Source: Bugula neritina
Taxonomy: Eukaryota; Animalia; Bryozoa
Reading direction: 5' to 3'
Length of the DNA stretch: 64,000 nucleotides
NCBI GenBank assembly: GCA_964035545.1
Contig: OZ037765.1
Location: 33,603,504-33,667,503, forward strand
Shown here in pieces: positions 1 through 64,000 of this stretch; the first letter of the stretch is position 1; each line of letters begins with the position of its first letter. The notes under the pieces were generated by a model that was given only the letters and a program-made list of their open reading frames with translations, had not been told where the DNA came from and searched no databases. Made by a program: the position numbers and the translations under genes.

Positions 1-309
1 AAAGATTCCGTCTATGTCAGGTCCAGCTCCGTACGGCTTAGCTTTGCCCGTCAGCGCCATCCTGAGCTTTAGCAACGCCACCCTTGGCGGCCATTCTGCA
101 ATCTCCATTACATCCTGGAATTCTTGGATGAACTGCTCCACTGCTTCTTCGCCAGTGAAGTTGGGCGCCTTCAGCCGATATCTATCTTCACCATGCTCTC
201 TAAGAATTCTCACTTCTTCATCTAACACCACTGGTTCCACAGGTATATCAACATTATCTCTCTCACCTTCATTCAGTGGAATGGGTAGCTCCGTGCCGTC
301 TTCTGCCAT
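1..309 (-). CDS. gag: Gag N-terminus (partial) of the minus-strand Gypsy element; not in the ORF track
   Basis: Hand translation MAEDGTELPIP...DRYRLKAPNFTGEEAVEQFIQEFQDVMEIAEWPPRVALLKLRMALTGKAKPYGAGPDIDGIF aligns with Gag 3406-4506 (DRFRLKGPVFDGEGNVEQFLQEF...LTGRAKPYAVGP). Confidence 0.85.
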   Translation of the reverse strand, partial: MAEDGTELPIPLNEGERDNVDIPVEPVVLDEEVRILREHGEDRYRLKAPNFTGEEAVEQFIQEFQDVMEIAEWPPRVALLKLRMALTGKAKPYGAGPDIDGIF

Positions 310-344
310 GACTGCTATACGCAAGATCCCACTGCTGCCACCAC

Positions 345-696
345 TGTAGTAATTTGTGCAATTACTGAGCGTGAGTTATTTACTTGCGTATAGTTAGCTG
401 GTTATTCTGTTATCAATTACTAAGGTAGCTGTCGAGTAATTATATTTATTATCCACAATAAAGCATAAACCAAACATCACATCAAATTATCCTATACAAG
501 AGTCAACTACTAACACATGTTACTACTACAAGCCTCCGCTTACAACAACGTGATATAATGTTAATAACCCGGGAAGTGTCATGTGAATCGGAAGCATATC
601 TTCCGGAGCTGCTAATTGGTTGCTACATAAGAGTCTAAGTATTCCAAGAGTAGGGAGAGGGCGATTCCTGTATTTGTACTTGCACTACTCACTACA
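345..696 (-). repeat. 5' LTR (~352 bp) of the minus-strand Gypsy element
   Basis: TG...CA termini with 6-bp inverted ends, adjacent to the PBS. The partner LTR is outside the window, so the outer boundary is inferred. Confidence 0.7.
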
Positions 697-2619
697 GTAC
701 TAACTGTGGTGTATGAGCATGTTAATTCAAATTGAAAATGTTGGAAATTACTTTTGCATGTATTGAGAAAACTGGTATTTGTATTTTAGATGAAGTGGGC
801 TACTAGATGATCAGGTTTTGCCAAAGAAATACTAGAATGTCTACTCAGGACATCCTTTCTATAATGTCAGCTGCAGCGTTTATAGGATGTTTAGATTCTC
901 TACTCCACTCTACTCTTTTTCTATATTCAAAAAGGATAATACTCTACAATTGTCACCTATATCTCAAGACTCTACCTGCCAAGATAGGACTTTTATCAAC
1001 GGATATAAAGCTATAAAAATTAAACTTAAAATAATCGATAGGACTAATCACCCTAGCAATGTGTCCTTTGGTTAGACTTTTGCAGCTTGATTTTTTATAG
1101 ATTCTGCTTCTTTACAAAGTCAGTCTTGCCATTATTCATTATTTGATGTTTGAGAAAAATAATTCGGAAACTAACCTATTATTTCCCCATGTTTTTAATA
1201 TACTTATAGGATGTATTTATATAAAAAGGCCTGACTTGCTCCTTCACAATAGTTAACAGCTGTTATACCTTCTGCATGTTCAGTTTATTTATAGAACTTG
1301 TTACTTCTATGCCTCATCATATGTATATAGAATAATTATGTTATGCTTTCAGATCCACACTGATCTTTATTTGTGATCTTTAGTAATGGCTATCTGGTGT
1401 TTAACTAAATATAAATCTGGTTGATTTGTTACATATGCCTAAATTCTTGAGTCAATTCTTGTTATGAAATGTTATATCTGCAGTATCAAAATATAGCAGA
1501 TAGGCTAATGCATTGCTAATATTTGAGCTGATTAAATGACACCTATATCAGACTGAAAAAAAAAGAATCCACAATGGACATCTTTTATTTTATCTTAAGG
1601 AGGCTTTCTTTTCAAAATCTCAATACTTGCCTAGCCAAGATTAAAACTTTTCATCTTGAATGTTTTACTCAGGCAAGCATAGCGTCAGTCAGTAAGTCTA
1701 ACTAGACACAGCTTTTTCTATTAGATGCTAAATTTAGAAACATACAATATAGTTGATAATCTTGGTTCTGAGTTGGTATACGAGTCCTTGATATCACGCT
1801 TGAGTGAACACTGCGTTAGCGGTTGCCAGCAGTACACAGTAGCCCAGTGTTGAGCAACTAGATATAGCTCATAGTCAATTTGTACATTCAGCTAGAAACC
1901 ATGTAGGCTTGATTGGACTCTTCAGAGTTTAGACTGTATACAACAGGAAGCAAATATAGAATATTTATAGCACAGGCTCCTACCTTTTATATATAAGTTC
2001 CAACTAACTTCAATGAGTGTTGATTATTGCTTATAGTACCAAAGGGACAACACAAGTACTATAGCTTTATTAGAAACTTACAGCAATCAAATCCTTTACC
2101 CAAACTCAAAGGAGCCGAACAAAATACTGCATATCTGCCCTTTACAGCTACCAATGAATTCTCACATGCATAACTATCTTACCTACGCAAGCCTCTTTAC
2201 TATGCTTATAAGCTATTGGGCCGTCTGTTATAACTGATAGTATAAGAGTCAGCACTAAGAAGTCAATTTTAGCTTTTAGTTGGTGCAACTAAAAATGATT
2301 TTAATAATAAAGGTATTATTGGTTTAAGGTTAGTCAATAGTATTGAACAGATCAATAGTCTAGCCTGAAAATAATATGTTTTGAGAAAAGAGCATCTCTC
2401 TAAACTATTTGTTGCATCTGCATTCTCAGTTATTTAAATAATATCTGCATTATCATTTGAAAAGTTATAGTCAATAATTATTTCATTAGACTAGCCAAGT
2501 AAATAAATATTGAGTAAAAGTATAAACATTTAGCTTGCTTCCAAAATCTGAAATAGTTTTACATTATACGCTGAACAGAAATTATGAAAATCATCCTCCT
2601 TTGTGCATCAAGTATATTG

Positions 2620-3336
2620 TGTGGTAAAATTGTGTATAGTAACTAATGCTTGTATTCCCCTTACTATTATTATCTTCATTCCCATGGAATGCGTGTTTTC
2701 TTAGATATACATCATTACTTAGCTATAGTATTGTAACAGCTAAGTGTTATGTTGGCAATGATAGGATTAGCTATTATTCCCAGCTACTTATTACTACTAA
2801 CGTGACTGGATTAGCTATTGTTTCTGACTGCTCACAGGAACACTTATATAATCAAGATAACCGGGATTTCCCTGCGAAGTTCGCTCGATTCGAGCGATTC
2901 CTTTATTCTAGCCCTGCGAATCCCCTGCGATTCGAGCGAATTCCCTCGAATTCGCTCAGAACATTCTGGTGGGAATGTTTCCCAATGTATAAAAGGAAGC
3001 CCTCAACACAGTAGAGTCAGTCTTCAGCCAGCAGCACAACAGGACACATCTCGGAGCTACCAAGCCAGGACAATAACACACGTAGTTAATTATCCTATAC
3101 TTTGTTTACCAGTTTACTAGTAAGTTTTCCATACATGTAAGGAGTTGTCCTCTCTAACTGCTATTTTTGGATTTATATATATTATGGAGTAAATAAAGGG
3201 GATTGTGAGTATTACATTTCTTATTTATTGTGCATAAATACCCTCTTACAAAGAGTCACTGTGTTCAATCAGCTAACAACCCACACCAATAATTGCATGC
3301 AGCGAATCATAACATTCTACGCATAAAATTATTACA
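2620..3336 (+). repeat. 5' LTR
   Basis: Near-identical to 10564-11280 (I see three substitutions). TATA-like TATAAAAGG ~2988; AATAAA ~3192; short CG-rich palindromes ~2875-2960. Confidence 0.95.
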
Positions 3337-3337
3337 C

Positions 3338-3355
3338 TGGTGGCAGCAGTGAGAT
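3338..3355 (+). promoter_or_regulatory. Primer binding site, probably tRNA-Leu type
   Basis: TGGTGGCAGCAGTGAGAT directly after the LTR, complementary to a tRNA 3' end ...TGCCACCA. The tRNA identity is from memory of Leu tRNA ends and has not been searched. Confidence 0.75.
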
Positions 3356-3405
3356 AATCGTCTGGTACAGACTAAGCTGATGCTCCCCCACGGGGAGAGA
3401 CAACA

Positions 3406-4506
3406 ATGGATCCATTGAGGCCAGCGCCAGAGCTCGGGCTCGATGATGAAGCAGCAGGAGGACGCTTCACCCTAGAGGCATTGATTCGGACTCTCTGGGA
3501 AGACAGGGCAGCTGCACAGGCTCCACCTGGTGACAGGTTCCGCCTTAAAGGGCCAGTCTTCGACGGTGAAGGAAATGTAGAACAATTCCTACAAGAATTC
3601 CGCGAGGTGGCCGTGGCCTCCCAGTGGCCGGCCCAGGTGGAATTACTGCAACTACGGTCCTGCCTGACAGGTCGAGCCAAACCCTATGCGGTAGGCCCGA
3701 ATAGAGACCACATCATTGAGGCTCTGCGCGGCCGCTTCGGATTTACCGTCCGGGACGCGAGAGCCCGCCTCCAAGGACTCCGACGAGACCCTAAGGTCTC
3801 ACTACAGGATCACGCCAACAAAGTGGAGCAGCTAGTCCAGGTAGCCTACGGTAACGTAGACCTGGAGTCACGCCAGGCCATCACCTGTGATATCTTCCTG
3901 CAATCGCTCAATAACCTGAGCCTGCAACGGTATCTCTTGGCAGCTGGGGTCGACACCATTGAGGCTGCTCTGGCCAGAGGAAAGGCGTACTACCAGATCG
4001 GCGGGAGTCAGGACTGTGACAGCAGTGCCCGACGAGTCGAGTCAGACTGGGGAGAGGCTGCCGAAGACACTCGGCCGAGGCCTCAAGTAGCGGCCGCCGC
4101 CACTACACCCCCAACCCCACCCGAACTCTCCATGGTATTGGAGGTGGTGGACAAACTGCAAGGAGAGATCGCAACATTGCGACGGGCCCAAACTACTGAC
4201 AGACCGGATCGGTCATATGGTAGTCAGCCCAACAAGGACGCTCAGTTAGAGCCTAGGGTAACAGCTACTGCACCTACCCCATCGACCTCAGCCGAAGTCT
4301 CCATGGTACTGGAGGTGGTGCGAGATCTACAGGCCGAAGTTAAGGCCCTGAGACGGGCCCAAACTACTAACCGGCCGAATCAGCCACGTAGTAGTCGCCC
4401 CGAAGGGTCTTCTCTCACGTGTTGGAAGTGTGGGACAACAGGTCATGTGCAACGAGACTGTCCCCGAGGACGCAGCGGTCTTTTAAACACCCAAGGCCTG
4501 CGGTAA
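3406..4506 (+). CDS. gag: Gag (capsid + CCHC zinc knuckle)
   Basis: 366-aa ORF after the PBS, with C-terminal CWKCGTTGHVQRDC knuckle. Confidence 0.93.
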   Translation: MDPLRPAPELGLDDEAAGGRFTLEALIRTLWEDRAAAQAPPGDRFRLKGPVFDGEGNVEQFLQEFREVAVASQWPAQVELLQLRSCLTGRAKPYAVGPNRDHIIEALRGRFGFTVRDARARLQGLRRDPKVSLQDHANKVEQLVQVAYGNVDLESRQAITCDIFLQSLNNLSLQRYLLAAGVDTIEAALARGKAYYQIGGSQDCDSSARRVESDWGEAAEDTRPRPQVAAAATTPPTPPELSMVLEVVDKLQGEIATLRRAQTTDRPDRSYGSQPNKDAQLEPRVTATAPTPSTSAEVSMVLEVVRDLQAEVKALRRAQTTNRPNQPRSSRPEGSSLTCWKCGTTGHVQRDCPRGRSGLLNTQGLR

Positions 4507-7500
4507 TCTCCGCCACCCGCAGGCCGATTCTCCATACTCACCCGAGGAGGGTTTACTCTGCACCCAGGGAGGCGCAGACGGAACCCCCCTCAGCCGAATG
4601 GCAAGCTCCCCGGAGAACTTGGAGGCCGAAAGGCCTGCCCGAACCTCCAGCTTGGCCACTCAACAACCGGTTCGCGGGGTTACCCGAGGAGGTTGTGGAG
4701 GAGGATACTGATTCCGACCGGGATTTCCCCCGACTGCCCTCCAAACCTCAGAAAACCCCCGTGGTCCCTAGGACGTGTAAGAGGCCTACCGTCCAGACCC
4801 AAGAAGTGTCTCCCCCAGAGACAGACTACTCGAAGCACACCCAACCATACGGAAGCAGCTATTTCCTGCCTGGCAAGATTGCGGGCAAAGCTGCCACCTT
4901 CCTGTTGGACACCGGGTGCACCACAAACCTTCTGAGTAGGCGTCTCTTCGACACTCTTGGCGCTCGGGAGCGGGAAAGCCTCAAGCCGTATAATGGTGAG
5001 CACGGTACGTTGGCGGACGGATCGAGCATACCGTTTTACGGCCTCATCTCACTACCCGGAAGAGTTCGGGATCTCGTAATCCGCGAGACCTTCATAGTGA
5101 GTCACCTGAAAGAAGATGCTATCCTTGGCATGCCCTTCCTTGAGGAGCACCAATGCCACATGGACTTCAACAAGTCAGCAATAGTGGTGGATGGCAAGGA
5201 ACTTACCTGCGTGGATAAGTTCGGCAGGCCTCTGGTAGGAGGCGTACAGGTGGTCCGGGACAGCCTGATTCCCGGGCGCTCTCAGGCTACACTCCGGTGC
5301 AGGGTCAACTGCAAGGAGATCTCTGAGCTAGGGGTTGTGGAGGGCATGCACGGAAAGGTACAGTTGGCAAACAGCCTGAATCGGCTAGACTGCCGTGGAG
5401 AGTTCCTGGTGCAGTGCATCAACCCCTACGCGGAGCCGGTGAAGTTATCGGCTGGTTCACTGGTGGGCAGGTATCACTCGGTTCAGGAGACTGATGTTGG
5501 GCCCACACTCGATGCGACGTCGGAGACACCGAGTCGCCCCCTGGAGTCTGGCATGGGACCAGTCCCAGAGCATGTGGCGGAACTATACAAGGGAGCCTGT
5601 GGTGGTTGTGGAAGTAACGTGGAGCGCCAACGGATGGCCCAGTTACTTCGAGAGTACCACGATGTATTCAGCCAAGGAGACGAGGACATGGGGTTGACTA
5701 ACGTAGTGCGGCACGAGATACCCCTAGTAACAGGGACTGCCCCCATACGACAACCCACTCGACGGCTGGGCCCGGAAAAGGAGAGGGAGGTTAGCCGGCA
5801 AGTCCAGGACTTGCTTGATCGGGACCTGATTGAGCCAGCCCACGGTGCGTGGAGCTCACCAGTCGTTCTGGTCAAAAAGAAGGATGGGAGCTGGAGATTC
5901 TGCGTTGATTACCGCAAGTTGAACAGCGTCACCATCCAGGATGCCTACCCTCTCCCCCGGATAGACGAGTCGCTAGATGCCCTCGCGGGAAGTAGATACT
6001 TCAGCACGCTGGACCTACTGAGTGGATACTGGCAAGTACCCCTCAGTCCTGATGCACAGGACAAGGCCGCGTTCATCACCCGCGATGGCCTCTGGAGATG
6101 GAAGGTGTTGCCATTCGGGCTGACATCCGCCCCGGCCACCTTTCAGCGGCTCATGGAGCAGGTCCTCAGTGGGTTACACTGGAAGACGCTGCTAGTCTAT
6201 CTGGACGACGTCATTGTTATCTCGCCAGTCTTTTCGACTCATGTCAGTCGTCTGCGCGAGGTCTTTGACCGTCTCCGGGCCGCCGGGCTAAAGCTTAAAC
6301 CCTCGAAATGTGCCCTCCTGCAGCAGGAAGTCAAATATCTCGGACATGTGGTCAGCCGGGACGGCGTTGCCACCGACCCCGAGAAAGTACGGGCCGTACA
6401 AGACTGGACTGTTCCCCAAGATATCCATGAACTAAGAGCGTTCCTAGGACTGGTGGGATATTACCGGCAGTATATCCCTGAATTCGCAGGTATGGCACAG
6501 CCATTAAATCGGCTAACCGCCAAAGGAGTCCGGTGGCGTTGGACTCAGGAAGAACAACAGGCTTTTGATCATCTCAAGGCCCGGCTAGTGGAGGCACCCA
6601 TCCTGGCTTACCCCGACCCGACCAAACAGTATATCTTGGATACAGACGCTAGCGACCACAGTATGGGGGCTGTGTTGTCCCAGGTACAAGGAGGTACCGA
6701 GGTAGTGGTGGCGTACTACAGCAAGGCCCTCTCCTCCGCCGAAAGAAACTACTGCACGACCAGGAAGGAACTCCTAGCAGTAGTTAAGGCGGTGAAGCAT
6801 TTCCGGCCATATCTATATGGTAGAACGTTCAGATTACGAACTGACCATACATCACTGATATGGCTGTGCAAACGGGCCGAACCCTCCAGCCAGGTTGCCA
6901 GGTGGCTCGAAATACTTGCAGAATTCTCATATCGGATTGAACATCGCGCCGGCCGGAAGCATGGAAATGCTGATGGTCTGAGCCGTCGTCCAGAGAGAGA
7001 CTGCAAGCAATGCCTCCATATAGAGAAGCGGGACGGGGGACCCGCTCGCTCGGAAGTCGAGACACAACTGAAGAAAACAGAAGCTTACAGGTGGGAACAA
7101 GGCCGACTGCAATCCGATGTCCATTCAGATGCTGTCCAGGCCCTTCGGGTCAACCCCACCTTAGCCAGAAATGTCCAGGACTTGTGCCGATTACAGGAAA
7201 CCCTGCCGGGGGTAGTGGGAGAGATATTCAGGGCCAAGAAGGAGGGGCGCCAGCCAAGTGAAGAGGAGCAGCGGCAGAAGGGCGTTGAATTCCAACAGTT
7301 CTGCCACCGCTGGGACTCCCTCAAATTCAACTCAGACGGATTGCTAACCATCTCCTTGGCAGCAGACAGGCAACACCAGGAACGGGAGCGGGTTGTGTGC
7401 CCACACCCCCTCCGGAGAGAGCTCATCTGGGAGACTCACAAGCAAGCCCATGCGGGGACCAGTAGAGTGATTCGGTGCCTACAGATGCGGTGGTACTGGC

Positions 7501-10346
7501 CAGGGATGACAAGGGATGTGAGGCTACAGATCCGGCAATGTGAAATCTGCCAGGCGAGTAAGCATGGCCGTTCTACCGAGACCACGGGACGGCGCAGGCT
7601 GTACGCCGGTCGCCCGTGGCAGACAGTGGCAGTCGACTTGGTGGGTCCCATGCCGACGTCCGCTCGTGGAAACAACTGGATTCTGGTACTAACGGATCAT
7701 TTTACTAGGTGGGCAGATGCCTTGGCAATCCCGGACGCCTCCGCCCCGACGGTAGCCCGCGCTTTAGATCAGCACGTTTTCTGCTATTTCGGGCTACCGG
7801 AGCAGATCCACACAGATCAAGGGGCACAGTTCCAATCACAGCTGATGAGGGACCTCTGTCGGGTATGGGGGGTCAACCAAAGTAGGACCACCCCCTACCA
7901 CCCCCAAGGAAATGGCGTAGTGGAACGCAACAACAGGATGTTGGGGGACGCCCTGAGGAGTCTACTACTAGGGAAAAGCCAAGAAGAATGGGACGCCGTG
8001 CTACCCCAGATCATGCGTGCATATCGCAGTACTCCCCACTCTAGCACCCAGGAGACACCCAATTTCCTAATGCTAGGCCGGGAAACGCGGGTCCCGGATC
8101 ATCTCACGTACCACGTCCCCCTCCCAGAGGGACCTGTCCACGAATACGTGAGAGAGCTGGTTGATAGGATGCGGACGGCCCATGAGGTCTTAAGGGAAAA
8201 ACAATGGCAAGTGCGAGGGGAAGACTCGGACGAGCCCCCACTCTACCAGGCTGGCGATTGGGTATGGATGATTAGTTACAGGAGGAAGCGCGGACAGTCG
8301 GCTAAATTACAGCCCAAGTTCGTGGGACCATACTGCATCATCGAAGTGCTACCCAATCACACGTACCGCGTAGAACGCTCCGGACAGATTTCCGTCCAAA
8401 GCGAGAAACGCTTAAAACCGTACTGGGCCAGCCCTGGGGCAGTAGGACAAGCACCACCACTCCTGGAGCCAGCACGACGACCCACCGGGGGAGGAAGAGC
8501 GCCCCCCACCCGAGAGTGGGAACTTCCCTATAACATACCGGAGAGAAACCCCGAAGCACAAGAACCACCCCCCACTGTGCAAGAGCCCCCCGAGCAACCA
8601 GCACCTCAGGCGCCCCCACCAGTGAGACCACCCCCCGCCATACCAGAGAGGTTAGACCCACCTACCCTGGAAGTAGGAGAGAGTAGAGCCACCAACCCTG
8701 GGGGACAGGCCACTTTGCCAGACACAGAAGGCCTAAGGCGTAGCCAGAGGACTCGAAGACCTCCTGGGTACTTAGGGGAATATTACTGTGGCCAGATAGG
8801 GAAAGGATACCCTATCTCGGAGGACGAAGGGCCCCCCTTGTATTACAACTATTCACCACCCAACCACACCACCAGGGAGGCTCGATATCGGCAGGGGATC
8901 ACTTCGATGTTCCTCACCCAGATCGGACAAAAACCCGATCCCGAAGTTGGAAAAACCCAGGCGAGGGACTCTCGCGATAAACCACGAACGCATACTTCGT
9001 TCATTCCAATCGCAGCAAGCACACACGCCACACGGAATTTAATCTCTCGCCATCTAACAAATATGGATATTACACCCACTCACCTGAATGTTGAAGAAGA
9101 GTCCAGCGCACACCCTGGTAAGTCCACTAGACTAGAATTACCTCCTATACCGGAGAATTGTCTAGGTGGTGATGACCGTAGGAACTCGAACTCTGATTCC
9201 CAGAGTAAGTTCGAGATGTGGAGGACTCACACTTGGAACTCTAGAGGGTCAGACTCAGAGTCACCCAACAGAGATTACCTACTTGACCAGGACATCCAGA
9301 GTATCACTCTACCCCCACCTCGGCAGCTCGCAGTATCGCGACGAGTGCCATATAAGGATATCACTAATAATAGAGTGAGTCAGCCATCACGAGTTGGAGA
9401 TATCGGTCAGACTCGACCAGCTCAACTCTCTATTTCTGTTGTAGACACCGACAAAGTCGTAGAGCCTGCCTCTACGACTCTCACCTCATTCGGAAGATCC
9501 TCCGAAATCGCGACACCCCAGGAACAAGTAATGGAGGGAGATACAGAGACCCCTGCCACTGTTGTCGATATTGGACTAGATGAAGGGGAGGAACAGTCTA
9601 TCCTGTCCTCATCTGAAACTACAGACCCCCCTCAAAGACTAGGAGGAGCTGGAGAGTTAGGATTACCACGCGTCTTCAGCACCCGGTCTCACTGGACCAG
9701 CACCAAGACGCGGATCCTGATAGCTGAGGCCTGCGGGGAGCCTAGCAACACCAAGTGCCCCACCTGTGGGCGGAGCTTTACCTCACACAGGCGACTACGG
9801 ATACACGTCCAACAACATTACGTTAACTCATTCTGTCCATGTGGGGAGTTTAGCTTTCAGCGTGACTACGTGCTCAAGCACCAACGTATCGGCCGCTGCC
9901 ACACGGGCAGAATTTTTGATGTAGATGCGGACAATTACCTAGAATTCAGGGACTTGATTCTCCCCTACATCAGCGATCCCAAGAAGAGGGAGCTGTTGTC
10001 CCAAGGGTTCCCGGCCTGTCGACCCACTAGTCAGACGCAACCGCCAGAAGACCCCCCAAGTTGTGAGTTGCCACCCACCCAGCCTCTCCGGGTAGTGGTA
10101 ACTCGAGCCGAAGCTACTACAGAAGGAGACCGCTGGACGCCACGAGAAACGGCCCGAACTAGAAGAGAACGGCGTAGACAGGGCGCACCGAGGCCGCGTA
10201 GTACCACTCCCTATACTACTAGGCACACACACCGTGGGCCACCGGAGAGTCTGGAGGATGTATATCGTGGCCTGGACAGGATCTCTGAGGAACTAGGACG
10301 CATACGACGCAGACTGCAGGACCTGGAGCAGCCCGCTCGACCCTAA
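4419..10346 (+). CDS. pol: Pol (protease, RT, RNase H, integrase) with long C-terminal extension; probably reached by -1 frameshift at ~4488
   Basis: LLDTGC (~4900), YLDD (6198), TDAS RNase H (~6640), HKQAH...CEIC zinc site, DDE core, KFVGPY (~8320), then ~520 aa including two C2H2-like fingers. Confidence 0.95.
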   Translation: MLEVWDNRSCATRLSPRTQRSFKHPRPAVISATRRPILHTHPRRVYSAPREAQTEPPSAEWQAPRRTWRPKGLPEPPAWPLNNRFAGLPEEVVEEDTDSDRDFPRLPSKPQKTPVVPRTCKRPTVQTQEVSPPETDYSKHTQPYGSSYFLPGKIAGKAATFLLDTGCTTNLLSRRLFDTLGARERESLKPYNGEHGTLADGSSIPFYGLISLPGRVRDLVIRETFIVSHLKEDAILGMPFLEEHQCHMDFNKSAIVVDGKELTCVDKFGRPLVGGVQVVRDSLIPGRSQATLRCRVNCKEISELGVVEGMHGKVQLANSLNRLDCRGEFLVQCINPYAEPVKLSAGSLVGRYHSVQETDVGPTLDATSETPSRPLESGMGPVPEHVAELYKGACGGCGSNVERQRMAQLLREYHDVFSQGDEDMGLTNVVRHEIPLVTGTAPIRQPTRRLGPEKEREVSRQVQDLLDRDLIEPAHGAWSSPVVLVKKKDGSWRFCVDYRKLNSVTIQDAYPLPRIDESLDALAGSRYFSTLDLLSGYWQVPLSPDAQDKAAFITRDGLWRWKVLPFGLTSAPATFQRLMEQVLSGLHWKTLLVYLDDVIVISPVFSTHVSRLREVFDRLRAAGLKLKPSKCALLQQEVKYLGHVVSRDGVATDPEKVRAVQDWTVPQDIHELRAFLGLVGYYRQYIPEFAGMAQPLNRLTAKGVRWRWTQEEQQAFDHLKARLVEAPILAYPDPTKQYILDTDASDHSMGAVLSQVQGGTEVVVAYYSKALSSAERNYCTTRKELLAVVKAVKHFRPYLYGRTFRLRTDHTSLIWLCKRAEPSSQVARWLEILAEFSYRIEHRAGRKHGNADGLSRRPERDCKQCLHIEKRDGGPARSEVETQLKKTEAYRWEQGRLQSDVHSDAVQALRVNPTLARNVQDLCRLQETLPGVVGEIFRAKKEGRQPSEEEQRQKGVEFQQFCHRWDSLKFNSDGLLTISLAADRQHQERERVVCPHPLRRELIWETHKQAHAGTSRVIRCLQMRWYWPGMTRDVRLQIRQCEICQASKHGRSTETTGRRRLYAGRPWQTVAVDLVGPMPTSARGNNWILVLTDHFTRWADALAIPDASAPTVARALDQHVFCYFGLPEQIHTDQGAQFQSQLMRDLCRVWGVNQSRTTPYHPQGNGVVERNNRMLGDALRSLLLGKSQEEWDAVLPQIMRAYRSTPHSSTQETPNFLMLGRETRVPDHLTYHVPLPEGPVHEYVRELVDRMRTAHEVLREKQWQVRGEDSDEPPLYQAGDWVWMISYRRKRGQSAKLQPKFVGPYCIIEVLPNHTYRVERSGQISVQSEKRLKPYWASPGAVGQAPPLLEPARRPTGGGRAPPTREWELPYNIPERNPEAQEPPPTVQEPPEQPAPQAPPPVRPPPAIPERLDPPTLEVGESRATNPGGQATLPDTEGLRRSQRTRRPPGYLGEYYCGQIGKGYPISEDEGPPLYYNYSPPNHTTREARYRQGITSMFLTQIGQKPDPEVGKTQARDSRDKPRTHTSFIPIAASTHATRNLISRHLTNMDITPTHLNVEEESSAHPGKSTRLELPPIPENCLGGDDRRNSNSDSQSKFEMWRTHTWNSRGSDSESPNRDYLLDQDIQSITLPPPRQLAVSRRVPYKDITNNRVSQPSRVGDIGQTRPAQLSISVVDTDKVVEPASTTLTSFGRSSEIATPQEQVMEGDTETPATVVDIGLDEGEEQSILSSSETTDPPQRLGGAGELGLPRVFSTRSHWTSTKTRILIAEACGEPSNTKCPTCGRSFTSHRRLRIHVQQHYVNSFCPCGEFSFQRDYVLKHQRIGRCHTGRIFDVDADNYLEFRDLILPYISDPKKRELLSQGFPACRPTSQTQPPEDPPSCELPPTQPLRVVVTRAEATTEGDRWTPRETARTRRERRRQGAPRPRSTTPYTTRHTHRGPPESLEDVYRGLDRISEELGRIRRRLQDLEQPARP
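4482..4525 (+). promoter_or_regulatory. Programmed -1 ribosomal frameshift signal
   Basis: T TTA AAC heptamer in gag frame (4482-4488), 6-nt spacer, then a perfect 9-bp stem GGCCTGCGG/CCGCAGGCC (4495-4503/4517-4525). pol is in the -1 frame relative to gag. Confidence 0.85.
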
Positions 10347-10563
10347 TGGTGGCACTTCTCTTTATGTAAATATATATTCTTGTGTGTATTAATTCATTAT
10401 CCCTTAGCATTTTCTATCTTATATATTTTTGTTTGTGTGACTAGATTAGCCATTCCAGAACTCCCTTACATGTATTTTCTTTTATTTTCTTCTTTTTTTT
10501 TATTATTATATTTTTTTTTTAATTATATCAGAAAGGGGTTGTACTTTCTGATGGAGGGGAGTG

Positions 10564-11280
10564 TGTGGTAAAATTGTGTATAGTAACTAATGCTTGTATT
10601 CCCCTTACTATTATTATCTTCATTCCCATGGAATGCGTGTTTTCTTAGATATACATCATTACTTAGCTATAGTATTGTAACAGCTAAGTGTTATGTTGGC
10701 AATGATAGGATTAGCTATTATTCCCAGCTACTTATTACTACTAACGTGACTGGATTAGCTATTGTTTCTGACGGCTCACAGGAACACTTATATAATCAAG
10801 ATAACCGGGATTTCCCTGCGAAGTTCGCTCGATTCGAGCGATTCCTTTATTCTAGCCCTGCGAATCCCCTGCGATTCGAGCGAATTCCCTCGAATTCGCT
10901 CAGAACATTCTGGTGGGAATGTTTCCCAATGTATAAAAGGAAGCCCTCAACACAGTAGAGTCAGTCTTCAGCCAGCAGCACAACAGGACACATCTCGGAG
11001 CTACCAAGCCAGGACAATAACACACGTAGTTAATTATCTTATACTTTGTTTACCAGTTTACTAGTAAGTTTTCCATACATGTAAGGAGTTGTCCTCCCTA
11101 ACTGCTATTTTTGGATTTATATATATTATGGAGTAAATAAAGGGGATTGTGAGTATTACATTTCTTATTTATTGTGCATAAATACCCTCTTACAAAGAGT
11201 CACTGTGTTCAATCAGCTAACAACCCACACCAATAATTGCATGCAGCGAATCATAACATTCTACGCATAAAATTATTACA
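10564..11280 (+). repeat. 3' LTR
   Basis: Direct repeat of 2620-3336, preceded by purine tract GGAGGGGAG and followed by TSD ATTG. Confidence 0.95.
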
Positions 11281-12220
11281 ATTGTACATTAAAAGGAACC
11301 ATGCACTAGCCTGTTGTAATAATAATGTGATCCTGAGGCGTGCCACGAGCACATGCTTGTTCAATAGATAGTGATGATAGTTGCAATGGAAATGTAGGCA
11401 CAGCCCTAGCTAATGTGATGGTTTGTTGGCAATTGTTCAACCTCATGCTAAATTATAACAAGTAGGCAATACGCATGCCGCCCACAGAGCAATAGCATAA
11501 AGGAACTGAGACTAGATTATGAGATTATGTTTTGCTGGGGATGATTTTAACTATGCTGTGTAGGTATGTCACAACTCAAGTTTTTAGATTTTATGTAATT
11601 TGTGGTGTAAAGTTGCAAATAAAAGCCTATTTTAATAAAACTTTGACATATACAAGCAAAAAATGTAATGAAAAAATTGCTATAGTTGCTAATTAGCTAA
11701 TATTACTTGGGAATGTGATACAAATAATTGTATGCATGCATGTTTAGTTTATTAGCATTGGTTAGTTACAATTTGAACATTATTATATATATTTGATGTG
11801 GAAATTGAAGAAAATCAATATGTTGTGTTCTACAAAAAAATTTACATTGGTTTGTTAATAACTTCATAAATCATTTATTACCTGATGCAATATTTGTTTC
11901 TGCAACTTTGCAGAGTGGCAAAATGCATTTCAAAGTCATATATTATGTGATTTTAATTGTACTAGAATTTTCAAACTAACGATTTTTGTGGAGTTTTCTT
12001 CTTCCTAAGACATAAGCAGCTAATAAGATAATAAGTTGTGGGCCACAACTCCTTTATAAAACCTTGCAACAAATTATGCAGTTATCTAAATAGTTAAAAA
12101 GAATGATTGAATCTATTTATTCAACATTATTAGTATTTTATAAATATTTGTTGCATTTAATTAATGAGCATGAATTTTGTTTTACAAACACTGCAATTAA
12201 CAGCATGGTAAAAATATAAC

Positions 12221-12386
<166 letters not shown>

Positions 12387-13286
12387 GAAATAAAATAAGA
12401 TTTGATTAATATAATGGCATTTATTACTATAGTAGTTTCGTACACAAAAGTGATGTGCACTCTTCAGAACAATTTGCCACTATACTGGTATATATACTGG
12501 TATATATACCAGTATATATTTTGTATTTTATTAAATAATAAATATATATTAAGTTCAATATACATTAATATATAATATATAATAAATATAATATATATTA
12601 ATATATAATATATTATAATAAATATATATTTTGATGTATTATAATATTAAATTTAGGCTACATTGCAAGACATGCATAATTAAAATGAGGTAATGGCTGA
12701 GTTTAAATATCTTCGCCCTATAGATTAAATTTTTACGTGGCTATAAAAATGTAACTCTTTTGTTAGGACATTTTTCCTTGCGTAAAAGCAAAACCTACAG
12801 CAAAAAATCCTTAGCTAGAAAGAAAAATATTAATTTACTTTAATTACACCAAAAGCTAATAGTGCAGCAAACATTGTATAAATAACGGCTATTTACCTAG
12901 CATAATTTTTTTTAAACTAGCTGAGTTTGCTTGGTACTCCAACACATTTATTACCGTAGTATATTATGTCACTTGTATATTCTTAAGACTTTAAGGAAAA
13001 TAATACTTTAGCTACGTTATTCCTAATTTAAACCTTATAAATTTACAATAAAAGCTGAAATATTATATCTGTGATCAGAAAGAAAACAAATAATTACTTT
13101 CATAAAGCTATAATTATTGCATTCTGTTATTTTTAATGCTAAAATAACAAATTGAACACGGCATACCATGTTTCCCTAACCAGATGCTTTTAAACGGATT
13201 AAAAATAATTTGTCAATTTCTAATCATGAGGAACAAACTCCTCGATAGTTTCTAAGTTTGAGCATGATTTTATCAAGATAGGCTTA

Positions 13287-16044
13287 TAGTCAAGAAGTAA
13301 CCTCCAATTATCTTTCACTCATTACACTTTGAAAAGTGGCCACGCAATTTTTTTAGAAATGGAGAGATTTAAGGGTCCTAATTAATCTGTGAAAACTCTA
13401 GACTGTTCTGTGCACCCAGTTAGCCACAAAAGCACTTCAAACTTTTTAAATGAATCAGGAGTTGTCTTCTCTCAATGTTTTTGTAAATCCGCTAAATATC
13501 TTAGAATTATCAAAGCTAATTTATTTTATATAAGCAAAAATCTTTGCTGATAATTATAGATATGCTTCTCACTTTTTTGTTATAAAAACTCTAAATTTGT
13601 CTGTCCACCCAGTTAGTCACAAAAGCTATTTAAACTATTACAGGAGTTGTTTCCCCACAACTTTGTCCAAATCTGTTGAGTATTATCTTGAAATTATTGA
13701 AGCTAGTTTATTATATATACAAGCAAAAACTTTTGCAGATAATCATAGATGTGCTTTTCACTTCTCTGAGTTTAATTCTAGTGATTTTCTTGTGAAAACA
13801 TCTAAAAAAATGGACTATATGGACGAAAACAAGCAAAGGAATGGGTTTTTAGTTATAAGCCAAACATTATTTTTGATCAGTTATAAAAAAGCCGAATTAT
13901 AAGTAAATCTGTGTCTGACAATGATTTTTTTCCAATTTTTATTATAATAACTACTTTTACAAAAAAAGTAATTAGAAGCATGAGCAGGGTGGTCTGGACT
14001 CCGGAAGATGTTATTTTAAATGTGTACAATTCAGGTTTGCCAATAAATTTAAGCTGAACTATATATTATATATAGGCAATTTGGTTTTTAAAACAATGCT
14101 TTTGGTTAAAATGCATATTTTTATACTATAATATAATGACTCTAGAGTCAATTTAGCTCAGTTATAGTTACAGAAGAAATACCCTGAAGCTTTCCTATAA
14201 TTTAAAATATAAATGGTTATATTTAAGCCACCCATTAAAAAAATGATCTTGGGCTGCCTTTTTCAAAGATCATAAGCATGTAATTTTTTCATGTGTGCCA
14301 TGAAATAATAATTTCCTATATTAGCAAATAAAACAAGCTGCGTTTGAAACCGGTGCATTTTTGTGTAAAACGCATGGGGTAAAAATACCTCAGAGAACTA
14401 TATTGTTATTATAGTTGTTTCATGAATACAAAAAAAATTGCATGCAGCTAGAATTTTTTAAATGGAGTGGAATTTCTGAGAAAACAGAACTTAAATGCTG
14501 GCAATGAGATTACGAGGAAGCAGGTACACAAACTTCGGTGTCATCCCAGATAGAGGCTAAGCTAAATTTCCTACTTAGAAGCTAGTTATTCATTTTGGTA
14601 AAATGTATTTTTATGTGCAATTTTTTTTAATATTATTGGAATATATGTACATTTGAATAAACTTCGATCAATTGCTTGTTACTAAGCACATAAATAAATT
14701 CCTTCAATCTGCATTAACTTATTAATTTTGTATATTTTTTTATGCATTTTGCATGTTGTTTGAAAAGACATTTTTGTAATAAATATCCATTTAAGATAGT
14801 GTCTATTATTAATGCATTACTACTTTTTGTCCCATAAATTCGTAAAAATAATAGAATATTATTTTAGATAATTCATGTTAGCTACTATAGCTATTAGCAT
14901 AATATAGTAGCTATTCAGCAATCCATACAACAGTTATATAGGTAACATTAATATATATGGGAACAAAATAAATATAGCGTCTATCTGGGAAGAAACCATA
15001 ATCATAGTAAGTATTTGGATGTCAACATTGCAGCAAATAAATCCTGACCAAAGTTGTGTGCTGCATTTACTAGATTTCATGCTTTAATAGGTTGTGATTT
15101 GACTATAGTGCTTTTTATGGAAAAAGATAGAGCAAAGCCCACTCTCTTTTGAAAAATTATTCAGAATGTATGGGAAGCTTTGAACACCTTGGGAAGTATT
15201 TCAAGCTGCCAGCCATTACAACGACTGAAGTAGAACAGTTTGTCTGTAAACTTTATGGAGCAGGAAATTCAAATATAGATGATGTTTGATACACTGTATT
15301 TTGTTCGCTGTCTAAAATAACTCAATACAGTTTGCCTCTAACAAAAGATAAATTAAATTTGCACGTAAAAATAGCAAATTATCAAGCAGCCATTTGGAGA
15401 AGGGTGACAACAGCCTATATTGATGCACCACCCCCAGAACATCATGGAAGGGTTGTTGAGAATCCTGACAGCATAAATATAAAGTGGATGATTCAAGCTT
15501 CCGCACCTGAACATGTATATTGCAAAGTTTAAATTGCTCCTGTAAGACTGGCTGCAACATATCAAGATGTGGATGTCAGAAATCTCAAAAGCAGTGCATG
15601 CACTGTTGTTTGTCAATGTAAGGATTGTCTGAAAAGAAGCTCTATATTGGGGAAGAAGAAGCTGATGAGACCGATGGCAGTGACAATGATGGCGAGAATA
15701 CTTTTTCATAATAAAGCACTGGTTTCAGACATTTGTTATATATTTGGCTGCAATCAATTTGATTTTGATCATCTTTCATGCTTCTGTTTCTCTAAATAAT
15801 TTTACAAAATTCTGTTGATTTTTGCAGATGTTTAACGGCTACTGACAGACTAGCAAATGATTCACTTGGGCTCTGCTCAAAAGATTTCAATATTTATTCA
15901 TTTCAACATTTATTTTGTCCTATAATCTTATAAATATAGTTTTTTCACACGTCAGCATGACTTGGTTTTTATTTTTGTATAAATAGCTTGGTCATACAAT
16001 TATTCTGCATGCTTATGCTGCATGCAATATGTCGATTCATAACA

Positions 16045-16141
<97 letters not shown>

Positions 16142-16246
16142 GCCTCTTACTTAGAATTCTATGCTGATACTGAATTTAAAGACTGCAAGACGCTATCTCA
16201 AATTAAAATCAAGTTGTTTATATATATATATATATGTATATATATG

Positions 16247-16299
<53 letters not shown>

Positions 16300-16652
16300 A
16301 ACTTGATTTTAATTTGAGATAGCGTCTTGCAGTCTTTAAATTCAGTATCAGCATAGAATTCTTAGTAAGAGGCAATTAGTTTTGGTATTTCAGCAAATAT
16401 TTTTTCTTCAAGATAGATTGGTAAAATTGGATACTATTTTGCAAAATCCATGCATTTCTTTTTATCACCCAGCCAATATGTCGATTTGTTTTTTGCAATA
16501 ACTTGAGTTTGGGTAGAGATAGAATTCTAGAGTTTGTAGATTCAGAATCAGCACAAAATTCTGAACTAGAAACAATTTTTTTTGAGTGGCCACCTAGTAA
16601 AGTGTAATAAGCCAATTTTTTGAGCACTTTTTGGGAGGTTACTTCTAGACTA
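13287..16652 (+). mobile_element. Degenerate Academ-like (XPG-type) DNA transposon, copy 1
   Basis: TIR TAGTC(A/T)AGAAGTAACCTCC at both ends; 3-bp TSD TTA. Decayed coding remnants ~15050-15660: FHALIGCD, LPLTKDKLNLHVKIANYQAAIW, Cys-rich tail CSCKTGC...CGC. These match the XPG-like + Cys8 C-terminus of Academ proteins. Confidence 0.75.
16047..16377. repeat. (TA)n runs with an ~80-bp inverted duplication
   Basis: 16138-16218 is the near-perfect reverse complement of 16297-16377, separated by a TA run. Confidence 0.9.
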
Positions 16653-17448
16653 TTACTTTTGTGTCAACCTGTAGCCAGTGCAACTATACTTTATGTAACG
16701 AGTAAAACATACTCATTTCAAAGTACACAGTCTAAAGGGTAGGAATTACTACAAAGAAAAGTGCTGGTTAAAAGTTAATTATAATTAGAAATAAGGTGAA
16801 ATATCAGTCAGAAATTAAAAAGTGGCAACTAAAAAGGTGTATTGCTATTTCCTTTTGGCTTAATAAAAATGTTTTTTGAGGAAGAAGTACGAGAAACATC
16901 TAGGAGGGGTTCATATCCACTACTGGCAACTACCTGTTTATTGATGAAAAACTATCCAATGATAGTACAGTATTATGGTCCTATGCCTTATAATTGGCTT
17001 TGACTTTTTTATGTGTAATTACGAGATACTAAACGGATGCAAAGTATGTTGTGCATAGGCAGTTTTTTTATGCTGCTAAACAACATTCTAGGAAAATATA
17101 TACTGTAATATACATATACATATACTAAAATATATACTATACTGCAATATGCTAAGTTTTATTCTTTGTCATGATTATATAAAAATGCTTAAATAACTTA
17201 TGAAAGTTTTCCAAGTCTGACTAATTCTACACAATTAGGCCATGTTTAAGAATGGCTCTCCAAATTACTGCAGTCCACCCTTGCCATTTCATTGTATAAC
17301 ACAGGGAACTCAAGCTGAGTACAGAGAATTTAGCCACACCCTATACCCTGGATATTATTTTATATACTATATAAGCTGTGTATAAATATAAGTTACAGAG
17401 TAGTAATAATGATGTTGTGAAATAGTAATAAACATGTGACACACAAAC

Positions 17449-18299
17449 CTCTCAGGTAGACTGGATATTCTACATCTATTCATATCCAACTGTTTAAGTG
17501 ATGTGAATGATGACACAACATCTGGTACTGTGTTGAGAGTATTCTCTCCTATGTCTAGTTCCTCTAACTGAGTCAGCTGACTAAGACTGTAATATAAAGA
17601 AATAGCATATAGATTACACTAGTGCTGTATAGTGTAACAGTATAGTGACACATAATGTATGTCTACTATAAACTCCTCAACAAATTCATATATAAATCAT
17701 ATCATGAGTGGAAGTGCTCTGACTCAGATATACTCAACTAAATACTCACTTATTCAGACTCTTCTTGTCAGTTATCTTACGGAGTACCAAACAAACAGCA
17801 TGAGAAGCAATCTCTCCTATATTCTTAGGAATTGTCCCCTCTAACTTGAGGTGAGTGAGTTGATAACTCCCAACTTGAGTCTTCACTTCACTCAAAGTAT
17901 ATGATTTGGTTCTAGCATTGTATACACCTTCCAAGTTTACAGGATCCTGTCCAGAATGTCTGAACCAGATTCTGAAAATCCCTGTAACACAGAGATTGTA
18001 GTATGTATTACCATACTGTAGCATTACCATTACCACACATACCTGGCTGTAACTGATGCTTATAATATTATATAATGTTTTCTACTTTATCTAATAATAC
18101 ATAATTTAGAATAGTGTAAATGTGTACGTTTACAATTGAAGTATATTAAATATATTGCTTAAAGTCAGTGAATTGTGACAAGTGTTGTATTTTCTACATT
18201 AATAAGTCATTTGATGATTTCCTAATCCAAAAGAAAGAGCATACGAATATCTGAGAGGATTGAAAATCTCACAAACGGTTACTACATACCTGAAGACAT
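17449..18299 (-). CDS. 5' part of third LRR-ROCO-caspase paralog (gene C): exons 18290-18299, 17750-17981, 17449-17586; no downstream exons seen in the window
   Basis: MSS-G|IFRIWFRHSGQDPVNLEG...KSLN then a 138-nt LRR cassette (LSQLTQLEELDIGENTLNTVPDVVSSFTSLKQLDMNRCRISSLPE). Strong similarity to 42052-42584, including the intron. GT-AG sites intact. Confidence 0.75.
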
Positions 18300-18569
18300 G
18301 GTGTTATTCTGTAATGAGTCAACAAACCATTAGCCAATCATATTAGACCTTCAATAATGCCTCTACTATCCATTACAAGATCACATAATCTTCTACACGC
18401 TGAAAATATACAACAATAATATGATTAATTTTATTTTATAAAATAGTGAAAACACATGTATTTTGTATTATAAAATGCTATCAATTAATATACATATTAT
18501 AGTCTTTGTAAACTTTTGATACAATCCTCAAAATTTCCTATCCAACCAGTTGTTGAAACTCTAGTTGTA

Positions 18570-18750
18570 AAACCATCAACTTATGAGGGTATAAAACCAT
18601 CAATATGTGAGGGTGGTATAAAACCATCAACATATGAGGGTATAAAACCATCAACATATGAGGGTGGTATAAAACTAACAACATATGAGGGTATAAAACT
18701 AACAACATATGAGGGTGGTATAAAACCATCAACTTATGAGGGTGGTATAG
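18570..18750. repeat. 21/24-bp minisatellite (ATAAAACCATCAACATATGAGGGT[GGT])
   Basis: About 8 tandem units. Confidence 0.9.
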
Positions 18751-19199
18751 AAGCATTACATATTCAACCATTAAAGATTACAACAAAGTTACTGTGAACT
18801 GCTCAGTTAATACATGGACGATTACTAATCTATTTTTCTCACACCACAGAGAGCATGTCTGGTCCAGTAATAAGAAGTCAAAGTCGCATTTGGATTACTA
18901 CACTGATGACTGAATAGACTGGATGACACTTCAGATAAACATGGAAGTGGTTGGAATGTGATCTTGACGGTGATTAAAAACATTCACATATTAAAATTGC
19001 GATCCGAATAAGACTTGTATGTAAAATATGTTGGTAGGATAATTCTATATAAGATATGCTGATACCGAGTCAGTATTATGACTGTTACCAGGTTACATGA
19101 ACTGTTATATTCACTCACCTGTTAATAAGTGTCACCTGTGTCACTTTTTGTATTAAAGCAGGTATAGTTGAAGTGTGTCACAGCGCAGCTAATTTTAGA

Positions 19200-20810
19200 A
19201 TGAATAAGAAAGATGTAGTACATACAGTTAAAACATCACGCCATATAGCTACCTTATCAGAGTTTATGGTCCACCCATGTTTACACTGGCAGCTGATAAA
19301 GATGTTAGCATTCATAGAGGGGCGTAGAAATGTAAATGTGCAAGCAGTTATAATAGCTTTAGTTTGTACATGAAAATACTTGCAGCTGCTGACATCTCTT
19401 ACCATGACATCTCTTACCATGACATCTCTTACCATGACATCTCTTACCATGCAGATTCTGTGTCACAGTTTGTCTAAGATTAAAGGTACATAATGGTGAG
19501 ATACATCTTTAGTCTGCTGTGTTGTCTAAATTCACTATAAATCTGAAACTCTATTTTAATGAACCAGTAAATACTGCTCAGGGAATTCTCTGCTATCCCC
19601 GTGGGAGTTGCACCCACTTTACTCAGTTGCATCATAACAGAGTAGAAGATTTAAGTGAATATAAATGGTACTATACAGTGATGGGCTGTGAACTACATCT
19701 TCAAATATGTTAAGTGAAACTTTAGGTTATTTGCTCTATATGACAGATTACTAAGAATTGTATCTTGCTGGTAATTAAAATATTACTAGGTAGTTTATTA
19801 CTGCATACACCTTACTAGACAGCACTGTTTTATATAATGATGAATATATAGAAACGATTGTGTATATGAAATCTGGATTAAGGTGGTTGCATGGCATTGA
19901 AAGAGCATATTATGATATATACAGGTAAAACATCACCCCATATATATAGTTAGTTACTTTATCAGAGTTTATGGTCCACCCATGTTTACACTAGCAACTG
20001 ATAAAAATGTTAGTATTCATAGTAAGTGTAATGATGCAAGCAGTAATAGTTCTAATTTATACATGAAAAAATTGCCCATTAGCTTGTCATACGTTCTAAA
20101 GTATAGTTAGTTTCTTGTACTAAGTTATAGTTAGAATTATCAGCATCTTGTTTTGTTGAATGAAAATATTAAAGAGACTGAAATGCACAGTTACAGCTAC
20201 AGTGGTTATCATGTAAATAGATATAGAAGCCAATGCAATGAAATGGATTAATAAAATTTACATTTACATTTACTGTTGCTGTGGCCTCCAGCTCACACTA
20301 AGCTTTACAATGTAGCCCTTGTCATGGAATATTCCCTTTCAGTGCCTCTCGTCCTGAAAAGGTTGGACACCCCTGATCTAGCTCAGAGTTAAGATATTAC
20401 TAAATACTTTATTGCTGCATATATATCACTGGACAACCCTGTTTTAAATAATAATGAATATATAGAAACGATTGTGTATATAAAATCTATGGAATGCGGT
20501 TGTATGACACTGAAAGAGTATATAATATATACAGGTAAAATATCACAGCGATAGTTACCTTATCAGAGTAAATGGTTCGCCCATGTTTACATTAGCAACT
20601 GATAAAGATGTTAGTATTCATAGAGAGGGTAGAAATGTCATGCTGCAATAAAATCAAGTTTTTAAATATGTCGCTTTTCTTACACTCAATAACTAAAATA
20701 ATCAGCATCTTGTTTTGTTGAGTGAAAATATTTAAGAGACTGAAATGCACAGTCACACCTATTATAGTGGTTATCATGTAAATAGAGATATAAGTCAGCG
20801 CAATGAAATA
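19200..20810. repeat. Diverged local tandem duplication (~600-700 bp period, ~3 copies)
   Basis: TTATCAGAGT(T/A)...CCATGTTTACA...ACTGATAAA recurs at ~19255, ~19960, ~20560; ATATAGAAACGATTGTGTATAT recurs at ~19847 and ~20460. Confidence 0.7.
19390..19451. repeat. 15-bp tandem repeat (TGACATCTCTTACCA) x4
   Basis: Direct inspection. Confidence 0.9.
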
Positions 20811-22844
20811 GATGCTTATTACATTAAATGTCTAACTTATATGATATTCTGGTAAAAGTTGTATAAGTTAATAATCTACACATGACATGGAATAATACAG
20901 AGTTAGTATATTAAATATAAATAATATTATATTATGTGTGTTGTGAGCTTTCACTGGTTCAATCACCTTCACCTCTGAACTAGAGATGTGAGACAAGCAA
21001 ATCCTCTAAATTTGTTTAGTCAAGACACTGGATATTGGATTATCATGTATTGAGAGTTTCTTGTAACAGTAATGTGTTTTATGAAAGTCAACACTGATTT
21101 TCAGTAGTAATTATGAGAGCAGCAACTTCAATAATTTACCTGAGAAATTAATTTTATGCAGTGTTGCTTCATCTACCAGTTGCTATTTGCCGTTCAAACA
21201 AATACTATGGTAACCTAGTTCCTTGCATGCGCACTTTGAGTTACTAAATTGGGGCACGCCTGGTCACCCACTCACCTGTTTAAATGTAATATTAGTGTCC
21301 TGAGTCTTCACAGCCAGACATCTCCCATACCAGTCTGAATTTATTCTAACCTTAGAAATGAGTCATGGAAAGGAACAGAGCAGCTCATACTTGCTATCTG
21401 GAGATAGGAAAAAGAGAGAGAGTTGAATGGTGTATAGAGAGGCAGTTATACACAAATACATAGACAGAGCTCGGCAATTTGAAAAAAAAAATTTACTGAC
21501 TGATAACTTTAACTCTTCACATTCTCTTTTTAAACAGGCTTTGAGAAATTAAAAATATCTTCTACTTTAAAAAATATAACATTTACCTAATATAATATAC
21601 AACTTACAATATTATAAGAGATAAATTACAATAAACTTTGCCTGTAAATATATTATACACCCAATGCTATGGCGACACTATAATTGCAATTATTTTATGG
21701 AGGTGTGGTCCACATCTCCATCAGTGTGGTATACTAAATATATTGTATGTTATATTATATTTTCTGTAACAATCCACTACGAGAGTTGGTCTTTATCACA
21801 ACAACATGCTCCAGTGACTCCTAAAAGTTGCCAAACCTGCTCGAATTACTCATAGACATGTGAAATGGGAATCACCATTCAGTCTGCAAATTGTGTTTGT
21901 TTATCAAATAAACTCTAATTCTGTGTGATTAGACTTTGCTGTTGATAGTGTGCAGTGACACTTCTCCAATTAAGGGTTTGGAACAACCAGCCTGCACCCC
22001 AAACCAGAATCATTCTATAGGAAATAAAGCGAGGCTATTTAGTTGAACATAATATACATACAATAATCTAATAATATAATAATGTATAGTATTTCTCATG
22101 ACCAGCCATCAATTCACATTATGCTATTTTCTTTTCTTAGGGCTATAATGCAGCTAACAGCTTTGACTAGCAACTGCAAGCACCTTGCAGTAAGTGTCAA
22201 TACTAAGATGTAACCTAGCTGTTAGCATATTAATTACTATACCAAAATTTGTAGGCTTCCTTTTACTATTCTCCAAATATTTTCATTGACTTGCAGGCAT
22301 GCAATGTAAACAAATGCTTTTAAAACATTTTATACCTACTGTGTTTGACATTTTTATATCAGATATTGTTTGATATCACAAATTTAATTTACCTATTTTA
22401 ATACATATATTTATATTTGCTTACCCATAAACATGACTAGTTATATCCACTCTCCCGGGTTAGATCAAACATTTTTAATAGTATTTCATTCCTTCACTAC
22501 ATATTCCTTATTCAAAATTAACTTCAGTTATGTGACACAAATACTTAAAATATTAAGATGATGGTATATAGTATTTCAGTTGCCATGGTGATTAATTTCT
22601 ACTCAGATTATTGATTGTACAAGAATGACAGAGAAAAACATCTATGAACATAGTTATAATTCCTAATCATTGCAAGTAATAAATAATTTATCGTGTTGAA
22701 GTATTTATTTTCAGACTCAATTTGTTTGGGACGTAAACAATCTTTAAAATGTTACTGGGGTCCTATTTCAACATTACAAGCTGTAAAATTCAAACAATGC
22801 TAAATGTTCAGTTTTCTTCAACTTATAATCATGCAGTGTCTACG

Positions 22845-23173
22845 TGTCAGTATCTATGTGTCAGTATCTATGTGTCAGTATCTATGTATCAGTATTTATG
22901 TGTCAGTATATATGTGTCAGTATCTATGTGTCAGTATCTATGTGTCAGTATTTATGTGTCAGTATCTATGTGTCAGTATTCATGTGTCAGTATCTATGTG
23001 TCAGTATCTATGTGTCTGTATTAATGTGTCAGTATATATGTGTCAGTATCTATGTGTCAGTATCTATGTGTCAGTATATATGTGTCAGTATCTATGTGTC
23101 AGTATACATGTATCAGTGTCTATGTGTCAGTATATATGTGTCAGTATCTATGTGTCAGTATCTATGTGTCAGT
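22845..23173. repeat. 14-bp minisatellite (GTGTCAGTATCTAT)
   Basis: About 23 tandem units. Confidence 0.95.
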
Positions 23174-24530
23174 CTCAATGAATTTTTTCGAAATACTAAT
23201 TATCACGTTTACCACAGGTATAGCACCATTTAGAGCAGCAATTATATTGCAGCGGTGAGACGGATACAAAAACATCTTTCTATGTAAGAGGTTATCTTTC
23301 CTTGTCAGGTGTACTGTAGATGTGCTCATATCAAAAGGGTCATTTTATTTATTTAATTAAATGATTGACACACACAGTACCCGTTTCATCTCAAAATTAT
23401 ATTCAGCATCCGAAACAAACTTCTGAAATCATTAATAACTTCTAACAAGTTTACACTATACACGCCATTTCTACCAATCATAATATTAATTAGACAAATA
23501 TAATGATAGTTTGAAACAATTGCAGAAATTAATAACAATATATATGCAATATTATTTATATAGAGTAGGGATGAAATAGACTAGGAAACCAACAACCAGG
23601 ATTTAATCCGAAGTGAGTGCATGTGTCCTTAGAGTAAAGGGATCTCATCAGTGTTAGTTTCTACTGAAACTTAGGTATAATAATCAAAATAAACATACCC
23701 ACGCACTGCACATGTGGAAGGATTGCGATACACAATGCGTTATATATAACCACCAGTTCTAGTTACCAAAGAAATGTTTAAAATTGTGTACTTTGACGTT
23801 TTTACATAGATATTTAAATTACCCATGCTGCATCACTATATATAATAGATGTCATACTGCAACACCATATAAAGTAAGTTAATAGGATAATAAACTCAAC
23901 TGAGAAATGAAAATAAACCTCAATTTGAGCAACACTCACCTGCATTGCTGCTAAATTTATAAGTTGTCTTCTTCCCTTTGGTTTGCAGATAATTGAAGCT
24001 GTGAATCAATCAATGAGTAAGCAGAGATAAAAAGAGCGAATGTTCTGGTGAATGAATGAAATGAAGACATCAATTAAAGGCAATGAACTCCTTTCAGAGC
24101 TTCGATGATCTCTTCATCACTTCCTGTATCTTCAATTCACAAGTGACGGAGCATCGCATCAGTTGATTCTCTGCTATTTTTAGAATCAGAGAGCTAGTGG
24201 ACAGAGATGGAGCAGATGTTAACATGCATGAGTAAGATGAAGACATCAATTGAAGACAATGAACTTCATTCAGAGCTTCAATGATCTCTTCATCACTTCC
24301 TGTCAGTTAAATGAAAACAAGAAGACACCTGATTGGATGAGAGAGGCATGACATTGAATAGAGTATTAATATGAGACAATGGTTTACAGATAGTATCAGT
24401 GACGTAGTAGTATGGAGAGTATAATATAGAGATCTATCACACACATGTACACACAATACAACATACTGACAGTGTATATACACTACCTGTTACTATAGTG
24501 AGTATACAGTGTAGCCTACTTCATAGTGTT

Positions 24531-24834
24531 ATACTAACTACAGTACAGTAACTACAGTATACTAACTACAGTACACTAACTACAGTACACTAACTACAGT
24601 ACACTAACTACACTACACTAACTACAGTACACTATACTAACTACAGTACACTAACTACAGTACACTAACTACAGTACACTAACTACGGTATACTAACTAC
24701 AGTACACTAACTACAGTACACTAACTACAATATACTCACTACACTACACTAACTACAGTACACTAACTACACTACACTAACAACAGTATACTAACTACAG
24801 TACACCAACTACAGTACACTATACTATACTATAC
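24531..24834. repeat. 14-bp minisatellite (TACACTAACTACAG), paralogous to 50873-51337
   Basis: Tandem units with the same flanks in both duplicated segments. Confidence 0.93.
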
Positions 24835-26700
24835 AATCTGGTGGATACAGCGGGTGCCACTTTCTCTTCTCCCAGCTTTATATTCTATTCCACAAAACAA
24901 AAGGACAGAAGAAATTAAAAGTATAAGGACTACATAAATATAGATTTTTATAAACATAAAATAGTAATAATTCAATATGAAGAACTGTTACATTGACACT
25001 GGTGTTAACAACAGGTTAAATTATAGTTCAACGTGAAGTTTATATATATTCCAATCATGCATGGTGATTTTTCTGAGAAATCAATAGCTTATTATGTATT
25101 AAAAGTTTTTAAAATCACACCACAATTATGTATTCACTCAGCATGCAGTAGTATGCATAGCTCGGGTTTCAAACTATATTGGAGATTATTCTCTTTACTG
25201 CAGTGAATAATAGCTAAACTTAGAAGTTAACCCTTGTTGTATATAATCTAAAAATACTAAATCAACTATTAAATTGCAACCTTGCAACTATTACGTAACT
25301 TCCTGTAATTACGCAAGACAGGGGGATATGTTGATTACATCTTCTTGTATTATATAGAGATAAATGTCTCCATATTGCCCTCTTTACAGTCAACTGGTGA
25401 CACAAACCTTGGAATATATTATATGATATTCAAGAAAGTGTGAGTCATATGCTCAGTATTAACAAATAAACTAGGTTAATAAATCTTCAAGATTGATATA
25501 CACATAACAGGATCAAAAACAATGTGAATTTTGGACCACACGGAGAGGTTTTCACATACCTACAACCAAAACTTCACACATGCAGAAGGCGAGAGAGCTG
25601 TGGACAGCGGATAGGTTGTTCTCCCGTGCAGTGACTCAGATGCTGTTTAGGGTGAAGTTATACAAACATGCTGCTTGTAGATGATGTAGTGAATCTAATG
25701 ACTTCTCAAGAAGCTGGTGGCATTGTGAAAGACATTATATGATGCAGATTGGAGAAGACAATTTCTTTGTTATTGAAGTTACACTATATACATTCCAATA
25801 ATAAGTTTAAATAGAAATGGAACAACCGAGTACTCGTGACTATGGTTTAGCTTTTACTGCAAACTATCTTTGATTCTGCCTTATGAGGCATAAATGACAA
25901 AGAATATGTCAATATTTGCTATACATTTACAAGATATAAGAAATATGGACTTGCATAGAATGATTATAGGACTCATTTTTTACTTTTTCCCAAAAAACAA
26001 TTGTGCAGAATATAAAATACCAGCCACAACTATTCTGCCATATGCTTGCATGAGTTCTCTTTATCACTAGAAAATTTTTTGGTTAGAGAAAGTGTTATAA
26101 GAAAAGGTAGACAACTCTACATGTTTAATAAATACTTTCTACTCTTGCTGGTAAAACTAATGGGAAGAGCAAGTATCTATGACTTTTTAATAGAATTTAT
26201 TATAGTAAAAGTACAGATGTAAAACAAAGCTCTAGTGAATCAAATGATATAAAGTATTTTGTACTACTATCTAAGACCTAAGTCAACTCTACAATATAGT
26301 AGAATACCATGCAAAACATGCATAGAAACGTTAGTTGAAAACACAAAACATTATAAAAACATGTAATGAAACACACTCATAATATTTCTATAGCAAATTA
26401 GCAACTGAATAGAAATAGTGTAGACTTGATTTGATTAAATAGCAGATAATAAGCGTGATATATAATCAGTACTCTACTCATTGCCATAGAATAATAAGAA
26501 ATAATATGAAACTGTGTAATAATAAAGTATATGTATACTGTCTCTAGTATATATCAGACTATCAGCTATAGTGTACTCTACTTTACAGCTACAAGTTGAC
26601 ACTAAGTACTCATACTCAGTGACTGACACATCAGCTGAGGTTAGCAACTCTTCAGAGTTATAAGTCAAGTAATCAAAAACTCTTCTGATGTCTAGACAAT

Positions 26701-27800
26701 CTACTCAGTATCTGGACAGACTTTGTATTTAGGAAACAATAAAACCTTTCTCAATCCAGTGAGAGTCTTTGTTACAACTGGAACCTGCTGTGTCATGTGA
26801 CTATGTTTCTCAGCCAACTTTTTAGTGACCTTTTTGACTCTCTCCTGTACCTGTAATAATCAACATGGTTTATATAGAGACACCATAACAATACATATAT
26901 AGCTTTGTTTCTAACTTGAGGAATTAATGAGAATGCATTGGTTCAATAATTTGGGAAACTGCTATATAGATAATTTGAATATAAACATTGTGTACTGGCT
27001 GTATATAGGGGCCAATAAACATGGTATTAGTCTTATTTAAATATTTCTTTTTCAACTATGCTTACATAGATAAATAAAGATATAAAAAGTGCAGTGGCAC
27101 ATGACACACATCACATGCAACACATCACATGGCACACGTCACATGCAACACATCACATGGCACACATCACATGACACACACTACATTAAAGCAGAATAAT
27201 ATATGACTTACGATATCAAACAGAGAAGCAAGATCTCTATGAGAAGAATGTTTGTACAGAGTTTTAACCAACTCTCTGATGAATGGACTTCCATAGTTTG
27301 GATCTCGTATAGAATTTCGACCTGAAAAAAAATTAGTTCTTTCAAGGTTTAAAAGAGTTGACATGACACTAATATACTTGAAATACATCACTGCATACAC
27401 TCTACATTTTAGGCTTAAACTACATATGATGAGTATTAATGGTCAGCAAGAACAGAAAACATAAATTATGAGGCACTTATGCTAAATAAGAGTTTTATAG
27501 AAAGTAATATCAGTATTTCTATTTTAAGATAAAAGTATTTAACAGCCCGAACCTCAGCAGCTAGTCATCATGCAGAGAATACCTACAGCTACCAACATAT
27601 AGATGCATATATACACAGTATCATCAGTTACAAGTAGTTGAATGATTTACCATCAAAGCAAGACTGCAGTATCAACAGATCATCAACATTCAAGTCATTC
27701 CGTCTGCTTGTAGTTTGTTGAGTTTCCTGTTGAGTTTCCTGTCTGGTTGAACTCTCTCCAGACTCAGCCTCTACTCTCTCTATCTGGGCATCTGTGGCAG
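26701..27800 (-). CDS. Gene A caspase inter-subunit linker and small (p10) subunit exons (27651-27800, 27212-27321, 26701-26850)
   Basis: DDLLILQSCFDG|RNSIRDPNYGSPFIRELVKTL...HRDLASLFDI|VQERV...QQVPVVTKTLTGLRKVLLFP matches the caspase p10 pattern (D.L...S...G..S.R....GS.FI..L; Q.P....TL.K.L.F). Confidence 0.88.
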
Positions 27801-30800
27801 CTACACATTCCAATAACGATATTTTATAGATGTAAAAGAAACACTACTCTATCTATTGTATCTCTCTACTGAGAACTATACAATGTTCAATGTTCAGTGC
27901 TATACAAAAAGTTCTGAATATGAAGAAGCAAACTAGTTTATTCACAGAGAGACAACATATATCTTTCAGAGATTTCAGTAAACTGCTCATATGTTACAAA
28001 TATATGTTACAAGATATGAGTAGCACTAACATATTGTATGTACAACTCACCACTTCTACAAGCTACCACGATCACCACTTTAGGTTTCCCAGCCATGTGC
28101 TTGAAGTTGTCGGAAGACAACAAATCAAAGACATTGAGAAGCTTCACTGGTTTCACATCAGTTCCATAGAGAACTCCATGAGCACCAAATGTTCCACCAT
28201 GAGACATGAGTACAGTGACATGCATACCATAGTCTTCATTGTCAGGGCGTTGAATCTCATATTTGATATCCTTCAGCATTTGCTATCACTGGATTCAATA
28301 TATATGAAATAAGTGTGAGAATAATAATCAGCATTATATTGAGTTTGTGTTATTATGTACGTGTTAATGGAGCTTATATATATAGATGACAGAAATTGAT
28401 TGACATAAAGATTTCTGAAAGAATCCCTGACAAATTTTACTCATGCAGTGGTAAAATATTATTATATATATTAGTTTTTATCTACATTATGTTTAAATAT
28501 TGTATGTCTAAATAAAACTTATTTTGTAATGGATTTTGTCAGAGTATGTGCTGAAATGATTTGGGATTTCTGATCACTTAGAAAAGATGTTTCTGGTTGG
28601 CTTTGACTTTACCGTTTCTATAAAACCTATACTAATTATAGCTAACTTTCATTGCATGCTATTTTTAGCTGCTAAACTGAACAGCCTAACCACTGAAATA
28701 GCTTGAAAGTTCAAACTTTGAACTTCCAATTCATATTAGTAATTAGGCTGTGCAGTGCAGCAGCTAAAAATGACATGAACGAAAGTTAGCTATAATTAGT
28801 ATAGGTTTTATAGTAGTGGTAAAGTCAAAGCCAACCAGAAACGTCTTTCCCAAGAGATCAAAAATCCCAAATCATTTCAACACATACTGACACAAAATCC
28901 ATTATAAAACAAAATTAATTAGTTGGGCATACAACCTTATAACATTATTTAAATGAAAACTAATGTATATAAGTATATTTTACTACTGCATAAGTAAAGT
29001 GTGTCAGAGATTCTTCAATATATATCATGCTAGAGGACTTGGCTATAAAGTATACTTATGTGATGTTAATAATGGAAGCCAGTTCACCTCAGCTGTTCTA
29101 TTATATTTCACATCAACTTCAAAGTCCAGATTTCTCAGTACTGCTAGAGTATTTGTTACATCCACATTGGAACCTGTTCTCTTTAGCTGAGGATAACCAT
29201 GGAAGACATTGTTGTTGATAATCAAAACTTTTCCTCTGGCAGTCTCACTCATTCTGTACACCTGGGGGATGGTAGCAATTGCTGGTGTGATGTAAAACTT
29301 AATATTTCAGGTTTACATTGCAACAAGTTAAATTTTTGTGGCACAAACACAAATCCTTGCACTAGCTGTTACAGAACTTGTAAATTATGAAATGCAGAGC
29401 TTTTTTGGCATATAGATAACTCCCAGCTCTAATTTTGGGCTATGTGGCAACCGGTGGGAGGGGATGCGATGAAATGCACAGTTACAGTATTACTTCACAT
29501 GTAAGAAATCTCACTCACTAACCACAATAAAAAACATGCATATATCTCAATTATTCAGTGTTACTTGTTGAGAATAATAATACACAGGTTTATGTTTTTC
29601 AATCTAAAGTATTTTCTGAGTTAATTTAAAAAATAATAACAGCTTCCATCATGTTACTGAAATCAGATTTAGTGCTGATCAGATAATGCTCAGTCTGAAA
29701 ATGTGTATGGAGGTACCTTGTTAGAATAGAATAATTGTTTAATGTCTTCTCTTCTGGTTGTAGAAACCTCCATCTTGACATTGTGTTCTTCTTCAGGAAG
29801 GAAGAAATCTTTATGATCAGAGATATCACTCTCAGCATCAGATTCAACTTGAGTCTCATCTAAGAATATTACTAAGTAGTGTACTATAGGATAGATTGCA
29901 TTTCATCTAATTAGGCCAAGCTTCTCAGGTATTAATTATCAACACATATGATAACAATCATTTACATAGTTCTAGGATATGAAATCTGAGGTATGCTAAC
30001 ATGTAACTGGTTAGCTATATAGGACACACTAATACCATAAGAGTACTAGAATAGCAATTACCTTCAAAACTGCTAGACTGTTCATATTTGCTAAGGAATT
30101 TTGAAAGATCTTCTTTTTGTTCTTTAGACAAACTGGGGACTACAACGAATAATATGACTAAATTGATAAACACACAACCATATAATATTATAAACTAAAC
30201 ATAACCTTAGTCAATTAACATAACAATAAATAAATACATTAGTATATAAATTGTGAATATAGTCAACCAGAACGTGGTTGTAGTATGTGATACTCACAGG
30301 GGTTGAAGAGACACTCAGGTACAGAGGGATCTTTCTTGCATGTGAAGTGTTTAGTGTCAGATGAGTGGAGAGAAGACTTCTCTCTTTTGCCATGGTACTG
30401 GACCCAGGAGGGATTCATGAGTTTGGAAGGGTGGCGGTCCTCTTCTAGCCCGCAGTGAGGACAGAAGAATTTGCATCCTATTTTACAGGCACGCCATCTG
30501 GTCTCAACGTATTCAATAGAGGAATTAGTGATGTCAACCAGAACTTCCCATGCTCTGCATACTTGACTGGAGTCAAAGGAAACACAGATGTTTACTATTC
30601 CTGACTTGTAGTCATGTACCAGCTGATAGGTTACATCTTTGTTCACCACACGAGCTCCATTATTTTTGGCTGTTATGGAGTCTGACTCTTGAGAGAAAGA
30701 ATTGAGCATGTCTACAGCAAGCTGGTGGTAGGCATACTGTGGTAGTGGAAGGCCATCAAAACGTAGCTGAGCATGAAAGGTGACGCAACTCCTTGTGTTA

Positions 30801-33800
30801 GGTAAGTTGTCACTAAGGAACTCCTTACAGAAGTATGGCACAATGAATGAGCTTTCCTCATTGTTTAGCTTAGTGTGATACATTATTCTGAATGTCAGCA
30901 AAATGTTAGCAGCAACTCTCATGGCAGCATTCTCAACAAATTCCGTCTCTGTTTGTAGCAAATGTTCAAACAGCTTACCATGCATGATTCCTGTTGAAGT
31001 AAATTTATCTGCAAATGACCTGTATTCATCCAGAGTAAGAAGTTGTTGCACAGCCGAAGTGGAACTGCTAAAATCTGACAGACGCCGCTGCCAAACTGTG
31101 TCATCATGAGTGAACAGAACTTGCAGGAGTGAAGTGACTGTGGGGATGCGATAGAATATGTAAGGACGCAAGTCCTCATTATTCTTGTACCAGAGCAGCA
31201 TGCCACAGTTGTGCATGTATGTCAGGATGATGTCAAGTTGATTTTCGGTTAATGAGATGCTGTCGGAAAACTGGCTGAAGATGTCTTGGAATGACTTGTA
31301 ACCTTTGTCAAACTTCTTCAAGGCTTGTTCAACTTCCACCCAGGTTCTTGGTATTACTTTCACAAACTGCTTACTCTCTCTCAGCAGTCTCTCTCTCAGC
31401 TGTATGAAAGCTTCACAGTAAGCACTTCCAACCTTATAAATATCTTCAGCTCTGAACATATTCTTTCCTTCAAAATGTTTAATTGTTGAAAAAGCACCGC
31501 CATTTTTCCACTTGCTCTTTTCATCGCGACTGATGATTTTAAAAACATGCTTTGTGTGATGGAAAAAATGATCTTCAATCTCTTCAACCTCGCTTTCATC
31601 AATCTTATCCAAATGAGTCAACACTAAGGTAGGAGGTCCAAGGTTAGGGTAGGTCAGGTAGAGATGTGACAACCAATCAAAATACAGTCGTCTCACTGCC
31701 TCATTACCACCAATATCATGCTGCAGGGCTTCATACTGCTCCAGACTGACGACAACTATTGGGATACAATTTGGTTTCAAAGTAAACCGATATGTCGACT
31801 GATAGATTTCATGACCTCCAAAGTCAATGAATCGCAGCACATCATTATCTACACAAACATCTTCCATTTTGAACACAGGAGTTGTATCATCATCAAGTCC
31901 ACCATTTACTCTGTGAGTAAGAACTCTGGTTCTATCTGTACTCTGTAGTGTCTTAATCAGACTAGTCTTGCCAGACATAGTCTGACCAATAACAGCAACA
32001 GTTACCATGGAAACTTCTACACTGTCACCGTTTCTAATGTCTGTGTAGTATTGTTTGATAGCACCTGCTCCTTGTTGACAAACTTCATATGGTGGTGAAG
32101 CCAATGACACACAACCCTTAGCATCTATATGTGTTAGTAGAGGCATGTCAGCTATCTCTGGTGTCAGAACTTTCAGAGATTTATTTCCACTGAGGTTAAG
32201 ACTTCTCAAGCTAGATAATTGGCTGAAGTTATCAGGTAAACATGTGATCTGGTTTTTTGTCTCCTGATCTTCTAGAAAACTTGCATTGGAAATATTCAGG
32301 TGCTGGAGGTTTGATAGGCTCACAATACTATATAAATAGAATTTTTTTCAGTAATTAATATTATAATTCAGTCAAAATTATATGAGAGAAAAGTTTTTTT
32401 TCTAGCTCTATATAAATGCAAATAATAAAATTAGATTATAACTTACTGACTTATCCTTATTTCACTGTACCAATATAGTATACATTAGTATACATATTAG
32501 GGGTAACAGGGCAAAACGGGCCAAAATTTGAATTTTTTACTCGCATTCGTCTGTTTTTCAAGTTTTCAAGTTGCCGGGGCAAAATGGGCCAGTTTTTAGT
32601 AACATGTGTTACAAAATTCCAGGTGACTTTGTTTCATGAACTGTAGTTAAGGTGGCTGAAGCTTGTGGCTGGAGTGTGGAAATGCTGCGGGGGGGGGGGG
32701 GAAATGAGCAAATCATAATTTATTTATTTTAATCAAATACATGTATATTCTCTCAGTGGTGTAATAAACAATGAATATCATGACTATCTACTAGTAGCAA
32801 CAGCAGAATGTTTTGTATGAAATATACATTGGCGAAGTTATAATCTCACCAGATGTATGTATTAGGGGAGCTTCACCTTGTAGTTTGGTAGTCTTACCAT
32901 GATGTTTTTGATATTTTACAGAAAGAAAGTCAGAAATGGCAATATCTATAGATTTCATTAATATTTCAACTAATTTTTTGGGCAAACAAATTAATAACAG
33001 TAATTAAGGTGCAATAGTCAGGTGGCCCATTGTGCCCCTATCAACGTGCCCCTTTGTGCCTCTTGTGGCCAAGGTGAAAATAAATGTGGCTCAAGGAAAA
33101 TTTATTTTAGAACTTGCTATTATACCAGTTAAACAATGTAGAGACAAGCAATGGCAACAATATCAGTAGAACCTAGGTTTGTTACCTTTGAGTGCAAAAA
33201 GTTACAATGGCAACAATATCAGTAGAAGCTAGGTTTGTTACCTTTGAGTGCAAAAGTTACAATGGCTGAATAATTATAATGTCATTACCTTTTTATTAAA
33301 AAAATCACAACTCTAAGTCATTAAGTTCTTGCACAATTTGACCCGCTTTTTTACCCCTATGACCATTGTGCCCCTCCCCCACTGCCCCTATACACTACTA
33401 TACGTAGTATACATTACTATACATAGTATACATTACTACGCATAGTATACATTACTATGCATAGTATACATTACTATGCATAGTATACATTACTATACAT
33501 AGTATACATTACTATGCATAGTATACATCACTATACATAGTATACATTACTATACATAGTATACATCACTATACATAGTATATATTACTATACATAGTAT
33601 ACATTACTATACATAGTATACATCACTATACATAGTACACATTACTATACATAGTATATATATTACTATACATAGTATACATTACTATACATAGTATACA
33701 TTACTATGCATAGTATACATTACTATATACATAGTATACATCACTATACATAGTATACATCACTATACATAGTACACATTACTATACATAGTATATATTA

Positions 33801-36800
33801 CTATACATAGTATACATTACTATACATAGTATACATTACTATACATAGTATATATTACTATACATAATATACATCTCACATAAATTATAATGATTACTAT
33901 AGTCACAATAATATCCTGTATAAAGCAGGGAATCAACACAAATATGCTGTGTTACTGTGTGTATTACAACTATAAAAATGTTTAAATTAATTAGGAATAT
34001 TTCGCTAGTCTGAATAATTTCCTCCAATGTCATGTCAGAGGGAGCCTCTCTAAATAAGCACACCCTTACCATTTCATTTTGTTTAGAAGTAACCTCCATT
34101 TATCTTTCACTAATTACACTTCAAGAAGGGGGCCACACAGTTTTTCTTATAAATTGAGACTTTTAAGGGTCCTAATTAATCTGTAAAAACCCTAGACTGT
34201 TCTCTGCACCCAGGTAGCCACAAAAGCATTTCAAACTTTCAAAGGAGTTGTTTTCCCCTAATTTTGTATAAACTGGTTGAATATCTTAAAAGTAATGAGA
34301 CTCATGAGCAGGTTAGTCTGGACTCTAGAGGATATTTTGGAATTGAACAATTGAGTTTTACCAACGAATTTAAACTGAACCATATTATGCTTTATAAGCA
34401 ATGTTTTCAAAAAAGTTCTAATGATTAAAATGCATACTTTTTATACTGTTTTAATGATGACTTCCAAGATAAAACTTATTTAATTCAGTAAAAGTTATAA
34501 AGCAAATACTCTAAAGCTTTGCTATAGTTGAAAATACATAATATAATTTTAAGCCACCGATTATATAGAAAAAAGATCTGGTGGTCTCTCATTCGAAGAT
34601 CACGGGCAAGTACATCTTGTGTCACGTGTTACAAAACAAAATAATTTAATACTAGAAAACTAGGACAAGCTGTTCTAGAATGTAGACTGCCTGAGTAAAC
34701 CAGAAAAACTAACACCAGGTATTATCCAAAGTCTGAACGGGTTAATTGTCACAGACCTATAAACACAATTAAGCTAAGAGTTACCTAAGCATGTATTGCT
34801 GTTTAATATGCTCTATTCCATTCTCTAACAAAGGTGACTCAATAAAATTGGCAGCTTTATCCACAAAAACGAACTTATGCTGCACATAAAATATTTATCA
34901 GACAGCCACCAAGAGAAGGGCAACAATTGCTTTTGTCAATGCACCATTTCCAGATTATTATTAGTCTGGCAGAAAAATGCCAATTTTTGACTTAGGTTCG
35001 CAATCCCAGATAAAGTTTTTTTCTCTCCTGATTATTCAAATATAGGGTCTAGGTAAATGTTTCCAGGTGGGTGTGGACTTCTTACCCTTGAGCATTTCGA
35101 GAAATTCAAGATGGCCGCCAGGCACCAAACGATTTTTTCTAATTCAAATGTACCTACCCATTGGGGCTAAATTTAAAGTTCCAATGCTTTGAAATCTTTA
35201 GAAATTAATATAATAAAGATGCATGTGCCTTTATCATAATATGTATTATTGAGTAATAGGCAAATGATACCCAAGGGTAACTAAGCTAAGCCTTAATCAT
35301 TCATTTTTTCAAGTTTAACCTAGCCTTGCCGTGTTTATAATTTCCTTGCATCTCTGCATCAGTTTGTTCTAACTTTATGAAAATTTACTATATGGTGTGA
35401 TTTTATATGCTGATTACAAATATGTCTACCAAATAAAGTTGAAAGGGGTTCTGCAAACTTAAAATGCAACGTCATTGCCATATGAGCTAAATAGCAATTT
35501 ATTTCCAACTGGCATGCCTATCGAAAAGGTTTGTTGAACTGCCAACCTAATAGTTATTTTCAGTTTTAAAACTTTAGCTATTTTTTTTAAGTTATAAAAA
35601 GGGGTCAACAACCTTAATAACACAGCACCATGGCTTCTTAACATAAGTTAATTGCTTTATTATTGTTGCATCATTTATCTAAATATTGACATTTTTGCTT
35701 TCGTAAACTATTTCTACAATCAGCACATTTCACTTTTCCTCTAAAAGCATTTGTAAACAGTTTTTTTTATGAATGAAAATGTATTTCATACTGAGGGAAG
35801 TAATACATCTATTAGAACAGTTGTTCCATACCTTTTTCATACCAATCCCCTTTCATTAACGTTCACTATTAATTTCTCAATTTTTAATGACCTATGTTGG
35901 GTGCACTGAAACACTAATAGCTGAAAGTGATTTGGTAGAAGTAGTTAATTCTACTTTTGGTAGTTTCTCAAAAATGCTAAATAGAAAAGTTTCCCTAGAA
36001 TGTACAAGATCTGAGAATATTGGTGGGAGAACTGTTAAAGCCAGTCTTGATGAAAGTGTAATCACTAGCATGAAGAAGCTTGAAAAGATGTTGATTAAGA
36101 TTGCAGAGAGCTCAAGAACAGCAAAACTGTGGGCCATGTGCTTTATTGGACCAATTTTTACCATCAACACCCACATCATAGCTGTTAGAGAATGAGACTG
36201 GGCCTTACACCTAGCAATGGAAGAGGAAATGCACTATCTGCATAGCGTGAAAGTCATGCCCCATGATGTAAGGATTGAATTTGCGGCTGGTAACCACACA
36301 ATGCATCATAAACGCGGCCAGCTCGACGGCATCTGGTTGGACATGACCATTGAGGTGACCTTCGTAAGATTTGGTCACAGCAAGGGGGAATCATTGGCAT
36401 CACCGCTAAATCTGAAACTCTCAAGGTGTGGGTGTACAGCACTTCTGCATTGCATGCAACAAGATACAGTATGGCCGCAGTGACATCAGGGATGAATCTG
36501 AAATAAATGCTTTCACTACTCATAAGGATGAGATGCAATCAAGAATCCAATCTGAGTCTGTCAAATGGAAGATTGAACTCTGCAATGACCCACTAAAAGA
36601 ATGATGCCACCCAGTTGCTTTTGTCAATATTGAAGCAGATAAGTGCAACTGAGATGAGGATGCTTCGAAACATTTACAGTATGAATTGGGAAGACCATGT
36701 AACAAATGATAATATAAAGGAGGAGGCCAAAATAGAAGCTATCGCAATAGACATGAGGAGGAGACCTCTTCAATAGTATGGACATGTGCGCAGAAGAGAT

Positions 36801-39800
36801 ACGGAGGAAGATATTATAATGGTGGCTAAGATGAAGATACAGAGAAAGAGAAAGGGAGAGGGGGGAGGGGGCAAAAAAAGGTTAATGGATACAGTGAAGG
36901 ATGGCATACTGAAATGTGGTTTCTCAGATGAAGATGTTGACAATAGAATCAGATGACACTCTCTGATAACACTTGGTGCCCTGCAAAACCGCTACTCATC
37001 CTGGACCACAGCGTACTGGGTGAGCCCTATAATGAACAATTTGCTGCCTTCCCATGGCCTCTCAGGGGCAACAATGTAAAATATCGGAAAGGGAGTCATA
37101 CTAAATGTCTTGGTAGAAGGAAAGTGTGATTTGGTGACACTAGTGCTTTTTTTCAGGATGACTATTCATACAAGCTACCAAGTTTATGCTATGTTGCTAC
37201 AATTATGCAAAGTGCTCCTCCATGACATCTACAAGACAAAAGGTTTGGGAAACCAAGGTCAGCAATGCTATTTGCAATGTGCCTTTAACTTATGGACTTT
37301 GCCTCCTACAGATGAAGCTATTGGACAATGTCACCAGAGCACACCTCCAGGTAGCCATATGAAACTGCGGCATTAAACCCACTGGAACATTGGTAGGTGA
37401 TAGGGAATCTAATAGAATCTCTTTTCCCAAGAGGAGTAGGAAATGATGTTGTGCTTACACCAGTCAGTATCATGAAGTGGATCATGTTAGTTAATTTGGT
37501 GTGCACTCGACGACTCTGGCTTTTGGCGAGTTTTTACAATTTAGCTGCTATATTGTATATATACTTTTGCCTCAAACTATCAAAATTTTAACAAATAAAA
37601 CTGAATAATTAAGGCTTTTCCAATTATGCGTGATTTTCTATGTCTATTCCTAATTTATTATTACATTGGGATATTATATAGGCCGTGATGATTCACAAAT
37701 GTATATTTAGCTCGTATGACAATGACGCCGCGCTTAAATGTTGCAGGACCTCTTCCCAGTCATTTTTGTTATGCATAGATAGAATCAACGAATTCTATTA
37801 CCCCATATAGTAAGTTTTTATGAATTTTGAGCAAACTTTAAAATGTTTGATCATAATCTGCTGATGTATACTAAATAAAGTAAAATGGCCGAAATTCATT
37901 AAATGCTCCTGTGGAAGCCAACAATCATGCAAAACAACACGATATGGCTATTCTAGTACATCTATCCCATGCACAGAGTTCTGCCCTTGTGAAGCAGTAG
38001 CAGGAGTGTGCTGCAATGAACTAACATTTCTAATAAATGCTAATGATAGAAAAAAAATGAAAAAGGTATTTAATATGAATATATGAGTAAAAGTTTGTCG
38101 CATTTGTACGATTATATGTATGTTCAATTTTAACTTTAGCTGAGCAATATGCTGCATCTGTATCTTTTTTCACTTTCTATTCACTGGCAATAAGCAAATT
38201 TTTTCTTTATATATCTGTCCAGTGTCCAAACAGTTATTCAAAAACCTTGTATCATTTTTCTGCACCATATGTGATGTTTTATTGAAGCAATTCCGATTTT
38301 TGAGCTGAGAAACATGTCTCTTGGGTCTTTACTTTGATTCCTTTTTACTGGCATGACACATATTCATTCCAAAAGTGCGCATCTATTTTTTTCTTCAAAA
38401 AAATTTTGTTTTTGCAACATAATATAGACTTTATGCCGACTAGATTACGATTTTGTCATATTTGGCGGCCATCTTGGATTTTTCGAAATGCTCAAAGGTG
38501 GCAGGTCCACACCCACCTGGAAACATCTACCTGGACCCTCAAGATAAATAATCAAAAGAGAAAAAAACTTTATCCGAGATTGCGAACCTAACCCCCAGTT
38601 CTGCCAGACTATATGGGTAGAAACTGTTAAGAATGGCAGCATCACTATAAAATGACTGACACAAGCCCTTGTGCTCAAAAATGCATTGAAAGACATATTA
38701 TAATGCTGCTGCAATACATCCTGAAGTGAATGTCAGAAATCTCAAGTGCACTGGTGTATGTCAATGCAGGGATTGTCTAAACAGAAGATACTTTGGAGGA
38801 AAATAAGCAGATGAAATTAATGGCAGCAGTAATATAATTATGGTAAGAAAACTCTACACAATGGAACACTACTTTGAAAATTTTGTTATATAGTTTGCTC
38901 CCTAATATTTTTGTGATTTCGAAATGAATTTAAAGAATCTTGTTACTTTTTACAGATATTTAGTGATCACCGTCAGATCAATAGAAGACTCATTTGGTAA
39001 GTTCTCAAAAGCTGTCAACATGTAACGATAGTATATGTCTTTTAAACACTTGATTCTTTGACACATCATCATAAAAAGCTTTTGATCTTACATAACTATA
39101 GCTTCTTTAATAAACATATTATGTAGGCTTCTGCCAAATATTATAATGTGCCATCCATATAGCAAACATGTGTTTCTATTAACAACTCTAAAATAGTGCT
39201 TTGCAATTTATAGATTCAGAATCAGTGTAGAACTATAAAAAAGAAACAACCAATTTTGATTTGTCACCAACTCTTATTGTTTTTATAGAGGGCTAGTTAG
39301 TTAATAGTAAATGCTTCTTTTATTACCCATCAAAGATGTCGATTTGCGTTTTTGTGCAGAAGCTTGAGTTAGAGTAGAGATAGAATTCTAGAGTATAATA
39401 TGTAAATTTTGATCTAGAATAACAACTTTTTTTGAGTGGCGACCTAGTAAAGTGTAATAAGGTGAGTTTTTGAGCACTTTTTAGGAGGTTACTTCTAGAC
39501 CAATTGTATAAGACAGGAAGATCAGGCTGAGTACAGGTAATACGAGTAAGCTTTGTATCTTGTATATTATTTTATATACTTTAAGTGGTGTATATATATA
39601 ACTTACCAGGAGATAATAAAAATATTGTGAAGTAGTAATAAACATGTGACACACAAACCTATCAGGTAGACTGGATATTCTACATTCTCTCATATTCAAC
39701 TGTTTAAGTGATGTGAGTGATGACACATCATCTGGTACTCTGTTGAGAGTATTGTATCCTATGTTTAGTTTCTCTAACTGAGTCAGCTGATTGAGACTGT

Positions 39801-42800
39801 AATATATAGTTATACTATGGGAAAAGAATAAAATTACACATCACATATGTATATTATGCAGCACAGAGATATGCATGGGACCACAACTCATATTATACTA
39901 ATACAATATCTATTAGTTGTCAAAGTTATAATATCCCAGTTAAACTGGTGGCTTTAGCATCTAATATGACTTTTACAAATAATTATACTTGATTTTTGTG
40001 TATGTCAGAATATTAAAAATGTGTGATTCACCTATGAAATTTTTACAAGTCTGAATAATTCTACACATGGTCATGCATAAGGGTGCTTCTCGAAATTACT
40101 GTGGTCCACCCTTACCATTTCATTGCATAACACACGGAACTCAGGCTGAGTACAGAGATTATAGCTATACTTTGTATCCTGTATATTATTTTGTATACAA
40201 TAAATTGTGTATAAATAATATAGTTGAAAGGAAGGCAATTATGATGTGAAGTAGTAATAAACATGTGACACACAAACCTCTCAGGTAGACTGGATATGCT
40301 ACATTCACTCATATCCAACTGTTTAAGTGATGTGAGTGATGACACAACATCTGGTACTGTGTTGAGAGTATTCCATCCTATGTCTAGTTTCTCTAACTGA
40401 GTCAGCTGACTGAGACTGTAATATAAAGTTATACTATGACAAGAGAGTAAAATTACACATAACATGTATTTTATACAGCACAGAGATATGCATGTGACCA
40501 CAACTCATATTTTACAAATAATATATTATTGATGATTTGTCAAAGTTATATCTCAAGTAAATCAATGGCCTTAGCACCTAATATGATGCTTACAAATATA
40601 CTGGGTTTTGTGTATGTCATATATAACAAAAAATGTTTTAACTACTTATGAAATCTTCATGAGTGCTAATAATTTTATTTATTGTCATTCGAGAGGAGGG
40701 CTTTCCAAATAATTGCATCCTAGCTTTACTATTTAATTGTATAACACAGGGAACTCAGGCTGAGTACAAATATTATAGCCACACCCTATAGCCTGGATAT
40801 TATTTTATATACTATATAAGTTGTGTATAAATATAAGTTACAGAGTAGTGATAATGATGTTGTGAAGTAGTAATAAACATGTGACACACAAACCTCTCAG
40901 GTAGACTGGATATACCACAGTTATTCATATTCAACTGTTTAAGTGATGTGAGTGATGACACAACATCTGGTACTGTGTTGAGAGTATTCAATCCTATGTC
41001 TAGTATCTCTAACCGAGTCAGCTGACTGAGACTGTAATATAAAGTTGTACTATGACAAGAGAATAAAAAATTTGACATAATATTTTATGCAATACTGAAA
41101 TATGCATGAGGCCACAACTCTGTATTTCACAGATATATTAATTAAAAGTAAAAATAATACCCAGATAAAGTGGGCTATAGCACTTCATATGACTATATAC
41201 TAATATGTATCTACTAGAAAGTATACAATATGCTAAGCTTTAAACGTGGTCATAATTACACTCTACCCTTACTATTTAATTGTATAACACAGAGAACTCA
41301 GGCTGAGTATAGAGATTATAGCCACACCCTATAGCCTGGATATTATTTTATATACTATATAAGTTGTGTATAAATATAAGTTACAGAGTAGTAATAATGA
41401 TGTTGTGAAGAAGTAATAAACATGTGACACACAAACCTCTCAGGTAGACTGGATATTCTGCAGTCACTCATATCCAGCTGTTTAAGTGATGTGAGTGATG
41501 ACACAACATCTGGTACTGTGTTGAGAGTATTCCATTCTATGTCTAGTATCTCTAACTGAGTCAGCTGGGAGAAACTGTAATATAAAGTTATACTATGACA
41601 ATAGAATAAAATTACACATAACATGTATTTTATGCAGCACAGAGATATGCATGGGACCACAACTCATATTATACTAATACAATATCTATTAGTTGTCAAA
41701 GTTATAATATCCCAGTTAAACTGGTGGCTTTAGCATCTAATATGAAGCTTAGAAATTTACTGGTTTCTCTTGTATGTCATAACATCCGAAATTCTTGAAT
41801 TACTCATGAAATTTTCACGAGTCCTAACACTTTTACTCATGGTAATTTGAGAGGAGGGTTCCCCAAATAATTACACTCTATCCTCATTATTGAATTGTAT
41901 AACACAGGGAACTCAGGCTGAGTACAAATATTATAGCCACACCCTATAGTCTAGATATTATTTTATATACTATATGAGTTGTGTATAAATGTAAGTTACA
42001 GAGTAGTAGTAATGATGTTGTGAAGTAGGAATAAACATGTGACACACAAACCTTTCAGGTAGACTGGATATACCACAGTGATACATATTCAACTGTTTAA
42101 GTGATGTGAGTGATGACACAACATCTGGTACTGTGTTGAGAGTATTCCCTCCTATGTTTAGTATATCTAACTGAGTCAGCTGAGAGAGACTGTAATATGA
42201 AGAAATAGCATATAGATTACACTAGTGCTGTATAGTGTAACAGCATAGTGACACATAATGTATGTCTACTATAAAATCCCCAACAAATTCATATATAAAT
42301 CATACAATGAGTGGAAGTGCTCTGACTCAGATATACTCAACTAAATACTCACTTATTCAGACTCTCCTTGTCAGTTATATTACTGAGTACCAAACAAACA
42401 GCATGAGAAGCAATCTCTCCTATATTCTTAGGAACTGTCCCCTCTAACTTGAGGTGAGTGAGTTGATAACTCCCAACTTGAGTCTTTACTTCACTCAAAG
42501 TATATGATTTGGTTGTAGCATTGTATACATCTTCCAAGTCTACAGGATCCTGTCCAGAATGTCTGAACCAGATTCTGAAACTCTCTGTAACAACACAGAT
42601 ATTGTATTATCATCATACAGAGGCTGCAACTAATGCTTATGATATTCTAAATGTGTGGCTACACTTTCTTTTTACCACAACTTTATCACAGCCAGTTAAT
42701 GCAGGTTAAATAATTACAGATGGTTCACAGTGTATTCTACTTCATGTATAAATATTTTGTCAATCTCTCAATAATCGCCAAACCCATTTAGTTGCAGCTG

Positions 42801-43623
42801 CTATAATAGTTATCAAATACATTTTTTATAATCAGTTGAAAGAACTTTGGACCTACCGGACAGCTCGAGTATTAGAAGTCATATATATATGCTAAGTATA
42901 ACTATACCAGTCTGTGATAAACTCATAATGGTCAACTCTGTACACATGACATGCAGTTTAAACAGGCAATTATTGTGAATGTTTTTAATTACAGAGACCA
43001 CTTTTTAAGTCTATATAACTGCCTTTGAAATTGTCTAACATTTTATATAGTATTTTAAAGCAGAAAATCCACCTTATAGTTTAACAAAAAGTTGGCTTTT
43101 AAACCAGATTTGGTTGGGTGTTACACATTTTACCATGCAATCATTGTGTTGCTTTTCATCCTAAAGACATGACATGACCATCATAGTTAATATTTTAGCT
43201 AATGAGCGTCAATGCTATACCACGCTCTACTTTTCTACCACTATACTATTAGGAACGTAATCCCAGCATGTTATTTGGAAGAAAGTGCTTTTGGTATTTT
43301 TCCAAAGCTCTTCTGATATATTCAAGTAATGCAGGATTTATATTCATATATAGCAAGATATAGTTGCTTACTTAATGTAGCCAACCCAAGTTTTTTTTTC
43401 TACACTCTTTTGTGACATCTACCGGTTGTTCTGCTTGTAGCTAAAAGCCTCTAATCTATATAATGTGTTTCTTTTTAAATTTTGCATCAGAAAAGATTAT
43501 GTTTTCAGAATATTAGAAGCATGAAATGCATTTAGCTTTAGTCCAATTTAACAGAGAAAGAAAAACACTACATTGAATACATTAGAATAATGGTAGATTA
43601 CCTCCAGAAGTGTCTTCTTCCAT
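26701..43623 (-). CDS. Gene A: LRR-ROC-COR-caspase fusion, ~1336 aa. Coding exons 43602-43623, 42353-42584, 42052-42189, 41437-41574, 40894-41031, 40278-40415, 39659-39796, 30298-32327, 30062-30139, 29717-29859, 29088-29261, 28051-28282, 27651-27800, 27212-27321, 26701-26850
   Basis: All junctions GT-AG and phase-compatible; total 4011 nt = 1337 codons ending in TAG. An in-frame TGA lies upstream of ATG 43623. Exon sizes are reproduced in paralog B (the ROC exon is 9 nt longer there). The acceptor of the 27651 exon has in-frame alternatives. Confidence 0.85.
28051..29261 (-). CDS. Gene A caspase large (p20) subunit exons (29088-29261, 28051-28282)
   Basis: YRMSETARGKVLIINN, RTGSNVD, LMSHG (catalytic His), GKPKVVIVVACRS (catalytic Cys). 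Confidence 0.92.
28490..28940. mobile_element. Foldback/MITE-like inverted repeat in a caspase intron
   Basis: ~28528-28689 is the reverse complement of ~28743-28905 (e.g. GGCTTTGACTTTACC / GGTAAAGTCAAAGCC). Paralog B has only one arm (~55440-55690). Ends approximate. Confidence 0.7.
30298..32327 (-). CDS. Gene A large exon: last LRRs + ROC GTPase + COR
   Basis: LRRs, then SPPYEVCQQG cap, P-loop GQTMSGKTS, FIDFGGH (DxxG), LVLTHLD (ROC G4), COR motifs IPRTW and YMHNCGMLLWY, C-terminal CPHC. Confidence 0.92.
32500..33388. mobile_element. Non-autonomous DNA transposon (MITE) flanked by TA; paralogous copy at ~59199-59997
   Basis: GGGGTAAC.GGGCAAAA...TTGTGCCCC...CCCC termini with repeated subterminal GGGCA(A/C)AA motifs. 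Same site in genes A and B. Confidence 0.65.
33389..33870. repeat. 19-bp minisatellite (TACATTACTATACATAGTA), paralogous to 59998-60280
   Basis: About 25 tandem units. Confidence 0.93.
34962..38611 (+). mobile_element. Second Academ-like family nested inside copy 2
   Basis: TIRs TAGTCTGGCAGAA / TTCTGCCAGACTA extending >150 bp; TSD TAT. The empty site is visible in the paralog at ~62640. Decayed transposase: SSRTAKLW, DMTIEVTFVRFGHSKG, LPPTDEA, KCSC...CTEFCPC. Confidence 0.8.
36640..37030 (+). mobile_element. 3' fragment of a non-LTR (RTE-like) retrotransposon inside the nested Academ
   Basis: Decayed frame MRRRPLQ*YGHVRRRD...KKRLMDTVKD...DVDNRIR* resembles the RTE-type RT C-terminus (RLRWYGHV.RR...RW.D.V). 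Confidence 0.6.
39659..42189 (-). CDS. Five tandem 138-nt two-LRR exon cassettes of gene A (39659-39796, 40278-40415, 40894-41031, 41437-41574, 42052-42189)
   Basis: Each is TACAG|T...AG|GTTTGTGTGTCACATG, phase 2-2, 46 codons = 2 x 23-aa LRR; unit spacing 543-619 bp. Confidence 0.93.
42353..42584 (-). CDS. Gene A N-terminal cap exon (degenerate LRR, no signal peptide)
   Basis: SFRIWFRHSGQDPVDLEDVYNATTKSYTLSEVKTQVGSYQLTHLKLEGTVPKNIGEIASHAVCLVLSNITDKESLN; same 232-nt size in gene C. Confidence 0.8.
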
Positions 43624-44293
43624 GTTTGACCTATATACACTTCATTGAGTGTTGAATATCATCTACATTATAGCAGTTGAATCTCTTCTTTGTAGCTATT
43701 GGTGTGACTAATCTTTTGAATAACCTACAAAACAAGATAGATTGAACATTGTTTAGTATTTTCATATAAATGATAGCTTTCACAATAATTATATGCTGAA
43801 AGTGTAAATATATAGGAAAAAACAGTCTATACTCAAGATGGCATCAGCTATTTTAAATCATTTGTAATAGTTATATATATCAGGGTCATTCCATGCCAAC
43901 TCAACAAGGTTTTTGAGGATTTTCACGAACCCGTCTCAGTTTTTTTCAAGACTCTAGTATGGTATTCCAAAATATGTCAATTGGAAAAAATATCAAATAT
44001 TACCCCGTAATTCCCACTAGTTTTGTATTTATGGCACTTTTTGTGAGCAAAGATTGGTAAAAAATCGGTACTTTTTTTATAGGTTTTGGTACCGAAGGTC
44101 AACGTCGTGGATTTGTGTCTCAGAGACAATCCAAGACAAACTTTTTATACTTTTATGGATAAAAGTTCTACATAATTTTATTCAAATTAAAGCAAAGAAA
44201 TTGCCATAAGTGTTGACAAATATTTTCTGTTGCATAACGTTTTTAGGTCAAAAATTTGTAATTTTTCAAAACCGTCAATTTTCTGGCACTTAA

Positions 44294-45061
44294 AGGATTG
44301 CTCTATCTTGTCTAATAAATGGCCATTTAGGTCAAAAACACATAATATTGTGTTTTTCTAAGCATGCATTGACAAAAAGCATTTGACCAAAGGTAGAAAA
44401 AGTTAGTTGAAGTTGAGGGTGTAGATTGGTAACAGCCAAAACGCCGATTTTGAAATGAGCTGGGAAATGTGACGTAACAGCGCCAGCATTCCTGCTGGTC
44501 ACGTGACTATACAAATGAATAACTATAGAAATATGACTGTGACATGTGATCTTTCAGCTTGTAATTTGTATATTTATAGAAGTGCAAATGTGAATTATCT
44601 CAATCTATAGTTTTTGACATTTTAAATAACATGTATGTGATAACTTTAGGCCATATTTTGCTTGTAAACATTAGAAAAAAGCATTGCAAAAACATGCATT
44701 CTTCAGGATGAATGCCTGCGATCGATCTAAACTAGGTCAGATTGTGCAATATTACGGGCACACCAAAGCTGACCTATATAGCGCACTGTAACTGCTTGAG
44801 CGTTATTGGTTGATGTTGTGCTCAGCAACCTTGAATACTAGCGTTATAGTTAGCACGTGCAGCATAGTTACTGGCGTTCACACGTCACGTATTAGGCTAT
44901 TCTTTTTCATGGCTGAAAATTTTACCTCCCTCAAAATTGGAATTTTGAAAAGCTATTTTCTAGGCACATATTCTTTTGCAAAGTCACAATTGTTTGCATA
45001 CACATTATATTATAGTTCATAATTATAATGTGATTGTAATAAACTAAGATTGAGCAATCCT
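44294..45061. mobile_element. TTAA-targeting MITE (Kolobok-like) nested in the left TIR of the above
   Basis: TTAA|AGGATTGCTC...GAGCAATCCT|TTAA. The opposite TIR shows a single TTAA empty site at ~47194. Internal GTCACGTGAC palindrome. Confidence 0.8.
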
Positions 45062-46238
45062 TTAAAACTCACCTTTTACAAATAGCTATGATCTTGGTAT
45101 TTTTTACACCTATCCTAAAAACTATGTTATATATATCACATTAGAAAAGTTTCAGCTTTTTACTGGCATAAGTTTCATCACAATTGCGTGTTGAAATCCT
45201 ACAATTTTGAAATTATATACCATTTCATGAGGAGAAAACTCTATGTGGGTATAAATGAACTTTTTTAAAAACAGTTTCATTTTAAAGATGTTGGCATATA
45301 TATTGTGTTATATTAAAAACTTTTTCTATTGTTTTATTTTTGCCTATATTTAAAACTACACTTTATACAGTTGCTGAAACATGCATAAAGTCATAAAAAA
45401 TACCAAAGATTTTTACATATTATCTGCAATCATTTTCACAACATTTAAATTTAATTTGGATCTCAGTAATCATTGTATTTCATAAAAGTGATTTATGTCC
45501 TGACTGGTTGAAAAAGTGCTCCACTAAGCATGAAATCTGAAATCATCTTCATGATTCACGAAATTTGCAACTGTTTTTGAAATTCTTATATTAGGCAGCT
45601 GCTCCGTCAGAGAAATAATGAATTTTCTTCAAGTGAGAGACATTTTCTTCACCAGATTCAGGACTGTTTTCTAAAACATGCTGATGGAAACAGTGTCATA
45701 TTTTGCAAACAACCACTTATTATACACATGCAGTAATTAAGTTTAATCTCCAAATCTTCAACAGGATATGCCACAAAGGGATTTACGGCAGGTTAGGAAT
45801 TTTCCCAGTGAAACCACTGCACTGAATTGTAACAATTAGTTCTTCAAAACCAAAAATTGTCAGGCCATAGCATGTTATGTCTATGCACCTAAATATGTAA
45901 ATTTCAATATTTACGCAAGATTTTTTGGTTTATCAAGAAATTGAGAATTTTTTTCTCTAATTTACTATATAGGCCCTACATAGTTGAAGAAACAATTGCT
46001 AAAGCCCGCATTTCTCCTTCACTCCATCCTTCACTCACTCATCCACACCCTCAGCCACCCATCATCTCTTACCTTCTTCCACACACATACACACACAGAC
46101 ACACACACACCCACCCTGTAAAAAACCTGCTCTCTCAGTTTGGCTGGCTTGCTAATAATAAAATACATTTTGTCAGTATGCCTCGTGAAGGTATCTCTAC
46201 TTGATAAATTTACAAGTTGGTGATTGTTTGGTAAAGGA

Positions 46239-46412
<174 letters not shown>

Positions 46413-47654
46413 GGTGCATGGGGAGCAAGTGAGGGGGGTACAAATGGAAGGGCAGAGAATAATGAGAAATTAATATACTGAAAGCATTGAACCTATCATG
46501 TCGCAGCATGACAAAATACATTAATTTAGTGGAATATTTACTCATGAGAAAACAATGTGCAAACATTTATTCTTTGAGAAATATAAATTTATACATATAA
46601 AACCACAAGTGATATAATTGTAATAATGTTTTTTTCTATTTACTAGATTTAAACCTAATATTGTGCGTTTAAATTCAAACAGTTTATACCGGTTTTTTAA
46701 AACGAACCCATTTCAATCAATCTTTATATGAAGTATATTAATGATTACTGAGATCCAAATTAAATTTAAATGTTATGAAAATGATTGCAGATAATATGTA
46801 AACAACTTTGGTATTTTTTATGACTTTAAGCATTATTCAGTATCTGTTTATATAAAGTGTATTTTTATATATAGGCAAAAATCGAAAAACGCATCAATTT
46901 AATCCAAGATTTTTCCATGAAGGAACAATACACAAATTTTCAGCTTTTTATATAACGTAATATATCCTAACATCTTTAAAATGAAACCATTTTTAAAAAA
47001 AAATTGTATATACCCACATTGAGTTTTCTCCTCATGATATAGTACATAATTTCAAAACTGTAGGATTTCAACACGCAATTGTGATGAAACCTACGCTATA
47101 GTAAAAAGCTGAAACTTTTCTAATGTAATATATATAACATAGTTTTTAGGTGTAAAAAATACCAAGATTATAGCTATTTGTAAAAGGTGAGCTTTAAGTG
47201 CCGGAAATTGACGATTTTGAAAATTTACCAAATTTTTCTACCAAAAAACATAATGCATCAGAAAATTTTTCTCAACACATATATAGCAGATTTCCTGCCT
47301 TAATTTAAATAAAATCATGTAGAACTATTGTCCATAAAAGTATGAAAGGTTTGTCTTGGATAGTCTCCGAGACACAAATCTATGAAGTTGACCTTCGGTA
47401 CCGAAACCCACGAAAAAAGTTATGATTTTTTACCAACCTTTGCTCACAAAAAGTGCCATAACTACAAAACTATTAGGAATTAAGGGCTAATATTTGATTT
47501 TTTCTTACTTGACATATTCTAGAATGCTCTACTAAAATTTCAAAAACCTGAGATGAGTCAGTTTTGGCCATGTTGAGTTGGCGTGGAATGGCCCATCAGC
47601 TATTTTAAATCATTTGTATTAATTATTCTTGCTTTGACTCTTAGTATTGACATT

Positions 47655-48630
47655 AAGTAGTCTGTCTGTGTGTCTACAGTAGGTAGTCTGTCTGTGTGTC
47701 TGCATTGAGTAGTCTGTCTGTGTGTCTACAGTAAGCAGTCTGTCTGTGTGTCTACAGTAATTAGTATGTCTGTGTGTCTACAGTAAGTAGTCTGTCTGTG
47801 TGTCTACAGTAAGTAGTCTGTCTGTGTGTCTACAGTAAGTAGTATGTCTGTGTGTCTACAGTGAGTAGTCTGCCTGTGTGTCTACAGTAAGTAGTCTGTC
47901 TGTGTGTCTACAGTAAGTAGTCTGTCTGTGTGTCTACAGTAAGCAGTCTGTCTGTGTGTCTACAGTAATTAGTCTGTCTCTGTGTCTACAGTAAGTAGTC
48001 TGTCTCTGTGTCTACAGTGAATAGTCTGTCTGTGTGTCTACAGTAAGCAGTCTGTCTGTGTGTCTACAGTAATTAGTCTGTCTGTGTGTCTACAGTGAGT
48101 AGTCTTTTTGTGTGTCTACAGTAAGTAGTCTGTCTGTGTGTCTACAGTAGGTAGTCTGTCTGTGTGTCTGCATTGAGTAGTCTGTCTGTGTGTCTACAGT
48201 AAGCAGTCTGTCTGTGTGTCTACAGTAAGTAGTCTGTCTGTGTGTCTACAGTAAGTAGTCTGTCTGTGTGTCTACAGTAATTAGTCTGTCTGTGTGTCTA
48301 CAGTAAGTAGTCTGTCTGTGTGTCTACAGTAAGTATTCTGTCTGTGTGTCTACAGTAAGTAGTCTGTCTGTGTGTCTACAGTGAGTAGTCTTTTTGTGTG
48401 TCTACAGTAAGTAGTCTGTCTGTGTGTCTACAGTAAGTAGTCTGTCTGTGTGTCTACAGTAAGTAGTCTGTCTGTGTGTCTACAGTGAGTAGTCTGTCTG
48501 TGTGTCTACAGTAAGTAGTATGTCTGTGTGTCTACAGTAAGTAGTCTGTCTGTGTGTCTACAGTGAGTAGTCTGTCTGTGTGTCTACAGTAAGTAGTCTG
48601 TCTGTGTGTCTACAGTAAGGTGTCTGTCTG
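47655..48630. repeat. 26-bp minisatellite (AGTAAGTAGTCTGTCTGTGTGTCTAC)
   Basis: About 37 head-to-tail units, no spacers. Confidence 0.96.
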
Positions 48631-49985
48631 TGCTTACATAGTTATAATTTACTTTACAAATTCTAAGGATTATGTAGACCCTAAACATAGAAATACAGCA
48701 GATTGAATATTATAAGTGTGTGCAACAAGAGAGTGTATCAAATATTATTTAATTATGATTTTATCAATCTTACTTATACAACCTACACTAAATCGTATGT
48801 AAACGGAATAGGTAACATTATTTTAATATATTATATGTTTATAGCAACTCTAATTAGGTCTACATTTACATCACCTTCTTGGCAATAATATGTTTTGGAA
48901 TATTCACTAAATGTGGTTTTTCATTCAGCTGTATAAATCTACTCAGCCTCATTCATCGAAACTGGAAAGTATTGCTATAGTAATAATAAAGCCACACAGA
49001 ATACTTAATTAGTTCTCCTAATAAACCTTCATTCTATACTATAGTTTAACTAAACTACACACTGAGTTTAAGTAAATAACTTCACAGTGTTACTATAATA
49101 AGACATACCTGCATGTTCCGTATTACACCTGGATATAGTGTCAGTATGTGGAGATAATCTGAAAGAAAGATCTTATTTTGAGATGAAGAGAAAATGGAGT
49201 CACAGTCTCCATCTTCACTGCTGGGAGACTAATAATATAATGAATCAATGTGTATACATGCCTAGAGTGGAGGGTTAGACAGAATGAATAGGTCTATTGG
49301 GTAGTCAGTAGATATTGAAAGTAGTTTGCAGTTGCCAAGCAACATGAAAGCTATTTCAAAGAGCAATATTATTACGTTAGGCAAATTTCAATATTCTGAA
49401 TAGTGTTTGCTATGTTATTATACTTTATACATTATAAACAAGACTCTATTGTTACTCATATTCTACACATTTTTCTAACTTCATTGTTAGCAATTAGTTG
49501 CTTGGCTAATTTTTGTTTTTGTAGGTTTTACTTACAATTTAATGACTAAGTTTATGTTTTCAGATATTTCAAAGCCCTGTTAGATGTGCATACCAATAAA
49601 AACACTTTTCATAATATGAGTATACAGAGTCCTTATTAGCAGGTTAGTGTTTATACTCAGTTTAACAGCATGTCACTACCTAACTCTTATAATGTGTGCC
49701 TACATGTATATGACAGATTATATTATAGGATTATGTCGCTTAGAAGACTCTCCAATATATATTTCCTATATTTTGTCTTGAATGCTGAAAGGTTTCCTAA
49801 GAGTAATGCTATGAGAAACATAAATATTTTGCACATTTATATTTATTTTAATTTTTACCATAAAATGAATTTACAGACAAGTATATATGTTACACATATT
49901 ATGTATATGTAGTGCTACTATATACTGTGTATAAGTATAGGAGTGTTTAATGCTTGTATCATTTATGGGAAGCTAAGCTATAGAT

Positions 49986-50400
49986 ATAGTATAACAGTGT
50001 ATATCTACATTATATAATATTAGATTTAGTATAACAGTGTATATCTACAGTATATAATGTTATAGTTAGTATAACAGTGTATATATCTACAGTATATAAT
50101 ATTATAGTTAGTATTACACTGTATATCTACAGTATGTAATATTATATTTAGTATAACAGTGTATATCTACAGTATATAATAATATAGTTAGTATAACAGT
50201 GTATATCTACAGTATATTATATTATATTTAGTATAACAGTGTATATCTATCCTATATTATATTATAGTTAGTATAACAGTGTATATCTACAGTATATATA
50301 ATATTATAGTTAGTATAACAGTGTATATCTACAGTATATAATATTATAGTTAGTATAACAGTGTATATCTACAGTATATAATATTATATAGTCAGTATAA
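49986..50400. repeat. 40-bp minisatellite (TAGTATAACAGTGTATATCTACAGTATATAATATTATAGT)
   Basis: About 10 units. Confidence 0.93.
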
Positions 50401-50872
50401 CAATATAGTATACAGCAATAGGCAGACCCTATTATGGATACTGAATATATTTTATATTGAAGTAAACTGTATCTTGAATTCAGAGTGACGGAGCATCTCA
50501 TCAGTTGATTCTCTGCTATTTTTAGAATCAGTGAGCTAGTGGACATGCAGAGATGGAGCGGATGTTCACATGTATGAGTAAGATGAAGACATCAATTGAA
50601 GACAATGAACTTCATTCAGAGTTTCAATGATTTCTACGTCACTTCCTGTCAATTGAATGAAAGCAAGAAGACAGCTGATTGGATGAGAGAGGCATGACAT
50701 TGAATAGAGTAATATGAGACAATGGTTTACAGATAGTATCAGTGACGTAGTAGTATGTAGAGTATAATATAGAGATCTATCACATACATGTACACACAAT
50801 ACAACATACTGACATTGTATATACACTACCTGTTACTATAGTGAGTATACAGTGTAACCTACTTCACAGTGT

Positions 50873-51337
50873 TATACTAACTACAGTACACTGACTACAG
50901 TACACTAACTACAGTACACTATACTAACTACACTACACTAACTACACTATACTAACTACAGTATACTAACCACAGTACAGTAACTACACTACACTAACTA
51001 CAGTACAGTACACTAACTACAGTACACTAACTACAGTACACTAACTACAGTACGCTAACTACAGTACACTAACTACAGTACACTAACTACAGTACACTAA
51101 CTACAATATACTAACAACAGTACACTAACTACAGTACACTAACTACAGTATACTAACTACACTACACTAACTACAGTACACTAACTACAGTACACTAACT
51201 ACAGTACACTAACTACAGTACACTAACTACAATATACTAACAACAGTACACTAACTACAGTACACTAACTACAGTATACTAACTACACTACACTAACTAC
51301 AGTACACCAACTACAGTACACTATACTATACTATACA
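50873..51337. repeat. 14-bp minisatellite (TACACTAACTACAG)
   Basis: Longer paralog of 24531-24834. Confidence 0.93.
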
Positions 51338-53120
51338 ATCTGGTGGATACAGCGGGTGCCACTTTTTATTTTCCCAGCTTTATATTCTATTCCATAAAAC
51401 AAAAGGACAGAAGAAATTAAAAGTATAAGAACTGCATAAATATAGATTTTTTATAAGCATAAAATAGTAAGAACTGTTACATTGACACTGGTGTTAACAA
51501 CAGGTTGAATTATAGTTCAACATGAAGTTTATATATATTTCAATAATGCACGGTAACTTTTTTGAAAAATCAATAGCGTTATGTATTAAAATTTATAAAA
51601 TCACACCCCAATTATGTATTCACTCAGCATGCAGTAGTATGCATAGCTCGGGTTTCAGACTATATTGGAGATTATTCTTTGTACTGCAGTGAATAATAAT
51701 TAAACTTAGAAGTTAACCCATGCAATATATAATCTAGAAATACTAAATCAACTGTCAAATTGCTACTCTGCAACTATTATGTAAATTCAATGAAAAGGGA
51801 ATGAACTTTCAGAGTCTATAGCCAGCTCAATGTAATCTAAACCACGTATATGTCCTGTAATTACACACAAGACAGTGGGATATGTTGATTATATCTTCTT
51901 GTATTATATAGAGATAAATGCCTCCATATTGCCCTCTTTACAGTCAACTGGTGACACAAACCTTGGAATATATTATATGATATTCAAGAAAGTGTGAGTC
52001 ACATGCTCAATATTAACCAATAAACTAGGTAAATAAATCTTCAAGATTGATATACACATAACAGGATCAAAACAATGTGAATCTTGGGCCACACGGAGAG
52101 GTTTTCACATACCTACAACCAAAACTTCACACATGCAGAAGGCGAGAAAGCTGTGGACAGCGAATTATATGTTGTTATAGGTTGTTATAATTGATCACAT
52201 GATAGTCATCAATGACAATGTTAGAACCAAACTGATGTCAAAATAGGAGTACTCGTGACTATGGTTTAGCTTTTACTGTAAACTATCTTTGATTCTGCCT
52301 TATGAGTCATAAATGACAAAGATTATATCAATATTTGCTATACATTTACAAGATATAAGAAATATGGACTTGCATAGAATGATTATAGGACTCATTTTTT
52401 ACTTTTTCCCAAAAAACAATTGTGCAGAATATAAAATACCAGCCACAACTATTCTGCCATATGCTTGCATGAGTTCTCTTCATCACTAGAAAATTTTTTG
52501 GTTAGAGAAAGTGTTATAAGAAAAGGTAGACAACTCTACATGTTTAATAAATACTTTCTACTCTTGCTGGTAAAACTAATGGGAAGAGCAAGTGTCTATG
52601 ACTTTTTAAATATAATTTATTATAGTAAAAGTACAGATATAAAACAAAGCTCCAGTTAATCAAATGATATAAAGTATTTTGTACTACTATTTAAGACCTA
52701 AGTCAACTCTACAATATAGTAGAATATCATGCAAAACATACATAGAAACGTTAGTTGAAAACACAAAACATTATAAAAACATGTAATGAAACACACTCAT
52801 AATATTTCTATAGCAAATTAGCAACTGAATAGAAATAGTGTAGACTTGATTTGATTAAGTAGCAGATAATAAGCGTGATATATAATCAGTACTCTACTCA
52901 TTGCCATAGAAAAGTAAGAAATAATATGAAACTGTGTAATAATAAAGTATATGTATACTGTCTCTAGTATATATCAGACTATCAGCTATAGTGTACTCTA
53001 CTTTACAGCTACAAGTTGACACTAAGTACTAATACTCAGTGACTGACACATCAGCTGAGGTTAAGAACTCTTCAGAGTTATAAGTCAAGTAATCAGAGAC
53101 TCATCTGATGTCCAGACAAT

Positions 53121-56100
53121 CTACTCAGTATCTGGACAGACTTTGTATTTAGGAAATAATAAAACCTTTCTCAAGCCAGTAAGGGTCTTTGTTACAACTG
53201 GAACCTGCTGTGTCATGTGACTATGTTTCTCAGCCAACTTTTTAGTGACCTTTTTGACTCTCTCCTGTACCTGTAATAATCAACATGGTTTAAATAGAGA
53301 CACCATAACAATACATATATAGCTTTGTTTCTAACTTGAGGAATTATTGGGAATGCATTGGTTCAATAATTTGGAAAACTGCTATATAGATAATTTGAAT
53401 ATAAACATTGTGTGGTGGCTGTATATGGGGGTCAATAAACATGGTATTTATCTTATCTAAATATTTCTTTTTTAACTATACTTTCATAGATAAATGAAGA
53501 TATAAGAAGTGCGGTGGCACATGACACACACTACATGACACATCACATGACACATATCACAGGACACACATCACATGACACACACTACGTTAAAACATAA
53601 CATATGACTTACGATATCAAACAGAGTGACAAGATCTCTATGAGAAGAATGTTTGTACAGAGTTTTAACCAACTCTCTGATGAATGGACTTCCATAGTTT
53701 GGATCTCGTATAGACTTACGACCTGAAGTAGTGTAATAAATGACTTATATAAAAGACATGCAGTCATATAGAGTCAGAAGCACCACTTGATAATACTAGG
53801 TCAGGGATTCTGATATAAGCAGACAGAGTTTACAGAACTCTTTGGTAAATGAGATGTTAAGTTGTGTATCTGTTACTTTATAATTATCAGAAGAAGTCAA
53901 TATGACCTTGCTATTGGGAATAACTTGTTCCCTACTGTATAGCAGCTAATGAACAACTACAAAAACCACACAACTACAAATAATTGTAAAATATAAAATA
54001 TAAACTGTAATTGAAAATATAGTTCATACTATAATGTGTGAGTATCTGTAAGGTTGCACTGCTATGATAATTCATTCTATCTGTACAACACTTATGATCT
54101 GCATGTACCACTAGATGAGCATACAGGTGGCCCTGAAGTACTTTACTGATAACAGAAAAGAAAATACTCCAAGCTATTAATTTGTGTATGAATTAAATAA
54201 TAGTATAAAAATAAATATAATTAAATTGGAGAAAAAGAATATAATATATTGCTACAAATTGAAAACATGCAAATAAATCAATGAGCATTAAGTAGACCAG
54301 ACATGTCTGTAACAGCTTACCATCAAAACAAGACTGTAATATCAACATATCATCAATGTTGAAGTTCTTCCTTTCCTTTTCAATTTGCTGACCTCCATCC
54401 TGACTTTCCTCTCCTTCTGAGCTTTCCTCAGATTGGGCTTCTATTTTCTCTACAAGTACACAGACAGTAGCTACATATATTGTATGATAACAGATTCTGT
54501 CAACATATTGGTGAAGTTTGAATTTTCACAGCATTCAATTTCTCAAAATCTGATCTGTTACTTGTTTGATAGTGTGGTGGGAGATAACTCCACACTGTGA
54601 AGTGAGTTGGGCTGTAAGAGATCTATAATAACACTAATGAGCCTTTTCTAACAGACGTGTGTAGATATATTTCAGTGTATATTATAGGTATGTTTTAGTA
54701 GATTATCCAAATTATTGCTAAACATGAGTTTTATGTTTCTTTGATAAATTGTAAAAGCTGAACCAAAAACGTTTTTAAAGTTTTGCATTGGTGCAACAAT
54801 CAGAAATATAAAAAATATAAATACATCAAATTAGCTCATACACTTACTAGCCATTCTGAAAGTTACAGCGGAAATGAAATATTGGCAGTTAATGCAAACT
54901 TTTTGTAAAAATAAAAACTCAATATATAAAAATATTTAACCGGTCAGCAATGGGAAGAAATAGAAACACTGAATTGTTATGTGATAAAATACTGCAGTGT
55001 TTACCATTTCTACAGGCCAGCAAAATCACAACTTTAGGTTTCCCAGCCATGTGATTGAAGTTGTCCGATGATAGCAGATCGAACACATCTAGAAGTTTTA
55101 CTGGTTCCAGATCAGTTCCGTATAGCATTCCGTAAGCTCCATAAGTGGCACCATGAGACATGAGTACAGTGATATGCATACCATAGTCTTCATGGTCAGG
55201 GCATTGAATCTCATATTTAATATCCTTCAACATTTGCTGTCAATAAATTTAATATATTAAATTAGTGTGAGAATAATAATCGGCATTAGATTGAGTTTGT
55301 GTTGTTATGTGTTAAGGGAGCTTATAGATAGATGACAAAAAGTAATTGGCATAAAGATTTCTGAAAGAATCCCTGACAAATTTTACTTATGCAGTGTTAA
55401 AATATTATTATATATATTAGTTTTTATTTACATTCTGTTTAAAGATTGTACACCTAAATAAAATTTGTTTTATAATGGATTTTGTGTCAGTATGTGTTGA
55501 AATGATTTGGGATTTCTGACCGCTTGGAAAACACATTTCTGATTGGCTTTGACTTTACCGTTGCTATAAAACCTATACTAATTATAGCTAACTTTCATTG
55601 CATGTCATTGTTAGCTGCTAAACAACACAGCCTATAATCACTGAAATAGCTTGAAAGTTTAAAGTTTGAACTTTCAATTCATATTAGTAATTAGTTCACC
55701 TCAGCTGTTCTATTATATTGCACATCAACTTCAAAGTCCAGATTTCTCAGTACTGCTAGAGTATTTGTTACATCCACATTGGAACCTGTTCTCTTTAGTT
55801 GAGGATAACCAGGGAATACAATGTTGTTGATAATCAAAGCTTTTCCTCTCGCAGTCTCACTCATTCTGTACACCTGAGGGATGAATGCAATTATTGGAGA
55901 TGTGTAAAACTTAGAAAATCAAGTTTATACTACTACAAGTAAAATTTATGTGGCACAAACACAATCACTTGCACTAGCTGTTTCAGAACTTGTTAATTAT
56001 GAAATGCAGAGCCTTTTTGTATATGGATAACTCTTAGCTCTAATTTTGGGTTATATGACAACCAGTGTGAGGAGAAGCAATGAAATGCACAATTACAGTA

Positions 56101-59100
56101 TTACTTCACATGTATGAAATCTCACTCACTAACCACAATAAAAAACAAGCATATATCTCAATTATTCAGCGTTACTTGTTGAGAACATTAATACACAGGT
56201 TTATATTTCCTAATCTAAAGTACTTTCTGAGTTACTTTAAAAAATAATAACAGTTTCCATCATGTTACTGAAATCAGATTTAGTGCTGATCAGATAATGC
56301 TCAGTCTGAAAATGTGTATGGAGGTACCTTGTTAGAATAGAATAATTGTTTAATGTCTTCTCTTCTGGTTGTAGAAACCTCCATCTTGACATTGTGTTCT
56401 TCTCTAGGAAGGAAGAAATCTTCATGATCAGAGAGATCACTCTCAGCATCAGATTCAACTTGAGTCTCATCTAAAATATTACTGATTAGCATAAAGCATG
56501 CTATAATATTTACTATGTACTGTATACGAAATTCTAAGATAAGATTGTTATTGATTGTTCAGTAGTACACACCTCTATGATGGCACAGAATCACATGGTA
56601 TGTGTCAGCATTACATTAACACATTCCATTAATGGACATTATTACATTATAACATATACTTATAAAATATAACAGAGATCATGATGCAAGTTGAATTGTT
56701 AGTCATCTAGCTACTTCAACATAGTATGAGAAAAGTATATTATTTACCTTCAGAGCTGTTAAATCTTTTATATTTGCTGAGAAAGCTTGAAAGATTTTCT
56801 TTCTGCTCTTCAGACAAACTGGTGACTGTAAAAAGTAATATGAATGTATTGATGAACACACAACTACATATTGAACTATTATAAAGTAATGAAACCTTAC
56901 TCAAATGATTTAAAAGCTGCATACATATGAGTATATAAATTGTGAATATAGTCAATCATAACGTGGTTGTAGTATGAGATACTCACAGGGGTTAAGGAGA
57001 CACTCAGGTACAGAGGGATTGTTCTTGCATGTGAAGTGTTTAGTCTTAGATGAGTGGAGAAAAGACTTCTCTCTTTTGCCATGGTACTGGATCCAGGAAG
57101 GATTCATGAGTCTGGAAGGGTGGCGGTGCTCCTCTAGCCCACAGTGAGGACAAAAGAACTTGCATCCTATCTTACAGGCACGCCATCTGGTCTCAAAATA
57201 TTTAATAGAGGAGTTGGTGATGTCAACCAGAACTTTCCATGCTTTGCATACTTGGCTGGAGTCAAAGGAAACACGGATGTTTACTATGCCTGACTTGTAG
57301 TCATGTACCAGCTGATAGGTTACATCTTTGTTCACCACACGAGCTCCATTATTTCTGGCTGTTATGGAGTCTGCGTCTTGAGAGAAAGAATTGAGCATGT
57401 CTACAGCAAGCTGGTGGTAGGCATACTGTGGTAGAGGAAGACCATCAAAACGTAGTTGAGCATGAAAGGTGACACAACCCCCTGTGTTGGGTAAGTTGTC
57501 ACTAAGGAACTCCTTGCAGAAGTATGGCACAATAAATGAGCTTTCTTCATTCTGTAGTTTACAGCAGTACATTACTCTGAATGACTTTAGAATCTTAGCA
57601 GCAACTCTCATGGAAGCATTCTCAACAAATTCTGTCTCTGTTCGTAGCAAATGTTCAAACAGCTTAACATGCATGATTCCTGCTGAAGAAAATTTATCTT
57701 CAAATGACCTGTATTCATCCAGAGTAAGAAGTTGTTGAACAGTCGAAGTGGAACTGCCAAAATCTGACAGACGACGCTGCCAAACTGTGTCATCATGAGT
57801 GAACAGAACTTGCAGGAGTGAAGTGACTGTGGGGATGTGATGGAATATGTAAGGACGCAAGTCCTCATCATTCTTATACCAGAGCAACATGCCACAGTTG
57901 TGCATGTATGTCAGGATGATGTCAAACTGCTTTTCAGTTAATGAAATGATGCTGGAAAACTGGCTGAAAATGTCTTGGAATCGCTTGTAACCTTTGTCAA
58001 ACTTCTTCAAGGCTTGCTCCACTTCCACCCAGGTTGTTGGTATTGCTTTCACAAACTGCTTACTCTCTCTCAGCAATCTCTGTTTTAGCTGTATGAAAGC
58101 TTCGCAGTAAGAGTTTCCAACTTTATAAATATCTTCAGCTCTGAACATATTCTCTCTTTGAAACAGTTTTATTTTTGCAAAAGCACCTCCATTTTTCCAC
58201 TTGCTCTTTTCATCGCGACTGATGATTTCGAAAACATGCTTTGTGTGATGAAAAAAACGATCTTTAATCTCTTCAACCTCGCTTTCATCAATCTTATCCA
58301 AATGGGTCAACACTAAGGTAGGAGGTCCAAGTTTAGGATAGGTCAGGTAGAGATGTGACAACCAATCAAAATACAGTCGTCTCACTGCCTCATTACCACC
58401 AACATCATGCTGCAGGTCTTGATACTGCTCCAGACTCACAACAACTATTGGAATACAATTTGGTTTCAAAGTAAACCGATATGTTGACTGATAGATTTCA
58501 TGACCTCCAAAGTCAATGAATCTCAGCACATCATTATCTACACAAACATCTTCCATTTTGAATACAGGAGTTGTATCATCATCAAGTCCACCATTTACTC
58601 TGTGAGTAAGAACTCTGGTTCTATCTGTACTCTGTAGTGTCTTAATCAGACTAGTCTTGCCAGACATAGTCTGACCAATGACAGCAACAGTTACCATGGA
58701 GACCTCTACACTGTCACTGTTTTTAATGTCTGTGTAATATTGTTTGATAGCACCTGCTCCTTGTTGACAAACTTCATATGGTGGTGAAGTCAATGACTCA
58801 CAATAATCAGTATCTATTTCTGTTAGTAGAGGCATGTCAGCTATATCTGGTGTCAGAACTTTCAGAGTATCATTTCGCCTGAGGTTAAGATGTCTCAAGC
58901 TAGATAACTGGCTGAAGCTATCAGGTAGACATGTGATCTGGTTTTTAGCCTCCCGATTTAGTATATATTGTAGAGAATGTCCATTAGAGATATTCAGATG
59001 CTGGAGGTTTGATAGGCTCACAATACTATATAAATACAATGTTTATTAGTAATTAATATTATAATTCAGTCAAAATTATATGAGAGAAAAGTTTTGTTTC

Positions 59101-62100
59101 AAGCTTTATATAAATGTAAATAATAAAATTAGATTAAAACTTACTGACTTATCCTTATTTCACTGTACCATATATAGCATACATTGGTTTACATATTAAG
59201 GGTATAACGGGGCAAAACAGGCTAAAAATTGAATTTTTTTCTCTCATTCATCTGTTTTTCAAATTTTCTAGGTACCGGGCACAATGGGCCAGTTTTAGTA
59301 ACATGTGTTACAAAATTCCAGGTGACTTTGTTCTATGAACTGCATAGTTAAGGTGGCTAAAGCTTGTGGCTGGAGTGTGGAAGCGCTGGGGGGGGGGGGG
59401 AGAAAATAAGCAAATCATAATTTATTTTAATCAAATACATGTATATTCTCTCAATGATATAATGCACAACGAATATTATGACTACCCATTATAGTAGCAA
59501 CAGCAGAGTGTTTTGTATGATGTATACATTGGCGAAGCTATAATCTCACCAGATGTATGTATTAGGGCAGCTGAACCTTGCAGTTTAGTAGTCTTACCAT
59601 GGTGTCTTTGATACTTTACAGAAAGGTCAGAAATGGCAATATCCATAGATTTCATTATTATTTCAACTACTCTTTTGGGCACACAAACTAATAACGGTGA
59701 TCAGGGTGCAATAATCAAGTGGCCCATTGTGCCCGGTGTGGCCAAGTTAAAAAATACATGTGGCTCAAAGAAGATTTATTTTAGAATTTGTTATACCAGT
59801 TAGACAATATAGACACAAGCAATGGCAACGATATCAGTAGAAACTAGGCTTGTTACCTTTGAGTATAAAAAAATACAGTGGCTGAATAATTACGTCATTA
59901 CCTTTTTATTAAAAAAATCAAAACTCTAAGTCATTAAGTTCTTGCACAATTTGATCGGCTTTTTGTACCCTTATGACCATTGTGCCCCCATTACCCTTAT
60001 ACATTACTATATACATAGTACACCATTACTATACATAGTATACATCACTATACACAGTATACATTACTATACATAGTATACATTACTATATACATAGTAT
60101 ACATTACTATACATAGTATATATACATCACTATACATAGTATACATTACTATATGCATAGTATACATCACTATACATAGTATACATTACTATACAGAGTA
60201 TAGCCTACATTACTATACATGGTATACATTACTATACAAAGTATATATTAATATACATACTATACATTTTACATACATTATAATAAATATTATAGTCACA
60301 ATAATATCCTGTATAAAGCAGAGAATCAACACTTCACATTATGACTACAAATATGCTGTGTTACTGTGTGTATTACAGCTATAGAAATGTTTAAATTAAT
60401 TATAGGAATATTTCGCTAGTCTGAATAATTCCATCCAATGTCATGTTAGAGGGGGCCTCTCTAAATAATCACACTACACCCTTACCATTTCATTTAGTTT
60501 AGAAGTAACCTCCATTTATCTTTCACTCATTACACTCCAAAAAGGGGGCCACACAATTTTTCTTAGAAATTGAGACTTTTAAGGATCCTAATTAATCTGT
60601 AAAAACCCTATAAACTGTTCTCTGCACCCAGGTAGCAACAAAATCTCTTCAAACTTTAAAAGGAGTTGTTTTCTCCTAATTTTGGATAAACTGGTTAAAT
60701 ATCTTAAAATTATTAAAGTTATTGACATTAAATATTGTAACTAATTTTGCAAAAAAGGTAATAAGACATAAGAGCAGGGTAGTCTGGACTCTAGAGAATA
60801 TTATAGATTTGTACAATTGAGTTTTACCAACAAATTTAAACTGAAATATAATTATGTTTTATAAGCAATATTCTTCAAACAATGCTGTTGGTTAAAATGC
60901 ATACTTTTATGCTATTTTAATGATGACTTCTGAGTCAACATTCATTTAGCTCGGATAAAGTTATAAAAGAAATACTTTAAAGCTTTGCTATAATTGAAAA
61001 TATATAATATAATTATGTTTAAGCCAACGATTATGAAAAGACGAACTGGTGGTGCCTTATTCAAAGATCATGGGCAAGCAATTCTGTTTTGTGTGTCATG
61101 TGTCACAAAAAGAGTGATTCAATACTAGAGAGCTAGGACAAGCTAACCCCCAGTTTTGCCAGACTATGAGTAAACCAGAAAAACTAACACCAGGTATCAT
61201 CCTAAGTCTGAACAGACCTATAAACACATTTGAGCTACGGGCCACCTAGGCATGTATTGCTGTTATAAAAAAAATATCCCTACCCAAATTTTAGGCAATA
61301 TATTGGCCCATCACATTAGACAGTATGGAAGAAGCGTAAATGATAAAAATGAAAACACGAGTCCAATAAAAATTTCCTTGCTAAACGCATATAAGCATGG
61401 CCATAGCTAGTCGACCTATGATAAAAGTAACTCACATCTTGATTACCTCTTCCAATTCTATTAACATTGCTCTGTACTTGTGGACTTTATTAGAGTTTGG
61501 TTCTGGTATAGGCTAATAGCATGTTAAACTTAATCTTATATAAATAAGAATTTTATGAACCTATATACGTGCTCCCATGAATGCTATTGAAAAATAATTT
61601 ACTGCAGACTGCTATGCTTAACACATTCTTTTGTGTAAAAGCCCACTATTATCTTTGATGAAAAGACAAAACTTGAAGAACTGAAAGCTGTTCCTACATT
61701 TGGTTTGCACGCTGATATACTCTTTACAGAAATCATTATAACGGTCTTATTGCCCTATTCTTCATGCAAGATAAATTTTTCTGTACGACTTATTTAGAAA
61801 CCAGCTTTAAGAATATGGAGGGATTAAGGTATGCTATGATATGTGATCATGGAACAGCTGTTTTTGGTCTAAATCAAATATTTCTAGTCAACTTTTTGCA
61901 ATTTCTTAGCAATTAGTAACAAGAAAAATTGTGGTGCATTTTTTTGTAAAAAACATAAAGTGAAAAAAGGCTATAATAGAGAAATAATTATTTTCCTAGC
62001 TGTTGGGTTTGAGAAAAACTGAATTTAGCTAGAACTTTCATTTTTAAAATTTATATTTATTCACAAACGTGGTTATCATTTATATATATATGGAATATGA

Positions 62101-63892
62101 AATGGAGAGCAATAAACTTGAGTTCATGGCAGCAGACAGCTGACAACAGAGCTGCGTGGAGAGCTGCAACCAAATTTAAGCCTAATCCATAAAACAGTCA
62201 TAGTCGTATCGACTGACTGCAAGAGAGATATATATATATATATTTAGATGTCAATTTTGCTACAAATTAATGTGGATATGAGTTATGTGCAGTGAGTGCA
62301 CTTCCATGCTTTACCAGGTTGTGATTAAATTAGCACTTTTATGGAAAAAAAAGAAACCAATTTATATTCCTTCTTGAAAAACCATTCAGAATGTGTTGAA
62401 AGCTTTGAACAGCTTGGAAAGTATACTTCAAGTCACAACTGCACCTACTTAAATAGAAAGTTTGTAAATAAGCAGAGATGATGTTTGATATGCTTTATTC
62501 TGTTCTCCAACAAAGATGACTCAATAAAATTTGCAGCATTCCCCACAAAAATGAATTTATGCTGCACGTAATATATTTATCAAACAGCCACCAAGAGAAG
62601 GGCAACAATTGCTTTTGTCAATACACCATTTCCAGATTATTATGAGTAGAAATTGTTGAGAATGGCAGCATCACTATAAAATGACTGACTCAAGCCCGTG
62701 TGCCCAAAAATGCATTGAAAGACACATTATAATGCTGCTGCAATACATTCTGATATGAAAAACAAAAATTTCAAGTGCACTGGTGTAGGTCAATGCAAGG
62801 ATTGTCTAAACAGAAGATACTTTGGAAGAAAATACACAAATGAAATTAATGACAGTTATATATAATTATGGTAAGAAAACTATGTACAATAAAACACTAC
62901 GTTGAAACATCTGTTATATAACTTGCTTCAAACAAGAAATTTTACAATATATACATGTTTCAATCATCCCAATATTTTTGTGATCTTGAAATAAATTTAA
63001 AGAATCTTGTTACTTTTTACAGATATTTAGTGATTACCGCCAGATCAATAGAAGACTCATTTGGTAGGTTCCCAAAAGATGTCAACATGTAACCATAGTA
63101 TATGTCTTTTAAACACTTAATTCTTTGACACATCAGCATAAAAAGCTTAGGTGATCTTACATAACTAGCTTCTTTAATAAACTTATTACGTAGGCTTCTC
63201 CCAAATGTATTAAGTATCATCCATATAGCAAACATGTAATTTGATTGACAACACAGTTTTGAATTGAATAGTGTTTTAAAATTTATAAATTCAGAATCAG
63301 TGTAGAAATATAAAAAAGAAACAACAAATTTTAGTTTCTCACCTACTTTTACTGTTTTTATAGAAGGCTGGTTATTAGTGGATGCTATTCTGCACAATCC
63401 TCGTTTACTTTTATTACCCATTTAAGATGCCAACTTGCTTTTTTGCAATAGCTTGAGTTAAAATAAAGATAGACTTTTAGAGTATGTAAATTTGGAATCA
63501 GCACAAACTGTTGATCTAGAAACAACTATTTTTGAGTGGCCACCTAGTAAAGTGTAATGAGGTGAGTTTTTGAGCACTTTTTGGGAGGTTACTTCTAAAC
63601 TGACACTGAACAGTCAGGTTGTGTACAGGTAATATGACTACGCTTTGTATCCTGTATATTATTTTACATACTTTAAGTGGTGTATATATATATATATATT
63701 AAAGAGAGGTAATAGTGATATTGTGAAGTAGTAATAAACATGTGACACACAAACCTCTCAGGTAGACTGGATATACCACAGTGACTCATATTCAACTGTT
63801 TAAGTGATGTGAGTGATGACACATCATCTGGTACTCTGTTGAAAGTATTGTATCCTATGTCTAGTATCTCTAACTGAGTCAGCTGAGAGAAA
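53121..63892 (-). CDS. Gene B: LRR-ROC-COR-caspase paralog, 5' end beyond the window. Exons 63755-63892, 56987-59025, 56748-56825, 56328-56470, 55700-55873, 55005-55236, 54321-54470 (or -54449), 53613-53722, 53121-53270
   Basis: Same exon phases and near-identical sizes to gene A; GQTMSGKTS, DFGGH, THLD, LMSHG, LLACRN, SIRDPNYGSPFI; no stops or frameshifts seen. Confidence 0.87.
56987..59025 (-). CDS. Gene B large exon: LRR + ROC + COR
   Basis: ORF 56952-59039 trimmed to splice sites TATAG|T and CCCT|GTGAGT. Confidence 0.92.
59998..60280. repeat. 19-bp minisatellite
   Basis: Paralog of 33389-33870. Confidence 0.9.
60495..63602 (+). mobile_element. Degenerate Academ-like transposon, copy 3 (same insertion site as copy 2)
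   Basis: TAGTTTAGAAGTAACCTCC ... GGAGGTTACTTCTAAAC. Same left junction CCCTTACCATTTCATT as 34079. FHALPGCD remnant ~62300. Confidence 0.75.
62095..62225 (+). mobile_element. Short RTE-like LINE 3' scrap
   Basis: Translates as WQQTADNRAAWRAAT, like the W...A.DR..WR end of RTE-type ORFs. Confidence 0.4.
63755..63892 (-). CDS. Last 138-nt LRR cassette of gene B
   Basis: FSQLTQLEILDIGYNTFNRVPDDVSSLTSLKQLNMSHCGISSLPE with the same splice flanks as the other cassettes. Confidence 0.9.
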
Positions 63893-64000
63893 CTGTAATA
63901 AAAAGTTATACTATGACAAGAGAATAAAATTACACATAACATGTAGTTTATGCAGAAAAGAGATATACATGTGACCACAACTGATATTTTACAAATATAT

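Follow-up and report, generated by a model that had tools for sequence, protein, structure and literature searches.

Does a single bryozoan gene join an LRR sensor, a Roc-COR GTPase and a caspase in one polypeptide, and what would such a protein do in the cell? The question was raised by open reading frames scattered over the minus strand of a 64,000-nucleotide stretch of Bugula neritina DNA (contig OZ037765.1; hereafter the window, with positions counted from its first letter). To our knowledge, the immunity of bryozoans is almost unstudied at the molecular level.

Gene structure and transcripts

The first-pass annotation had proposed that these frames splice into one protein of about 1336 aa. 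Recomputation of borders and phases gave the same result: gene A comprises 15 coding exons (43623-26701, minus strand), all introns are GT-AG, and the joined frame is free of stops up to the TAG ending at 26701. By the sum of exon lengths it holds 1337 codons including the stop, that is 1336 aa. The encoded order is N-cap, about 13 LRRs, Roc, COR, linker and caspase; five 138-nt phase-2 exons supply two LRRs each and exon 8 three more. Profile searches were run exon by exon, and the Pfam scan of exon 2 (N-cap) returned no match. The exons are as follows.

43602..43623, minus strand: coding part of exon 1, proposed ATG and 7 codons (from the sequence; phase fits exon 2)
near 43724, minus strand: probable start of exon 1 (from the sequence)
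42353..42584, minus strand: exon 2, N-terminal cap, a degenerate LRR-like stretch (borders and phase; 96% copy in paralog C)
42052..42189, minus strand: LRR cassette exon 1, 138 nt, phase 2-2, two 23-aa LRRs (borders, Pfam)
41437..41574, minus strand: LRR cassette exon 2 (borders, cassette comparison)
40894..41031, minus strand: LRR cassette exon 3 (borders, cassette comparison)
40278..40415, minus strand: LRR cassette exon 4 (borders, cassette comparison)
39659..39796, minus strand: LRR cassette exon 5 (borders, cassette comparison)
30298..32327, minus strand: exon 8, 2030 nt, last three LRRs, Roc, COR-A, COR-B and a CxHC...C cluster
30062..30139, minus strand: exon 9, helical linker behind COR (RNA joint; the Watersipora homolog model has a helix here)
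29717..29859, minus strand: exon 10, acidic linker with several Asp, and a helix ahead of the caspase (RNA joint)
29088..29261, minus strand: exon 11, start of the caspase large subunit, S1 arginine RTGS (Pfam; caspase-1 alignment)
28051..28282, minus strand: exon 12, catalytic His and Cys (Pfam; caspase-3 alignment)
27651..27800, minus strand: exon 13, intersubunit linker and first strand of the small subunit (RNA joint to exon 14)
27212..27321, minus strand: exon 14, small subunit, second S1 arginine in SIRDPNYGSPF (Pfam, RNA joint)
26701..26850, minus strand: exon 15, end of the small subunit and stop (RNA joint; protein identical in paralog B)

As the annotation had also noted, the exon structure recurs in paralog B, with the same borders and phases from the last LRR exon to the stop. 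Gene A is real, intact and conserved. Among named database proteins, its best matches were those of Bugula neritina, at 81-87%. An inverted-repeat (MITE-like) element at 28419-29015 sits in the intron that separates caspase exons 11 and 12; half of it is found in paralog B.

Contigs from four runs of four studies, whose status as RNA was guessed by the tool, were mapped on positions 26600-32400. They lay on the exons, and six of the seven introns between COR and the caspase end were removed at the predicted lengths, with net skips of 158 (COR/exon 9), 202, 455 (linker/caspase), 805, 329 and 361 bases; among the rows listed, 28051/27800 was the one junction of this part without a joint. The first three skips fall on the junctions 30298/30139, 30062/29859 and 29717/29261, which the annotation had named for transcript checks, and these probable RNA contigs match the introns predicted there. 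Many of the contigs were 85-95% alike to gene A, so that many come from paralogs or other alleles; they derive from gene A or its close paralogs. In run X1, the depth of three joints equals that of a 728-base contig ending in the COR exon, which suggests that a single contig runs from COR to the His exon. In a second bryozoan, Watersipora subatra, two RefSeq proteins, XP_067947674.1 (1419 aa) and XP_067948342.1 (1413 aa), contain LRRs, a Roc-COR-like part and a complete caspase. The model of XP_067948342.1 from Roc to the end consists of Roc-COR, a helix, a disordered linker and the caspase.

The LRR-Roc-COR exon

By all features that could be tested in sequence and model, the predicted product of gene A is a ROCO. 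Pfam found LRRs, Roc (E 1.7e-4) and COR-A (E 1.4e-8) in exon 8, the latter two just below the curated cut-offs. The G1-G4 motifs of Roc are present as the P-loop GQTMSGKT (Lys codon 31969-31967, minus strand), the invariant Thr149 (exon numbering), DFGG and THLD, and the P-loop and G4 motifs were kept in 29 of the 30 Roc loci read. The AlphaFold model of exon 8 (pLDDT 87.5) matched LRRK1, the C. tepidum Roco and LRRK2 in a structure search (E 4e-26 to 1e-18), and its matches to the COR-only chains 3dpt as well as to full Roc-COR structures place COR directly behind Roc. Identity in the structural alignments to LRR-Roc-COR proteins of known fold was 12-16%. Neither Pfam nor fold comparison revealed a NACHT or NB-ARC ATPase in gene A; its switch is the Roc GTPase, and it does not belong to the NLR/STAND proteins.

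At the end of exon 8 (30298-30470, minus strand), a CxHC motif and a further Cys are invariant or nearly so across 63 homologs. This CxHC...C cluster at the COR end, adjoining the linker, is a possible zinc site.

The caspase exons

Peptidase_C14 (Pfam) was matched on three separate exons, in order, at model positions 1-49, 51-128 and 173-204. The catalytic His (SHG, codon 28201-28199) and Cys (VACRS, codon 28060-28058) were located by alignment to caspase-3, the latter through ACR. The first S1 arginine was placed by aligning RTGS to RTGA of caspase-1 and the second, in SIRDPNYGSPF, by motif; a homolog aligns here to SWRNSARGSWF of CED-3. The caspase part of the Watersipora homolog model matched caspase-9, CED-3, caspase-7 and caspase-3 (TM 0.8 by target). 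The pentapeptide QACxG is replaced by VACRS in A and LACRN in B and kept in the relatives from Watersipora and amphioxus. Thus the tail of gene A is classed as a caspase (C14A) by its predicted p20/p10 fold and His-Cys dyad, not by the pentapeptide. No CARD or DED pro-domain was matched by Pfam in the big, linker and caspase exons of gene A, nor in the full-length homologs.

Since the Gln of the Asp pocket is replaced in both A and B, caspase activity or specificity may differ. The domain could be a weak or altered protease or a scaffold in the manner of cFLIP or MALT1, which signals rather than kills, or it could have a non-Asp substrate, for instance a microbial protein or a pore-forming effector. 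The changes around Cys (Gln to Val or Leu, Gly to Ser or Asn) speak for this, as do about 13 of the 133 caspase-exon matches in the genome, which stop before the Cys position and may mark dead copies. However, the His, the Cys and both S1 arginines are retained and the catalytic exon is apparently under purifying selection, and we consider such an altered, scaffolding or non-Asp role unlikely.

Gene family and sequence variation

The Roc part of gene A has matches at 110 distinct loci in the genome and the catalytic caspase exon at 133 places. When the two lists were paired by eye, 109 of the 110 Roc loci were followed on their own strand by a caspase exon, 108 of them at no more than 12 kb and one at about 17 kb; the remaining locus had none. 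About 0.4 loci would be expected if caspase exons were scattered. With the RNA joints and the Watersipora models, this linkage upholds the single-chain fusion first read from the open frames. The loci are spread over several chromosomes, and there are 762 candidates for the LRR cassette. Three members lie in tandem within the window: B, A and the beginning of C.

53121..63892, minus strand: paralog B, tandem upstream of A, running past the window end
63892-63755, minus strand: last LRR cassette of paralog B
59025-56987, minus strand: Roc-COR exon of paralog B, followed by seven linker/caspase exons
17449..18300, minus strand: start of paralog C; further LRR exons and the Roc-COR exon lie left of the window
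near 18300, minus strand: candidate ATG exon of paralog C
17981-17750, minus strand: N-cap exon of paralog C
17586-17449, minus strand: LRR cassette of paralog C

The first coding exon of paralog C is unlike that of A, and a gap of about 36 kb separates its cassette from the next LRR exon, left of the window. A Ty3/gypsy-type LTR retrotransposon lies at 2618-11280 (plus strand). Its 719-bp LTRs are 99.6% identical, and it has a gag-like ORF bearing a zinc knuckle (3406-4506) and an open pol ORF of 1975 aa whose long C-terminal extension contains a C2H2-like finger. As the element stands between the first and the later LRR exons of paralog C, it is probably intronic.

When A was compared with B, Roc had a pN/pS of 0.20, COR 0.3-0.4, the catalytic exon 0.18 and the last exon 0 (identical proteins at pS 0.13), whereas the last LRRs reached 1.2. 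Judged from these values, the Roc, catalytic and last exons are under purifying selection. In six LRR cassettes pN was 0.26 versus a pS of 0.09. Across seven cassettes, the 11 columns of the predicted binding face had 19 amino-acid variants and no silent one, and the 34 frame columns had 8 amino-acid and 6 silent variants (Fisher p 0.003; p about 0.04 against the neutral share of silent sites); since the cassettes are few and kin by duplication, these values describe a pattern and are not a formal test. In these sequences the LRR binding face varies faster than its frame. The introns flanking the cassettes (39503-42202) are near-identical among cassettes, with 2.4% difference over the 28 bases that follow the donor, which is what recent tandem duplication or conversion would produce.

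The caspase-exon matches that end just short of the catalytic Cys are found in a C6 cluster (about 2.6-6.1 Mb), on C9 and on C1, and may be catalytically dead copies or decoys. Clusters of caspase exons at C9 9.32-9.41 Mb and C2 30.5-32.9 Mb have no nearby Roc match; the exons in each are related, and they represent about 24 caspases with a different N-terminal part or none. Pfam searches of the genome gave four matches for CARD. In the searches for NACHT and NB-ARC, made exon by exon and limited in sensitivity, NACHT gave one weak match and NB-ARC none, and Apaf-1 was likewise unseen. The scarcity of NACHT and NB-ARC in this genome is suggestive only.

A possible Roc-gated caspase receptor

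What would a caspase behind a Roc-COR module do? We think it probable that gene A belongs to a large bryozoan family of single-chain cytosolic surveillance receptors, in which dimerisation of Roc-COR, shifted by a ligand, fires the caspase. The fusion, the roughly 110 loci and the variation of the LRR face are the observed part of this explanation; for the switch, the ligand and the outcome we infer the following. In the resting cell Roc would be loaded with GTP and the protein would be monomeric or held by its LRRs, so that the tethered caspase would remain monomeric and inactive. Binding of a foreign or non-self ligand by the LRRs would shift the Roc-COR cycle towards a COR-COR dimer or higher oligomer, in which two caspase domains would meet on their flexible linkers and be activated by proximity. 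Self-cleavage within the acidic linkers may come next, and the outcome would be cell death or inflammatory-type proteolysis. In function such a protein would stand in for an NLR inflammasome or apoptosome, but it would need no adaptor and would use a GTPase where those have a STAND ATPase.

Initiator caspases are activated by dimerisation. A case of chemically induced caspase dimerisation is cited by Zhang et al. (2008, PMC2575513), and the Roco of C. tepidum forms dimers in its empty and GDP-bound states but is monomeric with GTP (PMC5714945). Combined, these would render a caspase behind COR inactive in the GTP monomer and active in a ligand-driven dimer or oligomer; the direction of this switch is borrowed from the bacterial Roco, and it differs among Roco proteins. 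Family size and the pattern of LRR variation lend the receptor reading indirect support. It is possible, though we hold it tentatively, that about 110 Roc-COR-gated caspases with diversifying cassette LRRs might form the main intracellular immune receptor class of bryozoans in place of NLRs, as an adaptor-free, GTPase-switched counterpart of the inflammasome, arisen independently of that in amphioxus, and with COR dimerisation directly firing the protease. If true, this would give animals a further class of intracellular receptor, one whose switch is a Roc GTPase and not a STAND ATPase. For LRRK2 it is still disputed what the Roc-COR monomer-dimer cycle does, and the caspase tail would offer a natural and direct read-out of this cycle as protease activity or cell death.

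Instead of sensing pathogens, the same machine might tell self from non-self where colonies meet, or might serve symbiont control and the programmed degeneration of polypides. Bryozoan polypides undergo recycling, which counts for degeneration, but a developmental trigger would not need variable LRRs. Variable LRRs would suit allorecognition as well, and bryozoans are listed among the colonial animals with allo-incompatibility linked to cell death (PMC8195603). However, some 110 loci on several chromosomes look more like a broad pathogen repertoire than like one or two polymorphic fusion loci, and a role in colony recognition, degeneration or symbiont control seems rather improbable to us. Much less probable is a receptor for damaged membranes or a trafficking signal in the manner of LRRK2 or MFHAS1, clustered by Rab or lipid recruitment and not by an LRR ligand: the nearest solved folds are indeed LRRK1 and LRRK2, some as Rab-bound oligomers, but gene A has no ARM/ANK, kinase or WD40 parts, and a single host ligand would not drive cassette variation across 110 paralogs. 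That two adjacent genes were duplicated as a block, a ROCO ending at the read-through stop at 30263 and a separate caspase, could be read from the in-frame stop behind the donor of the COR exon and from some Watersipora models that stop before or within the caspase, but the spliced joints of COR, exon 9, exon 10 and caspase in four studies, the 728-base contig apparently spanning COR to the His exon, and the full-length RefSeq models of 1413 and 1419 aa have already largely refuted it, and we regard it as almost certainly wrong.

Comparison with known systems

The architecture had seemed new for animals at first reading. This did not hold for the layout, which is described for bacteria (PMC8195603); amphioxus has LRR-caspase proteins (PMC2575513) with database relatives that carry Roc-COR, and a caspase with a ROC pro-domain is mentioned for Owenia (PMC11463336). 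In the mostly non-subscription literature covered, we found no paper on the bryozoan family or on an assay of any such protein. The Roc-COR-caspase architecture is a kind known only from computation, and what is notable here is the family size and the cassette-built sensor. In RefSeq the bryozoan proteins are labelled 'MFHAS1 homolog', a kinship that is putative, and a large bryozoan family appears to be hidden under such labels.

For bacteria, Kaur et al. (2021, PMC8195603) describe LRR-AP-GTPase(Roc)-COR-effector proteins as predicted counter-invader systems and list at least 24 C-terminal effectors, a caspase among them. These proteins share with gene A the domain order, fast-evolving LRRs and several paralogs per genome. 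In contrast, gene A is intron-rich and has an animal-type p20/p10 caspase, and across some 110 bryozoan paralogs the sensor varies but the effector type stays fixed. The confinement of Roc-COR to a single exon raised the possibility of a recent transfer from bacteria. No close bacterial relative was found among the best matches, three of the four nearest tree rows were checked and lay on gene-poor, eukaryotic-looking contigs, and such a transfer gained no support. The contigs of four distant Roc-COR matches were too short to reveal a caspase.

In amphioxus, 'LRRs-caspase' proteins were proposed as a shortcut from recognition to apoptosis, with Roc unmentioned (Zhang et al. 2008, PMC2575513). 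Database proteins of Branchiostoma floridae, B. belcheri and B. lanceolatum are LRR-Roc-COR-caspase; BRAFLDRAFT_67388 / XP_002614028.1 is an example, and such proteins may be the published ones. Their caspases are only 26-30% identical to the bryozoan ones and keep QACRG. In our Roc-COR trees, the amphioxus caspase-bearing ROCOs nested among amphioxus ROCOs with GT4 or OTU tails, and the bryozoan rows formed one long-branch clade. A single clade of bryozoan and amphioxus caspase-bearing rows was rejected (AU p 1.4e-8), which favours independent fusions; a clade of the bryozoan rows with the whole amphioxus clade was borderline (AU p 0.046). These were quick trees with a long bryozoan branch and no vertebrate MFHAS1 among the rows. 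If the independent fusions are true, a Roc-based receptor design would have been reached at least twice, in bryozoans and amphioxus, paralleling bacteria and brown algae.

A caspase with a ROC pro-domain in Owenia fusiformis was mentioned in passing in a study that sampled no bryozoan (PMC11463336). Compared by description only, it likewise has Roc and caspase in one lophotrochozoan protein, but it is a single gene with no LRR or COR noted. The LRR-ROCOs of brown algae are expanded candidate immune receptors with LRRs on repeated, shuffled cassette exons under diversifying selection (PMC11378527, PMC3341825); unlike gene A they have no caspase, three members have a trypsin-like peptidase tail, and each cassette exon holds one LRR instead of two. 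With MFHAS1/MASL1, LRRK1/2, DAPK1 and the C. tepidum Roco, gene A has the LRR-Roc-COR core and fold in common, and it differs from them in its caspase tail. NLR inflammasomes and the Apaf-1/CED-4 apoptosome would resemble it in sensor repeats, a nucleotide switch and a proximity-activated caspase; however, gene A is one chain with no STAND ATPase and no CARD/DED/PYD adaptor, and is not a member of these systems.

Amphioxus ROCOs swap GT4 glycosyltransferase, OTU and caspase tails at the same position, sometimes two per chain, like the bacterial systems. One 916-aa frame of an ENA metagenome (L031 217-2967) combines LRRs with a pannexin-like domain of the LRRC8 type and a caspase that has QACRG.

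Follow-up and report, generated by a model that had tools for sequence, protein, structure and literature searches.

Two-LRR exon cassettes in a putative family of LRR-Roc-COR-caspase receptors of the bryozoan Bugula neritina

Leucine-rich repeats (LRRs) are established to face their ligand with concave residues. Lamprey VLRs are extracellular and are assembled somatically into an incomplete gene, and NLRs contain a NACHT or NB-ARC domain and recruit caspases through adaptors. The family described here shares variable concave LRR residues with VLRs and with plant and animal NLRs, and shares with NLRs the logic of a sensor, a nucleotide switch and a death effector. However, the NLR switch is a STAND NTPase (NACHT or NB-ARC), whereas the switch found here is Roc-COR. 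The same LRR-Roc-COR core is present in MFHAS1/MASL1, LRRK1/2 and DAPK1, but these proteins are conserved, occur in few copies and have neither a caspase nor cassette diversification. Animal ROCO proteins have been linked to the response to infection (PMC4104024).

In brown algae, LRR-ROCO genes are built from 72-nt single-LRR phase-2 exons, which undergo shuffling, selection and alternative splicing (Zambounis 2012, PMC3341825; Teng 2024, PMC11378527). This literature agrees with the parallel that the earlier note had drawn: the bryozoan family resembles the algal one in the expansion of LRR-Roc-COR genes, in symmetric phase-2 LRR exons that are gained and lost, in positive selection on the binding face and in the immune role proposed for it. 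In contrast, the bryozoan unit is 138 nt long and encodes two LRRs, and the algal ROCOs have no caspase (the word is absent from PMC11378527), although three members contain a different peptidase. Alternative splicing has been demonstrated in brown algae, whereas exon skipping in the bryozoan family is a prediction from its symmetric phase. Because the two lineages are independent, the two designs are likely convergent. In bacteria, LRR-AP-GTPase(Roc)-COR-effector conflict proteins, whose effector can be a caspase, have been described (Kaur 2021, PMC8195603). These also combine fast-evolving LRRs, Roc-COR and a C-terminal effector in multiple paralogs, but they are intronless and use at least 24 alternative effectors, whereas the bryozoan genes have exon-cassette LRRs and a fixed caspase, the p20/p10 organisation of which resembles that of animal caspases. 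Hence the parts are known separately, from brown-algal LRR-exon ROCOs and from bacterial LRR-Roc-COR-caspase proteins; for the animal combination, a literature search with most subscription journals outside its reach found no description of an LRR-Roc-COR-caspase family from bryozoans or any other animals.

The window analysed is a stretch of 64,000 nucleotides of B. neritina (GCA_964035545.1 OZ037765.1:33603504-33667503). Gene A of this window is predicted to comprise 15 coding exons running from 42926 to 26701 and encoding 1335 aa; checked exon by exon, all boundaries are AG/GT, phases are consistent and no internal stop occurs. The splicing order deduced for it is a start exon, an N-cap, five cassettes, a 2030-nt LRR-Roc-COR exon, two linkers and five caspase exons:

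42908..42926, minus strand: putative first coding exon, MSLSQT, phase-1 donor (paralogs E and G have this ATG-bearing exon too)
42353..42584, minus strand: N-cap exon, 232 nt, phase 1/2, degenerate LRR-like, with a WFRHSGQ motif (sequence)
42052..42189, minus strand: cassette A1, two-LRR exon (exon check)
41437..41574, minus strand: cassette A2 (exon check)
40894..41031, minus strand: cassette A3 (exon check)
40278..40415, minus strand: cassette A4 (Pfam LRR_8, LRR_4, LRR_1)
39659..39796, minus strand: cassette A5, followed by a 7331-nt intron (exon check)
30298..32327, minus strand: final LRRs, Roc GTPase and COR, phase 2/1, no stops (motifs, profiles)
30062..30139, minus strand: linker exon 1 (exon check)
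29717..29859, minus strand: acidic linker exon 2 (exon check)
29088..29261, minus strand: caspase large subunit exon 1, KRTGS (exon check)
28051..28282, minus strand: caspase large subunit exon 2, catalytic His (SHG) and Cys (VACRS) (exon check, alignment with caspase-3)
27651..27800, minus strand: caspase inter-subunit linker exon (exon check)
27212..27321, minus strand: caspase small subunit exon 1, SIR...GSPFI (exon check)
26701..26850, minus strand: caspase small subunit exon 2, stop codon (exon check)

Judged by its domains, that is, Roc motifs with an adjoining COR, the predicted product of gene A is a ROCO protein. It contains G1, G3 and G4 motifs (the P-loop GQTMSGKT, DFGGH and THLDK), and the Pfam match to Roc (E=1.7e-4) falls short of the cut-off. 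COR follows directly, with a COR-A match (E=1.4e-8) of 35.2 bits against a cut-off of 35.3, and a COR-B match was found in the relative P0007. In a PDB search, the top matches were Roc-COR and LRRK structures. The caspase gives a Peptidase_C14 Pfam match over the cut-off, both the large and the small subunit exons are there, and its His (SHG) and Cys (ACR) align with those of caspase-3. The earlier note had mentioned neither this complete caspase at the end of the gene nor the apparent homogenisation of the scaffold between genes described below. The Cys motif reads VACRS in gene A and LACRN in gene C, compared with the canonical QACRG/QACxG, and the two S1 arginines (KRTGS, SIR) are presumably kept. 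A length-limited search of the caspase region for fusions in other taxa gave matches in Bugula only. The N-cap exon gave no match in a Pfam search and 17 matches in a sequence search, the best of which are short unnamed fragments. The product is likely cytoplasmic, since no signal peptide or membrane segment is evident in the gene A model.

Two further genes of the window carry the remaining cassettes reported earlier:

63755..63892, minus strand: gene C cassette, the last of four (exon check)
56985..59027, minus strand: gene C Roc-COR exon, ends approximate (profile matches)
53121..55873, minus strand: gene C caspase exons (SHG, LACRN), paralogous to those of gene A (profile, exon check)
17750..17981, minus strand: gene B N-cap exon, with a candidate start exon at ~18290-18299 (sequence)
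17449..17586, minus strand: sole cassette of gene B (exon check)

All seven 138-nt exons of the earlier note are present on the minus strand with the residues listed there, each with an AG acceptor, a GT donor, phase 2/2 and a stop-free frame. Its assignment of five of them to gene A stands, but gene C has four cassettes, three of them past the window end, and gene B is a 5′ half: a start exon, an N-cap and one cassette without a Roc-COR of its own downstream. Genes B and D lie 36 kb apart with two LTR elements between them, and they may be spliced as one nine-cassette gene or both be broken. Each cassette encodes two 23-residue LRRs (Pfam LRR_8, LRR_4, LRR_1), and the gene A cassettes are separated by introns of 405-481 nt. 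The claim that the x positions differ in every copy was too broad: the combination of residues is nearly always unique (44 combinations in 46 cassettes), but codons 8, 31 and 32 (x2 of both repeats and x3 of repeat 2) are nearly fixed. For 12 concave codons fixed beforehand (x2, x3, x5, x7, x8 and x10 of LxxLxLxxNxL), the seven cassettes show 19 extra amino-acid states, against 8 at the other 33 codons (permutation p=1e-4).

In the 264 kb that were read (the window plus 200 kb beyond), 52 cassettes were found, of which 46 are intact and every one differs in its DNA; the site analysis covers these 46 out of up to 360 candidates genome-wide. The degenerate copies, 129 or 141 nt long, remain in frame. 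The number of cassettes is five in gene A, four in C, eight in D, one in B, seven in F and at least six in G, while gene E carries about 20-22, flanked by a single N-cap and a single Roc-COR; in R1, R3 and R4, genes have 1-9. The 216-Mb genome contains at least 74 Roc-COR exons, and for 63 of 74 copies, caspase exons follow on the same strand no more than 8 kb downstream (paired by eye). Eight Roc-COR copies at 81% or more identity are located on C1 at 32.86-33.66 Mb. From these sequences, the family looks like an undescribed group of immune sensors that act inside the cell and owe their diversity to the germline.

The cassette scaffold is far more uniform than the genes that carry it. Fourfold-site divergence of the scaffold between gene A and genes C, D and E is 0.017, 0.012 and 0.030, against 0.089, 0.128 and 0.171 for Roc-COR. 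Scaffold synonymous divergence between genes is 0.01-0.04, compared with 0.09-0.17 in Roc-COR and about 0.2 in introns, which makes the scaffold 5-10 times more alike than its carriers. Inside gene A, the fourfold-site value is 1/179. Concave residues differ by ~50%, within genes and between genes alike, and introns further than ~30 nt from the exons differ by 0.15-0.28. This pattern suggests that exon-limited gene conversion homogenises the scaffold among cassettes and genes. Codon bias is not the explanation, since Leu codons are mixed, and a universal splicing constraint is argued against by the Watersipora scaffold value of 0.19. In a cassette tree built from an alignment including flanks, genes are mixed, the first cassettes group together in a single supported clade, and block duplications are seen in gene E. 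Shared patches hint at swapping of LRR1 and LRR2 halves, for which the incompatibility-distance test gives p=0.014, but the parametric bootstrap p=0.025 or 0.59, depending on the model.

A locus of Watersipora subatra has the same architecture, with seven 138-nt phase-2 two-LRR exons, a Roc-COR and an adjoining caspase model. Its scaffold is unlike that of Bugula, yet uniform inside the locus, and codons 11, 13, 14, 34 and 37 vary there too. Hence two cheilostome genera share the design, and its concerted evolution has been lineage-specific. In an AlphaFold model of moderate confidence (repeat pLDDT ~60-72) for a natural homolog from Watersipora, cassette positions 9-13 and 32-36 lie on strands, which agrees with an alternation of exposed residues followed by the loop.

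A fixed-sites codon model of the 46 cassettes, run on two trees (all codons; scaffold plus flanks) and with two frequency sets, gave an omega of 4.0-9.7 for concave codons and 0.57-0.67 for the scaffold. When concave codons were given their own synonymous rate, their omega was 2.4-4.1, still above 1 (LRT p 3.5e-4 to 4e-9). Overall, omega spans 2.4-9.7 for the concave codons and 0.6-0.8 for the scaffold. Nine concave codons singly exceed 1, codons 14 and 37 foremost, and codons 1 and 2, adjoining the acceptor, also score. Omega is inflated by the homogenised synonymous sites of the scaffold; conversion, as well as codon changes of more than one nucleotide, likewise pushes codon tests upward. 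Introns provide another baseline: in 18 R1 cassettes, pN at codons 14 and 37 (x8 of each repeat) is 0.65-0.68, against an intron p of 0.20-0.23, whereas the mean pN over all 12 concave codons is 0.26-0.30, or ~1-1.5 times intron divergence. Set against introns, the x8 codons alone are clearly above neutral. The diversifying selection proposed earlier therefore finds support in omega and in pN at x8, but it is weaker than raw dN/dS implies because the synonymous baseline within the exon has been homogenised. A fair reading is that positive selection is strong at x8 and that selection shields the other exposed codons from homogenisation. A DGR-like, adenine-only mutation process was also considered and rejected by eye, since every base varies in codons 14 and 37.

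The closeness of mean concave pN to intron divergence would also be expected if there were no positive selection at all: the concave codons would then drift at a near-neutral rate, the scaffold would be held fixed by purifying selection and conversion, and the repeats would serve as a structural or spacing arm. The scaffold omega of 0.6-0.8, which suggests weak constraint, and the persistence of some degenerate cassettes fit this account as well. However, change at codons 14 and 37 has reached saturation, about threefold the intron divergence, and Watersipora varies at many of these positions too. In addition, the strand-inward codons 10 and 12 show little or no variation between the variable codons 9, 11 and 13, an alternation that conversion tracts cannot produce by skipping codons without selection. 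Drift is thus considered an unlikely explanation.

Cassette gain and loss in the germline, which the earlier note had predicted from the symmetric phase, is upheld by the differing counts among genes and by a comparison with an independent B. neritina assembly (GCA_010799875.2), a draft with incomplete cassette sampling that possibly represents a cryptic species (flanks 86-96% identical). Its locus L022 shares unique flanks with gene D (91-96% identity upstream, 86-88% downstream) and contains an N-cap and four cassettes, compared with eight cassettes and no N-cap in D. No cassette is common to the two loci, their cassettes being 6-19 nt and 4-9 concave residues apart. As the Roc-COR of L022 is closer to that of C (94.9%) than to that of D (90.9%), the orthology of L022 and D rests on the flanks.

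The reading that we favour, and regard as probable, is that the cassettes form the sensor arm of one-chain cytoplasmic receptors of bryozoans, which germline duplication, conversion and selection diversify and which trigger a caspase. Each receptor chain would consist of an N-cap, n two-LRR exons, a Roc-COR GTPase and a caspase. Symmetric phase-2 exons would be duplicated or deleted in frame in the germline, as the differences in copy number indicate; exon-limited conversion would keep the LRR scaffold uniform, and selection would keep the concave strand and loop residues different, most at x8. A pathogen, parasite or non-self protein would bind the LRR face. Initiator caspases are activated by proximity, and two caspase domains brought together would drive cell death or inflammation by cleavage. 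The step linking the two would be a change in the nucleotide and dimer state of Roc-COR upon ligand binding, and Roc-COR dimers are known to cycle (PMC4104024). By analogy, the family would work like an NLR-inflammasome, of which it would be a one-polypeptide counterpart.

If functional, the family would give an animal lineage large, fast-diversifying intracellular receptors built on Roc-COR rather than NACHT and joined to their caspase in one chain, and would represent a convergence on the brown-algal LRR-exon strategy. It would also offer a clear example of a scaffold that evolves in concert while the binding codons diversify. What ancestral ROCO proteins (relatives of LRRK2 and MFHAS1) do with their LRRs and GTPase could be tested directly, because the output is readable as caspase activity.

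The ligand could instead be self or non-self, the receptor controlling fusion or rejection of colonies or zooids rather than sensing pathogens. The colonial host, the death effector and the extreme difference between assemblies (0 of 14 complete cassettes of GCA_010799875.2 are identical to the 46 sampled here) would suit allorecognition. It is nonetheless improbable, as the gene A model shows neither a signal peptide nor a membrane segment, so that the protein is likely cytoplasmic, and as the family is spread across at least six contigs instead of a single locus.

Slightly less probable again is a somatic or splice-level combinatorial receptor, in which cells choose or rearrange cassettes as for VLRs or Dscam. 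The scaffolds would then be an active template pool, and colonies or zooids would express variants outside the inherited order, a VLR- or Dscam-like repertoire wired to a caspase; we give this extension an equally low chance. Symmetric phase, uniform splice sites and a near-identical scaffold suited to template switching speak for it, as does the alternative splicing of LRR exons known in brown-algal ROCOs. However, a VLR gene is incomplete in the germline and flanked by donor cassettes, whereas here genes such as A are complete in the germline and no empty VLR-like gene was found; moreover, a cassette unit contains no docking-type inverted repeat longer than 10 nt. An assembly artefact or decaying pseudogene repeats, to which tandem repetition, the B/D split and the seemingly out-of-phase start exon of gene C might point, is very improbable and largely refuted by the mutual differences of the cassettes, their introns at 75-85% identity, the fully open gene A and the same design in an independent assembly and a second genus.

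In the searchable literature, the immunity of bryozoans has received little study. The closest named proteins to the family are B. neritina EB796 models (81-94% identity), followed by those of W. subatra, and the Watersipora homologs bear the automatic name MFHAS1 homolog.

Gene E, a paralog of the LRR-Roc-COR-caspase family lying beyond the window (L010-L013), is about 80 kb long and contains about 22 of the two-LRR cassettes, which were amplified block-wise. Among them are degenerate ones, of 129 nt and 141 nt, which are still in frame.

The 232-nt N-cap exon that precedes the cassettes of gene A (window 42353-42584) encodes a domain with a W(F/Y)RHSG motif, for which no Pfam match was found and whose relatives of short length are unnamed fragments; apparently, it is a cap specific to this family. 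Gene D lacks both the start and N-cap exons in this assembly, and both exist in the independent assembly GCA_010799875.2. An inter-cassette intron directly abuts the upstream flank of gene D at C1:33585066 (contig coordinates; L003). In gene C, the start exon at about C1:33669860 (L005) has an ATG and lacks a phase-1 donor fitting the N-cap exon; this exon may be defective, or gene C may begin at another start.

LTR elements were found near genes B and D:

window 2618-11280, young Ty3/Gypsy-type LTR element, between gene B and gene D
window 3406-4506, its gag-like open frame
window 4419-10346, its pol-like open frame, extended far at the C-terminus
C1:33598933-33604199, another LTR element, in L004 (a neighboring stretch) and window 1-700

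The LTRs of the first element (719 bp each) are 99.6% identical, and C1:32992825-32993544 matches them at 98%. Those of the second (354 bp each) share 99.4% identity, and a 98% copy of this element lies in reversed orientation at C1:33673287-33682965.

In the independent assembly, the NCBI model EB796_010943 (18707-20800 of L022, the locus with flanks matching gene D) leaves out the Roc domain, yet the genomic exon is open. Public models separate Roc-COR from the caspase, and this may explain why their fusion goes unnoticed. At the exon junction of the caspase linker exon (window 27651-27800), AATD/A is a candidate self-cleavage site. The same exon carries ETQQ repeats, expanded in paralog E.
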